Origin: Naegleria gruberi
Lineage: Eukaryota
Assembly (NCBI GenBank): GCA_000004985.1
Contig: GG738846.1
Reading direction: 5' to 3' (one strand)
Length of the DNA: 64,000 nt
This document shows, piece by piece, positions 1-64,000 of the stretch (positions are counted from its first letter, which is position 1; the number at the start of each line of letters is the position of its first letter). Below the pieces are notes generated by a model, which worked only from the letters and a program-made list of their open reading frames with translations, was not told the DNA's origin and ran no database searches. The position numbers and the translations under genes are program-made.

Positions 1-1377
1 CTCAAGTGATCTCTTAAACTCATCAATATCTTCGTCCTTGTCAGCTAATTGCTTTTCCAATAGTTGAATCTTCTTGTTTGCCTCTTCCAATTTCTTGGAC
101 TTGTTCGACTCTTCTTCTAGTTTAGCTTGCAAAATCTTAATATTTTCCTTGTGCTCCTGTTCATTCTTCTCTTGTGAACTCAATTTTTTTTCTAATTCTT
201 CAATTTTAGCAGATGCTTCACCATTTAACTTTTCAATAATCTCTTCTAAGAACTCTTGGTCAATTACAATATTATCCTCATCTATTTGACTTTCCTCTGG
301 TTGGATAAATAGATTTGTTTTCAAATCGCGCAATTGAGGTGTTTGAGGGGATTGTGAGAAAAACTTAGGAACATGTTCATCAACAGTTATTTCTCCTTCT
401 AATCCACCAAGTTCTGCTTCTTCATGGTTATTTTCTTGTGCCTCCTCTTCATCCTCGTTGTATTCAGAAAGGGTGTTATTAATCTCCTCAGAGTCTATCA
501 TTTCTTGATCGATTGAGTCCTCCTCATCCTCATAATCTTCTAGACCTTCAAAATCTTCATCCTCATTGTCATCATCTTGTTCAACTTTTGCTTTCTTGTT
601 TTTTTCTTCTTCTTCATCTCTCTTCCTCTTGTTTCTTTCTCGAATGTATTCATCAAACTTTTCCTGATATCCTTGTAAATAGGATGGATTGTTGTACTTT
701 GAATAAATCAAAAGTCTTCCATCTAGATCAATAATATCGCCATTTGATATGCTGACTCTATTTGTGTTAATAATATCATTCTCGTCGGTGTCACAATTTT
801 TGTAAGCAACTCCATTCACCACTACCAAGGCTCCTTCCTCTAAAATTAATACTGTACTATTGTCCAAATAGGTTAAATGACAATGATTTTCCAATATTGG
901 CCAATCCTTATTGACTGCTCTCTTAATTTGTACATTGTTTGACTTTTCATCAGTTCCGAATCTAATTTCTGAAAGATAATTTTGTTCACTGGCTGAATAA
1001 TCCTCAGAGTTTGGATCTAACTTCCACAGTGTCATTAGATCTTGTCTAACAGCTTTTTTTGCATTCGAGTATACAACTAGATATCCCACTGGCTCGGGTG
1101 GTGATATTATAAGTTTTCCTACATCCCTTAACTTTCTTTTTGGTTCAATACTATTCTTTTCAATATTACTGCTACTACTGGTAGGGTTTGCTTCCTCTAC
1201 AGAGGAAGAAAATGAAACTTTCTTCTTTTCACTTGTATTGATTTGTTTACTTTCTAACTTGTTTGATTTTGATGTTTGTGAGTCTTTCTTGTTGTTTCGG
1301 GTCTTGTCGTTTGAAGATGATGATTGTTTACTCTTCCGATTTTTATCAGCTGTATTCTTTGATGAGTTTCTATTCAT
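1..1377 (-). CDS. Partial CDS, C-terminus runs off the window start. FHA-domain protein with an acidic region and a long C-terminal coiled coil.
   Basis: Minus-strand frame is open from the ATG (complement of 1375-1377) to position 1. The ORF track omits it because the stop lies outside the window. Translation: MNRNSSKNTADKNRKS...; FHA-like core ...IKRAVNKDWPILENHCHLTYLDNSTVLILEEGALVVVNGVAY...ISNGDIIDLDGRLLIYS; then a DE-rich stretch and heptad-rich EELEKKLSSQEKNEQEHKENIKILQAKLEEE. Confidence 0.5.
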   Translation of the reverse strand, partial: MNRNSSKNTADKNRKSKQSSSSNDKTRNNKKDSQTSKSNKLESKQINTSEKKKVSFSSSVEEANPTSSSSNIEKNSIEPKRKLRDVGKLIISPPEPVGYLVVYSNAKKAVRQDLMTLWKLDPNSEDYSASEQNYLSEIRFGTDEKSNNVQIKRAVNKDWPILENHCHLTYLDNSTVLILEEGALVVVNGVAYKNCDTDENDIINTNRVSISNGDIIDLDGRLLIYSKYNNPSYLQGYQEKFDEYIRERNKRKRDEEEEKNKKAKVEQDDDNEDEDFEGLEDYEDEEDSIDQEMIDSEEINNTLSEYNEDEEEAQENNHEEAELGGLEGEITVDEHVPKFFSQSPQTPQLRDLKTNLFIQPEESQIDEDNIVIDQEFLEEIIEKLNGEASAKIEELEKKLSSQEKNEQEHKENIKILQAKLEEESNKSKKLEEANKKIQLLEKQLADKDEDIDEFKRSLE

Positions 1378-1553
1378 TTTTTCTAAATTTTTTATTCTTT
1401 CACCTCCAGCAAAAACTCGATTTCGTTTATTTACAAGAAGTTTGACCAAAACTTAATTTTTAATTTTAAAATTAAATAAAAATCAAAAAAATCAGAATTA
1501 AACTTAATTTACTTGTTTAAAAAGGTAATTCACAAAGAAAAATCTGAGAAAAA

Positions 1554-2255
1554 ATGTGCCAACATCATCAAATGATACACTCAATGATGCATTCATCATC
1601 GTCGGGAATGGACCATATGATGCAAAATTCCAAACCAATGATGATGGATATGGGTGGTAACTCTACTCATCACATGTTAATGTATTTCTCACCACAATCA
1701 TTCGAACCATTTGTTAAATATATTCTTTTTCAAAATTGGAATGCGGATAATGAATGGAAATATGCCCTCTCAGTAATTGGAATCTTTTTAATTGCCTTCT
1801 TTAATCAATTTATTTTCTTTGCTCTCCATGTTCAAGTCGACCGAAAGAAGAGAAGAATTTTGCACTATGTAATTTCATATATTTGTAAACCACTCGGATT
1901 CTTTTTGGAAATGTCTATAGGGTATCTACTCATGTTAGTTTCAATGACCTATAATTTTGGACTCTTTATGGCAATTGTGATGGGCAACTTTGTTGGCTAT
2001 ATCATCTTTAACATGATTTGTACAAGCATGTTGGAAGGACATTATCATCAAGATCAAGTTGAAGAAGAGGAAAAGGAAGAGGAAGTTGAGCATGAATGTT
2101 GTAAGAAGAGAAAGGAATATGAAAAGATCAATGATACTGATGTGAAACGTTATGATGGATTTACATCAACTTCTATGAATATTCAACGTAATAATTTTGA
2201 TGATTTTGTAGAAGGTGCTAGTCCTTCTGTTAGACATCTTCACGATGAATATTAA
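1554..2255 (+). CDS. Ctr-family high-affinity copper transporter
   Basis: Met/His-rich N-terminus (MxxM clusters). TM2 carries MxxxM (MSIGYLLMLVSM). TM3 carries GxxxG (MGNFVGYIIF). Three predicted TM helices and an acidic C-tail. Confidence 0.75.
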   Translation: MCQHHQMIHSMMHSSSSGMDHMMQNSKPMMMDMGGNSTHHMLMYFSPQSFEPFVKYILFQNWNADNEWKYALSVIGIFLIAFFNQFIFFALHVQVDRKKRRILHYVISYICKPLGFFLEMSIGYLLMLVSMTYNFGLFMAIVMGNFVGYIIFNMICTSMLEGHYHQDQVEEEEKEEEVEHECCKKRKEYEKINDTDVKRYDGFTSTSMNIQRNNFDDFVEGASPSVRHLHDEY

Positions 2256-2295
2256 ATCATAATTTTAGTATTATTAAAAATCATTCTTATTTATT

Positions 2296-2697
2296 CTACC
2301 TATTAATTTCTATTTTGTGATGAATTGGATTTAATTTTAAATTATCAAATAAAATCTTGTAACGAATCAACCAAATCAGATTGGCCATTTGCTTGACAAT
2401 GAATGGACTCACTCTATCCTTCAAGGTGACAGTGAAAAAATTGGTCACATAGGATATAACTTGATAAGTCATTGAAGGTTTTGTGGAGAGAAGAACAGAG
2501 GAATGTTTGGCATTGGAGTGCATTGTCAAATCACAAAGTAACATGTTGGAAAAATACAATTCCGTATTGAAGAGTGCATAATGTGCTGGAAAAGTTTCTT
2601 TAATAGTATTGATAAAACTAAAGTCTTTCCGAACCTCTATTGTGTTCAAAGAAGAAGAAGGTACTATTGATGTATTATTATTATCCTTCACATTCAT
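2296..2697 (-). CDS. Small longin/sedlin-like protein, possibly a TRAPPC2L-type TRAPP subunit
   Basis: 133 aa. ...YQVISYVTNFFTVTLKDR... resembles the TRAPPC2L core (YKVYGYVTNSKVKFVMVVD). Weak family assignment. Confidence 0.35.
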   Translation of the reverse strand: MNVKDNNNTSIVPSSSLNTIEVRKDFSFINTIKETFPAHYALFNTELYFSNMLLCDLTMHSNAKHSSVLLSTKPSMTYQVISYVTNFFTVTLKDRVSPFIVKQMANLIWLIRYKILFDNLKLNPIHHKIEINR

Positions 2698-2799
2698 CTA
2701 TTTTTTTTAAGTCAATAAATGCAGCTCACTTTACAAAATCGTAGAATTCTAAACACTTTACATTAGTATCACAATTTGCATGTTATAAAAGTAATAATA

Positions 2800-4944
2800 T
2801 TATTCCAAGAAAGATGGCTTTGGCATTTGTTTGCTCTTTTTAAAATTGCCAATTAAATCAGAAAATCTAGAAAGAGAGGCCTTATCAGAACCTTTTGGTG
2901 GATTGGCCAGTAAATGAACTTCAATAAATTCTAGAATCTTGGCAAATTGAGCCTTATAGATTTGATGCATCTTGTAACCAGCAATTCTCAAGAATGAATC
3001 TAAAATTTCCAATGTAAACATTGTTGGACGTGAGTTCAAGAAGGCAGCTAGCCATTCCCAACCCTTCTCAATACCATACTTGTGACCTGGTGGATTATTT
3101 TGAATAATCATGGCATATATTGTAATAATATCATTCATTCTATTCATGTATTGAGATTGACTTTCCATTTCGCCATCCTCTTCCTTGAAGCCAAGTTTTT
3201 TCTTCAAATCAGAAGCATCAGTAACTTCATAAGGGAAGTATGGAATTGTAAAGATGCAATTGGTATGAATGTATCCAATCACAGCATCCAAAATTTCAGG
3301 AGAATCATTCATCAATTCAGATGTTACCTCAATGAATGGTAACACCTTCTTCAAATCACTAGTTTGACTTGCTGCTTGATCCACAATGGTTCTAGCATAA
3401 AAGTACAAACAAAAGTAGAATACATCCTTCTTGACCTTTTGCTTGGACATTATTTGATTGATTTCCTTTACAATTTCTCTCTGGTTAGTTTCTGTTATTC
3501 TGTTAATGGTCTTGTTAATGAGCTTTTTGGCAGCATCCATTTCTGGTTTTAGTTGGGGATCCATTCTCTTTTGGAACGATGCATACATTTCCTCCATTCT
3601 GTCAACATAAATTTTGGCAATAACGTAGGTTTTTGGTCTGGTAAAGTTTGGAACGGTAAGGGTTTTCTTAGGTCCAGAATATGGATTAACAATGGAAATG
3701 TCACTCTTTTCGGCTGGAGTTTCTTCTGCAGTACCGATACTATTTGGTTGTTGAGGTTTGATAGGAGAAACGTTAATTTCAGCTGGGGCAGTGGCAGCGA
3801 TGGCAGCTTGTCTTTTCTTTTCTTCTTCTTCGGCAGCTTTTCTCCTTTCTTCTTCGAGTTTTTCACGAGCAATTCTCTCTTGTTCTGCTTTTATCTTGGC
3901 GATACGTTCTTGCTCTGCCTTAATTTTAACAAGTCGTTCTTGTTCTACCTTTCTAATTTCTTCATTTTCACATTCGACAAGTTTGAGAATTTCTGCAAGT
4001 TCCTTTTCGATGTTTTGTCTAGAATTTTGCTTTCTAATATGGAGTTCTTCAAGTGCTTTCTTAGTGTCCTGTTGATGAATAATTGGTGTCTGGGTTGTTT
4101 GAATTTTGATTGATGTAGGTATAGATTTTTTGGAGTAAATTTCAGAGAATTCTTCAAGAGTCGATTCTACTGGAATAATTCTTCTCTCTGGTCTGGAAAT
4201 ATCAATAGGGATAGGTGGAATGTTGTCATCTTCGTCTTCCAAATCAAGGCCATACCGTCCTGAAGAGTAGATATTGGTAGGAGTGACTGCTACTGGTTCA
4301 TAAAATTTTACATTCATATTAATATTATCACAGTCTTTTAGTGATTCTGATAGATTGGCTACCAAGTCCACTTTTCTCTTCTGTTCTTCAGAAATTAAAT
4401 CTAATGGAGCGGATCCAAGTTTCCTCTTTTCCACATGATTGATAGATTTTACCAATATTGGTTTAATAACTCGGGATGGTGTGATGTGTTCTAAATCCTC
4501 ATCCGATTGCTGATTTTTCCTAATATTTTCTCCATCTTGATTCAATTTTTCTATTGTATTATTATTATTTTCTGAAGTATTGGTATTTATATTTACTCGC
4601 TTTTTTGGTCTATCCTTGTTGATTTCCTTTCGTGATAATAAATAATTATTTACTAGATTACTAATTTCCGTTCCTTTAGTAAGTAGTGAAGTTGTTCCAA
4701 CAACAATAAATATCATTAAAATGGAGACCCAACCATTTGTTGTTCCAAAAAGCAGAGAGGAAAATAAGTCATTCTCCGTGTTGTTTTTTTCTTCATCACC
4801 CGAGTTGGTTTTTAAAATTTCTTCTTGGTCATCCATGAGAACAGACGAACATTCAGCCATTTCCGACAATAAGAAACCTCCTAAACACGATGCTATAACA
4901 AATATTAAACCAATGACGAAGGATATTCTAACATGTTGTTTCAT
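2800..4944 (-). CDS. Coiled-coil protein with a GLE1-like C-terminal domain (putative mRNA-export factor / nucleoporin). The N-terminal hydrophobic segment may mean the true start lies downstream.
   Basis: Central KAEQERIAKIKAEQERIAREKLEEERRKAAEEEE coiled coil. C-terminal ...SQSQYMNRMNDIITIYAMIIQNNPPGHKYGIEKGWEWLAAFLNSRP... fits the conserved GLE1 region (Y..RM......YAAI.Q....HP.G...GW.WLAR.LN). Confidence 0.45.
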   Translation of the reverse strand: MKQHVRISFVIGLIFVIASCLGGFLLSEMAECSSVLMDDQEEILKTNSGDEEKNNTENDLFSSLLFGTTNGWVSILMIFIVVGTTSLLTKGTEISNLVNNYLLSRKEINKDRPKKRVNINTNTSENNNNTIEKLNQDGENIRKNQQSDEDLEHITPSRVIKPILVKSINHVEKRKLGSAPLDLISEEQKRKVDLVANLSESLKDCDNINMNVKFYEPVAVTPTNIYSSGRYGLDLEDEDDNIPPIPIDISRPERRIIPVESTLEEFSEIYSKKSIPTSIKIQTTQTPIIHQQDTKKALEELHIRKQNSRQNIEKELAEILKLVECENEEIRKVEQERLVKIKAEQERIAKIKAEQERIAREKLEEERRKAAEEEEKKRQAAIAATAPAEINVSPIKPQQPNSIGTAEETPAEKSDISIVNPYSGPKKTLTVPNFTRPKTYVIAKIYVDRMEEMYASFQKRMDPQLKPEMDAAKKLINKTINRITETNQREIVKEINQIMSKQKVKKDVFYFCLYFYARTIVDQAASQTSDLKKVLPFIEVTSELMNDSPEILDAVIGYIHTNCIFTIPYFPYEVTDASDLKKKLGFKEEDGEMESQSQYMNRMNDIITIYAMIIQNNPPGHKYGIEKGWEWLAAFLNSRPTMFTLEILDSFLRIAGYKMHQIYKAQFAKILEFIEVHLLANPPKGSDKASLSRFSDLIGNFKKSKQMPKPSFLE

Positions 4945-6633
4945 TTTTTCAAAAAATTTGTAAATAATAATTTAATTTCTTGCCCTTTAATTTTGTTGAA
5001 ATAATGTTAGATTGAGTAATTTTCATCATTTTGCTCCAATTGAACATGCACCATTAAAAATCAACAATATATATGAAGCCATTGTTAGGCTCATTTGGAC
5101 GGTGTTACTTTACACTTTTATAATAACGTAACACTCAAGATATCAAAAACCTCAATAACAAATGAACCACCCTCCTCACTCGATACTCACTCAACAATAC
5201 TGTTTGAAGCAGCAGAAGATGTTAATGAATGGGAGATATAGTGTAATTCTCATGGTAGTATTAGTCATTGTAATGTGTAACGTGTGTATGAAATCAATTT
5301 AATTGGTGCTTTACATAATCACCATCCCACCAATGTTATTGAGTGGAGTGGAGTTGTGTTTATCAATCAAAACATGACCATACATTTTAATACTGCATTG
5401 GCAATTAGGGATGATGCAACTATTGTGTTCTATGTGGATAAAGAGGAAAAACTAAATCTTGATTATTACATTCGAAAGAGGTGATCTAAAGATTGGATCA
5501 AGAGTTCAGTTTCTTAGTTTGAGTATGTTTAGAGGGACACAAAAAACTCCAGCTCAAACAGCTTTCAATACTGAAGATTGGGGATTCTTTTTCAGATACT
5601 ATTGATGAGAATCATGCAGTTAATACACTCAACCTTAACTCTGTAACAGTAATGGAAAGTAGAAGATTTCAAAGTGGATCCCCAACTTTGGCCATTTCCA
5701 ATCTCAATTCGCAGAGATTGTCATTTTGAAGGAGGGAATTCAATTTCTGCAACTGTTATTGACTAAACCTTTGAGTTGGTGTCCTGTCTCCCCTTGTATC
5801 CATTTCAAATACATCATTTGATAATTCAATGGCAACAAAGTCTGGTATTGCAGTACTCAACAATTTACAAAGGAAAGTTGTAATGGATATAACAGATTCT
5901 AGGTTTACTAATATATTTGGAGTTTTAATTGCGTCAGATAATATCGTTGAAAGGTGCTATGGCTCTCCAGATTTGACTTTCTCCCTTATTCACATGTCAC
6001 ACACAGTGTATCGGCTCTCTTTTGATAAACAAAGTATTCCTGACAATTCCAATATATATACAAAATTGAGTCTTTTTCATTTTGGAAGCTTGAACGAAAC
6101 TGTTTCATTCTCCAACATCAGACTTCTGTTATAGAGGAATAACAAAGTCTAACTATATGTTCAACACAACTTTTAACTATTGGGGATCAAATGTTGACAA
6201 GTCAAAGAATTTGGAACCTTGGACAACTTATTCGCTTATATCTGAAAAACTTTCTCCAACCACTGCATTTTTATTTGTCCCTTACTACTTGGAGTCCAAA
6301 TGTACATGATATATTGGAATATATATTCCACCCCTCAAGTCAACTCATCCTGTTCATTCTTCGGCAGAATTGGAAAATCAGTATGTGTGGATGGATTGTT
6401 GTTGTGTCTTTCTGTTGCAGTTTTTGTTGTGATTATTTCAGTTGTATTGGTTTTGCTTTCTATAATGTTGGAGAAGAAAGAGAAGTAGTTATTTGGCTAT
6501 TAACTAACCGTATGCACATAAATAATCAGTGATATCAATATTAGCAATTCATAACAATTTAATGGATTTAGCACTTGCTTGGTACTTTTTGGAGTAAAAA
6601 GTAGTGATTAATTACAATACATTTTTTTGTGTC

Positions 6634-9600
6634 TTAATCCTCTTCATCAGATGGAATAAATTCGTCACCATCATCTTCGCCATCCTCTGGTTCACTGGCT
6701 TCACTATCAGAAAGTTCAATTATTTCCTCCTCCTCTTCTTCTTCATCCTCAGATTCCACCTTCTTATTGGCTCTGGTTGTCCTAACAGGTCTACCTCTGG
6801 CTTTAGGCTCTTCTTTATCTTCTTCAGCATCAGAAACAACAACTTCTTCAGCTTTCTTCTTCAATTCAAAAAAGTCTGTAATACTGGTTTTCCTCTTTTT
6901 GGTTGGTGGTTTTGTTTCCCTGGTCTTTATAGGGGCAGTGATAAGTTCCTCATCCTCTTGTTTTTCGTCACTCTGACTGCTACTGGCAGCTGGTTGGGCA
7001 GGAGTTGTTGCAGCAGAAGTTTTCCTCTTGACTCTCTCTGCAAATGAAAGTTCTTCCTCAGGTTCTTCATCTTTTTTTTCCTCCGCAAGTTCTTCATTCT
7101 TTGTGAAGGATAATTTGGTTTGCTTGGCAGCACTTCTATTCGATTTCACTGCTTTTGGTTTTGCTTCTTCTTCTTCTTCTTCATCATCGTCTTCATCGTC
7201 TTCATCGTCTTCCTCAACTTGTTTTTTGGTAGCTGGTTTTCTGCCACGTTTTGGTTTTTCATCGTCTTTGTCATCTTTCTTTTTAGCTGCAGGCTTTCTT
7301 CCTCGTTTTGGCTTCTCTTCCTTTTCTTCATCTTCCTCTTCGTCAGATTCTTCCTTTACTACCTTTTTGGCAGCTGGTTTTCTGCCACGTTTTGGCTTTT
7401 CTTCCTTTTCTTCTGCATCGTCTTCATCCTCTTCTTTCTTTACAGCTGGTTTTCTACCACGTTTTGGCTTTTCATCATCGTCAGCTTGTTCTTCTTTCTT
7501 TACAGATGTAGCCCTCTTTCTGGTGGTCTTGACCTTGGCTGTTGACTCATTTACGACAATGTCAGGTCTTAGTTTGGAAGTGGCACGATAACCCTTAGGT
7601 CTTGGAATTTTACCATGTTTTCCTCTTTCCTTTTCAATTTTCTTAAGGTAAAAGTCAAACTCCTTTTGTTCCTTTTGCTCATATGAATCTAACTTTTCCA
7701 AAAATTCGTCCAACTCAGAAAGCCACATTGTTTCAGGTTTAGTATTTTCCAACTGTTCAACTTCCTTTACCTTTTCCTCTTTTTCTTTTTCTAATTTCTT
7801 TACTTTCTCAACAGTTAATGACCACAAAGGCATGGACAAAAGATAATTGTATCCGTCAGTAAGATCTGCAACATCCTTTTCTTCATCCTCTTCTTCCTCT
7901 TCTTCCTCGTTTTGGATATCTCCTGCTGCTGCAATCTTCTTTTCCTTTGGGAATGAAGAATACTTCTTTGTTTTGAGTTCTTTTAACAGGTCTGCCTTCT
8001 TTCTCTTTTTCACTTGGATGGTTTCGTTAATAACTTCCATTATAAATCTGACCTTGTTGGAAAGGATTTCTAATTCCTTCTTCATCTTTTCTAGCATGTA
8101 TTCTTTTCTTTTGCCATAGAATTTCAATCTAATTGGATAAAACTCCTTCAAAATGTCCAAAACAGTTTCATATTCTTTGATACCACCCTCTTCAGAAAAT
8201 AAAACCATATTACTAGTAGAGAATTTCTTAAACAATTTAAAGTAGTCATATAGCCCAGCGTCTTCAGCATCTTTCATTTGCTTATCAGTCATTTTAACTG
8301 TGAAAGAGACAGTTACATCAGTGTGATTTTCTCTGAAATCGTCTACTTGTTGAGCTTCCATCATTTTTTCCAGACGTTCTTTGAATGATTCTGTCCATAT
8401 CCTAATTGGTAACTCACTGATATCAAGTGTATTATCATCGATTTTCTCAATGACACCCTTGGTTTGCCATTTGGTTGGAGCTAATCTTTCAATAATACCA
8501 TCAAAGCCTTTATACCATGGATGGAACTCCTTAGCTTCTTCTCCCTTAATCAGTGCCTTGAGTCCTTCGACAATATCAACTGGATTATAGGTTTCAATGT
8601 TTGTAGACCAGGCAGTACCAATACCTTCGGATCCATTTACTAACACCATTGGGAGAATTGGAACGTAAAATCTTGGTTCTATTGATTGACCGTCATCATC
8701 CAAATATTCAAGTACTGGATCATCAGCCTTAGGGAAAATGTATCTGGTAATTTCTGATAATTTTGTAAAGATATATCTGGGACTGGCAGAATCCTTTCCT
8801 CCTTGAAGACGAGTACCAAACATACCACCTGGATAAAGCAAGTTGATATTGTTGCTACCAACAAAATTTTGAGCCATATTTACAACTGTACCATTCAAGC
8901 TGTCTTCACCATGATGGTAGGCTGATTGTTCTGAAACGTAACCGGCAAGCTGAGCAACCTTGATTTCCTTTTTGAGGTTTCTCTTGAAACAACTGAATAA
9001 GATTTTTCTTTGACCAGGTTTTAAACCATCAACAATACTAGGAATAGATCTCTTACAGTCAGCCTTAGAGAAGAGAATCAATTCCTTATCAATAAAGTCT
9101 GTATATGAAATTTCCTTCTTGGAGTGATCAATGTAGGTACCTTCTTGATGATTATTTAGCCATTCCTTTCTTTCATCTGTGGCAGCCTTGGAAAATACAG
9201 AGGTGATCTTTTTATCACAATCAGTATCATACTTGAATCTCTTTTGGTGGAGAGACATATTTGAAAAGTATTCCTTTGCTTCTGGTGCTGTTGAAGTACC
9301 CAAACCCTTGTAGTATTTAATAGTCCAACCTTTTGTATCTGAAAGTCCTTCTTTCCATGTTTCATATTCAGGAATACTGAAAAAGGTTACAGCTTTCTTG
9401 GTACGATTGTTAGTTGCTTTTACGATTGGTGTTATGAATTCTTTCAAAAATCCAGGTATTTTGAGTAAGCTTGGCCAGAATTTGTGAATAAAATTAATGA
9501 GTAAACCTTTGATGTGTGAACCGTCGTGATCTTGATCAGCCATGATCATAATACTACCATATCTGAGGGATTTGATATCCTCCTTTGTGTATGTCTTATC

Positions 9601-11190
9601 AAATTTCAACCCTAAAATTTTAGCAAGAGTACTAATTTCTTCATTCTTTACAACCTTATCCAGTTTACAATCTCTTACATTGAGAGGTTTTCCCTTTAGT
9701 GGGAATACTCCGTAGTAATCTCTACCAACTACACTCAAACCACCAACAGCAAGAGCTTTAGCAGAGTCTCCTTCTGTTAAAATCAAGGTACACTTTTCAG
9801 AATTTTTACTACCAGCATCGTTAGCATCATCCAATTTAGAAATACCAGTCAATCTTGATTTTTTAGTTCCTGATTTCTTATTGAGGGCTTTTTCTGACTT
9901 GAAATCAGCATACTTCAATACTGCTTCTGAAGCCATTTTAGTGACCTTCTTTAAGAATGCTTCATCTAATTTACATTTAGAACCAAAATCTTTCATAGAT
10001 GTGGTAAGAGTTTCCTTAGATTGAGAATCAAAAGATGGGTTAATAATTAGAGAACTGACAAATACCCATAATTGATTCTTAATGTAGGCAGGTTTGATAG
10101 TGTTATTTTTTTTAACCAGTGCCTTTTTGATATTATCTGAAACTTGATTTACGATATGATCAACATGTTTACCGCCTTTGGTTGTGCAAATACTATTGAC
10201 AAAACTGACTTGTTGCATGGAACCTTCACTCAATGTTATACCAACTTTCCATCTCTTACCATCTTCAAAGTAATGAATTTCCTTATCTATTGTGTAAAGT
10301 TTGACATAATCTTTAAATGTTTTCATTCCTGTAATCTTTTTTCCATTCAAATAAATACCAATACCAGTTTTAAGAGTACCTGCCAAATCATAAACTCTCT
10401 TTTTTAATAGGGAAACAATATCATCATCTAGTTTATCCATTCCAAATTTAGAAAGATCAGGATAAAAAGTAATTTCTGTATAACTTTCAGCTTTTGAACA
10501 TGTTGTAATTTTAGGTTCTTCCTCTTTTTCCATATTTTGAGTCCAAGTTTGTCTAAACTTTTTCTTTTCCTCAGAGTCTACTGTTTCAACAATAAACTTT
10601 TCGGAAAATATGTTTGTAAGTTTTGCACCATAACCATTTCTACCACCTGTAACTCTTTTTTGTGTATCATCAAAATTACTACTAGTTAACAAGTGACCAA
10701 AAATCATTGTTGGCACATAAATTTTGTGTTCGGCATGGATCTTGACAGGAATGCCTGCACCATTATTGTAGACTGATATTTCGTTTTGTTCGGGATTGAT
10801 TGTAACTTTAATCTTGTTGCAAGTTTCATCTCTAACAGAGTGATCGGCAGCATTGACTAGAATTTCATCAAAGATTTTATACAAGGCTGGAACAAATTTG
10901 ATAGTTTTCATCTTCATTCTTTTGTCTTCATCATCCCAAATCCACATATCCTCACCTTCTTGCATATTGACTGACCCAACATAGGTATCAGGTCTCAAAA
11001 GGATTTGTTCACGAAGACTTTTCTTTTGATAAATTTCTTCGACAGTCTTGTTCTTGTTGTTGTTAGATTCATCATGATCAATGAATTCAACCTCATCGTC
11101 TGATTCTTCGGCAGCAGAAGCTTCATCATCCGATTCTTCTTTTCTCTTTCTTTTTGGTGCAGCAGCTGGTGCTTTCTTCTTTGGTGGCAT
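6634..11190 (-). CDS. TOP2: DNA topoisomerase II
   Basis: Full ATPase and cleavage-core homology: GGRNGYGAKL, EGDSA, YKGLGTS, DQDHDGSHIKGL, PLKGKPLNV. Likely ATG is MPPKKKAPAAAPKRKRK at complement(11190). The ORF-track start at 11292 is TTG. The acidic/basic C-tail carries four PKRGRKPA repeats. Confidence 0.95.
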   Translation of the reverse strand: MPPKKKAPAAAPKRKRKEESDDEASAAEESDDEVEFIDHDESNNNKNKTVEEIYQKKSLREQILLRPDTYVGSVNMQEGEDMWIWDDEDKRMKMKTIKFVPALYKIFDEILVNAADHSVRDETCNKIKVTINPEQNEISVYNNGAGIPVKIHAEHKIYVPTMIFGHLLTSSNFDDTQKRVTGGRNGYGAKLTNIFSEKFIVETVDSEEKKKFRQTWTQNMEKEEEPKITTCSKAESYTEITFYPDLSKFGMDKLDDDIVSLLKKRVYDLAGTLKTGIGIYLNGKKITGMKTFKDYVKLYTIDKEIHYFEDGKRWKVGITLSEGSMQQVSFVNSICTTKGGKHVDHIVNQVSDNIKKALVKKNNTIKPAYIKNQLWVFVSSLIINPSFDSQSKETLTTSMKDFGSKCKLDEAFLKKVTKMASEAVLKYADFKSEKALNKKSGTKKSRLTGISKLDDANDAGSKNSEKCTLILTEGDSAKALAVGGLSVVGRDYYGVFPLKGKPLNVRDCKLDKVVKNEEISTLAKILGLKFDKTYTKEDIKSLRYGSIMIMADQDHDGSHIKGLLINFIHKFWPSLLKIPGFLKEFITPIVKATNNRTKKAVTFFSIPEYETWKEGLSDTKGWTIKYYKGLGTSTAPEAKEYFSNMSLHQKRFKYDTDCDKKITSVFSKAATDERKEWLNNHQEGTYIDHSKKEISYTDFIDKELILFSKADCKRSIPSIVDGLKPGQRKILFSCFKRNLKKEIKVAQLAGYVSEQSAYHHGEDSLNGTVVNMAQNFVGSNNINLLYPGGMFGTRLQGGKDSASPRYIFTKLSEITRYIFPKADDPVLEYLDDDGQSIEPRFYVPILPMVLVNGSEGIGTAWSTNIETYNPVDIVEGLKALIKGEEAKEFHPWYKGFDGIIERLAPTKWQTKGVIEKIDDNTLDISELPIRIWTESFKERLEKMMEAQQVDDFRENHTDVTVSFTVKMTDKQMKDAEDAGLYDYFKLFKKFSTSNMVLFSEEGGIKEYETVLDILKEFYPIRLKFYGKRKEYMLEKMKKELEILSNKVRFIMEVINETIQVKKRKKADLLKELKTKKYSSFPKEKKIAAAGDIQNEEEEEEEDEEKDVADLTDGYNYLLSMPLWSLTVEKVKKLEKEKEEKVKEVEQLENTKPETMWLSELDEFLEKLDSYEQKEQKEFDFYLKKIEKERGKHGKIPRPKGYRATSKLRPDIVVNESTAKVKTTRKRATSVKKEEQADDDEKPKRGRKPAVKKEEDEDDAEEKEEKPKRGRKPAAKKVVKEESDEEEDEEKEEKPKRGRKPAAKKKDDKDDEKPKRGRKPATKKQVEEDDEDDEDDDEEEEEEAKPKAVKSNRSAAKQTKLSFTKNEELAEEKKDEEPEEELSFAERVKRKTSAATTPAQPAASSSQSDEKQEDEELITAPIKTRETKPPTKKRKTSITDFFELKKKAEEVVVSDAEEDKEEPKARGRPVRTTRANKKVESEDEEEEEEEIIELSDSEASEPEDGEDDGDEFIPSDEED
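7225..7480. repeat. Four tandem degenerate ~60-80 bp repeats inside the TOP2 C-tail, each encoding EKPKRGRKPA(A/V/T)KK (AT-hook-like RGRKP core)
   Basis: The + strand unit gg(t/c)agctggttttctgccacgttttgg(c/t)tt(t/c)tc recurs at ~7228, 7283, 7366 and 7444. Protein: ...DEKPKRGRKPAVKKEE...EEKPKRGRKPAAKKVV...EEKPKRGRKPAAKKKDD...DEKPKRGRKPATKK. Confidence 0.7.
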
Positions 11191-11229
11191 CTTTAATGGT
11201 ATTTTTTTTCTTTTTGTTAACAGAAAATT

Positions 11230-11251
11230 ATTTGTTTGGCGCCAAACAAAT
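11230..11251. promoter_or_regulatory. Perfect 22-bp palindrome ATTTGTTTGGCGCCAAACAAAT with an E2F-type core TTTGGCGCCAAA, ~45 bp upstream of the TOP2 ATG
   Basis: Read directly at 11230-11251. It is its own reverse complement and matches the E2F/DP consensus TTTSSCGC in both orientations. Confidence 0.5.
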
Positions 11252-11315
11252 GCTAGGCTTTTCAAAACATTGTTAGAGATATCTTCTTTCAATGGTTACA
11301 ACAACTCAAATTTTT

Positions 11316-14300
11316 TTATTGAATTGATCTGTACATGTAATTATTTGTACTATTCAGAGAATAGGTACTACCATCGTGTGACTCGTGCAATGTGTTTCCA
11401 GGATTTAAACGACCTGTAATTGGGGCGGGCATTGACTTTACCTCATGCACCAATTTTTCTCGTTCTTCTGTAGGGTTAACTCTCAATTTTCTAAAAGGGC
11501 TTCCAAGTGGTTGCCACTGATGAATAATGTTAACATTCACCAGAGTTCCATGCACAGGAACGTGTGTTTGTTTGGAAAAACTTTCAAGAAGTCTTGAATA
11601 GGATTTCTTTGGATGTTTTTCTTTGGTTGTTCTCGATTTATCCAGAACAACTTCTCTCTGATTTACTTTCACATTCTTTCCAATTGTTGAATTATATTGT
11701 TGCTCGGCAATAAATTTTGCTGCATTAATTACGCCCCATTTCTTTAGGGATTCTTTTGATATCTGTACATATTGTCCAGTTTTTTCGTCGAGAATAATAA
11801 TAGTTTTCTTTGGATCTTTAGAATTTTCCTTATAGGGAACAGAAGGAATATCTTCGACAACATTTTGACTAGCATCATCCAAAAAAGTTTCCCAATTCAA
11901 ATTCTTTGATTCGTTTGACATTCCAATAGCTTCCTGGATGGCATCTCTAAGAATGGATGTAATTTCAGCAATTGACGATGGAACAGGGCTTGAATTCATA
12001 GGGTCCATAGACCTGTAAGCGTCATGTCTAACTGTTTCATACGGTAAGTATTTTCTATTAGGAAGAGAGGCTGAGGATACTATTGGCTTAATGCTAGGTT
12101 CTATTCTGCTGTTGTAGCTTCTTACTGAAGACATTGTTTCAGAGACATTGGCAGGAGATGTGAGTTTGGCTTTGATGAGCGTTTTCATCTTATTAGCAGT
12201 AAGATCTGGTTTCACTTTTGGAATATCTACTTCAACCTTCTTTTGAGGAGATTTCTTGTTTTTAACAATTGCCTTTATGGCTTCATGACCATCAAGCTCT
12301 TCCACATTTGATTTATCATTTCTCTTTTTTGATTTTTCAATCCTGTTCTTTGAAAGATATTTCAAGTCCTCATATCTCTTTTTCAATGGAGATTTGTGTC
12401 TTCTATTACCGTCAAATATTCTTTTTGCAGCATTAAAGTTAGCTCTCAAATCTCTAATTCTCTTGTCCTTTGACTTGATAAGCTTTTCCATATATTCAAG
12501 TTGATTCTCGTACTTGTTACGTTCTCTCTCAAAAATATCTTCACCATCGTGGGATGCTCTCAATAATTCTTCATTCTCTCCAAAAACTTCTTCGGCGTCA
12601 TCGAAACTATATTCATCTTCTTGAAAGGACTGGTAAACCTTATTGAAAGAGCCCATTAGATCCACATGCTCATTTTTCAGTTCCTCATACCTCTTGAAAA
12701 CATTTTTAATCTCTTCCTCATCAGCTTCATCAAGGGGAGAATTTTCAAGACTAAGCTTTAAGAACTCGATAATCTGATCCTTTTCTTTCAAAGTATTCTC
12801 CAAAGCATCCATTTTAAGTTTAAATTCAATCTGTGCTTTGATCTTTTCCTTGCTCCGTTTAATTTGACTTCTCTTCTGACTAATGTCTTTAAGTTGTGAC
12901 TGGAACATGGTGCTAGAACTATCTCTATCCTTTTCTTGTATTTGCTTAATTCCCGTTGTAGGGTCCACTACCATAGTTGGTTCTGGGAATACTCTATTCC
13001 TCAATTGATATGGTAAAATGGTTCTTATTACCTCTGGATCATCCATGCCCTTTAGAACAACAGGACCCATATACTTGCACCAAACCTTTTCAGAAAATGT
13101 ATCAAGTTTGTCTTTGATGGCATCCCACACAGAGTTTGAAATGACTATTTGACCACCTGCAGCCTGACCTTCAACTCTGGCTGACCTATTCACCACTGGT
13201 CCGAAATAGTCATATCTTCCTGTAACTGGATCCTTTTCAACAATTGGTTTACCTACATGGATACCCATTCTCACTCGCAGTCCTCTAAATATCATAGCAT
13301 TTGCATCTTCTGTGTCGTATTCAATTCTACCAGGTTTCAGACTCATCAATTCATTTGGCCAATCACCATACACCAAAGAAATTTGAGTCTTGATCGCAAA
13401 CTCAACAGCATCTTCAACACGATGAAAAGCACACATAAACTTTGTTAAATCATTGCTAGTGGTTGAAGAACATTTTTAAAAAAACTTACTGCATCACCTT
13501 CTGTTTTTACTTCGAACCCATCAGTTTCTGCTAAAATACTTCTTATTATTGAATTGTGAAGTTTTAGTGACTTTTCCATTGTTAAAGGATCAAGTTCCCA
13601 TAATCTTGTAGAATCTTGAACGTCTGTAAAAACAAGAGCCACCTCTCCTCTTGGACCTTCTTTAGGAACATTTTCGTCTTTCTTGTCTTCCTTATAAAAC
13701 TGCAGTCTTCTTTTCAAAATATCCATTTGTGTTTTGTAATCCGATAATTGGTTAGCCAAATCATTTGCTTCAAGAGAGACCTCTTTCAATTGTTTTTGGT
13801 CTTTTTCTTTCTTTTGTTCTTGGCTACTAAGAATGAGGGGTATTATTTGAGATTTTCTCATAATTGCTTCCTCATTTCTAGGTTTTGGAGGTGGTAATTT
13901 GATTTCTTGAATGGGTATTGGTACAAACTGTTGTTGAGATGGTTTTTTCTCAACAGGTGGTGGGAGTAATTCAATTTTTGAATTAGTTTTTGACAATGGT
14001 TGTGGAGTTTGTCTTCTACTCGTAGGCTTTTGAGGTATTTCTTCCATAACAACCAATTCCTTATCAGTTGTAATTTCCTCTTCGCTGTCACTCAAAACAA
14101 GGATCTCTGGAGTTGGTTTAACAGGAGATGCTCGTTCTACTACCAATTCTGGTTTTTTGTCTTCATGTTTTTCTTCTTTTGAGGGTTCTTCTGGAATGAG
14201 AAGCACCAGATCATCATCCTTTTTTTCCTCAATGGCAGGTTTGGGTTCAAAATCCTCCTCCAGCTCGTCCAACATAGTGGGCGATGACCCGTCCACTATT

Positions 14301-15292
14301 GGAATAGTTTTTAGAGTGGCTTGTTTTTTTAGTTTTTCAGCCTTTCTAATAAGCTTTTTCTTTAGTTTTTCAGCATCTTCTCTCTCCTTCTGCAGTCTAT
14401 CAAGTTCTGATTTTCTTTTCAGTTCCAAATTTTTGAGATTGGCGAGTGTCTCCTGTACCTTTTTTGATTGCTCTTTCAAAGCAAAATATGAAGCTGTATC
14501 AATTGTTGTGGTGTTATTTTCAGAATCGAGAATATCATCAGATTGATAGGTATCATTGGCCATTTCATCCTCATATCTATTCTTTTTAGACCAATTAAAT
14601 AAAGAATAATCCGTTGGTTGATAAGCTATTGAAGCTCCTTTCTTAAATAATTCCTCTCTCAGTAGTATTAATTCTTTGAAAAATGCTTCTCTTTGATGAT
14701 CGAGAAGTTCATTTCTTCTTTTGAGTTGACCTTTCATTAATTCCACTTCCACTTCATGCCTTCTGAGTTTTTCAGATAAATCTCTATTGTTAGTTAATAA
14801 TTCTTCCTCTTTCTTATTTCTTGCAATTCTTTCCCTTTCTATTTGTTGTTCTCTAATGATTGATTGAATTTTTAAGTCATCAAAGGCACTTCCGTGGTCA
14901 GGAGTTGCTGAAATTGATTTAATGGGAGTTTTAGTGCCACCATGATCATCCTCTGAAGAGGTTGGCCTCTGACTTGACTTTGGGCGAGATCTTCTACTGC
15001 TTACTCTTCTCCTCGATGAAGAGGTTCCAACTCTATCCTGTGGTGTTGAAGGATCGATTGGAGATTGGGCTTCCATTCTACCTTCCGAAGCTTCTGAAAC
15101 TCGTGATTGAGGTCTTTCCTTAGGATTAATAATACCCAATTCGAGAGGTGAGTCATCACTGTCCTCCTCATTTTGTTGTTGAGAAGAATTTTCGTTTTGT
15201 TTTACATCGAGGTAAGGAAGTTTTTTAAAGGATGCACTCGAGTCCATACTAAAATATATCCAAGCTGATGATATTATTTTCTTCTTTTGCAA
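11316..15292 (-). CDS. Class III adenylyl/guanylyl cyclase, probably soluble. Two exons: complement(join(11316..~13439, ~13491..15292)) with a ~51-nt GTAAGT...AAAG intron.
   Basis: Upstream ORF ends ...VALVFTDVQDSTRLWE...EVKTEGDA. Downstream ORF begins (F)MCAFHRVEDAVEFA...RVRMGIHVGKP...YFGPVVNRSARVEGQAAGGQIVIS. Splicing out the intron gives the canonical ...GDAFMCAF... junction. Long Ser/Pro/Glu-rich N-terminal region and coiled coil. Confidence 0.85.
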
Positions 15293-15420
15293 TTCCTCAG
15301 AGATATTGTCTTCCTCCTAAAATCAATATAGAATAACTACCTCAAATAACCTATTTGTCTTATACTACTAGTACCTGTTGAGTTCTTTTTTTAAACTTTG
15401 AAAAACCGTAATTTTAAAAT

Positions 15421-15430
15421 GGCGCCAACC
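15421..15430. promoter_or_regulatory. GGCGCCAACC motif ~130 bp upstream of the cyclase ATG
   Basis: aaaatGGCGCCAACCgac. Same core recurs upstream of IFT70 (22689-22698). Confidence 0.3.
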
Positions 15431-15487
15431 GACATTAACTTTTTGATTTATTCGATTTTTTCAATCACTACCATTAACAAGTTCATT

Positions 15488-16360
15488 TTAAAAATCCAAA
15501 CTCGAGTCGTCCAAATGAGAATCGATATTCACTCTGTCTGATAACAAACTGTTATCATTGAGTGGTTGATCATATTCATCCCCTTCTTCTGTCTTTTCCT
15601 TATTATACAAATCAATTAGTCTTTTCAATATACTATTAATCCTGGAAATATTGACACCTGATACATCTTCCATTAATTTTCCGCCCTTATAAAAGAGAAA
15701 TCTTGGACAAGATTTCCCTCTTACTGAAGCTATGAGAGGTACCCATGATTGCCTGTCAATATCTGAAAACGGATGTTGATTCGACGAGTCAATCACAAGA
15801 GATGACCTCATTGAACGATCTTGCATGCTTTCATCCATACTCTTGGAAAGATTTTCAATGTTTGAAATGTTGAGATTCGAAATATTTGAATCCGATTTTT
15901 CTATTGGGCTGATTGAGGCCATTGGTGTCTCATTTGTTTGCCCCTCCTGTAACACCATTGAATTATTTACAGAGCTTGAAGGAGAAAGAAGGTCAGCAAA
16001 TAGGCTGTCATTTAAATTATTATTTTGCTTTTTTGGAGGTGTTTGTGGAGCTTGTTGTGGAGATGGTTGAGGTGATTTCAAGTTTTTTGTTTTGTATAAC
16101 GAGAGAGGAAAACCAGCATTTTCAAGTGAAGCAATTACTTGATCTGAATTGACACACACGAAAGAAATTGGACAAAATTCATTAGCCTCCAAATATAATT
16201 TTTGAAAGTAAGGAACAACAACCTTACACGATCCAACCCAATCCGTATAAATATCTAGAACGATGATGGAACCGGAATGCAAAGACTTGGTAAATTCCTT
16301 CTCCAATTCTTTAAAGTTGGTTGTTTGAGTTTGAAAATCAATTCTGTGTCCTTTTTGCAT
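15488..16360 (-). CDS. Thioredoxin-fold protein with a degenerate active site (WVGSCK) and a ~150-aa low-complexity insertion between the two halves of the fold
   Basis: N-terminal half ...IVLDIYTDWVGSCKVVVPYFQKLYLE...CVNSDQ... C-terminal half ...PLIASVRGKSCPRFLFYKGGKLMEDVSG... (cf. PTLLFFKNGK). They are separated by an S/N/P/Q-rich region. Confidence 0.5.
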   Translation of the reverse strand: MQKGHRIDFQTQTTNFKELEKEFTKSLHSGSIIVLDIYTDWVGSCKVVVPYFQKLYLEANEFCPISFVCVNSDQVIASLENAGFPLSLYKTKNLKSPQPSPQQAPQTPPKKQNNNLNDSLFADLLSPSSSVNNSMVLQEGQTNETPMASISPIEKSDSNISNLNISNIENLSKSMDESMQDRSMRSSLVIDSSNQHPFSDIDRQSWVPLIASVRGKSCPRFLFYKGGKLMEDVSGVNISRINSILKRLIDLYNKEKTEEGDEYDQPLNDNSLLSDRVNIDSHLDDSSLDF

Positions 16361-16461
16361 TTTTTTCTAGAGTTTGTATTTTCATTCTTGAAAAATACAA
16401 AGCCATGTGTTTCTAATGGCATTAATTGAACTTAATAAATTTTTTGTTTTATCTAGTTGAC

Positions 16462-17571
16462 TTAATTGAAGGTCTTCAAAACGTTCATTCTAATCTTCAT
16501 GGCATCAGCTCTATCACCAGAAACTGAACCACCAGCCAAAATCTTTTCCAATCTGGCAACTTCAGTAGCAACGTATTCAGCACCCTTTTCAACAATACGA
16601 GCCATAGCCTTAGCATAGACATCAGCATTAGCCTTAGCAGCACCAACCAAGGAACTGACTGTAGCTTCAACTTCAGCAATAACCTTCTTCTTATCTTCAA
16701 CAGTAGAAGCGGCAAGGAACTTCTTGACTGGACCAACCATACTGGCGAGAACACCAGCCTTTTCAGACAAGGCTCCTTCAATATTACGTGAAGTACCAGC
16801 CTTATTGTTCAAAAATTCGAGGAAAGCTGGAGCTTCTCTACCAGAGTTATATTCTTCAGCTTCCTTATTTTCCTTAGCTGGGAAGAACTTCAAAGTTGGA
16901 TAACCTTGAACGCCATACTTGGAACAGAGATCTCTATACTTGTCGCAATCAACATGAGCAACAACAACACTCTTTTCATTGAGGAAAGCCTTGGCAACCT
17001 TTTCATAGTCTGGAGCCATCTTCTTACAATGTCCACACCATGGAGCATAGAATTTAACCAAAACATTCTTTTCACTATCCAAGACAATCTTGTCAAAGGT
17101 TTGTGGGCTAAGATCTTCAACAAAGGTTGGTTCCTTGGCAATTCTCAATCTGGAGCTTGGTTCCTTTTGATTAATGAAATCAACCATAGCTTCAACAGTT
17201 CTTCCGCTATTGTATTCAATTGGTTCGGATGATCCACGTGGGAAGTACTTCAAAGTTGGATAACCTTGAACACCATACTTGGAACAAACATCTCTTTCGT
17301 TATCACAGTTAATTTTAGCAACAGCAACAATGGTTGGCTTGGCTTTGATCAAAGCTTGACCGAGTTTGACCATTTCTGGGGCAAGATTCTTACAATGTCC
17401 ACACCATGGAGCATAGAATTCAACAAGGACACCCTTGGATCCATCAAGAACAGAAGCAGCATTGGCATTAGTAAGATCAATGATACCTTCCATGCTAGAT
17501 TCTGGTGTATCGGCCATAACGAGGGCAGCGAACAAGACTGCCAAGATTGTAGCGATGATGAGTTTTCTCAT
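16462..17571 (-). CDS. Protein disulfide isomerase, P5/PDIA6-like: signal peptide, two thioredoxin domains, ERp29-type C-domain
   Basis: Two APWCGHCK motifs, hydrophobic N-terminus. The two Trx domains are a clear internal tandem duplication at the DNA level (16881-16940 vs 17241-17300, ~85% identical). Confidence 0.9.
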   Translation of the reverse strand: MRKLIIATILAVLFAALVMADTPESSMEGIIDLTNANAASVLDGSKGVLVEFYAPWCGHCKNLAPEMVKLGQALIKAKPTIVAVAKINCDNERDVCSKYGVQGYPTLKYFPRGSSEPIEYNSGRTVEAMVDFINQKEPSSRLRIAKEPTFVEDLSPQTFDKIVLDSEKNVLVKFYAPWCGHCKKMAPDYEKVAKAFLNEKSVVVAHVDCDKYRDLCSKYGVQGYPTLKFFPAKENKEAEEYNSGREAPAFLEFLNNKAGTSRNIEGALSEKAGVLASMVGPVKKFLAASTVEDKKKVIAEVEATVSSLVGAAKANADVYAKAMARIVEKGAEYVATEVARLEKILAGGSVSGDRADAMKIRMNVLKTFN

Positions 17572-17809
17572 TTTTTTAATTTGTCATTTTAAAAATTAAT
17601 TATTTTTTCAATTCATTGTTCCGAGATGAGGCTTCAGTCTGTTTGCTGCACAAGGCGAACACGTGTCTCGAGTAAGGATAACATAAAGGATTCACTCTCT
17701 TAGTTTGAAATAACCAAAGATGAGAGTGGTAACGTTTGGTTCAAAGTTTAAAAATATTAATTGCTAAATGTTCCCTCTTTTTATTGTTGATAAATCAACT
17801 CTTTAAAAA

Positions 17810-20362
17810 ATGCAGAGAAGGGAAACTTCTCCGAAGAAGAAGAATATCATCATATTACACATCACGATCATTCTGTTAACTGCTATTTATTTATTTACAT
17901 TTAAAGGATATTTACTGAGTAGAAAAATATTAAAACATGATAAATACTATTCGACATTTAATACTACTCAACAATCATATATTCAAAGAACTAATCAAAA
18001 TGAGGATCAGAATAATCCTCCTAGGATTAATATAATTATTATGATTATTGATGCATTGAGATTTGATTTTTATTCAGAATTACCTCGTCTGAAAGAATTG
18101 AAAAGGCTTTATCCTAATAGGACGAGATTATTTAAATTTATTGCTGATGCTCCAACCACCACAAGCCAAAGATTGAAAGGATTAACAACAGGATCATTAC
18201 CAACATTTTTAGAAGCCATGTATAACTTCAATTCTGAGGAAATTAATGAGGATTCAATTATTCATCAATTAAAAAGATCCAATGCTAATGTAATCATGCT
18301 GGGAGATGATACATGGAAGAGTTTATTTAATTCGACACATTATTTTAGTAATCATCATTTGTTTCCATCATTTAATGTTTGGGATTTACATTCTGTAGAT
18401 AATGGAATTTTAAATCATTTATATCCATATTTGGAGAAGTTAAATAATGTTAATGAAAATGAAAGGAATTTGTTAGTAGCTCATTTTCTTGGAGTTGACC
18501 ATTGCGGACACAGACATGGGGTTCATCATCCAGAAATGAAACTAAAATTAAATCAAATGAATGAGGTCATTAACAATATGACCAACATGATTTCACATGA
18601 AAACTCTATATTTCTCTTATTTGGAGATCATGGAATGAATGATAATGGAGATCATGGTGGAAATTCAGATTTGGAAGTAGATTCTCTCTTATTTGCCTAT
18701 TCACCATTCATGGATTTAATTGAGAAGAATTATAGAGAGAGTGTACCACAAATAGATTTGGTACCTACTCTAAGTTTTCTATTGAACATTCCATCGCCAT
18801 ATGGAAATTTGGGGAAACTCATTCCATCCATGATTCCAACAAAATATAAGGAGGCTTTGAATGAAATTATCAAAGAGAATGCGCTCCAGATTTATAACTA
18901 TATTGAAAAATATTCAAGCATCGATTCGAGTTTTATTTCATCAAATGAATGGGCTAAATTGCAATCCATCTACCAGCAAGCACAATCTGGAAATAACTAT
19001 CAAGAATACGAAAAGTTTATAGATGAAATAGTTTTGATATGTAGAAAAAGTTGGGCATCATTTAACGAGTTTTACCTTTGGTTGGGAATGATCTTATTCG
19101 CATTGATCACACTTGTTTTGGTGATCGACATATTGTTTGATATTAATTTAGAGGTAGACATGGCAACAAGCTTCCTTTTCAAATTACTAAGAATATTCAT
19201 CCTCTTATCCACACTGATATTTATCGCCACTAATGTAGGGCCATTCTTTGATACTGATCTGGTCAATTATGTTCATTGTGGAGTGTGTATTGCGACTGCG
19301 CTATATTTTCTCACTGTTAGAATTGTCAAATTATATCAAGGAAAATTCACATTTATACACAGGAGAACAAGTAATTTTATTCTAATCATTGATTTTACCT
19401 GTTTGATAGCCTATTTCTTGAGTTTATTCTCTAACAGTTTTATAATATTTGAGGATAGAATGGTTAATTATATGATAATGTTTAGATTGGTCGTATACTA
19501 CCTGATGCAAGAAAATTTTAGCAAACAAATCAAATCAGTATCCTTCATCTATTTGGCCTTATTGCTACTTTCTGTCAATCAATCCTACAGTATGATAAGG
19601 TACAGATATCATGCAACAAATTTTATAGAGGATAATTTTCTTAATGTTTATACGAATGAGGTTTTAATGATTATTTATCTTATAGTTATTGGATATTTAA
19701 TGTATCTGGAATGTGGTATAATGTATTTCCCAATATTCTCATTGATTTTGGTCTACTTGTTTTATATTTCCACACTGTATCATTTTGGGCACACTAATTT
19801 AATAGCTCAAATTGTTTATTTTTCTTCCTTTCTGTATTTCATCAGAGAAGGTAAATTCCAAGCATTTATTCCTGTATTCTTGATACTTTATGACCATAGG
19901 TATTTGTTTTCATTTGTTGTTCTCCTCACTCAGTACTATACGTATAGTTTACTTTGTAAGGATTTTTCTCAATTTAAGACTAGTCAAATTATTGATATAT
20001 TCTTATTTGGAGTGCAATCATATTTTGGGTTGGGTCATCAAAATTCAATGACTACCATACATTGGAATAGCGCCTTTGTTGGTATTGCCGAAGCTCATTT
20101 GGTATTGAGTGGGTTGTTGGTCATACTCAATCAGTATTCATTTAGAATATACACCTTTTTAAACATGGTACAGAGAAACGATCGTTGGAAATATTTGACA
20201 CTGTGTGTGTGGATTTCACTCTCAAGTATGATATGTTGCTATATTCAGAAAAGGCATTTGATGACCTGGGATATTTTTGCTCCAAAGTTTTTGTTTGAAA
20301 TACTGTTTACCATTATTGCATGCATTCTTACACTTGTTTCTTCATGCCTTTTAAATGAATAA
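17810..20362 (+). CDS. PIGO: GPI ethanolamine-phosphate transferase 3 (PIG-O/GPI13 family)
   Basis: IIDALRFDF, ...TTSQRLKGLTTGSLPTF..., FPSFNVWDLHSVDNGILNHLYP, HFLGVDHCGHRHGVHHPEMK, GDHGMNDNGDHGGNSDLEV. C-terminal multi-TM region with IHWNSAFVGIAEAH and RHLMTWDIFAPKFLFE, matching the PIG-O C-terminus. Confidence 0.9.
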   Translation: MQRRETSPKKKNIIILHITIILLTAIYLFTFKGYLLSRKILKHDKYYSTFNTTQQSYIQRTNQNEDQNNPPRINIIIMIIDALRFDFYSELPRLKELKRLYPNRTRLFKFIADAPTTTSQRLKGLTTGSLPTFLEAMYNFNSEEINEDSIIHQLKRSNANVIMLGDDTWKSLFNSTHYFSNHHLFPSFNVWDLHSVDNGILNHLYPYLEKLNNVNENERNLLVAHFLGVDHCGHRHGVHHPEMKLKLNQMNEVINNMTNMISHENSIFLLFGDHGMNDNGDHGGNSDLEVDSLLFAYSPFMDLIEKNYRESVPQIDLVPTLSFLLNIPSPYGNLGKLIPSMIPTKYKEALNEIIKENALQIYNYIEKYSSIDSSFISSNEWAKLQSIYQQAQSGNNYQEYEKFIDEIVLICRKSWASFNEFYLWLGMILFALITLVLVIDILFDINLEVDMATSFLFKLLRIFILLSTLIFIATNVGPFFDTDLVNYVHCGVCIATALYFLTVRIVKLYQGKFTFIHRRTSNFILIIDFTCLIAYFLSLFSNSFIIFEDRMVNYMIMFRLVVYYLMQENFSKQIKSVSFIYLALLLLSVNQSYSMIRYRYHATNFIEDNFLNVYTNEVLMIIYLIVIGYLMYLECGIMYFPIFSLILVYLFYISTLYHFGHTNLIAQIVYFSSFLYFIREGKFQAFIPVFLILYDHRYLFSFVVLLTQYYTYSLLCKDFSQFKTSQIIDIFLFGVQSYFGLGHQNSMTTIHWNSAFVGIAEAHLVLSGLLVILNQYSFRIYTFLNMVQRNDRWKYLTLCVWISLSSMICCYIQKRHLMTWDIFAPKFLFEILFTIIACILTLVSSCLLNE

Positions 20363-20493
20363 GCATTTGCTAAAGATAAAATCAAAGTTTTGACTTTCTA
20401 ACAGATCTTTTTGTTCAGGTATTGAATAAATAACAATATATTTGGATTAGAATATTCATCGTTACTAAATTTAATAAAAACTGTACATTAAAT

Positions 20494-22627
20494 TTATTCT
20501 AATAATCTCAAACACATTTTCTTTAGTAATCTTGCTTCTTGTGTTACTGTTCGGTCATCTACAGACTTGCCATCAATATCAAGAATGGAAGTATTTACAT
20601 TGGTTGCATCACTGGCACCATCTGCATCTGGACTCAGGGCTGTCTTGATTTCCTTACCATATGTTGCAGCAGCATCTAAAAAGTTCAATATATCAATATA
20701 CGTCTGATCCTTAATGACAATCATGTGTTTGGCAATCGTTTCAAATAATGAGAGGAAGCATCTCTTTGCATAGAACCATGTATCTGTCATAATCTTCTTA
20801 TTGTATGGGATTAAACTCTTCATTACTCTTGAAATACCAAACTCATAGTGACCCTTGGAACAGTAAAGTGTACCAATTACAAGATTAACAATACACAAAT
20901 GAAGAGATTGTTTTTGAGGATTTTGTCTGTGCAATCTTTGCTCTTCATTTTCAATGTTTTTCATCCATTCTTCTGCTTCTTCGTTCATACTCTTCATAAT
21001 ATACGAAACACACAAATTGGCCAAAACCATTGCGTGAACATCTAACAAATTATCCTTTTGTTTGGTTACAATTGGGAGATAGAATTTGATAGCTTCCTTA
21101 AATTTGTTCTCTTGCATAAAGTAAGTGTTGGCCATATTGAGTTTCCAAACGTCGTGGTCAGAACAAAATTCTGCACTTTGGAGGAGAATCTTTTCAACCT
21201 TTGGGTAATTTTCAATATCCCAATAAATCTTTGACATTGCCATTAAAACGGGTACGTATCCCTCCAATGCCTCGTCATAGTCACGAAGAGACTTTTTCAT
21301 TTGATCGCCATCCTTCTTAATTCTGGCGTCTTGTATAATTTTAGTGAGTTTTCTAAGGTTGTCGATATGTTTTGTTGCAAGAATATCCAAGCTTCTGAAA
21401 GCCTCTTCTGGACTCGTTTGAGCCATAATAAGTGCCTCCAAAAAGTCATACAAATCTTGACTCAAATAGCTAAACGACAAGTGACTATTTTCTGCTAAAA
21501 TATCAGCTGCCAAAAGGTAATGTTGATGTTTACAATATAAAAGCAACAAATTTCCAAAAGTTTCAGGAGGGAATGGTGGGTGTTGAATAAGATGTTTGAG
21601 TTTTTTAAACCCTGAATTAGGATCAGATTCCATTTGCAACAATCCTTGGTTGTGTAATGTTACTGGATCCAATTCTTCTTCTGATCTTGGTGGCATCTCT
21701 CTGAGGGCCTCATTACCTTCAACGTAATTCTTCAATTGATATTCAATGGAGAATTTCAAGTTGAAAGATTCAATGAGAGCTGTATTTCTCAATGTTTGAC
21801 TGTTTCCAACACTTCTCACCTCAAATCCGTCCGTGTTACTACCAACACTTAACTCTGGATGTTCCTTTGATCCTCTATCAATAATATCCTGATTATATTT
21901 ACCGGCAATATTATATTGTTTCAATCTATAGTAACACAATGCAATGTTATAAGCAATGTGTGGTTGATATTCCAAAATACTAAGCGCATCTTGGAACTTT
22001 TTCCTTGCCTCTTCATATTTTTCTTCCTTATATAAAATACAACCTTGGAGAACCAAAGTATCTGGGTCATCTTGAATACACTTTTCGGCATGTGATTTTG
22101 TTGTTGCCAAATCTTCCAATTCGTAATGACAAGCCGAGAGTAATTTTTGAACCTTTTAAATTATCTCAATTTTACAAGCTCAAAACAAATCCACTTACTT
22201 TTTGCATTAATTCTTCCGATTCAATCGGAGCACAGGCCTTGATTGCTTCAGGATACATTCCTGCCTTAAAAAGAGATTGAGCCTGATAAAATTTGTATTG
22301 ATCGACAGAAGGATATAGCTTGACTAATTTTTCATAGGTTTGTGCAGATTCAACAAAATTCTGAAGCAAATAGTCGCAATAAGCAAGTAATGAAAGAGCA
22401 GCTCTGCTCTCTGTAAAGAATTCTAATTGATTTTGAAGAATTTGTTTAGCATCCTCATACTTTTTTTCCGTAATAAGGGTGTAGATCACTTTTGTATATT
22501 CACCTTCCTGAACCCGAACACTTGGTCTGCCTCCATTAACAGATGTTCCAGGTCTATTATTCCCCCAAAAACCGGTTGGAAGAGCAGTCATAAGTCTTCC
22601 ACCGGCAGCTGTTGATATTCTATTCAT
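20494..22627 (-). CDS. IFT70: Intraflagellar transport protein 70 (TTC30/fleer/DYF-1). Two exons: complement(join(20494..22152, 22199..22627)), 46-nt intron 22153..22198.
   Basis: Exon 1 ...EGEYTKVIYTLITEKKYEDAKQILQNQLEFFTESRAALSLLAYCDYLLQNFVESAQTYEKLVKLYP... aligns with the human TTC30A N-terminus. Intron GTAAGTGG...TTAAAAG keeps the frame (...LMQK|VQKLLSACHYELED...). TPR repeats throughout. Confidence 0.9.
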
Positions 22628-22688
22628 TTTTTACGATATTGTTTTTTCGTTGTTATTTTCCGCCATGTAGAATTTTGTAGTTGTTATT

Positions 22689-22698
22689 GGCGCCAACC
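22689..22698. promoter_or_regulatory. GGCGCCAACC motif ~65 bp upstream of the IFT70 ATG
   Basis: ttattGGCGCCAACCacc. Half-palindromic E2F-like core. Confidence 0.3.
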
Positions 22699-22769
22699 AC
22701 CTACAACCGTCAAATAAAGTTTATGCTGTTTACATTTTAAAAACTCAAATTTATTTACAAAGTTAAAAA

Positions 22770-24528
22770 TTATTGAGAAATAGAACCCTTTTCAAATTGA
22801 TAGAGTGATTCTCTTTCGTGTGGCAAGAGGGTTGGGACAGTGGAGAAGTAATAATTGAATGGATAGTACAAGAGCAAAACAACGTCACTACAATATAAAT
22901 CGGCAAATCTTTGAATTTGAGTACTAAAGTATGATTCTCTTGTACCTGATCTGAATGTGCTTCCAAAGTATGAATTAAAGTGGGCATTGAGTTCTTCTTG
23001 GGCATTGGCAATTTGTTGCTTGATTGGGAATTCTTCAACATCTTTGTGACCATTGATAGGATAGGATGAATCAAGATTCTTAAAGCTTTCAGCTCTGATA
23101 TATTCCAATGTATGAACAGTGTTCCACATTTCACTTGATCTCTTTGTCATCCAATTTTTAGTTTCTTCTTCAACTTCTCTGACAATGAGGAGGGTTCTCC
23201 ATAGACATCTATTTTGTTTGGTAACAATGATATCGTGGAAAATATTGTCTCCCACGTATAAAACCTCAGAACCTTTAGTCTTGGTGAATTTCTTGAATAA
23301 ACCAAAAGAACCTCCACAATAAACGCTTCCTTTTTTGAACCCCTTAACTGCTGACAATTTCAAACTTCCAGTCGATTGATCCACTTCTCTCAAAGTTGAA
23401 CCTTCCTTAAAGAATTTTGGTTTTTGACCATTAGTAATAATGATATCAAAGAAATCAGTCCATCTTTCATAACCTTCAATAGATTTATCCAACAAGAAGG
23501 CCATAACTGCATTAGTATAAAAATATTCTGAATTGGTTAAGAGGAAAATCTTCTTTCCAGCCTTTCTCATTCTATCAAACAAGAGTGGAAGCCTATCATC
23601 CTTCTTGATATATTTAGCTAAATCAGACATGACTTCATTCTTTAAGCTATTATCACTATGAACACCATGGAAACATTCTCTGATATCATCAAAGAGAGAC
23701 CAATAAGAAAGTCTAGCTTCTTCACTACTGGTTTGTTCAGTACTATCAGAATCATTGCTGGTAGGACTTCCAGTTTCACTCTTAGCAAGGAAATTGGTTT
23801 GTTCAAAGTAATCAACAAGAGATGCATAGAGAGAGGCTTCTGGAATTCCGAAAAGGGTATCATAACAGAAATATCTCTTACCCATTTCTTCTTCATTGTG
23901 AATCAAGTGATCTGGATAGAATCGTTCATATTCGGATTTTTTAACAATCTTTTTACCATGAACACATTGCAAGATGAATCCATAGTGGTCAACCTTTAAA
24001 ATGTTGCCATATCTTTTATCTAGGAATGTACCTCTGACTGCAAATGATGGATCATAGGTAATATTGAGAACTTCGGATGGGTAACCTTTAGAATCAACAA
24101 GTCTTTGAAGGATCATTTTAGTACACATTGATTCAAAGACTGGAGAAATGTAATTCTATTATTGTTATTATTATTATTATATTAATATTGTAGATCAATT
24201 TTTGTTGATTAATTTGTTGTTATTTTGGTGGTGATGAATTTAGTGTGAAATTTATGAAAATGCATTCCCATTTAAATACTTACAGCACTTTAAAATGTTT
24301 AAATTGTTGTGTGAGATAAAATAATAATACTTACATTGTATAATCCATATCAAAGCCATAATATTCAATATTATCCAAATTAACAGTACGATTTACAAAA
24401 ATACGATGTTCAACTGGTCTTCTGTACTTTTCTGGGAGTTCATAATCTATGGAGGAATCTAACTTCTTCAACTCGGAACTAGAGACTGGAAAAGAGATTG
24501 GCAATGGTGTTTTTGGTGTCTTTGGCAT
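22770..24528 (-). CDS. Cytosolic purine 5'-nucleotidase (NT5C2/HAD 5'-nucleotidase family). Proposed structure: complement(join(22770..24155, 24284..24287, 24335..~24528)), i.e. two introns flanking a 4-nt micro-exon.
   Basis: Exon 1 ...[34 protein letters not shown] (cf. human ...[31 protein letters not shown]). Downstream ORF ...[27 protein letters not shown]...DPSFAVRG...YGNILKVD... (cf. ...AVYKSPEYESLG...). No single GT-AG intron restores the frame. Two introns around the micro-exon TGCT give [16 protein letters not shown]. Probable ATG at complement(24526-24528), MPKTPK.... Confidence 0.8.
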
Positions 24529-24729
24529 GTTGTTAAAGAGAGAAAGTTGTTGAGTTATTTTTTTTTGATTGGAAAAACGATATTGGTAACCACAGTAATA
24601 ATAAGGCAAGGTTGTTGATGAGATGCTATAAATAAACTGTTAAAAAATTGTAATGATCATGTACATCTAAGATGTTGAACAAAAAAATTTCAAGATATTT
24701 GCTGGCGGAATGAAGCTTTTATTCTCAAC

Positions 24730-27450
24730 TCAATTAACAGTATTACCCTCCTTTTGTTGTTTGTCAATGAATAATAATTCACAAACACTCATCAATTTTA
24801 AGAAATCAATTAATTGTTTTTGTGAAAAACACTTGTACAAACCACGTGTATCATCAGCAATAATGTCGGCCAATTGCATACAAGCATCATATTCCTCTGC
24901 AAATGAAAGTAATTGGTAGAGGCAAAAAACAATATCTGGAATGCATTTTTGTTTGAGTTTGGCAAATTCTTGTTTCGTAGAATCATCCACATTTTCAATA
25001 GTGAGCCAAGGTGATTGAACAATAGCCAGGTGGTTATCCTTAGCTTGTTTGAGGAAAATCTCATTTTCTTGTGTCCATTTCTTGAGAATGGTATTGTTAA
25101 ATTGGCTCAAATCGCTTTGATACTTAATCTTATCAGCTTGAGTACGGAAAGGACCTTCTTGAGTGGTAAATGTAGGTCTTTCTTTGATATGGGTATTCCA
25201 TGACACATAGGTAGTTATTGCCTTCTCATAGAGTGTCCAAAACATGTATTCTTTAAATATTGTTTCTTGTCTACTGTCAAGACCAACATCATCCAATTTC
25301 GAATCAAGTTGCTCGTGGAGCTTTTTCATTAATAATTCAAATGCTCCTAGTTTACCTTGGTCAATAAATTCTCTTATCAATAAATTTGTTTGGAGCAGAC
25401 AATTGAATGGGTTAATATCTTCAATACAGAGCCAATCGATTGAGTTTATCTTCTTAATGTCCAATTCGGTGGTTTGTCTTTCTCTTAGATTCTTGAGTGG
25501 ATTATTTTTTGGATCTAAAAAGAAGGCAGCATCAAACATGTTGGTAACTTCATCTTGGGAAGCTTTTTGTTCAAGAGTTTTTTGAGCAACTATGGTGGCA
25601 ATTTCTTGAATGTTTAAGCCTTGCTCCTTTGCTTTAGCGATGAGCATGGATCGGAGATTCTTTGAATTCTCCTTCTCACTTTTTTCTATTGCAATAATCG
25701 ATTTTGCATATACATCCGATCTATAGTCATAGGTAACATTTGTATCGTTTCTATTATGTATAAATTTGGTGTAGAAGGCAATAGATTCGAATTGCTTAGA
25801 GGCAATCAAGTAGTGGATATATTTGACAATGATAGCGTCCTTACACTCATCTTTTTCGAATGAGCCATTAAGACTTATCCAAGTTAAAATAAAGTGAGCG
25901 CTAAATCTTGACAGGTTGGCTAAATATGACATGGTGTACTCTGCTGGATTGTTCACAGAGTCTAATAAATATTGAACTAGATTTGGAATTTGGCTGCAAA
26001 TAATGTATGACTGAATAACGTGATGGTACTGCACAGCATCAATTTTGATCTTCTCATTTGAAGAAGTATTAACAGATTGGACAATCTCCAGTAATGACCT
26101 GCTATTACTCTTGAGTGAATCGAGAACAGAGCCAACATATAACTTGTCTTCAGAATCATTTGGTACGTATTTGGCGAGCTCTTGATTAATTAGATAGAGC
26201 ATTGTTGATTTGCAATAAGCCCATAGATAGTCTTCCCATGAAATACAACATGGTAGGATTGAATTCAAGTCTCCTGCAATACTGCCATAAATAGCCCTTT
26301 CGTATTGATGAATTTCATCGTCATTTACAGTATCTGATTTCAAAATTGATAGAATGGTATTAAGGTAAACAAATCTGTTTTGATTGCCAACAGTTTCCTC
26401 ATTTTCACAGGCACCTGGCATTAATCTAGGGTTATGGTAGAGCTCAGACCCAGATAAGGTTGATGCTCTCCAAAATTGGTTGTGCATACGACAGAATTTT
26501 TGGGCTTCTTCAATCTGTCCAGATCTGACTAGTGCCCAAGTCTTTTTAATGATTATTCTTTCCTGTCTCAAATCATTCTCATCCAAGTTATTATTCTTAT
26601 AGATAGAATCAGGATCAACATATTCTCCACCTCTGGATGTAAAGAGCCATGCTCCTTCATTTTCCACATCAACTTTTTCCTTGGCATTTTCTTCCAACCA
26701 ATTGACGATAATCTTTAGAAAGGTAAACGAAAATGTGCTTAAAGAAAAAACATACTTGTAATTTACGGAACTCGCTACCAGTTTTCATCATTTGGTTGAC
26801 AACCTCTTTGTGACTGACTCGCCACACGAATTTCTTTAATTCTTGTTGATTAAGATGGTCACTAATATTATCAAGTGATTTCTTTTCATCCTCAAATAAT
26901 AAATACAACAATTCCCAAGTAAATTTTTCCAATTTGAGTGTTGTGTACTCTTTTCCGACTTTTAAATGTTGTTCATCAGGAAGAAAATACGTCTTTTGAT
27001 AAATTTCTTGTAATTCTTGAACTCTGTCATTCCATTAGTACCATAATCTCTATTAACTTACTTTCTTTCACAAATCTTTTCAAATCTTTTTGCTAACACA
27101 ACATGAGAATCGGAAAATGATTGATCCAAAACTTCCATAAACTTGGAATCTAATAGAGTATTACTATTTTTAATTTCTTCCATTCTATAATTTCTCTCGT
27201 AAATATCAATAACATTATCTAAATTATCTTCATGTTGTTGTTTTAAATTCTCTTCGTCATCATCAGAAACTAATCGTAATGGTTGTGTATCGTCATCAGA
27301 AATCATTTGATCATCATTAGGAGATACATCCATCATTAAATTGTTATTTCCAGAAATCATTTGATAATCATCATCAAGATGTTGTTTTCTTGTATTGTTG
27401 TTTCCGCCACCAAAATTGAAGGACATGGGATAAAACTTGTTTCCTTCCAT
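24730..27450 (-). CDS. Nup107/Nup84-family nucleoporin. Three exons: complement(join(24730..26712, 26756..27023, 27062..27450)); introns ~43 and ~38 nt.
   Basis: ...RQERIIIKKTWALVRSGQIEEAQKFCRMHNQFWRASTLSGSELYHNP... resembles the Nup84/Nup107 signature (ACLRAGRLDEA...WRAATLEGW). Introns GTAAGTTAATAG...GACAG and GTATGTTTTTT...CTAAAG restore one frame. Exon lengths sum to 2640 nt (879 aa). Family assignment is moderate; gene structure is firmer. Confidence 0.6.
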
Positions 27451-27648
27451 TTTTTTAAATTTTTTCCTTCACTTTTTTCGTATCATGGAAGCCATTCATT
27501 GCTGGTATTCTAGAATGTTTGTTAGTTTTATTAGAAAAATAGCTTAACATTAGTTTTACTTTAAGAAAATTTAAGTTATTCACACAATTTTCTTCACTAA
27601 TCACCCACACCATGATGATTAATATCATTCATCACTTTCAGAAAATAT

Positions 27649-29619
27649 TTGAACAAAAAAATGAAGAAACGCATCAGCAACGTTCTCTCACAGAAGACTT
27701 CTACCACAACAACAACAGTGAAGAAGGACTCCTCGGCGGAAGTGGTAGCAACTGGAAGTAAACCAACTACAAAGAAATCAACAACACCTTCCAAGAGTGT
27801 TGTTACAAAGAATACAAGTTCTGAAAAACCATCTGTTGTGGAAGAAAAAAGAACAATCATGCCAACAATGAATGAATTTGATATGGATGAACAATATTTT
27901 GATGATGCTGAACAACCATCAACAAGTCAACTTGCTCCATCATTGGATTTTTCTGATAGTGATGATGATTTGAGTGATTCCGATAATGATGAACAAATTG
28001 TGAAAGGATCCAATGGTGCTGCTTCCAAAAAGAGTGGAACTAAAAAAGCTACTACAGAAAATTCACCATCTTTTACTGATTTGGGTATTTCATCATGGTT
28101 AGAAGAACACTTAAGCAAACTTCAAATTAACATGCCAACAGTAATTCAAGAAAAGTGCATTCCACCAACACTTGCAGGAAAGAATGTTATTGGTATGTCT
28201 CAAACTGGTAGTGGTAAAACAGCTGCATTTGCACTTCCAATTATTCAAAATTTAGCAAAGGATATGTATGGAATTTATGCTCTTATCATTACACCTGCAA
28301 GAGAATTGGCCATTCAAATTAAGCAACATTTTGAAATTTTAGCAGGTGATTTACCAATTAGAGTTGCATTACTTGTAGGTGGTATGGATTATCTTAAACA
28401 AGCCCACTTATTAGATAGCTCTCCACATATTGTAGTTGGTACACCTGGTAGAATTGAAGATGCCATTAGAACGTTTAATAATGATGGATATTTCAAAAAG
28501 ATTAAATATTTGGTATTCGACGAAGCAGATAGAATATTTTCAATGGATTATTCATTAGATTTAGATAGAATTTTGAGTGTTTCAAATCCAAAAAGACAAA
28601 CATTATTATATTCTGCTACAATGAATAATCAGGTTAAAAAACTTGCTAAAATGGCAATGAGTAATAGTGGAAAAACGAAGGAAGAAAGGGAACAGAGTCT
28701 CTATATTTATGATGCTTGTAAATTGTTCCAATTGGCTGATAATTTATCTCAATATTACTTGTTCATGCCTGAACATGTTAAAGATGCCTACTTTGTTCAA
28801 TTAATCAATTCATTACCAGATAATTCGATATCTATTGTATTTTTCTCAGATATTACTCAATGTGAATTAATGAATCAAACTTGCAGATTGTTGGGAATTA
28901 GTTGTGATTCTCTTCATGCATCTAAATCACAAAAAGAAAGATTTGCCGTATTGAAATATTTCAGAAAGAGAAGACTCAAGTTTTTATTCTGTACAGATGT
29001 TGCTAATAGAGGTTTAGATATTCCAGCAGTTGGTTATGTTATTAATTATGATTTACCAGACACCACTGATAAGTATGTTCACAGAGTTGGTAGAACAGCT
29101 AGAGCTGGAAGACTTGGTGTGTGTATTTCACTCATTTCACAATTTGAAGTTAAACGTATTAAAGCCATTGAATCTGATACTGATGTTCAAATGGCTAAAT
29201 ACGAACCTTTTGATGAAGAACAAGCTGAATCTGAAGAACATCTCTTAAGTGTTGCTGAACAGAAATGTAAGGCAAAGATTACACTCTTAGATTCTGGATT
29301 TTATGATAGATTCGAGAAGGTTAAATCCAAACAACAACTCACAGCAGATTTGAGAAAACAAGCTCAAATTTTCTTTGAAAAGAGATCGATGGATCAACTT
29401 AAACAAAATTCTGGAAGGTGGAAGGATAGATTCAATGATATTACATCATCAACAACTGATAATAATAGTGAAAATATTAATACAACCAGAAGTTTTGAAG
29501 CTACTGATACTACTACTAATAATAATAACTCAACAAGAAGCAATGAAAATAGTTTAAAGAGAAAGGAAACACAAGATGTTAATCTATTCGGAGGTATGAA
29601 AAAGAAACGAAAACAATAA
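27649..29619 (+). CDS. DEAD-box RNA helicase, DDX49/Dbp8 orthologue
   Basis: Q-motif region LGISSWLEEHLSKLQINMPTVIQEKCIP (cf. DDX49 LGLSSWLVEQCRQLGLKQPTPVQLGCIP). SQTGSGKTAAFALP, TPARELA, DEAD, SAT, HRVGRTARAGRLG. Basic/Asn-rich C-tail. Confidence 0.9.
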   Translation: MNKKMKKRISNVLSQKTSTTTTTVKKDSSAEVVATGSKPTTKKSTTPSKSVVTKNTSSEKPSVVEEKRTIMPTMNEFDMDEQYFDDAEQPSTSQLAPSLDFSDSDDDLSDSDNDEQIVKGSNGAASKKSGTKKATTENSPSFTDLGISSWLEEHLSKLQINMPTVIQEKCIPPTLAGKNVIGMSQTGSGKTAAFALPIIQNLAKDMYGIYALIITPARELAIQIKQHFEILAGDLPIRVALLVGGMDYLKQAHLLDSSPHIVVGTPGRIEDAIRTFNNDGYFKKIKYLVFDEADRIFSMDYSLDLDRILSVSNPKRQTLLYSATMNNQVKKLAKMAMSNSGKTKEEREQSLYIYDACKLFQLADNLSQYYLFMPEHVKDAYFVQLINSLPDNSISIVFFSDITQCELMNQTCRLLGISCDSLHASKSQKERFAVLKYFRKRRLKFLFCTDVANRGLDIPAVGYVINYDLPDTTDKYVHRVGRTARAGRLGVCISLISQFEVKRIKAIESDTDVQMAKYEPFDEEQAESEEHLLSVAEQKCKAKITLLDSGFYDRFEKVKSKQQLTADLRKQAQIFFEKRSMDQLKQNSGRWKDRFNDITSSTTDNNSENINTTRSFEATDTTTNNNNSTRSNENSLKRKETQDVNLFGGMKKKRKQ

Positions 29620-29672
29620 AGTTTATTGTTATCTTCCAACTGCCAGATGTCATCAGGCAAGGATAAAAAAAA

Positions 29673-30704
29673 ATGCAAAAACGAGTAATTTCTGTTGTTG
29701 TGGTTTCAATTTTAATAATAGGAGCAATTTTTCTCTATTATTCTAATCTTTCTCGGAATCATAAACAAGCCAATAATAACGTTGTCATTTCAACTAAGGT
29801 CAGAGAACAAACATCTTCACAACAAGAACCAAAAGTCATTGAAAAGATTATTGAAAAGACAATAGAAATACCAGTAGAAAAGATAGTTGAAAAGATAATA
29901 GAAAAACCGTGTGCAACAAGTCAATCCAACGATAATAACTTGTCCAAATTTTCAGAATTTTTAAAAAATGATCAATTAAAAGCAATTGAATTGACTAAAC
30001 AAATTGCTAGTGGAAATGTTAAAAATCCAGCAGTTCATTTAGTAACTCAATTATTTGGAAATATGGAAAATGATCATTATGTGGATATGTTGGCAGCAAT
30101 TCAATTAAATCTTTTCAATCCATTTGTTGAAAAAGTTCACCTCCTTCAAGAGAATGATGCAAACGATCAAGATTTAAAGAAATTAATTGGACAAGAAAAA
30201 CTTGTCATTCACATGCTAGGTCATCGTATTACAGTTGGTGATTTTATGAGATATTGTAATGAAAAATTACCACAAAAAATTGTAGGACTCATTAATACTG
30301 ATGTTTATTTTGATAATACCCTGGTTGAGTTACATAGAATGCCACATCAAACTGCATATGTTATTTCAAGAAAGGAAACTCTAGTTGGTAATAAGCCAGA
30401 TCCAATTAATAATAGAGATCAATGTGGTGGTTATCAAGGTTCACATGATGCTTTCATTTTCAGGAATAAGGATAAATTTGGAGATTCAATCATTGACAAG
30501 TTGAATAATATTAATTTGGGATATATGGGTACTGAAAATGTTATTTTATATTATTTGAAACGTGATTCTAATAGATTTAGAATTTCAAATCCATGTTATG
30601 CTGTTAATTTATTCCACTTGCATAGAAATAGATCAGAGAAGGAGGTTAAAAGAATTAATGGTGGAGGTATTTCTGATACACAGGACCCATCAGGAAATTT
30701 TTAA
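29673..30704 (+). CDS. Hypothetical type II membrane protein: N-terminal TM anchor, an EKIIEK-repeat stalk and a globular C-domain (possible Golgi glycosyltransferase-like)
   Basis: MQKRVISVVVVSILIIGAIFLYY anchor. Repeats EKIIEKTIEIPVEKIVEKIIEKP. No family recognised. Confidence 0.45.
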   Translation: MQKRVISVVVVSILIIGAIFLYYSNLSRNHKQANNNVVISTKVREQTSSQQEPKVIEKIIEKTIEIPVEKIVEKIIEKPCATSQSNDNNLSKFSEFLKNDQLKAIELTKQIASGNVKNPAVHLVTQLFGNMENDHYVDMLAAIQLNLFNPFVEKVHLLQENDANDQDLKKLIGQEKLVIHMLGHRITVGDFMRYCNEKLPQKIVGLINTDVYFDNTLVELHRMPHQTAYVISRKETLVGNKPDPINNRDQCGGYQGSHDAFIFRNKDKFGDSIIDKLNNINLGYMGTENVILYYLKRDSNRFRISNPCYAVNLFHLHRNRSEKEVKRINGGGISDTQDPSGNF

Positions 30705-30788
30705 ATTGACAATGTTCAATTAATTATTAAATAGCTTTTAAATGTGTTTATTTGTAATTTTCTCAATTGAGTTTCTTTGAAATAATTG

Positions 30789-32759
30789 TTAAAGTAAGTC
30801 ATGGTTTGGAAGGATTCTCCTCATCAATTCGAAAACATTGGTATTGGAACGTATGGAAAAGAGTCTATACATAAAGTTTCTCACTTGTCTATCAGAAAGT
30901 GGATCTTCCACAGAGGAAATAAATTGTTGCAACAATAAATTTGCAAATTGTTTGTACTTGAACTCATTGATAACATTTCTCCTTCCCAGACTAGCTTGGT
31001 TTTCACATAAACTGGTGGTCACTGCAAAGAATTTGTGTAGGGGAGTCTTGTTGTAAATTGGTAGTAAATTATTAGATTCTGAATTCAACATGTCGAAATA
31101 TGATAATGTTGGTTCCTCATTTGAAGATTGGATCTTGATATTTACCATATCTTGAATTACTTTTTCTTGATTGTGAAAATTTTCAACAGTATTTAAATAA
31201 TGTTCCCTTGATTTCATGTAGTGGTACAAAATTTCTTTCGAATTGTCCTGTTTGGATAAAAGTGGTCTAAATATACCAAATATAATTCTTGGATCTCTAA
31301 TAAGCAGATCCAAAAAGTGATCAATTATTAGAGACCACTCATTATTCAAATAAATTTCACCAAAATATGTAATCCCATTGTTTTCCTCCTTAATAATTAA
31401 ATGCCTTACCGCTTTACAAACATGTTGGAACAGTTGAGATAAATCCTGAATACTCAATTGGTCAATTTCAAAACTTTCAATAATTGAAAAATTTAAACAA
31501 TCGTGCTCCTCTGAACAACCATGATACAAGTAGGTATTCAATCGATAGGGTTTTGAATTTTTAACGAGATCTAAAATACCCACTGCAGCAATCCTTTCAT
31601 TTCTCAGAATGGTGACATGTTGTAGATCATCATCAAATTTCACAATGTAACCAAATAGTTTTTCAATAATTTTGCAAATTCCAGTAATACCCTCCTCTGT
31701 GGAAATTTTGAAATTCTCAGAAATAGAATTACTTGCCAATTCTTGCATCTCCAAATTCCAATCCCAGAGTTGAGTTGGTGTTAATTGTAAATTAGCATTG
31801 GGGTCAATGAATTTTTCTTGTAAACTTTTGAGACTTTTCTCCAATTCTTCTAATTCCTTTTCTGGAGAAATCTTGTTATAGAGGTGGAAGAAACTATTTG
31901 AATGAGAAGCTTTCACAATTTCAATTTGTTTCTTTACAATTTCATCAGTAAAGTTTTGAGTTTGGGAAATGTACCTTCTCAGAGCTAGAAATCCAATCAT
32001 TCTTATAGATCTATTTTTGAATGACAAACATCTTTTTAAATCAATTTCCAAATAATATTCTCCATCTATTGTAATTTCCCTGATCGGATTATTCTCTATT
32101 TTCAATTTTCTATTTTGTAACGAATCAAGATAGTAGAATATCAAAGAAAATCCCTTTTTTGAATAACCTAAAGTTCCAAGAAATGAAATTTTCCCTCCTC
32201 TCTCCCAATCTGGGGTGTATGGTGCATTTAGAATGATATCATCCTTTTTGACAGTGATCTTGGTGAGATTTTCAAGTTTTGCATTGGATAATTCATTATT
32301 CACTTCCAATTCCAACAATTCAAAAAATTGATTCTTCACATTCTCAGAAAAGATGAATAATTCATGCTGTGAAAGTATCCAGCGAAGAGTTTTAGCTTGG
32401 GATTGAGAGAAGAGTGCATGATCAGTTAGTACACCTTGCCTCCTCTCGAATTGTTGTAATAATTTGAGAATTTCAGATGGTTTCTCTATTATTGACATTG
32501 GATTGATGGCTTTTTGTTGATAATTAGAAGAATATCTAATCATTTGAAAATTATTTTCATACTCTCTAACAAGTTCATCAATGTGCTGAATGTGTTTGTT
32601 CAACGCTTCAGCTATTTCATTAATATCTTGTTTAATAGTAGTGGTTTTCATTAATTGTTGTTGCTGATGATGATAATAATTAAATGTATTGTAATTTTTA
32701 CCTGGTAGAAGAAGTGTCGAGAAACATCTTCTGAATTGGCAATATCGTTGTTTCAACAT
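30789..32759 (-). CDS. Hypothetical protein, 656 aa
   Basis: Long uninterrupted ORF with eukaryotic-like composition. No recognisable motif. Confidence 0.45.
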   Translation of the reverse strand: MLKQRYCQFRRCFSTLLLPGKNYNTFNYYHHQQQQLMKTTTIKQDINEIAEALNKHIQHIDELVREYENNFQMIRYSSNYQQKAINPMSIIEKPSEILKLLQQFERRQGVLTDHALFSQSQAKTLRWILSQHELFIFSENVKNQFFELLELEVNNELSNAKLENLTKITVKKDDIILNAPYTPDWERGGKISFLGTLGYSKKGFSLIFYYLDSLQNRKLKIENNPIREITIDGEYYLEIDLKRCLSFKNRSIRMIGFLALRRYISQTQNFTDEIVKKQIEIVKASHSNSFFHLYNKISPEKELEELEKSLKSLQEKFIDPNANLQLTPTQLWDWNLEMQELASNSISENFKISTEEGITGICKIIEKLFGYIVKFDDDLQHVTILRNERIAAVGILDLVKNSKPYRLNTYLYHGCSEEHDCLNFSIIESFEIDQLSIQDLSQLFQHVCKAVRHLIIKEENNGITYFGEIYLNNEWSLIIDHFLDLLIRDPRIIFGIFRPLLSKQDNSKEILYHYMKSREHYLNTVENFHNQEKVIQDMVNIKIQSSNEEPTLSYFDMLNSESNNLLPIYNKTPLHKFFAVTTSLCENQASLGRRNVINEFKYKQFANLLLQQFISSVEDPLSDRQVRNFMYRLFSIRSNTNVFELMRRILPNHDLL

Positions 32760-32777
32760 TTTTATTTTGATTGAGTT

Positions 32778-35174
32778 TTATTTACTTGTTGGATTTGTTT
32801 CCTTTTCTAATTTTTCTAAAGCTTCCTTTGCTTGTTTCAATTTTACAAAAGAGTTTTGATCTGGTGCAGGATTCTTTTTGTGAAGTGCAATGGCTTTCAT
32901 GATAGATTCTTTTGTATCTTCCTTAATATAATATTCCACAAGTGAATTGTAGGCAGAAGATGTTGGTTTTGTAATCTTATTGAAATAGGACTCTATCAGT
33001 TCACTAGACATGTTTGCTTGATGAGCATGTGATGATAGATAATAACAAGCAACAATGAGTACAAATGAAACACTATCTACTTGTTCCATTTGATTGAATA
33101 GTTCGTGAGCTTGAGCATACATTCCATTCATCTTATAAGCTCTCAAAAGTGAATTATAACTGTAAATATTTGGTTCTGACATTTCACTAATAATTACTCT
33201 GATTCTTTCATAATCTCCAACAGATGCCAAAGCTGTTAACATACTGTTATTGGCCAATGTATGTCTCTTGTCTGGCATTTGTTGATAGTAGTGTTCCATT
33301 ACTGGTAAATTCTCGCTATTGTTTGGTTTAATGGTTTTTGATAATGCTTTAAGAAGAATTGCAAAGGCTTCTTGGGATGGATTGATTAACTTCTCAAAAA
33401 TTTGGACAACCATATTAATATCACCAGTATTGATAAAGTTATTCATTAGTGCTCTGATGTGAATATCATTTGGTTTTGGCATTTTCTGTAAGAGAGATAG
33501 GGCTTCATTTGGTGGAAGGGCAGACAAGCAAATTGTCAATGTAGAGTCTGCTGGATGTTTGATAGACTTGAGAAGGGAACGCATCTTTTCAATTTTACCC
33601 ATCTCCTTATAGGTATTGAGAATGAGATTATACATGGCAGGTGTTGGATTTTGAATTTCCTTTAACAAATTTTCAGCACGTTCCAAATCATTATTCTTCA
33701 AAAATGCTTTAAGCAATGCTTGATAACTGTACTTGTCAGGAGATTCAATAGAGTTGAATACCTTCTCTGTTTGTTTCTGATCAGCGTTATCAGCAAGGGC
33801 ATCCATTAAAATATTTTTGTGGACAACATTTGGAGAAGGAATGGTATCATAGATTGTTTTAACCTTATCTAATCTTTCCTTTTCTGATTTGTATCTTTGC
33901 ATTTGATTTGAGAATGAATAGTCATTACGAATTTCAAGAGGAATGTGTTTGTAAAACTCCTCTACCTTTTCAAAAAGTCCAGCATTTTGATAGGCAGTGA
34001 GAATAATATTGTAACTTTGATGGGATGGTTTCTGAATCATCTTATAAATATCCTCAACAATCTTAATGTCTCCCTTCTTTGCATATGAATTCATCACTGT
34101 ATTATAGGCAACAATATCAAATTTAGCGTGTTGAAGAAGAGATATAACCTTGTGAGTGGACCCAATATTTAAATAATGCTTTAGAATTATATTTTGAGTA
34201 TAGGTATCAGGTTCCTTAATTTTGGAGTGAATTTCCTCAACCTTGTCACTGCCCTTTGAAATGTAATAGTTCAGCAATAAATTATATTGATAGGTAGTTG
34301 GTTTTGAGATTTTTCTAAAAGCATAATTAACTTTATCCATTCCTTGATCTGTTTTAATGAAGGATGAAAGCATAATGCTGTGATGATAATCCGTTGGTTC
34401 CTTAATTTTAGAATAAATTCTCTCTAAATTTTTAATATCGGATCGACTAGAATATTCCTGAAGAATAATTCCAAAGTGATAAATTGATAAATTATTATTA
34501 TCCATTAATTGTTTAACTAGTTCATCGAATTTCTTTTGTTGTTCAGAGAGAATGTAAATCTTGAGTAATTTACTAAATATTGTATGATTACTAGTTAAAC
34601 CTTCATCATGAAGACATTTGTAACATAATAATTCTCCTCCTTTATAATTTTCCAAATTAATCAGAGAATCAATGGCCATAGAGTATTGTGTGAGAGGAAT
34701 AATTCTTCTCTGATAGGCTTCACGAGATTTTACTTCAAAATCACCATAATAGTGAGTAAATAAATCTACTACTTTTTTATAGTCTCTATTATTGAATGCT
34801 TCCTCTAATTGTGATGTAATTTCCTTCACTTGCATGGCATATAATTTAGTAGAAAATAGATAATTCTTTAATTTATCCGATTCCAAATGTTCAATACTTT
34901 GAAATTCATGAGTATTTTCCGAAATGTTTGTATATTGATGATAAAGACAATCAAATTCTATTTGATTAAATCCTTCTTGTTTTTGATTGATAGTTGTTGG
35001 TTGTTGAAGGGAAGAAGAAGAATTATTTAATGTAAAAGCACTATGATAGTAACATCTCCCATCAAGAATTGATGACTTGTAAATGGTGTGAGGGCAATTA
35101 ACGCCATGATTACACAGAGCAAGTTTGCTACTCCTCCTACTCATTAATATTAAATTATTCTTCCTCATCATCAC
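32778..35174 (-). CDS. Pentatricopeptide-repeat (PPR) protein, probably mitochondrial
   Basis: Many ~35-aa repeats of the type YNSLLRAYKMNGMYAQAHELFNQM, YNTVMNSYAKKGDIKIVEDIYKMI and YNIILTAYQNAGLFEKVEEFYKHI. Confidence 0.7.
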   Translation of the reverse strand: MMMRKNNLILMSRRSSKLALCNHGVNCPHTIYKSSILDGRCYYHSAFTLNNSSSSLQQPTTINQKQEGFNQIEFDCLYHQYTNISENTHEFQSIEHLESDKLKNYLFSTKLYAMQVKEITSQLEEAFNNRDYKKVVDLFTHYYGDFEVKSREAYQRRIIPLTQYSMAIDSLINLENYKGGELLCYKCLHDEGLTSNHTIFSKLLKIYILSEQQKKFDELVKQLMDNNNLSIYHFGIILQEYSSRSDIKNLERIYSKIKEPTDYHHSIMLSSFIKTDQGMDKVNYAFRKISKPTTYQYNLLLNYYISKGSDKVEEIHSKIKEPDTYTQNIILKHYLNIGSTHKVISLLQHAKFDIVAYNTVMNSYAKKGDIKIVEDIYKMIQKPSHQSYNIILTAYQNAGLFEKVEEFYKHIPLEIRNDYSFSNQMQRYKSEKERLDKVKTIYDTIPSPNVVHKNILMDALADNADQKQTEKVFNSIESPDKYSYQALLKAFLKNNDLERAENLLKEIQNPTPAMYNLILNTYKEMGKIEKMRSLLKSIKHPADSTLTICLSALPPNEALSLLQKMPKPNDIHIRALMNNFINTGDINMVVQIFEKLINPSQEAFAILLKALSKTIKPNNSENLPVMEHYYQQMPDKRHTLANNSMLTALASVGDYERIRVIISEMSEPNIYSYNSLLRAYKMNGMYAQAHELFNQMEQVDSVSFVLIVACYYLSSHAHQANMSSELIESYFNKITKPTSSAYNSLVEYYIKEDTKESIMKAIALHKKNPAPDQNSFVKLKQAKEALEKLEKETNPTSK

Positions 35175-35346
35175 GAATTTCTTTTAAAAATTTAAAATAA
35201 CAAATAATTTTTAACTTCAAAACGAATTCGAAGAAATATTTGCATTGGTTTCCACCTTCTCAGCAAACCAAACAATGACATCAAGGCATTGCAAATTGAA
35301 ACAGATTTAATTATATTCACACTTTTTATGAAAATATTAATGTGTA

Positions 35347-36594
35347 ATGAAACCATTTCATCAATCAACAATATTTAAAATGCAACGAATATGTAGAAGC
35401 GCTTTGATTGTACCACTCTTGCTGTTGTTAGTATTATTTGTGATGGTGGTTCATGGTAGTGTACCACTCCTAATCGACACAGACATGGGCACCGATGATG
35501 TGTTTGCAATTCTTCATGTTTTAATGAAGAGTAGCAATAACAGCTCATTGTACTTGGCTGGTATGAGTATGGTCACAGGTATGCAATTAGACACAACCAA
35601 TTCTATCAAAATACTACAAGAATTACAGGCTTTTACCAATATATTCACAACAACAAATAATGGCAGGCCTCTACTTTTCGATACCCATGATCCAAAAGGT
35701 TTAATTCCAGCTGAAAGCCATTCCTTTTTGGAGGGTAAGTTTACGCGATGAAATCAAATAACAACAATACAAAATTTATGTAGGAGATTGGTATGTAAAG
35801 AGGTGGAAAGAAAGAGAGGAAAATTTGGATAAATTATTAGGATTGCCTCCGCTCTATGGAAATGAAACAAACTTGATGAAAGTTGTGAGCGGAAAGGATT
35901 TTACAAATGAAATGTTCAAACTTTTAAGTAATTACAGAAATGATCCAATCTCAATCTTGGCAATTGGTCCCCTCACTAATATAGCAAGATTAGTAATTGA
36001 GAGTGGTGGTCATAATTTACTGAAAGAAACAGTAAACCAAATTGTGGTTATGGGAGGGGGAGTAAATATAAAAGATACGAGTAATGAAATGAATGGTGCT
36101 GAATGGAATTTTTATTGCGACTCTATATCTGTAGAAATTGCATTGAATTACTTTAGTGGAAGAATTGTTTTGTTTGATTTACTAGTTGCTAATTTAGGTA
36201 TGTTCAAGTTTCAGTTAAATGTTTTAAAAATTAAATTGATTCAGACGTTGTAAATGATACAAATGCTCAAGATATTTTGAATTATGCATCTAAATTCAAT
36301 TACAAGACAACTTCAATTCCTCATTTCATGTCAGAATTATTGAAAATGTCAAGAGCATCTGCAACATTTGATCTTGTAGCATCATTTTACTTTACTAATC
36401 CTGAATTATTCACTTTTGAAAGCATTTGTGTTGAGATTTATACTCAATTTCCAAAACAAGGAATTATCAAACAAGTAGACTGTTCAATCTCATCACGAAT
36501 AATGGTCAAGAGAGCTGTTTCACTAAATAGAAACGCCTATTTGCAACATGTCAAGGATTTATTCACTCCCACAACATTCAAAAACAATCAATAA
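35347..36594 (+). CDS. Inosine-uridine preferring nucleoside hydrolase (IU-NH). Three exons: join(35347..35734, 35784..36207, 36255..36594); introns 49 and 47 nt.
   Basis: Signal-like N-terminus, then the IU-NH fingerprint LLIDTDMGTDDVFAI (DxDxGxDD). Exon 2 carries ILAIGPLTNIA. Introns GTAAGTTTACGCG...TATGTAG and GTATGTTCAAG...GATTCAG restore one 384-codon frame. Confidence 0.85.
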
Positions 36595-36734
36595 CAGACA
36601 AAAAGTATAACAATGATTGAATGACTTAAATAATAATTTCATTCCTAATAGTTTTACTTTATTCGTTGATAATGGAGCGTATTAGTTGTGAAGTTAAGAA
36701 AATTGGTTGAATAATAAAAATTCAATCAAAAAAA

Positions 36735-38828
36735 ATGAACACAAAACAACAAGTTTCCGTACTCTTGTCTAGAATTTGTTCTCTTTCTCAGAGAAAGAAC
36801 AAGAGACAGATTGTTTCTTCCTGTTATTCATCATCATCATCACATTTATTAAATAATTATCCATCAATAATAACAACCACAAATTCCATTTTTAAATCAT
36901 ATCATACTAGAGCTGTCTATCAAAAGGATTATTTAACAAGTACTAGTGTTTCTCTCGGAGTGGATGAAAATGGGTTACCACTCTCTCAATCTTTCCAAAA
37001 ACCAACCATTTCCTATGATGATTATTTGTTAAAATTTAGGGCTATAGAGTTGGGAGAAATTGAAGCAAACCAAGAGACTGTAAAGGAAATGTTCCTCTAT
37101 ATTAAATATGATAGAATTTCTGGTTTATCACACCGTTCCCGTGAAGAAATTGAGGGTCTCTACAAGTATGCCTTGTTAAATTGTTACAGATTTGAATCTT
37201 CCTTTGACAGATCGTTATGTGCACAAAATTTATTTGACAAATTAATGGAAGTATTGTTCCAAAGAGAATTGAAGGAGTTTGACATGTCTTTGCTCGAAGG
37301 AAAGGTTCACTTAAAGCCTGAAGATGTCATTCCAGTTGTTTTGAATGATACAAACATTTATTCAATTCTTATTGATATTTACACAGAGAATAATTTTCCA
37401 GAACAAATTTTTGAACTTTTTGGATCCATGAAGAGGAATTTTTACATTTTACACAAACAAGAGGAAATTTTACAAGGTGTTTCAACCATTGAATCATCAC
37501 CAGTTGAAGAACAGCTAACAATTAGTGTATCAGATCATCATGAAGAAAATGACAAGATTTATGTGAGTGAGGAACATTTGCAACAAGTTATCAATATTGA
37601 AATGGAACACATTTATGAACCAGAGGAACCAAAGAAAGAGGCCTCAAATTCCTATGTTTCAATTTTGGATGCTCCAGAAGACCCTAATGACACAGATGTT
37701 ATTGTTGAAAATTTTCCAAGACTTTCTGCCAAGTCTTTCAATCAATTAATTGATGCTTGTGCTTATATTGGTAAAATTAAGGATATTTATCAACTCTTAC
37801 TATTCATGATTCATAAGAATATCGAATTGAGTACAGAAACTCTGAACAAAACTATCAAGTCATGCATTCCATCAGGATCTAGTTATGAAGCTCTCAAATT
37901 ATTCGACATGATTCGTCAACATTCTGAATCAGTCATTCCTAATATTGAAACTTGTAAGCTTTTACTTGAAGCCTGCTTTGAAGCTGCCGATGAGCACAGC
38001 TATAAGGATATTTACGATGGAATGAAACAATTGGTAGTTTGTGAAGAAAATAACATTACCGAGATTGACTATGAAAATGAACTCTTTTTCACCTATTTGA
38101 AGTGTAAGTGCACTTCATCAATTCCTTCCTCCTGTAAAGAAGCTTTGCAAAATATTTTCGAATATGAAAGCAAGATTGGAAAGAAGGTTGATATTAGTTA
38201 TTATAATCTTGTAATGGAAGCTTGTGCTAGAATTGGTGAAAAAGAAACATCATTACAAATTATGAATCTTACTCTCAAAGAATATGGAGCTATGAAAGAA
38301 TTACAAGAGGCTGGAACTTCACAAGTCAATCCACAACAATATCTCCTCCCAACACTTGATACATTTAATAATTTACTCAAAGCATTTAGTTTTGATGGTG
38401 ACAGAAGAACAGTAGATCTTTACAAGCATATTAAGAAAATGTGTAGAGAATTATTTAAACCAAATATTCAAACCTACAATGCTATTATTGCAACTGAAAT
38501 CAAATTAGGTGATGTAGTTAGAGCCAAGAAAATTTTGAGAGAAATCAGGTCACGTGGATTGATACCAAACATTACATCATTTAATCAGTTATTTATTGGT
38601 TATTATAAGACTGATTGGGAGCAACACATGAAAGAATTCAGAGAAAAGGAAAGAACCAGTGTTTTCAAGACTTATTTCGAAAAATGGGAAAAGGAACAAA
38701 ATGCTCTCAAGAAATCACAAGAAGAAACAACTAAATTTGATGATGCTGTTGGTCAAGCTGTTGATGAAATACTTTTCGACAAGACATCAGAAGATCCATT
38801 GAAACCAAACACCACAAAGGAAGAATAA
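36735..38828 (+). CDS. Hypothetical helical-repeat (PPR-like) protein, possibly mitochondrial
   Basis: PPR-like units (FNQLIDACAYIGKIKDIYQLLLFM; YNAIIATEIKLGDVVRAKKILREIRSRGLIPNITSFNQL). Basic N-terminus. Confidence 0.45.
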   Translation: MNTKQQVSVLLSRICSLSQRKNKRQIVSSCYSSSSSHLLNNYPSIITTTNSIFKSYHTRAVYQKDYLTSTSVSLGVDENGLPLSQSFQKPTISYDDYLLKFRAIELGEIEANQETVKEMFLYIKYDRISGLSHRSREEIEGLYKYALLNCYRFESSFDRSLCAQNLFDKLMEVLFQRELKEFDMSLLEGKVHLKPEDVIPVVLNDTNIYSILIDIYTENNFPEQIFELFGSMKRNFYILHKQEEILQGVSTIESSPVEEQLTISVSDHHEENDKIYVSEEHLQQVINIEMEHIYEPEEPKKEASNSYVSILDAPEDPNDTDVIVENFPRLSAKSFNQLIDACAYIGKIKDIYQLLLFMIHKNIELSTETLNKTIKSCIPSGSSYEALKLFDMIRQHSESVIPNIETCKLLLEACFEAADEHSYKDIYDGMKQLVVCEENNITEIDYENELFFTYLKCKCTSSIPSSCKEALQNIFEYESKIGKKVDISYYNLVMEACARIGEKETSLQIMNLTLKEYGAMKELQEAGTSQVNPQQYLLPTLDTFNNLLKAFSFDGDRRTVDLYKHIKKMCRELFKPNIQTYNAIIATEIKLGDVVRAKKILREIRSRGLIPNITSFNQLFIGYYKTDWEQHMKEFREKERTSVFKTYFEKWEKEQNALKKSQEETTKFDDAVGQAVDEILFDKTSEDPLKPNTTKEE

Positions 38829-38921
38829 ATATATTCTCACTCTAATATCATTAACATAGGATGTTTCAAATCAAACTTGCAAGAAAAAGTTGTTTTAGTG
38901 TAAATTGTCGATTTAAATAAA

Positions 38922-38957
38922 GGCGCCATGAGGTTTACTGAAATCTACCCGCCAAAA
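38922..38957. promoter_or_regulatory. GGCGCCA plus CCCGCCAAAA motifs ~100-125 bp upstream of the 39049 gene
   Basis: aaaGGCGCCAtgagg ... ctaCCCGCCAAAAttgc. Confidence 0.3.
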
Positions 38958-39048
38958 TTGCAAAAAACTTATCAAAAAAATTAATCAAACAACAATACGA
39001 GTGGGATTATCAACACATTGAATTATATTTATTTTCATTCATCATCTA

Positions 39049-41501
39049 ATGAGAAAGGCATCACTCACCAAAGATACTACCATACTTCCAAAAGTTCATG
39101 TTTCAGCAAGTGGGAGAAAGGGGTCTGTCAGCGCAAAGGCAGCCCCACCTTCAGAATTTTCAGCATCAACATCCGATACAGTCAAACAGGCTGAAAAAGC
39201 TCTCCCTCTCCCGAATATTAGAAACAAATCCCCAGAATCTCTCTCCCTCTCCTATGAAAAGGAATTAAGAATTGAAACACCAAAAACTGAGAAGGCCATG
39301 TTTGAAACTGGTGCTTACGGAATGGTGGATCTTAGACTTCCAACCAAACAACAACCTTCTAGTCCTCTAACAAAAACAATGCGGTCTCCTTCAAAATACA
39401 AAAGTCTTTCATTCAGTTTGGATATGGAGGAAAGGGATAACTATGACAGTTCTCTATTTTCTCAGGAATTATCATCTTTTACCCTCTCTCATAATCAAAT
39501 TGTTGAATCGTGCTGGGATTACCTTCACCAAACTCCTTCCAGTGGAGCTCCAATGTCTAGCGAGCAAGCCAAGGCTCTCTTTAGTTCTTTAAGCAAAAAG
39601 AGAGAAGCAAAAGAGAGTGATGTTTACGATGACATTCAGAGTATTATCTCGTCAATGAAATGTGAGGAAGAAAGGCAAGAAATTGACATTGAAAATGCAA
39701 AGAAAAAGGATATTTCAAAGAGGAAACCAAAAAAAACATCAAGTGTAAGAAAACAAGTTGACGAAAGATTGAAAATATTGTATCATAATCCAGATGAGTT
39801 GGAAAGACTTGAAAAGGACATCTCTCATTATGAGAAACACGCTAAGGAAATTGAAATGGAGAGAAAGGCTCATTCCATTTATGTACAAAGAAATAAGAAA
39901 GTTCCAGAAAATTTCAAAGAGATTAGAACCCAACACTTGAGACAGGAAGTAAGTTTTTGGAATACAAATTCTAATCATTTAATATTTTGTAGTTCAAAAA
40001 GCGTGACGAAAAAATAGCTCAAGCAAAGGGAAGAAAGGAACAAATCACAAAAGAGTTCCAGGAACGAAAGGAAAATTTGGCTTTGAAAGATGAAAAAAGA
40101 AGACAACTTGCCGAATACTTTAGAATGGAAACTGAGAATAAGGCTAAGGATGCAGAAATGTATTCTAAATGGTCATTTTTGGTTTCTCTATTATCAAGAT
40201 TTTTAGTGTTTGCAAGAGAACTCTTGAGAAGAAGATATCTCAGAAAAGAAGAGGAAAAGTTTAAGCGAGTTAAGAGGATTGCCTACACCAAATTATTACC
40301 AGTCATTTGGGCCAAGAGAAGCGAAAAGTGGAGACAAGCTTGGGATGTTTTCAAAAAGTAAGTTCAAGCTAATTTATATCATGTTTACTATTGAAATAGA
40401 CATTGGATTTTCTATAGATTGTGGATTGGTGTCAAGAAGAAGAAGGAGTCAACTATGATTATTAAATCATTCTTAAGAGAAACAAATATGTCCTTTCAAA
40501 TTGTCAGACAGGTTCACTTGTTTTGGAGTAAAGTGATTAAGGTGCAAAGATTTTTGAGAAAGTGGCACCAAATCAAACAAGCTCAAATCATGGTTCAAGT
40601 TCTCCAGTATTCAATAGTCGAAGCTAAAATGTTAAGAGGTATACCATTAAAGGGTGAATCCATAGCTGAAAACCCAAAAAAGAAAAAAGTGTTTGGACGA
40701 AGATTTTCTGGTCAGTTAACTTCAGCATTACTGAGGGAAGAAAGTAAATCTAACTCAACAACACCAATACCTACCGATGACCAAACAGATGAAAAGGAGG
40801 ATAAATTCAGATTCAAACTTCTCAGACTTACATTGGATAAAAAGAAGGAAATTATTTACTCTGATCTAAAGCAGAGAAGAAACGATTATATTACTGCCCA
40901 AAAGATTTACAAGAACAAACTTCAACAATATGACAGAAGAGTCCAACAGTTAATGTACATTCTACAAGCCAAGAGTGCTCTCAGCGGTGGAGATATGACA
41001 ATAGATCCTTCATCAATTAGAGACGAAAACGGTGAAATAATTGAAAAACCAAAACCTCCATATCTCAAAGTAATTTTGAGTGAAATTGAAATGAAAAGAT
41101 TGGTCAATATTGGGCAAAAAGAGCTCAAAGAAAAAGAAGACAAAAAGAGGCAGAAAATTCTGGCCAATTATGTGGAATTCAGTGAAAAACAAAACGAGTT
41201 GGATAAAAAGAGAGAAAAATGGGAAAACAAAGTTGCAAGTGGATTTGAAGAGATGAAACAAGTTCTCGGGTCATTTCTTGGATTTGAGCAATTATTATTG
41301 TCTCCATTCGAATCTGAAAAGAAGCCAACTTCAGTTACCCCAGTTGATCCGAATGGTAGTCTCAATTCTCTTAAGGGTGGTATTTCTCGCTCCTATAACA
41401 GCAGTCCTATTGTTTCAAAACCTCCTCAACCACCAAAGAAGAAGCCAACCCTTTCAAAGATTGGCGTTCAAAGTTCCACCACTTTAACAAAACGATTTTA
41501 A
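39049..41501 (+). CDS. Hypothetical coiled-coil protein with IQ-like basic motifs. Three exons: join(39049..39948, 39993..40357, 40400..41501).
   Basis: Three consecutive ORFs joined by 44-nt (GTAAGTTTTTGG...TTTGTAG) and 42-nt (GTAAGTTCAAGC...GAAATAG) introns, giving one 789-codon frame (...HLRQE|FKKRDEKIAQ...; ...DVFKK|HWIFYRLWIGVKKKKE...). IQ-like VIKVQRFLRKWHQIKQ. Confidence 0.6.
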
Positions 41502-41608
41502 TTATTCTAGTAAATATTTGAAATATCAAAATTGTTAACAATAAATATTTTTATTTAGCAATTTCTGATCAGAAACTTGTTGTTTAAATACAAAAACAAT
41601 GTCATTGT

Positions 41609-43932
41609 TTATTTTCCACCACGTTCTTTTGCCTTTTCTTGGGCAATCTTTTCCTTGATTGCATCCCAATTAGTTTCCATTTCTTGATATTGCAAGAATT
41701 CTGGCTTGTTTTCCTCTTGTCCTGTTTCCATCAAATATCTTCTTCTGTAGGCAATTACAGTATCAATATGTAATTTGAACCTCTTTGCCAAATCCAGAGC
41801 TCTGTCCCATTTATACAATTTTATATGCATCTTCACAGCTCTGTAAATTAATCTGGCTTGCAACAGAATGCTCTCTGCTTCATCAATATTTCTCATAAAT
41901 AAGGCAATGGCTGCATTCTTAGCTTCAGCTGAAGGAAGTCTCTTGATATTTGAAATGTATCTTAATTTGTCAACCTCTTCGAGTGCGGCTAACCCAACTT
42001 CAGCAGTATTGAGCTGGTTCAATTTAATTGCCATACCAACCAATGTAGCCCAAATGGCCTTATCTTTAACAAATCTACAAAGACGGATAGCTTGTTCCCA
42101 CTTTTTGTTTTCTATTAATTCATATAAAATTAATGGATATGGATGAACAGATTCTGTAATTACTGCTCCGTCAATTCTTCTAATATTGATCTTGGTATCG
42201 AAAAAGTCTCTAATGATAGATTGCTTTCCAATGTCATCCTTTTCAAACTTGACATAATCAAGCAAATCTCTGTCTACATATACAATCTTTGGATAATAGT
42301 AAACCAATAGCTGTCCTCCAGAAATAACAGACATCAAATCGGATTGGTCATTCCACATTGCAGAATCAACCATTGTTGCCAATTTGAAAACATCTCCTGT
42401 CTTTTTGGCCTGACTAATGTACAAATCTCTATTTCTATCAATAAATGCAATACATCTCTCACTCTTTGGGCCGAACTGGCTTACTTCGACTTGAGTTATT
42501 TCCATGTTATGCACAATCTTATCCAATTCTTTACCATTATTAACATCGAGCAACCTAATTGCTGTTGATTTGGCCTCTCCCTTATCAATGATAGCAATAA
42601 TATCATCGCTAAGACCAACAGCTTGATTATTCAAAAATTCTGTTCTTAAACCAGAGAATTTTGGATTACTCAATAATCTACCTTCATAGTTGTAAATTTG
42701 AATACCACTGAAATTGTCCATAGTAAGGAAGTTGTTTTTTGATTGCAAAATGAGATTGATATTATCCTTTACATCAAAAACATGAGGGGTTCCCAAGTTC
42801 TTGATATCATATACCCAAACTTGGGTCCATGTTGCAACAATTAATTTACCAAATCCTAGAGACCAGTTAATGACCTTATCACGGAACGAAATATCTTCAG
42901 ATCCTTCAGAGACGAGGTCAAAAACTTTAAGAGTAACATCATTTTCTAGCGAGACGAGTAAATTCTTCCATGCCAAGGATTTACCAACAATGTTTCCAAA
43001 ACAAACTCTTCCATTACCACCTCCTGCAGCAATTTGTGTTCCATCACTAGTCCAAGAAATATCTGTAATACTTCCTGTATTTGTTGTGTTTCTAGAGATT
43101 GTCCAACCTGATTTATCACAAATCTTGAGTGTATTGAAAGATCCAACAGCAAACAATTCACCATTAGGGGACCAGGATACACTTGTTATACTGTAATCAA
43201 ATGGAGTACTTGTATATAAAAGTCGTCCAAAATTGTCCCAAACCTTATATTTACCGTCTTCACCTCCACTAACAATCATGTTAGTGAGAGGATTCCAATC
43301 AACTTTGAGAATTTGAGAATCGTGAGCCTTCCATTGTATTTGTTTAGAGGCAACATGGATTGGCTTAATAACCAATTCTCTTCCATTTGTAAATAAAACT
43401 TCCTCACTAGATGGCCCCCAAGTTACTGAATAAACACTCTTTCCGACACTTGCTAGAGTGGATCGGAGCTGGCCACCTCTTGACCAAATTCTCAATACAC
43501 CATCTTCACCTGCGGTCACTAGGGCATTACCTTCATAACTCCAACGAATGGTAACTACGGCACCCTTGTGTGCGTTTGCAACTGTTTTTTCAATTCTTCC
43601 TGTTTTTGACACTAACCTAAATGATCCATCGGCACAACTTATTGCAAAAACATCTGATGTACTTGATGCTAATTTTTTGCTATATGATGGAAACCAGTGC
43701 ATATCGGTAACAATTACATCCAACTCACTCAATTTCGCTATTGGTTCTCCATTTAAATTCCATTTCCAAATAGATTTATCATCAGAAATACTAAATAATT
43801 GATTTTCTCCTCGTGACCATCCAACACAAGTGCAAACTTCCTTGTCTTTATAAATATTTATTGATTTAGAGGGTACAAGCTCAAAACACACTTACGTTGT
43901 TGTGCTGTAGACTCTTGGAGTTGTAGTTTCAT
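41609..43932 (-). CDS. IFT80: Intraflagellar transport protein 80 (WD-repeat). Two exons: complement(join(41609..~43845, ~43896..43932)); intron ~51 nt.
   Basis: Near-colinear with human IFT80 along its length (...CVGW..., LVTAGEDG.LRIWS, SVTWGPSSEEVLFTNGRELVIKP, WKAHD..ILKVDWN, SAMWNDQSDL..., LCRFVKDKAIWATLVGMAI...). The 37-nt 5' exon MKLQLQESTAQQ(H) plus intron restores MKLQLQESTAQQHKEVCTCVGW (cf. [22 protein letters not shown]). Confidence 0.9.
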
Positions 43933-43966
43933 TTTTTCTCTCTTTGTATTTCCCTCAATAATTTAA

Positions 43967-44013
43967 AACCGCCAACAACAATCAGTAGACATTAAAAAAC
44001 GGTTGGCGGGAAA
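43967..44013. promoter_or_regulatory. Two inverted E2F-like elements upstream of IFT80: AACCGCCAAC (43967-43976) and GGTTGGCGGGAAA (44001-44013, reverse complement TTTCCCGCCAACC)
   Basis: TTTCCCGCC is a textbook E2F core. Positions are about -35 and -70 from the IFT80 ATG. Confidence 0.35.
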
Positions 44014-44043
44014 TTGATGAACAATGAATCCAAATCCTTTTAC

Positions 44044-46679
44044 TTAAAGATAATCTGTGCCCATCGATGATTCTGTATTGTCATTATCATTAACTTCGGT
44101 CCTATTCATATTTTCTCTCATGTTATTGATAGATATTTCACAAAGACGATAGAGTTGGAAGGTTGCTTGGTCAATTGTGCCTGTTTGAGTTTGCTCATTG
44201 ATGATGGTATTTAATAAATCTCTTGCCTCCTCAAATTTACTATCTTCAAATAATTGGTGAGCTCCGTTATATTCATCCCATTTGTGTTTTTTCGTTTTCT
44301 CATGCAATTCATACATCCACTTTATAAAAACAATGAATAACATTTGAGATTAATAATACTTACCTCTTGGTCCTGTTGAATTATCTTCTCCTCTCCAACT
44401 TCATACAAGTTGTAAATTTCCTCTTCCCTTCCTTCCGTATTTAGGCAAGTGTTTGAAAAACTTGTTTGGCTATTGAGTAGAAAAACATTTCCAATAAATC
44501 TGTGATAGTACTTTTCACTAGTGGCCTTTTTGAAATATTCTGGAACAGTCATCTTGATATCTAATTCAACACAAATATCATTCATCTTTCGAATGGTTTC
44601 CATTACATGATCAGTATTAAAAGGAGTGAAAATAGTTGGTGTGGCAAGACCACATAATAACTTTTGTTGAAACGTCACCATTCTAAACTTGATTGGATGT
44701 TTGATTTTGATCTTTTCTAATTGATCTAAAAAGAAATAATTGTTAGAGATGATCTTATCAATTGGGAAAGTATTAGTGGCAAAATTATAAAAGAGACCAA
44801 TAACATTAGTAGAGAGAAATCCAGCCTTACACCCCTTCTGACTACACATTGTTGTTATCTTTTCACAACATTCCAATAAAAAGTGAATAGCTTCTCCCAT
44901 ATTTGAGGTGGCAACTTGATCAAGTCCTTCAAGTGAGACGCCAACACATATAACTTCTCTTTCTTCAATCACTTGTTGGTGTCTCTTCTTGTTGGCAAAT
45001 TTAAAGCTATTGGAGAGGAAAGATCCAATTCCTTCCTTATTTTGGGTTTTGGCGAATTGTTGGGAGGATTTCAAATCAATTGATTTGTTAATGGACAAAT
45101 CGGATTCATACTTGACAATGGGATTTTTCTGAATAAATGATTGATTATTACTCTGTGGACTCACCAACCTTCCAATCATTTCTCTTAAAAACTTGAATTC
45201 GTGGAGATTTCTCACGAGAGGTGTTTTTAAATTCTTCTTTCTTGGAACTCCATTAAAACTTTCCTTGATACCATACGTTTCGTCAACCATTTGAAAAATC
45301 TCATTAAGCGGCCTCAAAAAGAGCCAAATAAATGTAATTGAAAGAATAGCCAATACAATAAATAATATCAAGTTGGCTGCTAAGGTTATTAGCATTGGTG
45401 AAACGAGAGAACTTGTCAAACTGCTTGTTGGTATGGAGGTCACAAGGATTAAATCCAGTCTTTCACCTAAGCACATTCTCTTCATAAACAGGGTTTGGAT
45501 ACTATCAGCATCCTCTACTATTATCTGTTGGGAGCATTCTGTTGGCTTTGATTTCTTAATTTTCTCTATTTGAGTACTGGAAAAGTCAAATTTAGCACCA
45601 AGAACAGAGGTTGAGTTTGTATCCATGAGCATTATATTTCCATTAACTGAATAGTACATTGTTGGTACAAGAGCCTTTGCACACAGTCTATTCAAACTTA
45701 GATCCATTGCAAAGTAGTAAAAGTTAGACTTGGAATCTATCCACTTTTTTAACAGTCTAACAGTATTTCTTTCAGATACAAGTCCAACTATTTGAATTGA
45801 TTGAAAATTATCCCTCACTAGAGTATTCTCAATTCTTAACTCTGTATTAGAAAATGTTTTCGAAGAACCCATCTCACATTCACTCTTACTTGTCCAATCT
45901 TGACAAAAAGTTAGGGAATTGAGGGATTGGGATGAATTCATCATGTATAATTCTCCACCATAATAAAAAACTCCAACCTTATTTCCAAAAGCATCTCCAA
46001 TATAAATAGAACTAACGAGATCTAACTCCTTTTCAACTATTGCCTTGAATACTCCAAAAAAATTAAACTCTCCATTTTTCAAATCACTAATAGAATCATT
46101 AATCAAAATCTTCAATTGGCTAGTGACAGACTCCGATAATATAAGCATGTTATTAAGAGTGTTTTCAATATTTTTCTCTGAATTCAAAGAATCGAGTATT
46201 ACTATCTTGTTATTTGTATTTTTCAAAGTCAATCCAAAGGAGACTATCCACGAACAAGTCAACAAAATAAATAATAGAAATAATATAAAGCAAAACACAA
46301 CACTCAGCCAACATTTGACTGTTTGTTTCGATTGAAGCCATATAATACATTCTCCCTCAGAATTTTCCTTATTTTCTTCACCCATTGATGTATTCTCTTC
46401 TTCAGTTTCTTCATTGTTCGATTCTGGTGTTAGTACTCTTCGCGATATTTCAATAGACTGTTGTATTTCGGGTTGATGTTTTGCAGAGTTGACCATTTCA
46501 TTAGCAATATTCTTGTGATCGTTGGGGGAGGCATTTAAATTCGCAAAGACAGGTTCAGGTATTTCTCTATTCGAAAGAGAGAGCGAGAGTCGTCTAGATT
46601 TCGTTGAGGAAATACTGTGAGAGCTATTAGATGAGGTAAAGGGCATTACCAGAGTTGATGATATTGTACTGGGCTGCAT
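44044..46679 (-). CDS. Two-TM sensor protein with a C-terminal degenerate cyclase-homology-like domain (receptor-type nucleotidyl-cyclase-like, probably catalytically inactive). Two exons: complement(join(44044..~44339, ~44386..46679)).
   Basis: TM1 CWLSVVFCFILFLLFILLTCSWIVSFGL, a ~300-aa extracytoplasmic region, TM2 MLITLAANLILFIVLAILSITFIWLFL, then ...EVICVGVSLEGLDQVATSNMGEAIHFL...FRMVTFQQKLLCGLATP...FTPFNTDHVMETIRKM... This resembles a class III cyclase domain but lacks the metal-binding Asp residues. A 46-nt intron (GTAAGTATTATTAATC...TATAAAG) joins it to the downstream 99-aa ORF. Confidence 0.5.
45872..46358. repeat. Copy A of a 487-bp duplicated segment (5' coding part of the sensor gene). 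About 99% identical to 51783..52269.
   Basis: The identical 96-aa antisense ORF appears at 46045..46335 and 51954..52244. Direct sequence comparison shows a single mismatch region (ataAtt vs ataCtt). Confidence 0.8.
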
Positions 46680-46737
46680 ATTACAAGCAAGTTGGAATGA
46701 AATGGTGATAGAACGACCTTTTTTTGATCTATTTCTG

Positions 46738-46966
46738 AGGTGTACTGATATCTCTTTTCAATAAACTTCAAGAATTTAAAATAGGTAGACTATACTTTTT
46801 GTATTGAATAATTGTAATTTACAATTTCTTATTTTCAAAAACTGACTCTGAAATTATTGGTACAAAATCTTCGGCCTTATATAATTTGTGTTCGTTAATA
46901 TATTTCTCAACCTTATCGTGAACATAGTATTTTACAGAGTTGTTTCTTCGAACCAATTGTCTAATT
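46738..46966. repeat. 229-bp fragment duplicating the NMNAT 3' end (last ~49 codons plus 80 nt of 3' flank). Copy of 52271..52499.
   Basis: gtgtactgatatctcttttcaataaacttcaag...gaaccaattgtctaa is shared. Similarity ends abruptly at 46966 (A: ttcatgttgg; B: ctttggtaga). Confidence 0.8.
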
Positions 46967-47614
46967 CATGTTGGTGTGGGTGTAATTAAGTTGGGGGGCT
47001 ACGTGCAGTTAAGAACAACTAGATCAGATGCTCTATTCAGTCTGTGTAAAGTTACTTTTGGTTGCAACGAAGGAATGGAATTTTCTAATTATTTTGAGCG
47101 TATCTGTCTAGAATCTACAGTGAGACCTTTTCCAAGATTAAATAAAACAACTTTGGATAATTTAATAACAATTATTCCTTCGTCCCAATTAATATCAATC
47201 TCAAAAAGAGGAAATTCCAATGGATTTCTATGTATCATCAAGTTGTGTCAATCCTCCCAACATTATTTATTGAGATAATCAATGGGTTCCAGATCTTGTA
47301 AAAAGCACTAATATGACAACACTTTCCCCAAAAAATGAATGACTGAATTAACAATCATAGACAAAACCCCAAATTAGAAATTTGTTACAGTAACTTTTAT
47401 TTGAATTCAGTAGATTCACAAGAAGAGATCTCAGAAGGAGACTTGATAGAAAAATTATTGAAAATGTACATTATGTATTACCAATCTCAAACCTTTGGAA
47501 AAATTTAGTGATACTATAAGATGCATTACATCCTTCTTGATTATTCACAAAATGTGATGTTTTCGTTTTTTTTTCCTAAAATTTTACAACGAAAGTGCGC
47601 ACCAATCAAATTAC

Positions 47615-47650
47615 TGGCGTAACATTAATTGCGTCAAAAAGTGTTTTGAC
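47615..47650. promoter_or_regulatory. Perfect 15-bp-stem palindrome ttaattgcgtcaaaa(agtg)ttttgacgcaattaa, 15 bp upstream of the F-box/LRR gene start
   Basis: Read directly from sequence. Function unknown (hairpin or dimeric TF site). Confidence 0.3.
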
Positions 47651-47662
47651 GCAATTAAAAAA

Positions 47663-49318
47663 ATGTTTGGACGCAAACACATTAGAGAAAATAGGCAGAA
47701 CAGCACAACTATACCTTTTGGTGGCGCACTTCCAACAATAATTTCTTTTCTTGATCAAAAATCATTTCTGTCTTTTGTTGGTGTTTGTAGTTACATCCGA
47801 TATTTTGTAGAATCAATGAAAATAACTAAAGAGTTTGATTCTAACAAAAGGAATGTACATGCCGTTTATTTAGCAACGAGACAATTAAATTTTGAAAAAG
47901 TTTCCTTCCACAAACTGTTCACCAAATTATCATTCACAAAAGTCTCTGTTTCCAAAAATCAAATGAACCTATTATTAACATCCAACAAAGTAGATAGTCT
48001 CACATTTAGATCTTCACAAGTATCACTCCCTAATTCACTCCCTAACATCATATCCACAATTTCCAAACTTGTTTTAGAAAATATGGTAATTGATGTTGGT
48101 AAAATAGGGAACGTATTCAATAACATTAAGCATATGTCTTTTAAAAAAGTTGGTTTTAATTGGAACTTGATGGAGCAATTTTTAAAATTGAAGTTTAATT
48201 GTTTAGAAAGTTTATATTTTAGAGATGATGAATTGGATACTGATTGCATCAATATTTTTTTTATGAGCAGGAACTTTAAAACTCTAAAATCTATTACGTT
48301 CAAGAGTTATTGTTTAAACTATATTGCCAAAATCAACAAAGATAACTTCCCACATCTAGAAAAATTTACCTTGAAATCACGTTACAAAAATGATGAAAAT
48401 ATTATAAATATATTAGAAAGTCAGTTAGATCTGAAAGAATTATATACCTATACTACACTATCAGAAGAGATAATCTCAAGCTTGTTGAAAAATCCTAATT
48501 TAAATATTATTAATATGATAGCACCAAGCATTTTTGAACAGGCGCAGATAGACGAGAAGCTTTTTTTTTTGTTAATGAGTAGACTAAAATGCTTAACTGA
48601 AATTTCTTTAATAATACCATCTAATCTTGTGCCCATTTTAACTGCAAACACTAATGCACAAAAGATAGCAATTAATACATCATCAATTCCAGCTATTCAA
48701 ACGCCATTATTCAACTTTCAATCAATCCTTCGGATATTAGAATTGCATAATACTTCATTACTAGATATTGATTGTGTTGCCATAAGCTCCTCCAATATTA
48801 AGGAACTTAAGATGGTTAGCTGTAATTTCATTGGTGAAGGATATACTAATATCGCAAACATGACTCAACTAAAGGTTCTTTCACTTAACCGCTTGCTCTT
48901 CCCAACGACAATAATTGATCCATTCCACATTTTTTTGGGTGGTTCATTAATTTCACTGGAGAAGTTTGAATACACTTCATTGCACTTCAGAAACGACTTT
49001 TGTTTACCAAACGACCTAGTTAACCTTCCCAAATTGACATTTTTTGAAACCTGTTCTCCTACTTATATTGATTTGCAGAAACTTTTACAAAATTCTAAAG
49101 TAGCTACATTAGATCTTTCTTTTGAGTTTTTTTTGAATTTCGAGTTCTTGGACAACCTCTTAACTAAAAATCATTCCATTACCCAGCTAATACTACCACC
49201 AAAGGCCGAAGAAAGGTTCAAAGATCAAAGAAAATCATACCTCAAACAAATATCTAGAATTCAAAAACTGTTCAATATTCAAGTTTCATTTAGCAAACAT
49301 ATGCTTGTGTTTGAATAA
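47663..49318 (+). CDS. Hypothetical F-box-like / leucine-rich-repeat protein
   Basis: N-terminal LPTIISFLDQKSFLSFVGVCSYIRYF is F-box-like, followed by irregular LRR-like L..L..L.L units. Lies in the 4.8-kb block between the duplicated segments. Confidence 0.4.
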   Translation: MFGRKHIRENRQNSTTIPFGGALPTIISFLDQKSFLSFVGVCSYIRYFVESMKITKEFDSNKRNVHAVYLATRQLNFEKVSFHKLFTKLSFTKVSVSKNQMNLLLTSNKVDSLTFRSSQVSLPNSLPNIISTISKLVLENMVIDVGKIGNVFNNIKHMSFKKVGFNWNLMEQFLKLKFNCLESLYFRDDELDTDCINIFFMSRNFKTLKSITFKSYCLNYIAKINKDNFPHLEKFTLKSRYKNDENIINILESQLDLKELYTYTTLSEEIISSLLKNPNLNIINMIAPSIFEQAQIDEKLFFLLMSRLKCLTEISLIIPSNLVPILTANTNAQKIAINTSSIPAIQTPLFNFQSILRILELHNTSLLDIDCVAISSSNIKELKMVSCNFIGEGYTNIANMTQLKVLSLNRLLFPTTIIDPFHIFLGGSLISLEKFEYTSLHFRNDFCLPNDLVNLPKLTFFETCSPTYIDLQKLLQNSKVATLDLSFEFFLNFEFLDNLLTKNHSITQLILPPKAEERFKDQRKSYLKQISRIQKLFNIQVSFSKHMLVFE

Positions 49319-49346
49319 AATGTTAAAATAACATGCTTTGTCTTAT

Positions 49347-49913
49347 TTATTGATGTTTTTGAATTTTACCAGATACTGACTTTCTAAATAACTTCCTAAC
49401 GAATATCTTAAGAATAATAGTTAACAAAATAACAATAAAGAGCAAAGGATATCCAAAAACGAAAGGGAAAAGAGCATAATATTGGTGGAAGTTAATAGTT
49501 AAATCCTTGGCATGTAAAAAACTGGTCAAAATAATCACCGAGCCAAAATGAAGCAAAACACCAACAAAAACAAGGATTCTAAAAACCAACAAAAAACCCT
49601 CATATCTTTCTTTCTTAATCAATTTTGTTGCATTATAATTCATAAAATCTACGTTAAGTATTACGTCAATGAAAGTAATAAAGGCAGAATAAGTTGTAAT
49701 TTTTACCGCATTACCAAAAATCTGTGAAGTTATTTCAGAGACCACCCTTAAAGAGATGTACGAATCATTGATATCATTACTGGTATTTTTGATTGCAAGT
49801 TGCTTGTTAGTAGGTACGGTTATGAAATAAAATGCTAAACTCATGAACAGACCAAATGTAAGGTTAAACCAAACAGTGATTTGGGCTTCTCTATCCTTAG
49901 CCATAGTGTCCAA
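49347..49913 (-). CDS. Hypothetical small multi-pass membrane protein
   Basis: 188 aa with 4 predicted TM helices. The reading frame stays open a further ~75 codons upstream, until a stop inside the left TIR of the MITE-like element. Confidence 0.35.
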   Translation of the reverse strand: MDTMAKDREAQITVWFNLTFGLFMSLAFYFITVPTNKQLAIKNTSNDINDSYISLRVVSEITSQIFGNAVKITTYSAFITFIDVILNVDFMNYNATKLIKKERYEGFLLVFRILVFVGVLLHFGSVIILTSFLHAKDLTINFHQYYALFPFVFGYPLLFIVILLTIILKIFVRKLFRKSVSGKIQKHQ

Positions 49914-50076
49914 ATTTTTTTTGATATCTTTGTTTTTTGACTCATATTTCGCCTTTAACTCTCTGAGTATTTTCAGAGTTGGTGGTGGTCCCCATAAATA
50001 TTTAAAAAATTGAAGACTTGCACCAAAACTTTTATAGTCTTTGCCATCACTCTCGCCATCACGCTTGTAGCCTGAA

Positions 50077-50570
50077 GGATAATTACTGTAAAACCTGGTG
50101 CGTAAGACTCATTACTGCGTAAGACTTTCTATTTAAAAAAAATGACAAAATCATAATCGTGTGCCAACGACATCAACGAAAAAACAAACCAACAATCGAA
50201 TAAACAAATTATTCCAATTCTTATAGAGGGTTGTATTTATTATTTATCTAATTTCCTACCACCAACAAAAACACCAGTTTGCGCAATTAAAAAATCAACT
50301 TGAAACAATTCCGCAAAGTGAGCTTTCGAACCTGCAAAACCGAATTTTTGAATAATCTATTTGATGCTGATATTGGTGATTCACATCCCAATATATATTC
50401 TATATTATAATTCTATTCTACTGATGGTTTTGCAATAACAGATTGTGATCTTGCAGAAACAACAACAATTAAAATTTGCGAGCGTGTGGGTTCTCTCTTT
50501 TTTTTTTGTTGCCGAGAAAAGGTTTTCCCGAGCTAAAGTCTTACGCACCAGGTTTTACAGTAATTCCTTG
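50077..50570. mobile_element. MITE-like non-autonomous DNA element, ~490 bp, with 29-bp perfect (34-bp with one indel) terminal inverted repeats and no coding capacity
   Basis: Left end aagga(t)AATTACTGTAAAACCTGGTGCGTAAGACT (50082-50110). Right end AGTCTTACGCACCAGGTTTTACAGTAATTcctt (50537-50570) is its exact reverse complement. Subterminal direct repeat gcgtaagact x2. AT-rich interior. No clear target-site duplication. Confidence 0.5.
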
Positions 50571-51272
50571 TTCCAAAAAAAGTTTTTGCGGAACTTCTTT
50601 AGAGGAAAAATAATAGTCATGCCTTAGCTCTGAGGGTTGTCTTTCATATTTTTTCAAAAACTTGCTGTATTCCTCAAGGTCTTCTTTTAATTCTACCAAA
50701 TTTTTGATGATACTTAGGAATAGTTTTTGCCTTTTGGGTGGTAGTTCGTTTGTGGGAATATTTGTATAGCCCTGGATTTTGGTAGGAAAATCATAAAAAA
50801 AGGAAAACGAGTCTACAACACCACCAAAAGAAGCACAACAGTTTTCTAAGTGCTCTCCGAGAAGCAAATAATCTTCTAATAACTTGGCAGCTTTTTGTTC
50901 ATTTTTTCTGCGATTGAGATCTTAATCCCTTAAATTCTATGTTTATTAGGAGTAGAATGAGGGTTCTATCCTTAATTGAGTGAAAATTCTTAAAAGATGA
51001 ATTGTGAATTATGAAAAGTAAGTGAAATTTATTAAGCGACATTGATCCATCCTCGGACATTTGGCTTGTGTAATTTGATTGTAATGGTAGAATACACGAG
51101 GATTGATGACAAAAGCAAGTTGAGTGCAAAAAGTTCTTGCTTCAATACCAAAAATGTTGTGGTATTTGATACACCAAGGATAATCTACCCATAGATCAGA
51201 GATAAACAGTTCTTGATGTAAACAAAGAAATTTTTCCATCACCATTTTCAATCCTCTATCCTTCAAATACAC
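50541..51272 (-). pseudogene. Two adjacent minus-strand ORFs (108 and 87 aa) that cannot be joined by a canonical intron. Possible degenerate gene of unknown family.
   Basis: ...DYPWCIKYHNIFGIEARTF... and ...LEDYLLLGEHLENCCASFGGVV.... No in-frame ATG for the downstream part and no GT-AG junction found. Confidence 0.2.
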
Positions 51273-51739
51273 TTATTGGAATCCCCTCCAAAAACCAAAT
51301 ATTAAAACGAAGAGCTGATAGATACAAAACCACTGTGACTGGTTTAATAAAAAAAATGAACCATCTGTTGACCAGTCAAAAGATAAAGGGATATTTGGCT
51401 TTGTACAATATTTTAATGGCTGTTGTTTTGTGTTTAGGCTTCCGATGCTACCGTTTACTACTAAATGCTTACTAAGGTATGTTTTACACTATCGCTTAAT
51501 CCTAGAAATGAAGTGACTTTTCGGAACCCTTGTCTTAATCGGGATGGAGTTAGTAACAGATCCAGCCATCATTGTTGATAATGTTACAAATTATGGTTGC
51601 AAGAATGGTACTAAACCTTCATCTGAAGAGTACACCAGTGTAGCCGTGCAAACAATGTTACTTGATTATTTGAGATGCGTTTTTTGTCTTTTTACTCTTC
51701 CTGCCACTTTTATTTGGTATTCTTATTATTTTCAGGATA

Positions 51740-52303
51740 CTAATACCTCAGACAATTACCATCCAGCAACAGGATCTGCATTTCACATTCACTCTTACTT
51801 GTCCAATCTTGACAAAAAGTTAGGGAATTGAGGGATTGGGATGAATTCATCATGTATACTTCTCCACCATAATAAAAAACTCCAACCTTATTTCCAAAAG
51901 CATCTCCAATATAAATAGAACTAACGAGATCTAACTCCTTTTCAACTATTGCCTTGAATACTCCAAAAAAATTAAACTCTCCATTTTTCAAATCACTAAT
52001 AGAATCATTAATCAAAATCTTCAATTGGCTAGTGACAGACTCCGATAATATAAGCATGTTATTAAGAGTGTTTTCAATATTTTTCTCTGAATTCAAAGAA
52101 TCGAGTATTACTATCTTGTTATTTGTATTTTTCAAAGTCAATCCAAAGGAGACTATCCACGAACAAGTCAACAAAATAAATAATAGAAATAATATAAAGC
52201 AAAACACAACACTCAGCCAACATTTGACTGTTTGTTTCGATTGAAGCCATATAATACATTCTCCCTCAGAGGTGTACTGATATCTCTTTTCAATAAACTT
52301 CAA
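51740..52303 (-). pseudogene. Truncated duplicate of the sensor/cyclase-like gene (residues ~100-270, single L to V change). No start region or cyclase-like domain.
   Basis: Protein EGECIIWLQSKQTVKCWLSVVFCFILFLLFILLTCSWIVSFGL...GGEVYMMNSSQSLNSLTFCQDWTSKSECEM is identical to the 44322..46679 product apart from ELY to EVY. It is fused at 52270 directly to the NMNAT 3' flank. Confidence 0.7.
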
Positions 52304-52499
52304 GAATTTAAAATAGGTAGACTATACTTTTTGTATTGAATAATTGTAATTTACAATTTCTTATTTTCAAAAACTGACTCTGAAATTATTGGTACAAAAT
52401 CTTCGGCCTTATATAATTTGTGTTCGTTAATATATTTCTCAACCTTATCGTGAACATAGTATTTTACAGAGTTGTTTCTTCGAACCAATTGTCTAACTT
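51783..52499. repeat. Copy B of the duplicated block. Equals copy A 45872..46358 joined directly to 46738..46966, i.e. lacking A's intervening 379 bp.
   Basis: Junction in B is ...ctccctcagaG|GTGTACTGA.... In A the same two pieces are separated by the sensor gene's 5' coding end and upstream region. Micro-homology (gagg) at the junction. Confidence 0.8.
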
Positions 52500-53133
52500 T
52501 GGTAGAACTGACATCATTGATAATCCACTCAGGAATAATATGGATATTCTTCTTATTTCTATACAATGTATCATGTTCAAATACAATAGTATTTACAGAA
52601 ATACCATCTCTCTCAATACAACATGCTCCAAACTTGGAGAGAATATATTCAACTTGTTCTGGAATCCAAACACCTGGTTTAACAAAAGATTGTAACAAAT
52701 CAGCTCCACACAATAACATTATTCTCAACTCTGTAGTTGAAGTGTAAGATTTTTCAATTTCATCTTGAAAATGTTTTAGTACAAGCAAAGTACGTGAATA
52801 TTCACTCTGATTGACTTCCCATTCATCAATATTAATCCAATCGGAATCAGAAACTGCCAATCTACACATATCAACACGATATTTAGCACTGATAAGAGTT
52901 GGTTTTCTCTTTTCATAATCCTGATGAACAGGAGAAATAAATCCTCCAACAACATGATATCCCTCTTCATTCTGTAAAAAATCTCTAGCTGTTTCAAACA
53001 TTCGGAGATGTGAATTGGTGATCGGATTAAAACTTCCACAAGCAATTAGTACAACATTGTTAAGTGTTGATGAAAATGTGAGTTTTCCAAATGGAAAAGT
53101 ATACTCATTATTGGCTTGTTGTTGAGAAGACAT
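52351..53133 (-). CDS. NMNAT: Nicotinamide/nicotinate mononucleotide adenylyltransferase (NMNAT)
   Basis: VVLIACGSFNPITNSHLRMFE (the (H/T)xGH-type nucleotidyltransferase motif region), ...ISSTKVRQL... (the ISSTxxR motif), 260 aa. Confidence 0.85.
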   Translation of the reverse strand: MSSQQQANNEYTFPFGKLTFSSTLNNVVLIACGSFNPITNSHLRMFETARDFLQNEEGYHVVGGFISPVHQDYEKRKPTLISAKYRVDMCRLAVSDSDWINIDEWEVNQSEYSRTLLVLKHFQDEIEKSYTSTTELRIMLLCGADLLQSFVKPGVWIPEQVEYILSKFGACCIERDGISVNTIVFEHDTLYRNKKNIHIIPEWIINDVSSTKVRQLVRRNNSVKYYVHDKVEKYINEHKLYKAEDFVPIISESVFENKKL

Positions 53134-53322
53134 TTTTTAATTATTATTAAAATTAATTGATTTACTGTGAACTTTAAAAGCACAATAGCAATCTATTAAT
53201 AACTTTTTACTTCTCAATGTTTAATTCTCAAGAAACTTTTCTGCGAATTTAAGTGTTGCTTTATTTTACATTTGTTATTAATACAGGTGTTCTAATTGGA
53301 AATTGTCATGAATAATTCCACA

Positions 53323-55080
53323 CTATTCATTAATTTCTACTCTCGTAAGTGAAACCTGGTATTTAATTCCCTCAAAATCAAAGAAAGTCTTAGTAGCAGT
53401 TTGGGTGAGGTGATGAGCTCCCTTACAACCACTCACTCTAACAATAACCTTGAGATTGCTATTCTTTTTACCTTCAACATTGGTTTTTAGTGCTGAGCTG
53501 GTTGCACTTGCATTCTTTGCAACTTTGAAAGGAACACTCAAACCACCAATTACGGAACCGTTGTTGGCAGTAACTAATATTCTATAATAATTATGTTTAA
53601 CGTGCCAATCACTATGATTGTTGGATGTGGTAATACTACAATTATATGAAATCTTGTTTGAGTCGTCGCTAATGTCAGAATCATTGATCTTCAAGAGCTC
53701 ATTTCCTGATGGATCATTTGAAAGCATACAATGGACTGAGGTGGTTGAGTCCAATGACCCATCTACATCAGTAATTCTTTCAATTTCTTTCAAGTTATCT
53801 CCTCTATCCTTACTAGAACAAGATAAGACCACTAAATCAATTTTGCTAACATCAAAATCATCAGGACAATTGACAGCCTCAACAACAACAGTAAACTTGG
53901 CAGAATCGGATGTGTCATTTACCATATTCTTTCCTTCATAATAGAATGCTGGTTTACAGGCAGGAACTATTCCTAAACCCAATCCTTTGCACTGTGCAGG
54001 CATTTTAAGTCTGACATTTAAGAAACCACCAGAGTAGACATATCTAATATCTCCTTCAGCAACTGGAGTACCATTTGAGCTCAATGATTTGTCCTTCTTG
54101 CTTCCAATCTTTTTGGATGACTTTCTCTTTGATTCTCTTTCAGTATTGTGTGCTGATTTGGAAGGTGACTCCATCTTCTTCTTCTTTTGAGGCTTTGTTT
54201 CGGCAACCTTCTTTTTGGAAGTCTTCGTTGAAGTCTTTCTCTTCTTTACTTCCATGTAATCAAAATCAGAGCTGTCATCAGAAGTGGTCGAGCAGTGATC
54301 GTAGAAGCTATCGTTCCCATCTTCACTTGGCTCATCCGTCTCTTCGTCATAAACTATTGGATTACTTGTTGTATTCATCATTGAAATCTCATTTTCCTCT
54401 TTAATAATGGAGGCTTGATAAAGAGGAGTTGCAAGTAAGGATTCGCTTACTGGTGAGGACTGCAATAATTGATCACCAGCATCTCCCTCAACAAGAACCT
54501 CCTCAGTTGAGAAAAGATGAGGACAAATGGTTTGATAAATGTTATTCTTGATATTCAACTCTGACTCATCTTGAGTTGTTGAAGAAGAAGAGGTGATTGT
54601 TGCTGGTCTGAACAACTTTCTCTGTGAACTTGAAACACTTTTCAAGTCATTGAGAGTTGAGCAGTTGGTGGTACCATTCAATTCCTGGGAGTATTCCTCC
54701 TCTGAGAAGATGGTATGTTGAATTTCGTGCATAGAACCATTCTCAATAGTAGTGGCAGAAGTTGTCTTAATAGGAACCATTAACATATTACTACCCTCAC
54801 CCAAGATGGTGTCGTGGTCATAACTCATGTGGTGAGCAGTGAGAGTGGATGAGTGACTGATCAGCATTGAGCCTTCATTGGGAAAATCATCTGATTCCTC
54901 AGTCATATCCCACATTTGAACGAGTGAATGATTGAGGAGGTGATCTTGTTGCTGGTGGCCCTCGTCTTCATCCATATGGGAAACAGTGTCGAAAATTGAT
55001 AATTGATCATATGGATTCACTTCATTATCAGAAATATCTGATTCAAACTCAAAAGGAGAAAGTGGAAGACGTTCACTCAT
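53323..55080 (-). CDS. Hypothetical Ser/Thr/Asp-rich protein with a beta-rich C-terminal domain
   Basis: 585-aa ORF with a low-complexity acidic N-terminal half and a basic KKRKTSTKTSKKK stretch (possible NLS). No confident family. Confidence 0.45.
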   Translation of the reverse strand: MSERLPLSPFEFESDISDNEVNPYDQLSIFDTVSHMDEDEGHQQQDHLLNHSLVQMWDMTEESDDFPNEGSMLISHSSTLTAHHMSYDHDTILGEGSNMLMVPIKTTSATTIENGSMHEIQHTIFSEEEYSQELNGTTNCSTLNDLKSVSSSQRKLFRPATITSSSSTTQDESELNIKNNIYQTICPHLFSTEEVLVEGDAGDQLLQSSPVSESLLATPLYQASIIKEENEISMMNTTSNPIVYDEETDEPSEDGNDSFYDHCSTTSDDSSDFDYMEVKKRKTSTKTSKKKVAETKPQKKKKMESPSKSAHNTERESKRKSSKKIGSKKDKSLSSNGTPVAEGDIRYVYSGGFLNVRLKMPAQCKGLGLGIVPACKPAFYYEGKNMVNDTSDSAKFTVVVEAVNCPDDFDVSKIDLVVLSCSSKDRGDNLKEIERITDVDGSLDSTTSVHCMLSNDPSGNELLKINDSDISDDSNKISYNCSITTSNNHSDWHVKHNYYRILVTANNGSVIGGLSVPFKVAKNASATSSALKTNVEGKKNSNLKVIVRVSGCKGAHHLTQTATKTFFDFEGIKYQVSLTRVEINE

Positions 55081-56048
55081 GTTGTATTAGAGAATTACAA
55101 AGGCTGTTTGAGATTGTGTTTTAAAGGCTTTTTTTTCAAAGTGTTCAAATCAGAGTGGTGTGAGACTAGTCTTTTATAGCCTAGAGTACTTTCCATCTAT
55201 GAATTTATAGGCTTTTTTGAGTTTGTATACGCACAATAAGAGAGTATCAAAAAGTGTGAGTGAACAAAATGACATGTCGGTGCTGAGTCAACAATTGATG
55301 CTGCTTTTTCAATTCTCTCTCTTGGTGTTGTTGGTTGTATTCGAAGCTTGTGTGGAGATTTGGTAAGGTAATTTTGGGCTCTTTCAATGTTTCATGATTC
55401 GAACAAGTTCCAAATGAAAGCTATGAAATGCTGCTAATATTCACCACTATTGAACATGATTGACTATTTTATGAAGAACCGAAACAAAAAAAGAAGCCCT
55501 ATATAAATATTATTTTCTATTGCCTTTTTGTTGTCAATAACGAATAGTCGTTTCATGTTCATCTGTAAGATAAGGGAATTATTTTGCCATGACTAGTGAC
55601 ATGTCTTATTAAATGGATCTCCCATTAACATTGTGAAAATTGCAATCACATGAATTCAACAATGTAAACCAATATTTCAAGCAGATTTATCACATTTCAT
55701 GTATTGAATATTGATTTAATTGTTCTTGATGGTAACTTTTTTCAGACATGAACAATATCTATGAAAAAGACCAAATACAGCGGAAAGTTGTGAAACTTGG
55801 TTTAATTAAATACAAATATGGAGATTGGAGAACATCTACTCAACCACTTGTCTGTTTTGAGCATTGTTTATTGTTGTAATAGAAGAGTTTAAACCTTGCT
55901 CCTCCCGTATTTCGACGAATCAACTCTGATTGTAAATATAATCTACAGTGTATGAACAACACCCTATACACCTCCCTAGTTGTTCATTACAAGATATTTT
56001 CCAAACTCTGTGGTTTTCCTCAATTTATTAGAAAAGTGTTATTAAAAA

Positions 56049-57365
56049 ATGCTGCAACAAGTAGATGAACGAACAAAGCTGCTTTCTGTTGCCGATGATC
56101 ATGTTGTAAATGTGCACAACATGGCAATCAATGATGATGATCACCACCATGGAGAGAATGAGAGTAAACAAACATTCTCGGAACAAATATTTGGACGATT
56201 TAATACCTTCTCCTATTCAACCATCTTCAAGTGGAAACGAGTGAAATTTTATGTTTATTCTTTCATATTGCTATTCTTATATTTATTCTTTGATGTCCTA
56301 TCAACATTGTTTTTTAAAAAATCACTCAATTTATTATATCAACACCCATTCTTAGCCTCTGAATTGAATTATATCATTACGAGTATTTTGTTTTTTGTGG
56401 GACATTTTATACATTCTGAAGTTTATGGTGGAAAATGTGGAAAATTCAAAAATCATCATCAAGTATTTACCATTCACTATATCAATATATCGATTTGTAA
56501 CATTTTTGAAACTCTTTTTCAAATTATTGGAAGTAATGGAATGGGAAAGAGTAGTGGAACATTTATGGTTGTACTAGCTCAGATTAATATTCCACTATCA
56601 GTAATATTTACAATATTAATTTTCAAATTTAAATATAACAAACTTCAATGGATTGGAGTTGCGTGTATTTTGTTGGGTATTTTTATTGTAGTCATTCTAC
56701 CATATTTAGTGAATATGAATTTTGGATCTGTCAATACGTTTTATAGTTTAATATTTTTATTGAGCTGCTTTTTTTCAGTGGGTCAACGAATGTATGAACA
56801 ATACTTGTTCAAATTTCTAATCAAAAAACAATATTCCAAACGAAAGGAAACTAATCACGTTGAAATTAATGTTTATACTGTTGGATTTTATGAAAGAATT
56901 TACGAATTAATGTTGAATACTATTATAATGTTTCCTATTTATTACTTTTTCATTCATCAATATAATAGCGTGAATGATTTCATACATGGCATGAACATGG
57001 CATTTGATATTCTATTTGGAAATAGACAGGGATGGATAACTATTGTAGTATTCAATATTTTTAGTTACATTTGGCTACAATTGAGATTAATTTGTGTACA
57101 ATACATTAATGCTGATATTACATTTTTTGCAAATGCATTTGCCTTTCCATTTTGCACCATGGTTTTTGCCTTACCGTTTATGAAATTTTTAATTCCAGAG
57201 CAAAGTCAACTCACCATTTACCACATTATCTCAATAATAGTTCTCTTCTTTGGATTGATAGTTTACGGAATCGGAGAAAGAAAAAACAAGGAATCCTCCA
57301 ATAATAATTTAAAAAAAAATGTCCCAACAACAATTACAAACTCTCATCACCAACCTGAGGAGTGA
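56049..57365 (+). CDS. Multi-pass membrane protein, likely drug/metabolite-transporter-superfamily (CRT-like / SLC35-like)
   Basis: ~10 predicted TM helices and a His-rich N-terminus. Its 3' end overlaps a separate 71-aa coiled-coil ORF across an A9-10 homopolymer. Confidence 0.45.
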   Translation: MLQQVDERTKLLSVADDHVVNVHNMAINDDDHHHGENESKQTFSEQIFGRFNTFSYSTIFKWKRVKFYVYSFILLFLYLFFDVLSTLFFKKSLNLLYQHPFLASELNYIITSILFFVGHFIHSEVYGGKCGKFKNHHQVFTIHYINISICNIFETLFQIIGSNGMGKSSGTFMVVLAQINIPLSVIFTILIFKFKYNKLQWIGVACILLGIFIVVILPYLVNMNFGSVNTFYSLIFLLSCFFSVGQRMYEQYLFKFLIKKQYSKRKETNHVEINVYTVGFYERIYELMLNTIIMFPIYYFFIHQYNSVNDFIHGMNMAFDILFGNRQGWITIVVFNIFSYIWLQLRLICVQYINADITFFANAFAFPFCTMVFALPFMKFLIPEQSQLTIYHIISIIVLFFGLIVYGIGERKNKESSNNNLKKNVPTTITNSHHQPEE

Positions 57366-57534
57366 AATTGAAATTTTGGAAATGGAAAATAATTACATGA
57401 AGAAGGAAAAGTTACAATCAACAGCAGAGAGTGAAAAACAATCACAAATTATCAAACAAATGGAAAAGGAATTACTAGAATTGAAACAATACGAAAAACA
57501 ATTACAAAATGATATTTATAAATTACAACAATAG
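57319..57534 (+). CDS. Small coiled-coil ORF (71 aa), either an independent gene or the true C-terminus of the upstream transporter after a homopolymer frameshift
   Basis: MSQQQLQTLITNLRSEIEILEMENNYMKKEKLQ... heptad pattern. The ATG lies right after aaaaaaaaa at 57310-57318. Confidence 0.25.
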   Translation: MSQQQLQTLITNLRSEIEILEMENNYMKKEKLQSTAESEKQSQIIKQMEKELLELKQYEKQLQNDIYKLQQ

Positions 57535-57556
57535 CACATCATTTAACAAGTCGGAA

Positions 57557-58948
57557 TCAATTTTGTCTATATTTTGAATCATTATTTGTCAAATATTTTT
57601 GTAAAGCAGTATTAATCCAATCACATGGTTTGTAAAAGGATGACTTTCTGGCCTCTTCAATCGATTGTTTCTTATGTAAAATCAATAAATCTCGAGTTTG
57701 AGAATCTATTAAAGAGTGTATAGTATTTACAGGATCATCCGAAAATTTCTTCATAAACTTCATCTTTTCCGAGTGTTGTTTAATTTCCTGAATGACGGAT
57801 TGAATATTCTTATTGATAGTTTCGACATCTTCGCTTGGTTCTTCGCTCAAAATCTTTTCAATAGTCGAATTGAGCTTGGCTTGTTGTGGAGTTACTACTT
57901 GGACAGGAACATCTCTCTTAGAGGAGCCAGAAGTTGTAGAAGTATTTGTTAGATCAGTAACGTGGAATTGGATTGGATGAATTATCTCTACCACACTACT
58001 CGAAAGTGGTATCAACAAGTGTGGTTTAATCTTTTTCAAAATCTCTGCATATGTTGAACAAGTTAAAGTGTTATCTTCTAAAAGTTGTCTGAGAAGAGGA
58101 TCCAATTTGATTGCTGATTGATCATTCATGTCATAGAGTTGATTCTTAGTGATATATTCCCATATCATATTTAGGATTTGATTCAAAGTAAAGGTTGGAG
58201 GTTCATTGGATTGTGATGTTCTATCCAAACATCGGTAGTATTCGCTAGTATTGGAAATAACTTGATTTAGGGTTGGAGTAACGTTATAGAGAGGAGGATC
58301 TTGTTTGATGTGAAAAACTACTCTTAGTTGATATGTACCTGGTAGGTTTTGTAAGTTTTGTAAATTAACTTTTCTGGAAAATGTAAAACCATCCTTTAAA
58401 GGTTGTGATGCAATAGCGTTCCATTCAATAAAATCTTCTCCACCTGTGAATATATTTCTATCTAATTCAATGCTCATTGATTTTAAAAAGTTTGTAAATT
58501 TGTATTGTTCAGCAGCTGCAAGATTTGTTGACGTTCTGACAATACCTCCTTGAATTCCAACTCTCCACTCTTCTTCAGTTTTTGAAATTGGTTTTCTTTG
58601 ATGTGAGACGTAAATTCTGAGTGTTTCCCTTGTTGTTTCATTGTTTAACAATAATTGTCTCATGTGTTGTTTCTTCTCTGATAACAAGGTATCCAATCGA
58701 TGTTCATAATTTAAAAGAATACTATAGATTTGACTCTCACTGATATTTTCCTTCACCTTTTCAGGGAGTTGAATGTAATCAATTTTAGGCTTTCTACAAA
58801 TTTTTATAAATCTATTTGATCTTTAAACTTCAAAAACATACTTTTGTTGTTGCTGTTGTTGTTGTAAGAGAGCGGCTGCTGCTGCAGAATTTGGATTTAT
58901 CATTCCTGCTGCAACACCAGGATTTAAAAATCTTTTATCGTTTGACAT
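57557..58948 (-). CDS. SWI/SNF BAF60/SMARCD-like subunit with a SWIB/MDM2 domain. Two exons: complement(join(57557..58793, 58842..58948)); 48-nt intron.
   Basis: 5' exon MSNDKRFLNPGVAAGMINPNSAAAAALLQQQQQQQ(K) plus GTATGT...TTTGTAG intron restores ...KPKIDYIQLPEKVKENISESQIYSILLNYEHRLDTLL (cf. SMARCD1 [30 protein letters not shown]). SWIB core FTLNQILNMIWEYITKNQLYDMNDQSAIKLDPLLRQLL. 107 + 1237 nt gives 448 codons. Confidence 0.7.
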
Positions 58949-59448
58949 TCCAACCACTACATTATGCGAAAGAAGTATAATAATAATGATGTCATCATCA
59001 CTCTCCCATTGACACCTATTCTACTACTTACTTTGCCCTACCATTGGGTTACCACCAGGAAAGCCAAAAGGTTGCATTTTTTAAAAATTAATAACGTCAA
59101 AAATTTAATTTTAATTTTCAAATAAAAGGACAATGGATGGTTAGACTTTCTCACGTTCATAAGCCATGAAGTTTTGCACGAACACTGGAATTGTTCAATA
59201 GGTTGTTCACGAATGCTACTAGATAATTTTCCTACTTCTTCTTCGTTAATCATTTTTGATGCCAGTCACTTTAGGTGATAATTCGTATGGTTGAACGTTT
59301 TCTTGGATTTTCTTTGTGATTTTTAGAATTATTAGAAAATAATCACAAACTTCTTCCTACTTTTACTATTTAATTCTAAGTCGAAAATTATTGGGAATCA
59401 TCAAAAACAATAATTCGCATCTGCAACAGTTTTAACGTAAACAACTAA

Positions 59449-59461
59449 CTCCCGCCAAAAG
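59449..59461. promoter_or_regulatory. CTCCCGCCAAAAG E2F-like element ~55 bp upstream of the 59514 gene
   Basis: Read directly. Matches TTTSSCGC loosely (CTCCCGCC). Confidence 0.3.
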
Positions 59462-59513
59462 ACTACAAATTTTCAAAAAGAAAAAAACAACATTCATCAT
59501 TTCTGGAGGAATT

Positions 59514-60695
59514 ATGTGGGAAGTTATTAGGAAAAAGTATGATGGTTACGGTGATGGAGTTGTGGAGAACCAGGAAATAAATTTTGCAACAAACAACCAA
59601 CATATTGCCAAATTCAGCTGCAAACCCAATCCAAAAGAACAAGATCCAAACAGTTGCACTCCTGGGTATGGAGCTTTGCTGTACACTAAAATCAACAAAC
59701 TTACCCAATCAGATAATGAAATTTTGGTGATTAAGAGTGTTAGGAGTTTGCATGATTTATATAAGGCAGATACAAAGAATATTACTGCTAGTATCCTCTA
59801 CACGGAAGATAAACTCATTCCTAATCTCGTTGATTTACTCAAGAAGGATTTTGCTAGAGAGGATGTTTTGAGAACCCTGTGTAAATCTTACAAGGCGAAA
59901 ATTGCTCGTGACCAGGTCATTCCTCATGTTGAAGAAATTCAACAATTCATCCTAAACAATTACAAAACTGAAAACCCAACCAATATTTACCTCACTCTTA
60001 AACTATTTAAGGGAGTGTGTTTTGAAAAGGAGCCGTGTAAAATTGTTACTGACACAGGTGTCTTACCGGTTCTTACAATGAAATGTCTGAACCATTTTCA
60101 ACAGAAGGATATGAATCCAAAAGTGATGAAGAATGGATTCAAATTATTGAACAATTTGTTACAGGTTCCAAAGACCCATGTAGTTTTAGTGGAAGAGGAT
60201 CAAATTTTCTTACTAGTGGAAGACATATTTGAGCATCATCCAACCGATGAGAAAATACTGATTTCTCTAATGGAACACATTTCAAAACTGAGTTTTTATA
60301 CTGATGGTTTGACGAAATGTGGTAGATTTATCTATTATATAATGCCTCACCTTAGATCAAAGAATCAAATACTTTTACTAGAATCTATTAATGCCCTGTC
60401 ACATATTACTATTAGCGTAGAAGCCAAATGTCAAATTATGGATAGGGAAAGTCAAATTAAGAAGCAATTTATTGCAAATCTTGTTCATGTTTTTGATGGA
60501 TACCAGAAGGAATATCAAAATGATTACATTTTCATTAATAATTTGAAAATTATTTGTAATTTGGCAGAGAAGGACAGACCATCTCTTTTATTCCTTCTGC
60601 CAAAGATTATGGACCTTGTAGTTCTATCCACAACCAATGAAAGTGTGAAAGAAGAATTAGAAAATACATACCGTATCATCTCATATAAACCTTAG
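59514..60695 (+). CDS. Hypothetical alpha-helical (ARM/HEAT-like) protein
   Basis: 393-aa ORF starting with a true ATG. No recognisable motif. Confidence 0.45.
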   Translation: MWEVIRKKYDGYGDGVVENQEINFATNNQHIAKFSCKPNPKEQDPNSCTPGYGALLYTKINKLTQSDNEILVIKSVRSLHDLYKADTKNITASILYTEDKLIPNLVDLLKKDFAREDVLRTLCKSYKAKIARDQVIPHVEEIQQFILNNYKTENPTNIYLTLKLFKGVCFEKEPCKIVTDTGVLPVLTMKCLNHFQQKDMNPKVMKNGFKLLNNLLQVPKTHVVLVEEDQIFLLVEDIFEHHPTDEKILISLMEHISKLSFYTDGLTKCGRFIYYIMPHLRSKNQILLLESINALSHITISVEAKCQIMDRESQIKKQFIANLVHVFDGYQKEYQNDYIFINNLKIICNLAEKDRPSLLFLLPKIMDLVVLSTTNESVKEELENTYRIISYKP

Positions 60696-60778
60696 TTAAA
60701 ATCATTTGTAAATAAAAAAAAATGTATATTTTTAAACAATTTTTGTTACAACAGGTTCAAATTCATCAGTCAAAAAAA

Positions 60779-63700
60779 ATGTACAACAACAAGAAGATAC
60801 TCGCACCACCTCCGAATCGTCTTCTCGCACAACAGGTGGCAAGTTCTCAAAAATTTATTAGTGCTGATGCCATGTTCGGAGAACCTCCTCCAGGCTATGT
60901 TGCTGGTATCGGAAGAGGTGCAACAGGTTTTACAACAAGAAGTGATATCGGACCTGCTAGATTACCATCACGATTTACTCAACCACAAGGATCTTCTAGT
61001 AATTCAACAACAGAGGAAGAAAATGAACAGGAAACAAATCAAACATTTGATGAATGGAGTGGATATGGTGGAAATATTTTAGGACGTGTGACAGGAGTTG
61101 AAGATGAAGAGGATAAGGAGGCTGATTCTATTTGGAGTGCCATATCACAAAGAATGGAAAATAAGAAAAAAAGAAAAAACGTAACTGAAAATGAAAATCA
61201 GACTTCAAAATATGCTAAATATTCAGTTCTGACAAGCTCTTTGGATTCTCAAAAACCAAAAATTGCAGCTACATTTTCAGATATTAAAGAAGAATTAAAA
61301 TATCTTTCAAAGGAGGAATGGAATATTCCAGAGGTGAGTGGAAGTGCTGTCAATTCTAAAAATCCAAATAGGCTTAATCAACAAATGTATGAAAGGTACA
61401 CAGCAGCTCCTGATCAATTAATACTTGACAAATTGAATAATAATACGCTTAAATTTAATAATACAGCAGATACTGGTAAAATGAATCAATCTGGTACTCT
61501 TACAGATTTGAGAGCTTTGGGAGAAATGAAGGAAACTATTATGAAAAGCAAATTGCAATCGTTAGAAGATTCAATTTCTGGTACATCAACAGTTGACCCA
61601 AAAAATTACATGTCTGGTTTGGATTCCCAAATAGTTTTGGGAAGTGAAGAAAGAGTTCAAATCAAGAAATATAGAAAGCTATTCAAGAGAGCAACACAGG
61701 TTCGTCCTGAGAATATTGGAAGTTGGATGGGAAGAGCTCGTTTGGAAGAGTTAGCTGGAGATCTTAAAAAAGCTTGTAAAGTTATTGAAAAGGCTTGCAA
61801 CATTGTGACAGATAGTGAGGAATTATGGCTCGAATCTATTCGTTTGAATGAACAATTTGACAAACAGAATAAGAATAATATACTAGCTCAGTCAGTGTGT
61901 TGTCAAGCATTACAAGCATGTCCAAAGAGTGTCAAGTTGTGGTTGAAGGCATGTGAATTGGAATCAGATTTGGATAAGAGAAAGAAAATTCTTAGAAAGG
62001 CTATTCAGGCACAACCAGAGAGCTTACAACTCTGGAAGGAAGCTATTGATTTAGAAACTGAAGAACAATCTGCAAAGACTTTACTAGAGAGTGCTCTTGA
62101 ATATATTCCTAATAGTATAGATTTGTGGTTGGCTCTTGCTAAATTAAACCCTTACAAGGATGCCAAGAAAGTACTATCTAGAGCTATTTCTAAATTACCA
62201 AGAGAGCCTCTCATTTGGATTTCTGGTGCCTATCTAGAAGAGGAACATTACAATACCGAAACAACAAACACTAATGGAAAGAATAGTATCCAAAAGGTCA
62301 TTAAGAATGCTATTGAGACATTGAAAAAGCTGAAGGAGGAGGGATTAGATCGTGACGAGTGGATAGGATATGCAAAGAATGCAGAAAAATCAGAACACTT
62401 TATAACATGTGAAGCAATAATTAATGAAATGATTGGATATTCTCTTACTGATGTGAGGGAAAGAAAATCACAATACATTCGTGATGCCAATAATTTGGCC
62501 ACTGAAGGATTTATGAAATGTGCCAAGGCCATTTTTGAATGTGCAATCAGGGAGTTTCCAACCAAAAAGTCTGTATGGATGAATTATTACGAATTTCAGA
62601 TCAAATATCAAAAGGAGGACACTCTCACAACCAGAAATTTGCTCAAACAAGCAACAACTGAATGTCCAAGTTGTCAGAATTTATGGTTAATTAGAGCCAA
62701 GTATGAATGGAAGGTATTTAGCAATATTCAAAATGCCAGAGATGTTCTTCAGGAAGGTTTTGAGCAATTGAAGATTTTCAATATTTTACTGGCAGCTGTC
62801 AAACTTGAATATGAGAATGAAGAATATTTGAGGGCTAGACTACTTTTATTCAATTCTCGATGCCTCCTAGATGAAAAGAAGGAAGTTACCGAACAAGCCG
62901 ATGCAGGAAATATTTACATTCGTTCTGCCTTGTTTGAAAGATATGTGTTCAATAATGAATCCATGAGGAGTGCTCTCTTCTCACAAATTGATAATTATCT
63001 CCAATCGAATCAATCCCTAAGCAATACTACTATTAATAGTGAAACTATTTATACAAAGAAAACAATAGAATACGAAATACTGAATGAGGGTCTATCCAAA
63101 TATCCAAAAGAACCTAAATTGTACCTAATGAAGGGCCAACTCGAGGAGGGACAAATTTATACTCTATTGAACATGAACTCTCTATCTCTTGAGAAGTATA
63201 ACGACATTTCCAATGAGGTTTCTCTTATTTATGAGGCAGGTATTGAAAAATGTCCAAACTCTATTCCTCTATGGACTAGTTTAATCAAATTGCACTTTAA
63301 TCCTCTCCTCAAGACTATTCCTCCTAATATTAATAAGGCAAGAGCTATTATTGATAGAGCCTTACTTAAAAATCCATCTAGTGCAACTTTGTGGCTCTCT
63401 CTTGTCAAGTTGGAATATTATGTGAGTAGTACTAATGGAGTTGGTAGTGTAAACAACACAAGTCTTGCCACACTAATGAAGGGTATTCAAGCTATTGGTT
63501 CCAATAAGAAACAATTGGGAGTATTGTGGTCCTTTACTATACCATTGGAGATTGTTCAAAAAAGAAAGTCTTCTTGTGCTAATGCACTCAAGCATTGTGA
63601 TAGAGATATTTATGTAATCTCCCAAATTGCACTCGATTTCTATAGGGAACGTAAGATTGATAAGGCAAAGGAGTGGTTGAAAAAGGCCTTGACTATCGAT

Positions 63701-63982
63701 TCTACAAATGGTGACATGTGGATTTACTTGTACAAAATTGAATGTTTGCATGGGAATCAACCTGGAATTATTGAGGAAGAGTGTAAAAAAGCAGAACCCA
63801 AGTTTGGTGAAATTTGGACATTTATTTCAAAACAATTGAACTTGTACGGATATGAAAAATTGGATTCAATTTCAATTTTGAAAAAATCATTGAACTTGTT
63901 AGATTTAAACAATAACATTTTCCTTACACTGGTCACAACGTTTGACTTTGATGATTACTATGCCAATCAGTTGAACGTTTGA
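60779..63982 (+). CDS. PRP6: Pre-mRNA-processing factor 6 (PRP6/PRPF6, U5 snRNP HAT-repeat protein)
   Basis: PRP1-type N-terminus ...APPPNRLL...[28 protein letters not shown]... (cf. human [25 protein letters not shown]), then ~15 HAT/TPR repeats. The ORF-track start at 60722 is also an ATG. [13 protein letters not shown] at 60779 aligns better with homologues. Confidence 0.9.
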   Translation: [1067 protein letters not shown]

Positions 63983-64000
63983 TTTATTTTCGCCTGATTT

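Follow-up and report, generated by a model that had tools for sequence, protein, structure and literature searches.

An unusually long palindrome lies in the short gap between two genes of Naegleria gruberi, and we wanted to understand what it does there and whether it belongs to a wider promoter code. The DNA analyzed is a 64-kb stretch (64,000 nucleotides of contig GG738846.1), referred to here as the window. An earlier note on this DNA had described a perfect 22-bp palindrome at 11230–11251, ATTTGTTTGGCGCCAAACAAAT, and the window sequence confirms this exactly. The element sits in the 125 bp that separate the stop codon of a cyclase-domain gene from the start codon of DNA topoisomerase II (TOP2), 65 bp from the cyclase stop. 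TOP2 is a single open reading frame on the minus strand (6634–11190, identified by Pfam), and its N-terminus is that of the annotated N. gruberi TOP2 protein, with the same start codon. Measured from this ATG (11190), the near edge of the palindrome is 39 bp upstream and its centre roughly 50 bp, in agreement with the distance of about 45 bp given in the earlier note. The window holds no longer perfect palindrome, and among its palindromes with arms of at least 9 nucleotides this is the only one that includes G or C. In simulated sequences of the same dinucleotide content, perfect palindromes of at least 22 bp arise 0.05 times per 64 kb.

The core of the palindrome, TTTGGCGCCAAA at 11235–11246, matches TTTSSCGC on both strands in a pattern scan, and the earlier description of it as an idealised bidirectional E2F/DP site is therefore sound. 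E2F/DP sites follow the consensus TTTSSCGC, and some are palindromes: DHFR has TTTCGCGCCAAA, and E2F1 binds best to TTTGGCGCCAAA in vitro. With the canonical sites of animals and plants the N. gruberi element shares an identical 12-bp core, a position close to the start codon and a proliferation gene as its presumed target. It differs from them in a symmetry that extends to 22 bp and in its lineage, the Heterolobosea. Furthermore, its TTTGTT/AAACAAA flanks recur in a distant heterolobosean contig (L008, below), whereas the textbook site does not require them.

Medina et al. (2016; PMC4862756, supplementary files 4 and 6) give the N. gruberi sequences of E2F, DP, DEL and RB, one of each. By Pfam, the E2F protein (NgruE2F) consists of E2F_TDP and CC-MB domains, NgruDP of E2F_TDP and DP domains, and NgruDEL of two E2F_TDP stretches. 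The best structural match of the NgruE2F DNA-binding domain is human E2F4 in the E2F4-DP2-DNA crystal 1CF7 (E=7e-25), with which it shares an identical 24-residue stretch that includes RRIYD and the recognition helix. Among solved structures, its dimerisation and marked-box region is nearest to E2F4 and E2F5. By eye, the C-terminus GEGVSDLFL (EGxxDLF) resembles the RB-binding tail of animal E2Fs, and we take it to be the equivalent. N. gruberi thus resembles the canonical system in encoding E2F, DP and RB and in having kept the DNA-reading helix and, presumably, the RB-binding tail. The earlier note had named the presence of E2F and DP genes as a check on its reading; both are in the genome with their DNA-contacting residues conserved, and a factor of the expected specificity therefore exists.

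If the palindrome matters to TOP2, a related element should be found in front of TOP2 elsewhere. TOP2 orthologues were collected by homologue search from N. fowleri, N. lovaniensis, a Naegleria sp. (84% identical), Willaertia magna and relatives at 60–64% identity, and the pattern was fixed beforehand as TTSSCGC or SCGCCAA. By this pattern, six of seven heterolobosean taxa carry a TOP2 promoter site, 40–170 bp upstream of the ATG; given each locus's own background density, a stretch of 170 bp would hold such a site by chance with a probability of 0.014–0.045 per locus. In N. lovaniensis (L005) the site is GTTGGCGCCAATC / GTTGGCGCCAATCAAAT at −86, with a run of N between site and ATG. The aligned position in N. 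fowleri (L004) reads CGCGCCATTC / AAACGCGCCATTCAAAT at −50; only the CGCGCC core is left there, and it fails the preset pattern. The Naegleria sp. (L006) has CTTCCCGCCAC at −43, the sole SCGCCA site in 8.4 kb, and Willaertia magna (L007) has both ATTTCCCGCCAAAT and GGTTTCGCGCC, at −83 and −44. At −81 in the JGI heterolobosean contig L008 stands TTTGTTGGCGCTCAAACAAA, which is close to the N. gruberi palindrome, flanks included, and L018 carries TTTTAGCGCCAAAAA at −166. No site was found in L019, of which only 66 bp upstream of TOP2 are present.

Beyond the block GTTGGCGCCAAWCAAAT the flanks of these TOP2 promoters cannot be aligned. The upstream neighbor also changes: elsewhere, a same-strand Ras/Arf gene takes the place that the cyclase gene has in N. 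gruberi. Because the neighbor differs yet the element is kept, the element travels with TOP2 and not with the 3' end of the cyclase gene. A site that recurs despite unalignable flanks and another neighbor is very likely functional, and we conclude that the TOP2 palindrome is very probably a functional, conserved site of the E2F family. The E2F reading of the earlier note is borne out on both counts, by E2F, DP, DEL and RB in the genome and by sites at TOP2 in six of seven taxa.

Two aspects of these assemblies deserve mention. In N. lovaniensis the promoter block TGGTATGTTGGCGCCAATCAAATT is present twice, at L005 9299 and 9916, about 617 bp apart; the second copy directly precedes the run of N, and one copy falls inside an annotated 153-aa gene. 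Either the block was duplicated in tandem or the doubling is an artefact of the assembly. In addition, contigs L001, L002 and L003 from an ENA metagenome (ERZ929261, run ERR1078381) are 99.6% identical to the window, so that sample contained DNA of N. gruberi or a very close strain; L001 and L003 were too close for footprinting.

Across the 93 kb of related loci the motif is rare, with one to four sites per locus. Two of these lie at other genes: CTTGGCGCGATTG (L008, 10180), an E2F-like site 19 bp upstream of a Yippee/Mis18 gene, and the E2F-like ATTGGCGCCAAAA (L007, 19142) in the divergent promoter of INO80. Judged by motif and position, the Mis18 and INO80 genes are plausible further members of the regulon, which would fit a set of proliferation and chromatin genes.

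The TOP2 promoters share one further feature. The CDE/CHR tandem is found at G2/M genes such as animal TOP2A (DREAM/MuvB), with TTTGAA as the CHR and a classical spacing of 4 bp. Similarly, in the TOP2 promoters of four taxa a WWCAAAT(T) element starts 1–3 bp after the GC core (window 11215–11235 in the minus sense; L004 6137–6150; L005 9924–9935; L008 503–512; L018 2845–2858), and an exact TTCAAA, which is the CHR in reverse, is present in N. fowleri and L018. The arrangement differs from the classical one in its spacing, which is unlike 4 bp, and it is imperfect in N. gruberi (AACAAA). From its sequence and placement, WWCAAAT(T) may represent a CDE/CHR-like tandem or the transcription start region.

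The earlier note had also proposed that related elements lie 35–130 bp upstream of five other genes. In a window of roughly 33% G+C, about 80% of which is covered by long open reading frames, GGCGCCAA occurs five times against 0.21 expected. The broader pattern SCGCCAAM occurs eight times against 1.10 expected, a count reached in none of 100 shuffles. All eight copies, at six loci or promoter regions, fall outside the long open reading frames, that is, in 19.7% of the window, and words of the GCGCCA/CCGCCA type are the sole k-mers enriched there that are not AT-rich. The motif marks six of the roughly 33 window promoters, with start codons 33–130 bp away (the start of the cyclase gene being ambiguous), in both orientations and at variable distances from the ATG. 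It is absent from all other intergenic regions of the 64-kb window, as the earlier note had claimed for those at PDI, Nup107/DDX49, IUNH and NMNAT.

Strict TTTSSCGC, in contrast, is not enriched on its own in the window, with three matches at two loci against 1.12 expected and seven of 100 shuffles reaching three. SCGCCAA[A/C] is therefore a better description of the family than the complete E2F consensus. Perfect TTTSSCGC matches are limited to the TOP2 palindrome (both strands) and the distal IFT80 site (once), and the remaining sites show one or two deviations or only the SCGCCAA half. Because only these two sites are perfect, membership among E2F sites is firm for two and provisional for the rest.

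We then considered each site with its gene. Pfam and PDB searches support the gene names given in the earlier note (TOP2, cyclase domain, IFT70, IFT80), and Pfam also confirms PDI-like genes, Nup107, a DEAD-box helicase, IUNH and NMNAT in the window. The other sites that the note had listed are all where it placed them; for the cyclase site, however, it is ambiguous whether it precedes its gene. This site, GGCGCCAACC (15421–15430, plus strand), lies at the 5' side of an adenylate/guanylate cyclase catalytic-domain gene (11316 to about 15435, minus strand, Pfam), which comprises two long open reading frames and has an uncertain 5' end. Read by eye, the site is either about 175 bp upstream of the first in-frame ATG or inside a candidate first exon. 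This candidate exon has 13 codons, starting with an ATG at 15435 on the minus strand and followed by a GT...AG intron ending at 15317; if it is real, GGCGCCAAC falls within the first codons and not upstream.

At IFT70 (TTC30; 20494–22627, minus strand, two open reading frames with a short intron, TPR by Pfam, PDB match 8bd7_C with E=1e-210), the element TTGGCGCCAACC with the palindromic core TTGGCGCCAA occupies 22687–22698, 60–70 bp upstream of the ATG (22627). About 30 bp from this element there is a weaker second site, TTTTCCGCCAT (22660–22666, plus strand), 33 bp upstream of the ATG. IFT80 (41609–43932, minus strand, Pfam) has a 13-codon first exon, a short intron and a 760-codon open reading frame, its exons read from the sequence. 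Its proximal site is CCGCCAAC (context AAAACCGCCAACAAC; 43969–43976, plus strand), 37 bp upstream of the ATG (43932), and 35 bp from this is the distal site TTTCCCGCCAACC (44001–44013, minus strand), a perfect TTTSSCGC about 72 bp upstream of the ATG. Two sites also precede a 322-aa protein gene (39049–40017, plus strand) that has neither a Pfam nor a PDB match: GGCGCCAT at 38922–38929 and CCCGCCAAAA (reverse complement TTTTGGCGGG) at 38948–38957, both on the plus strand, 126 and 100 bp upstream of the ATG (39049), respectively. A PDB scan of ten concatenated open reading frames that had no assignment gave no match.

In four promoters, namely those of IFT70, IFT80, the 322-aa gene and Willaertia TOP2, the motif is thus paired at a distance of 26–36 bp (22660/22690, 43969/44004, 38923/38949 and L007 9921/9957). 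This spacing, about three helical turns, hints at cooperative or double occupancy.

The sixth locus proved to be informative as to function. Here CCCGCCAAAA (reverse complement TTTTGGCGGGAG; 59451–59460, plus strand) lies 62 bp upstream of the ATG of a gene at 59514–60695 (plus strand), annotated only as 'predicted protein'; the protein encoded by 59514–60692 is identical to XP_002682713.1 / NAEGRDRAFT_45519. A PDB search with the single sequence gave a weak RSP14 match first. With a profile built from 13 homologues (exhaustive search), the match to 9e5c_3j runs end to end (positions 1–368 of 380; E=1.3e-62), and Chlamydomonas RSP14 (8.9e-49) and mammalian RSPH14 (1.6e-44 and 9e-39) match as well. 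Generic armadillo-repeat proteins are interspersed in the ranking but cover less of the profile. Given the end-to-end match, the gene is a radial spoke protein gene, the RSP14/RSPH14 orthologue, and this assignment gives a function to what had been annotated only as a predicted protein.

Other features of the window are recorded here as observations in their own right. A recent segmental duplication of 99.6% identity has placed a copy of the 5' part of a 785-aa membrane protein gene (44322–46679), together with the region upstream of it, beside the NMNAT gene; 45870–46361 corresponds to 51779–52270 and 46734–46964 to 52266–52496. A 187-aa open reading frame at 51740–52303 is the duplicated fragment of the membrane protein gene. 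Elsewhere, TTAATTGCGTCAAAA forms an inverted pair (47627–47641, plus strand; 47650–47664, minus strand) directly upstream of an ATG at 47663 and recurs at 5927, and AATTGCG is found five times outside the long open reading frames and never inside them. By its sequence, TTAATTGCGTCAAAA/AATTGCG may represent another promoter motif, one that belongs to the bZIP-like TTGCGTCA type.

With RSP14 assigned, all three recognizable flagellar genes of the window (IFT70, IFT80 and RSP14) carry the E2F-like motif, compared with three of about 30 other genes (TOP2, the cyclase and the 322-aa protein). The hypergeometric p of about 0.004 for this difference, over some 33 genes, is post hoc and comes from small numbers. 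Most of the flagellar-gene sites correspond to the CGCCAA half of the E2F consensus only. A metagenome scan recovered two near-identical contigs (L013/L014) that carry an orthologue of IFT80 with 60% identity, and in L013 the gene has a 13-codon first exon and intron as in N. gruberi. Its divergent promoter, 113 bp in length, contains a perfect TTTSSCGC match, TTTGCCGC, 57 bp upstream of the ATG; at the local density the chance of this site, in one distant orthologue, is about 0.05. The comparison leaves out L009–L012 and L015–L017 (37–44% identity), which were too distant or transcript-like.

The suggestion in the earlier note that an E2F-like code reaches flagellar-assembly genes is therefore upheld in part: three of three genes and one weakly significant orthologue speak for it, and the mostly half-consensus sites and the small, post hoc numbers temper it. 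Going by these motifs, an extension of the same E2F code to flagellar genes would be possible rather than probable. Naegleria flagella are built in non-dividing, differentiating cells, and the 'replication-coupled' flagellar programme of the earlier note is speculation.

How the half-consensus sites are read bears on whether one factor or two would act on this family. A tentative rival reading, which we find unlikely though substantial, separates two motifs: the TOP2 palindrome, perhaps with the CCCGCCAAAA sites, would be E2F sites, and the SSCGCCAACC[G/A] sites would serve another differentiation or flagellar factor that shares the CGCC core. The sequence SCGCCAACC is indeed found three times in the window against 0.04 expected, at the cyclase, IFT70 and IFT80 genes only; its AACC extension lies outside TTTSSCGC, for which strict matches are not enriched, and the sites at TOP2 orthologues are mainly of the ...CCAAA/CCAAT type. 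The cilia-gene factors of Naegleria are also described as unknown in a 2025 review (PMC12183034), which leaves room for such a protein. However, the distal IFT80 site matches TTTCCCGC perfectly as well, IFT70 has the palindrome TTGGCGCCAA that is likewise found at N. lovaniensis TOP2, and at RSP14 the site belongs to the AAAA type. The TTTGCCGC of the distant IFT80 orthologue fits E2F degeneracy and not CGCCAACC, and no candidate for the second factor is known.

Simpler readings fare less well. It is improbable that the motif is a generic Naegleria core-promoter or transcription-start element without gene-class specificity: its strictly promoter-proximal placement, 33–130 bp from start codons, and the conserved CAAAT(T) after the GC core in several TOP2 promoters, a possible start region, would suit such an element, but only six of about 33 window promoters carry it, it is rare in the related loci, and neither its orientation nor its distance to the ATG is fixed. 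One could also picture a hairpin, in RNA or DNA, that signals the 3' end or the termination of the cyclase transcript: the palindrome lies in the gap behind the cyclase gene, whose stop codon is on the same strand, and a 9-bp stem is possible. We rejected the RNA-hairpin reading since the fold is no better than that of shuffled sequences (z = −0.23); a signal of this kind is very improbable in any case, as the element is kept at TOP2 where the neighbor is a Ras/Arf gene, and at the other genes the related sites lack the form of a palindromic hairpin. Chance occurrence without function is just as hard to credit. Some 22-bp perfect palindrome is present in 5% of simulated 64-kb sequences, yet the enrichment of the family, its exclusive location in promoters and its recurrence across species all argue for function.

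We therefore return to the E2F reading, in which the palindrome is an E2F-family site in the TOP2 proximal promoter and the SCGCCAAM copies belong to the same family and would define a small shared regulon; taken as a whole, this is the account that we consider probable. The sequence of the element, its rarity, its position and its conservation in Heterolobosea are direct observations, as are the presence of the factors and their conservation; to these we add, as inferred steps, E2F binding and cell-cycle timing at TOP2. The palindrome would be bound by the single E2F4/5-like E2F together with DP, and possibly also by the two-domain DEL. The central GGCGCC would be read by the winged-helix RRxYD motifs of E2F and DP, and the symmetric TTT/AAA flanks would allow the heterodimer to fit in either orientation. 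RB bound to the conserved C-terminal EGxxDLF of E2F would repress the gene, and its release would activate TOP2 at entry into the division cycle. The simplest view of the SCGCCAAM sites, eight in six promoters, is that they form one motif family. In the weakest step of this proposal, IFT70, IFT80, RSP14, the cyclase gene and the 322-aa gene would be part of the same small regulon, either activated or repressed.

Several sites can also be compared with those of atypical E2F proteins. Atypical E2F7/E2F8/DEL proteins recognize sites of the TTCCCGCCAAAA type, and those at RSP14 (CTCCCGCCAAAAG), the 322-aa gene (TACCCGCCAAAAT), IFT80 (TTTCCCGCCAAC) and Willaertia TOP2 (ATTTCCCGCCAAAT) are alike; likewise, N. 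gruberi DEL has two E2F_TDP domains. DEL proteins differ in being DP-independent repressors, and which site goes with which family member is not readable from sequence.

The flagellar part of the family invites comparison with known systems of cilium gene control. To our knowledge, Naegleria lacks RFX, FOXJ1 and XAP5 and builds its basal bodies de novo. In vertebrate multiciliated cells, E2F4/5-DP1 forms a ciliogenic complex with Multicilin/GEMC1 (PMC12183034). An E2F4/5-like factor, cilium genes and de novo basal bodies are common to both settings, a likeness that we understand as analogy and not as membership. The vertebrate complex differs in that it mainly drives centriole amplification and FOXJ1/RFX, not IFT or radial-spoke genes directly, and FOXJ1 and RFX are reported absent from Naegleria. 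The X-box of RFX factors is similar in that it, too, is palindromic in part and lies no more than about 100 bp from the start codons of IFT and axonemal genes. We rejected it as an explanation: the window has no strict match to GTHNYY-AT-RRNAAC, the IFT70, IFT80 and RSP14 promoters have no relaxed match, and RFX is reported absent from Naegleria (PMC12183034).

In the literature that we could search, no promoter element had been described earlier for Heterolobosea, a deep eukaryotic branch. Taken alone, the TOP2 site represents ordinary E2F biology in a new lineage, and it means that an E2F cis-code can be read, and is conserved, in Heterolobosea. The rest of the family bears on the control of the cilia genes of Naegleria, whose factors a 2025 review describes as unknown (PMC12183034), and the lead offered here is a rare short motif at all three flagellar genes of the window. 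On this basis, it is conceivable, though we hold it to be doubtful, that an RB-E2F module, acting through the single E2F4/5-like E2F or through DEL, is the missing flagellar-gene switch in Naegleria. If true, cell-cycle exit and ciliogenesis would have been coupled much earlier, and the link between E2F and cilia in vertebrate multiciliated cells would be a reflection of that coupling.

Follow-up and report, generated by a model that had tools for sequence, protein, structure and literature searches.

Here, we describe a 475-bp feature in the nuclear genome of Naegleria gruberi that we moderately favor to be a non-autonomous cut-and-paste DNA transposon (MITE), probably Tc1/mariner-like. It would occupy positions 50086 to 50560 of the window, by which we mean the whole stretch of 64,000 nucleotides analyzed. 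N. gruberi serves as a reference genome for the reconstruction of early eukaryotes; the catalogue of its transposable elements is poor.

Inverted repeat and element boundaries

The most conspicuous property of the region is a perfect 29-nt inverted repeat, AATTACTGTAAAACCTGGTGCGTAAGACT (plus strand), whose left arm occupies 50081 to 50109 and is exactly reverse-complemented in the right arm at 50537 to 50565, with 427 nt in between. An earlier note on this DNA, made from the letters, had recognized the exact repeat and placed the right arm correctly but gave the left arm as 50082 to 50110. These two arms are the sole matches to the arm sequence in the 64-kb window when up to three mismatches are permitted. 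Arm matches were found in 0 of 100 dinucleotide shuffles, and no other perfect inverted repeat exceeding 20 nt occurs anywhere in the window with arms at most 1.5 kb apart. Sensitive self-comparison extended the arms imperfectly to about 62 nt each (50081 to 50142 versus 50503 to 50565, 78%), giving subterminal extensions at 50110 to 50142 on the left and 50503 to 50536 on the right (plus strand). The left extension includes a copy of the arm with an internal deletion (ATTACTG/CGTAAGACT); these 17 nt, 50110 to 50126, resemble a second arm minus 12 internal nucleotides. The subterminal direct repeat GCGTAAGACT, also reported in the earlier note, is present at 50100 and again at 50117 (second copy 50117 to 50126). 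If a 2-nt bulge is tolerated, the arms can be followed outward as far as AAGGA/TCCTT. RNA folding of the region returned a 34-bp stem with a 2-nt bulge (z = -6.2 versus shuffles), and the duplex of the arms alone amounts to -48 kcal/mol.

The interior had been described as AT-rich and non-coding. Its GC content of 0.32 is typical of the window (0.334), which speaks against the first attribute, and the second was borne out: it contains no start-codon open reading frame (ORF) of more than 60 amino acids, its longest stop-free stretch comprises 49 codons, and the element gave no match in Rfam and no signal in Pfam. No known RNA family, no tRNA, and no tandem repeat of note were found in it.

For delimitation of the element, flanking direct repeats of 2 to 10 nt were tested at all plausible element ends. 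The only possible duplications are AT, AATT, and TA, all derived from the palindromic AATTA...TAATT, and because the target site is palindromic, sequence alone does not separate the three. TA is the sole option with which element plus duplication is divisible by 3 (475 + 2 = 477 = 3 x 159), and we prefer it because only TA restores the flanking ORF. The best-fitting anatomy thus appears to be TA[475-bp element]TA in a palindromic AATTAATT target, with the proposed target-site duplication at 50084 to 50085 (left copy, within palindromic AAT-TA-ATT) and 50561 to 50562 (right copy). The element proper would begin with 5'-CTG and finish with CAG-3', its ends being 24-nt perfect terminal inverted repeats, CTGTAAAACCTGGTGCGTAAGACT. 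Of the 29-nt repeat, these 24 nt are enclosed by the TA duplication; the rest of the perfect match is due to the target being a palindrome. GGATAATTAATTCC is the empty-site sequence expected under the TA model; the reconstructed site, GGATAAT-TA-ATTCC, translates uninterrupted as ...KLFLEQGI NYPSGYKRDG.... Duplications of 8 bp (hAT-type) or 3 bp (PIF-/CACTA-type), TTAA, and others were rejected, as no corresponding direct repeat of 2 to 10 nt occurs at the plausible boundaries. The MITE-like anatomy proposed in the earlier note therefore holds in that the element is small and non-coding, has perfect terminal inverted repeats, and is compatible with a TA duplication.

An interrupted open reading frame

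The element is located between two minus-strand open frames that are in phase with each other. The upstream frame, unannotated and without an ATG, comprises 126 codons at 50545 to 50921 (or 50544 to 50921), runs into the right arm, and ends there at an in-frame TAA (50543 to 50541). The downstream frame extends over 49347 to 50085 and begins inside the left arm, where it is open to 50108 (253 codons). Removal of the element together with one TA fuses the 126- and 253-codon frames without a stop. The earlier note had seen the open frame of the 49347..49913 gene reach the left repeat, which is the case up to 50108, and from this it suggested insertion into a former 5' exon or UTR; with in-phase frames abutting both element ends, this wording is too weak.

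In the reference annotation, only the last 185 codons of the fused ORF are represented, by NAEGRDRAFT_62004 (49347 to 49904, minus strand), a 185-amino-acid "predicted protein" identified by exact look-up. Upstream of its ATG, 60 open, coding-like codons lead to the element edge (68 to 50108), and the element lies about 177 nt upstream of this annotated ATG, in the middle of an ORF of about 365 codons. We infer that insertion split this ORF (...FLEQGI|NYPSGYKRDG...) and that only the downstream 185 codons became annotated because the in-frame TAA carried by the element would truncate the upstream part. The upstream open frame has no match in the N. gruberi protein set, nor does any tested ORF in the interval 49905 to 51739 correspond to a protein annotated in N. 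gruberi; the reference annotation thus appears to put the element into an intergenic stretch.

Several observations bear on whether the split frame is coding. The stop frequency computed from the base composition of the window is about 0.074 per codon, and non-coding DNA would be very unlikely to contain the stop-free runs of 126 and 68 codons that flank the element. By codon usage, the three ORF segments score 0.20 (upstream frame), 0.24, and 0.28, within the 0.13 to 0.69 of real genes in the window and higher than most antisense shadow ORFs. A full HMMER search against 1.84 billion representative proteins retrieved only the ORF's own fragments and the ORF of the second allele described below. 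An indexed protein search with the joined ORF also gave no match, but the same search missed the exact 185-amino-acid EFC50190 in its own collection, which index-free HMMER found at E = 1e-109; negatives of word-indexed searches are thus weak for such a sequence. Judging from these database comparisons, the interrupted ORF is an orphan, and it may be decaying.

No in-frame ATG was found upstream of the element. The nearest ATG, at 50900 to 50902 on the minus strand, has a typical AAAAAATG start context, but in both alleles it is shifted by 1 nt relative to the frame (MNKKLPSY*). Lengthening of the A5 run by one A would give MNKKAAKLLEDY.... Since the second allele is identical there, the frameshift is real or the ATG is not the start, rather than the result of a sequencing error. 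A donor-like motif for an upstream exon was absent from the minus strand between 50850 and 51790. The coding argument consequently rests on ORF length and codon usage, because the ORF has no in-frame upstream ATG, no homolog, and no annotation.

A deletion derivative at the same site

A second version of the locus was obtained from the independent short-read ENA metagenome assembly ERZ929261 (run ERR1078381, project PRJEB11402), in which N. gruberi DNA is evidently present. Exact look-ups of a 585-amino-acid ORF, the PDI ORF, and a 95-amino-acid ORF beside the element led to ENA contigs, the last of them to the contig covering the element site, L003. Exact-protein look-ups in the contig index with NMNAT, the IFT80 model, the LRR ORF, and a 188-amino-acid ORF yielded nothing, and our literature search found no paper citing the project. 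The three contigs L001, L002, and L003 are 99.5 to 99.8% identical to the window, offering a ready source for allelic comparison in N. gruberi.

L003 matches the window at 99.5 to 99.8% identity on both flanks of the element and reads GGATAATTACTGTCTTACGCACAGGTTTTACAGTAATTCCTTG at the element site. It lacks 450 nt, 50090 to 50539 (equivalently 50088 to 50537), with GT microhomology at the junction, and in addition one C of 50548 to 50549 in the right arm. Of the two breakpoints, one falls 9 nt inside an arm and the second at the top of the opposite arm. Between the same two TAs, a remnant of 24 nt is left, composed of 2 to 4 nt of one end and 20 to 22 nt of the other. It breaks the frame, such that the upstream ORF continues for 20 codons out of frame and then meets a stop. 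Deletion from the full element to the remnant is the parsimonious direction of change, because the reverse would need an insertion bringing an inverted copy of adjacent sequence. As read from this alignment, the element is polymorphic within N. gruberi, with a full copy and a deletion derivative at the same site. It provides a concrete marker for the comparison of N. gruberi strains, and a polymorphic, apparently recent MITE in an ORF would show active cut-and-paste transposition in the Naegleria lineage.

The remnant was probably derived from the full element by excision, followed by interrupted template-dependent gap repair and annealing at the GT microhomology. Excision footprints and internally deleted derivatives of this sort are known to result from interrupted gap repair in Tc1, P-element, and Ac/Ds systems. 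As in these, the L003 remnant combines a handful of nucleotides from one element end with some 20 nt from the other, the two meeting at a 2-nt microhomology while the proposed flanking duplications are intact; the canonical Tc1/mariner footprint, by contrast, retains only 2 to 3 nt per end. A spontaneous, transposase-independent microhomology deletion is an alternative explanation for the remnant. Bypass of the hairpin by a polymerase or an assembler was rejected as the origin of the deletion, since the breakpoints are not where such a skip would jump.

The deletion allele also bears on whether the inverted repeat might be a functional structured element of NAEGRDRAFT_62004, such as a promoter, a 5'-UTR hairpin, or a small-RNA precursor. 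The strong fold and the location just upstream of the annotated start would suit this idea. Yet L003 has lost 450 nt, including one whole arm, so that a conserved structural or regulatory hairpin, the outcome that the earlier note had set against a transposon, is ruled out. The stretch between arm and ATG is moreover an open, coding-like frame and not an A-rich leader as in other genes here, and an Rfam match is absent. A functional role of the repeat for this gene is largely refuted by the deletion allele and seems very improbable to us.

Chimeric clones can produce inverted repeats, and the reference sequence might in principle contain an assembly or cloning artefact. Against this, the independent short-read assembly shows, at the corresponding position, the right arm short of one C together with the initial 9 nt of the left arm, a pattern that is only sensible as a derivative of the full element; we therefore consider an artefact hardly credible.

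Transposon class and origin of the element

Duplication of TA in an AT-rich palindromic target is a signature of Tc1/mariner-type elements and their MITEs, and the TA-targeting Tc1/mariner type is, on the anatomy outlined above, most likely the class of the element. A transposase supplied in trans would have inserted it at the TA of the target, duplicating this dinucleotide. Tc1/mariner-derived MITEs (Stowaway-like) are likewise a few hundred base pairs long and non-coding, with terminal inverted repeats of 20 to 30 nt and, as proposed here, a duplicated TA in an AT-rich palindromic target, and they occur as element-bearing and deleted or footprint alleles. In contrast to these, the TA duplication described here was deduced from ORF restoration and not from several copies, and the class was assigned without a related transposase, a family, or similarity of the ends to described elements. 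Typical Tc1 ends read CAGT...ACTG; here, the ends are CTG...CAG.

Neither a second copy of the element in the 64-kb window nor a transposase domain in the 29 scanned window ORFs of at least 150 amino acids was found. A 20-mer of the terminal repeat had no matches in viral, JGI-metagenome, and prokaryote-genome collections; this is uninformative with regard to copy number, because a control 24-mer from the flank likewise had no matches in the metagenomes. The six-frame pseudo-protein of the element, used to reveal ORFs predicted on further copies, had no match in the protein database; this negative is weak, as the same search missed an exact self-match. Repeats reportedly make up about 5% of the N. 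gruberi genome, DNA transposons included (PMC6125883; PMC12344493), which favors the MITE reading. According to a recent survey, classified transposable elements account for only 0.28% (bioRxiv 10.64898/2026.06.24.734286), which counts against it. If the element is single-copy and unspliced, it would be a run-of-the-mill case of gene disruption, affecting an orphan ORF that is probably decaying.

The element occurs within a 4.8-kb block of orphan ORFs (46965 to 51778) between duplicated segments, as stated in the earlier note. A segment of 1.1 kb is present twice in direct orientation with 99.6% identity (45870 to 46964 and 51779 to 52496). It holds the 5' part of a 785-amino-acid gene, the upstream region of that gene, and the last 146 bp of NMNAT. 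The second copy lacks 372 bp (46362 to 46733), with GA microhomology at the junction, yielding the truncated 105-amino-acid "gene" NAEGRDRAFT_62005 (51740 to 52057, minus strand); the NMNAT gene NAEGRDRAFT_29800 follows at 52351 to 53133 (minus strand), both assigned by exact look-up. The duplicated segment looks like the product of an insertion with a long target duplication or of a partial tandem duplication.

This setting raises the question of whether the feature arose in a single local rearrangement, for example by inverted duplication or templated insertion during break repair, with L003 representing a later deletion; the event might even be the one that created the 4.8-kb block and the 1.1-kb duplication. 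Such an origin would fit the single copy in the 64-kb window, a region already rearranged by a segmental duplication and a 372-bp microhomology deletion, and the additional, internally deleted self-copy of the left arm, which indicates local shuffling of sequence. However, inverted duplications made by repair are not normally clean-ended with a TA duplication that exactly restores an ORF. Nor does the window contain a sequence similar to the interior that could have been the template, and perfect arms enclose an otherwise unique element. We regard a one-off rearrangement as unlikely and favor a transposon.

In L003, the surrounding block is arranged differently. Contig positions 1666 to 5034 correspond to window positions 45870 to 49239, and the contig jumps from window position 52270 to 46362 and continues to 49239, equivalent to a circular permutation of block plus repeat. 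Within the repeat, L003 has the SNPs of copy 2 at the start and a SNP of copy 1 later. The permutation is likely an assembler path through the 1.1-kb repeat; alternatively, the 5.9-kb unit might exist in that isolate in tandem or as a circle.

Splice-like signals in the element ends

The earlier note overlooked that the arms contain splice-type motifs on the gene strand. On the minus strand, the element starts CTGTAAAACCTGGTGC|GTAAGACT and finishes ...AGTCTTACGCACCAGGTTTTACAG|TA. A 5' splice-site-like GTAAGA (GC|GTAAGA) occupies 50539 to 50544, 16 nt inside the element, and the terminal CAG (50086 to 50088), as GGTTTTACAG|TA, would be the corresponding 3' splice site. TCTTAC, which is the reverse complement of GTAAGA, resembles a branch site at 50102 to 50107; its A, at 50103, precedes the predicted 3' splice site by 17 nt, and the motif recurs at 50119 to 50124. 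The predicted intron, from 50544 to 50086, comprises 459 nt (3 x 153) with GT...AG termini and joins both frames in phase. Splicing would leave 16 nt of the element and the 2-nt duplication, altogether 18 nt or 6 codons (TVKPGA), and because the element ends are identical, it would be equal in either orientation. In such a design, one and the same 24-nt end would act as a 5' splice site (GTAAGA) when read one way and as a branch site (TCTTAC) plus 3' CAG when read the other way. Insertion at any TA, in any orientation and phase, would thus generate a spliceable intron leaving exactly 18 nt (6 codons).

It is possible, though doubtful, that the MITE is in addition introner-like, that is, removed from pre-mRNA as a spliceosomal intron by means of its end signals and frame-neutral in any phase. 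Besides the in-phase joining of two open frames by a GT...AG candidate, two points would be in line with this: with TA as the duplication, the final dinucleotide of the element is exactly the predicted 3' splice site, and a branch-like A precedes the AG by 17 nt. Well-documented examples exist of introns that derive from transposons and have terminal repeats and target duplications at their junctions (PMC9860276, PMC11282704). GTAAG forms the first five positions in 7 of the 9 introns identified in the window, the other two starting with GTATG, but the candidate differs from local introns in several respects: it has 459 nt and GTAAGA, with A at +6, in contrast to 38 to 50 nt and GTAAGT or GTATGT, with T at +6, in all nine. 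Furthermore, pairing of the arms into a 29-bp stem of -48 kcal/mol would hide the 5' splice site, the branch site, and the 3' site within double-stranded RNA. The rescued ORF has no upstream start codon, the nearest ATG (50902) being out of frame by 1 nt, and the L003 allele is frame-broken, so that the ORF is not obviously under selection. Phase compatibility by itself has a prior of 1 in 3. A reverse transcriptase-mediated precise intron loss in L003 was rejected, as the deletion (50090 to 50539) differs from the predicted intron (50086 to 50544). A genome-wide introner screen scored N. gruberi NEG-M with none (IE = 0, Table S4, PMC9860276). That screen used annotated introns, and an unannotated low-copy element would escape it.

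The element is reminiscent of introners, as known from Micromonas, Aureococcus, dinoflagellates, and fungi (PMC9860276, PMC11282704), which are also MITE-like, reside in coding regions, and have terminal repeats. They would also share with it a short duplication of the target where exon and intron meet, splice signals that the element itself provides, and, as predicted here, splicing that keeps the frame. Introners, in contrast, form families of many near-identical, demonstrably spliced introns, whereas we describe one copy with splicing predicted from sequence. In Micromonas, moreover, one splice site is co-opted from the duplication (PMC11282704), whereas here the element would supply both, with an 18-nt scar left behind. 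More loosely, the element recalls the MITE-like nonconventional introns of euglenids, a lineage that is related to Naegleria and likewise belongs to Discoba. In these, inverted-repeat ends pair and bring the intron ends together, CAG/CTG motifs occur near the ends, junction repeats resemble duplications, and a MITE origin is suspected (PMC11282704). They differ in their non-canonical junctions with CAG at the 5' and CTG at the 3' end, whereas the present element has CTG...CAG and canonical GT...AG available. To our knowledge, nothing like the euglenid nonconventional introns is known in Heterolobosea.

That the element would be the first introner-type transposon seen in Heterolobosea/Discoba appears quite unlikely on the present comparison. 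If it is spliced via its end signals, it would constitute an independent discoban example of transposon-generated introns with a very simple, orientation-independent design, and N. gruberi would become a tractable, culturable system for studying the conversion of transposons to introns.

Local genes and introns

The window encodes intron-poor eukaryotic housekeeping genes, among them those for IFT80, topoisomerase II, GLE1, Nup107, a DEAD-box helicase, PPR proteins, PDI, and NMNAT. The IFT80 ORF is 100% identical to NAEGRDRAFT_77945 of N. gruberi. Given this identity and eukaryotic genes such as those for topoisomerase II and Nup107, the possibility that the window is prokaryotic or viral was rejected. 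Nine introns were inferred in the window: five on the minus strand (13489 to 13440, 22198 to 22153, 26755 to 26713, 27061 to 27024, and 43895 to 43846, the last in IFT80) and four on the plus strand (35735 to 35783, 36198 to 36244, 39949 to 39992, and 40358 to 40399). The IFT80 intron was identified by homology, that of the adenylate cyclase gene by continuity of the Pfam domain, and the rest by frame joining. The intron at 13489 to 13440 splits an adenylate/guanylate cyclase domain between two ORFs. IFT80 has a first exon of 37 nt (ATG at 43932, MKLQLQESTAQQ...), followed by the 50-nt minus-strand intron at 43895 to 43846 (GTAAGT...AAAG), and both are backed by the N termini of the Willaertia and Acrasis proteins. 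The NAEGRDRAFT_77945 model (697 amino acids) starts at an internal Met and omits this first exon and intron (43932 to 43846, minus strand).
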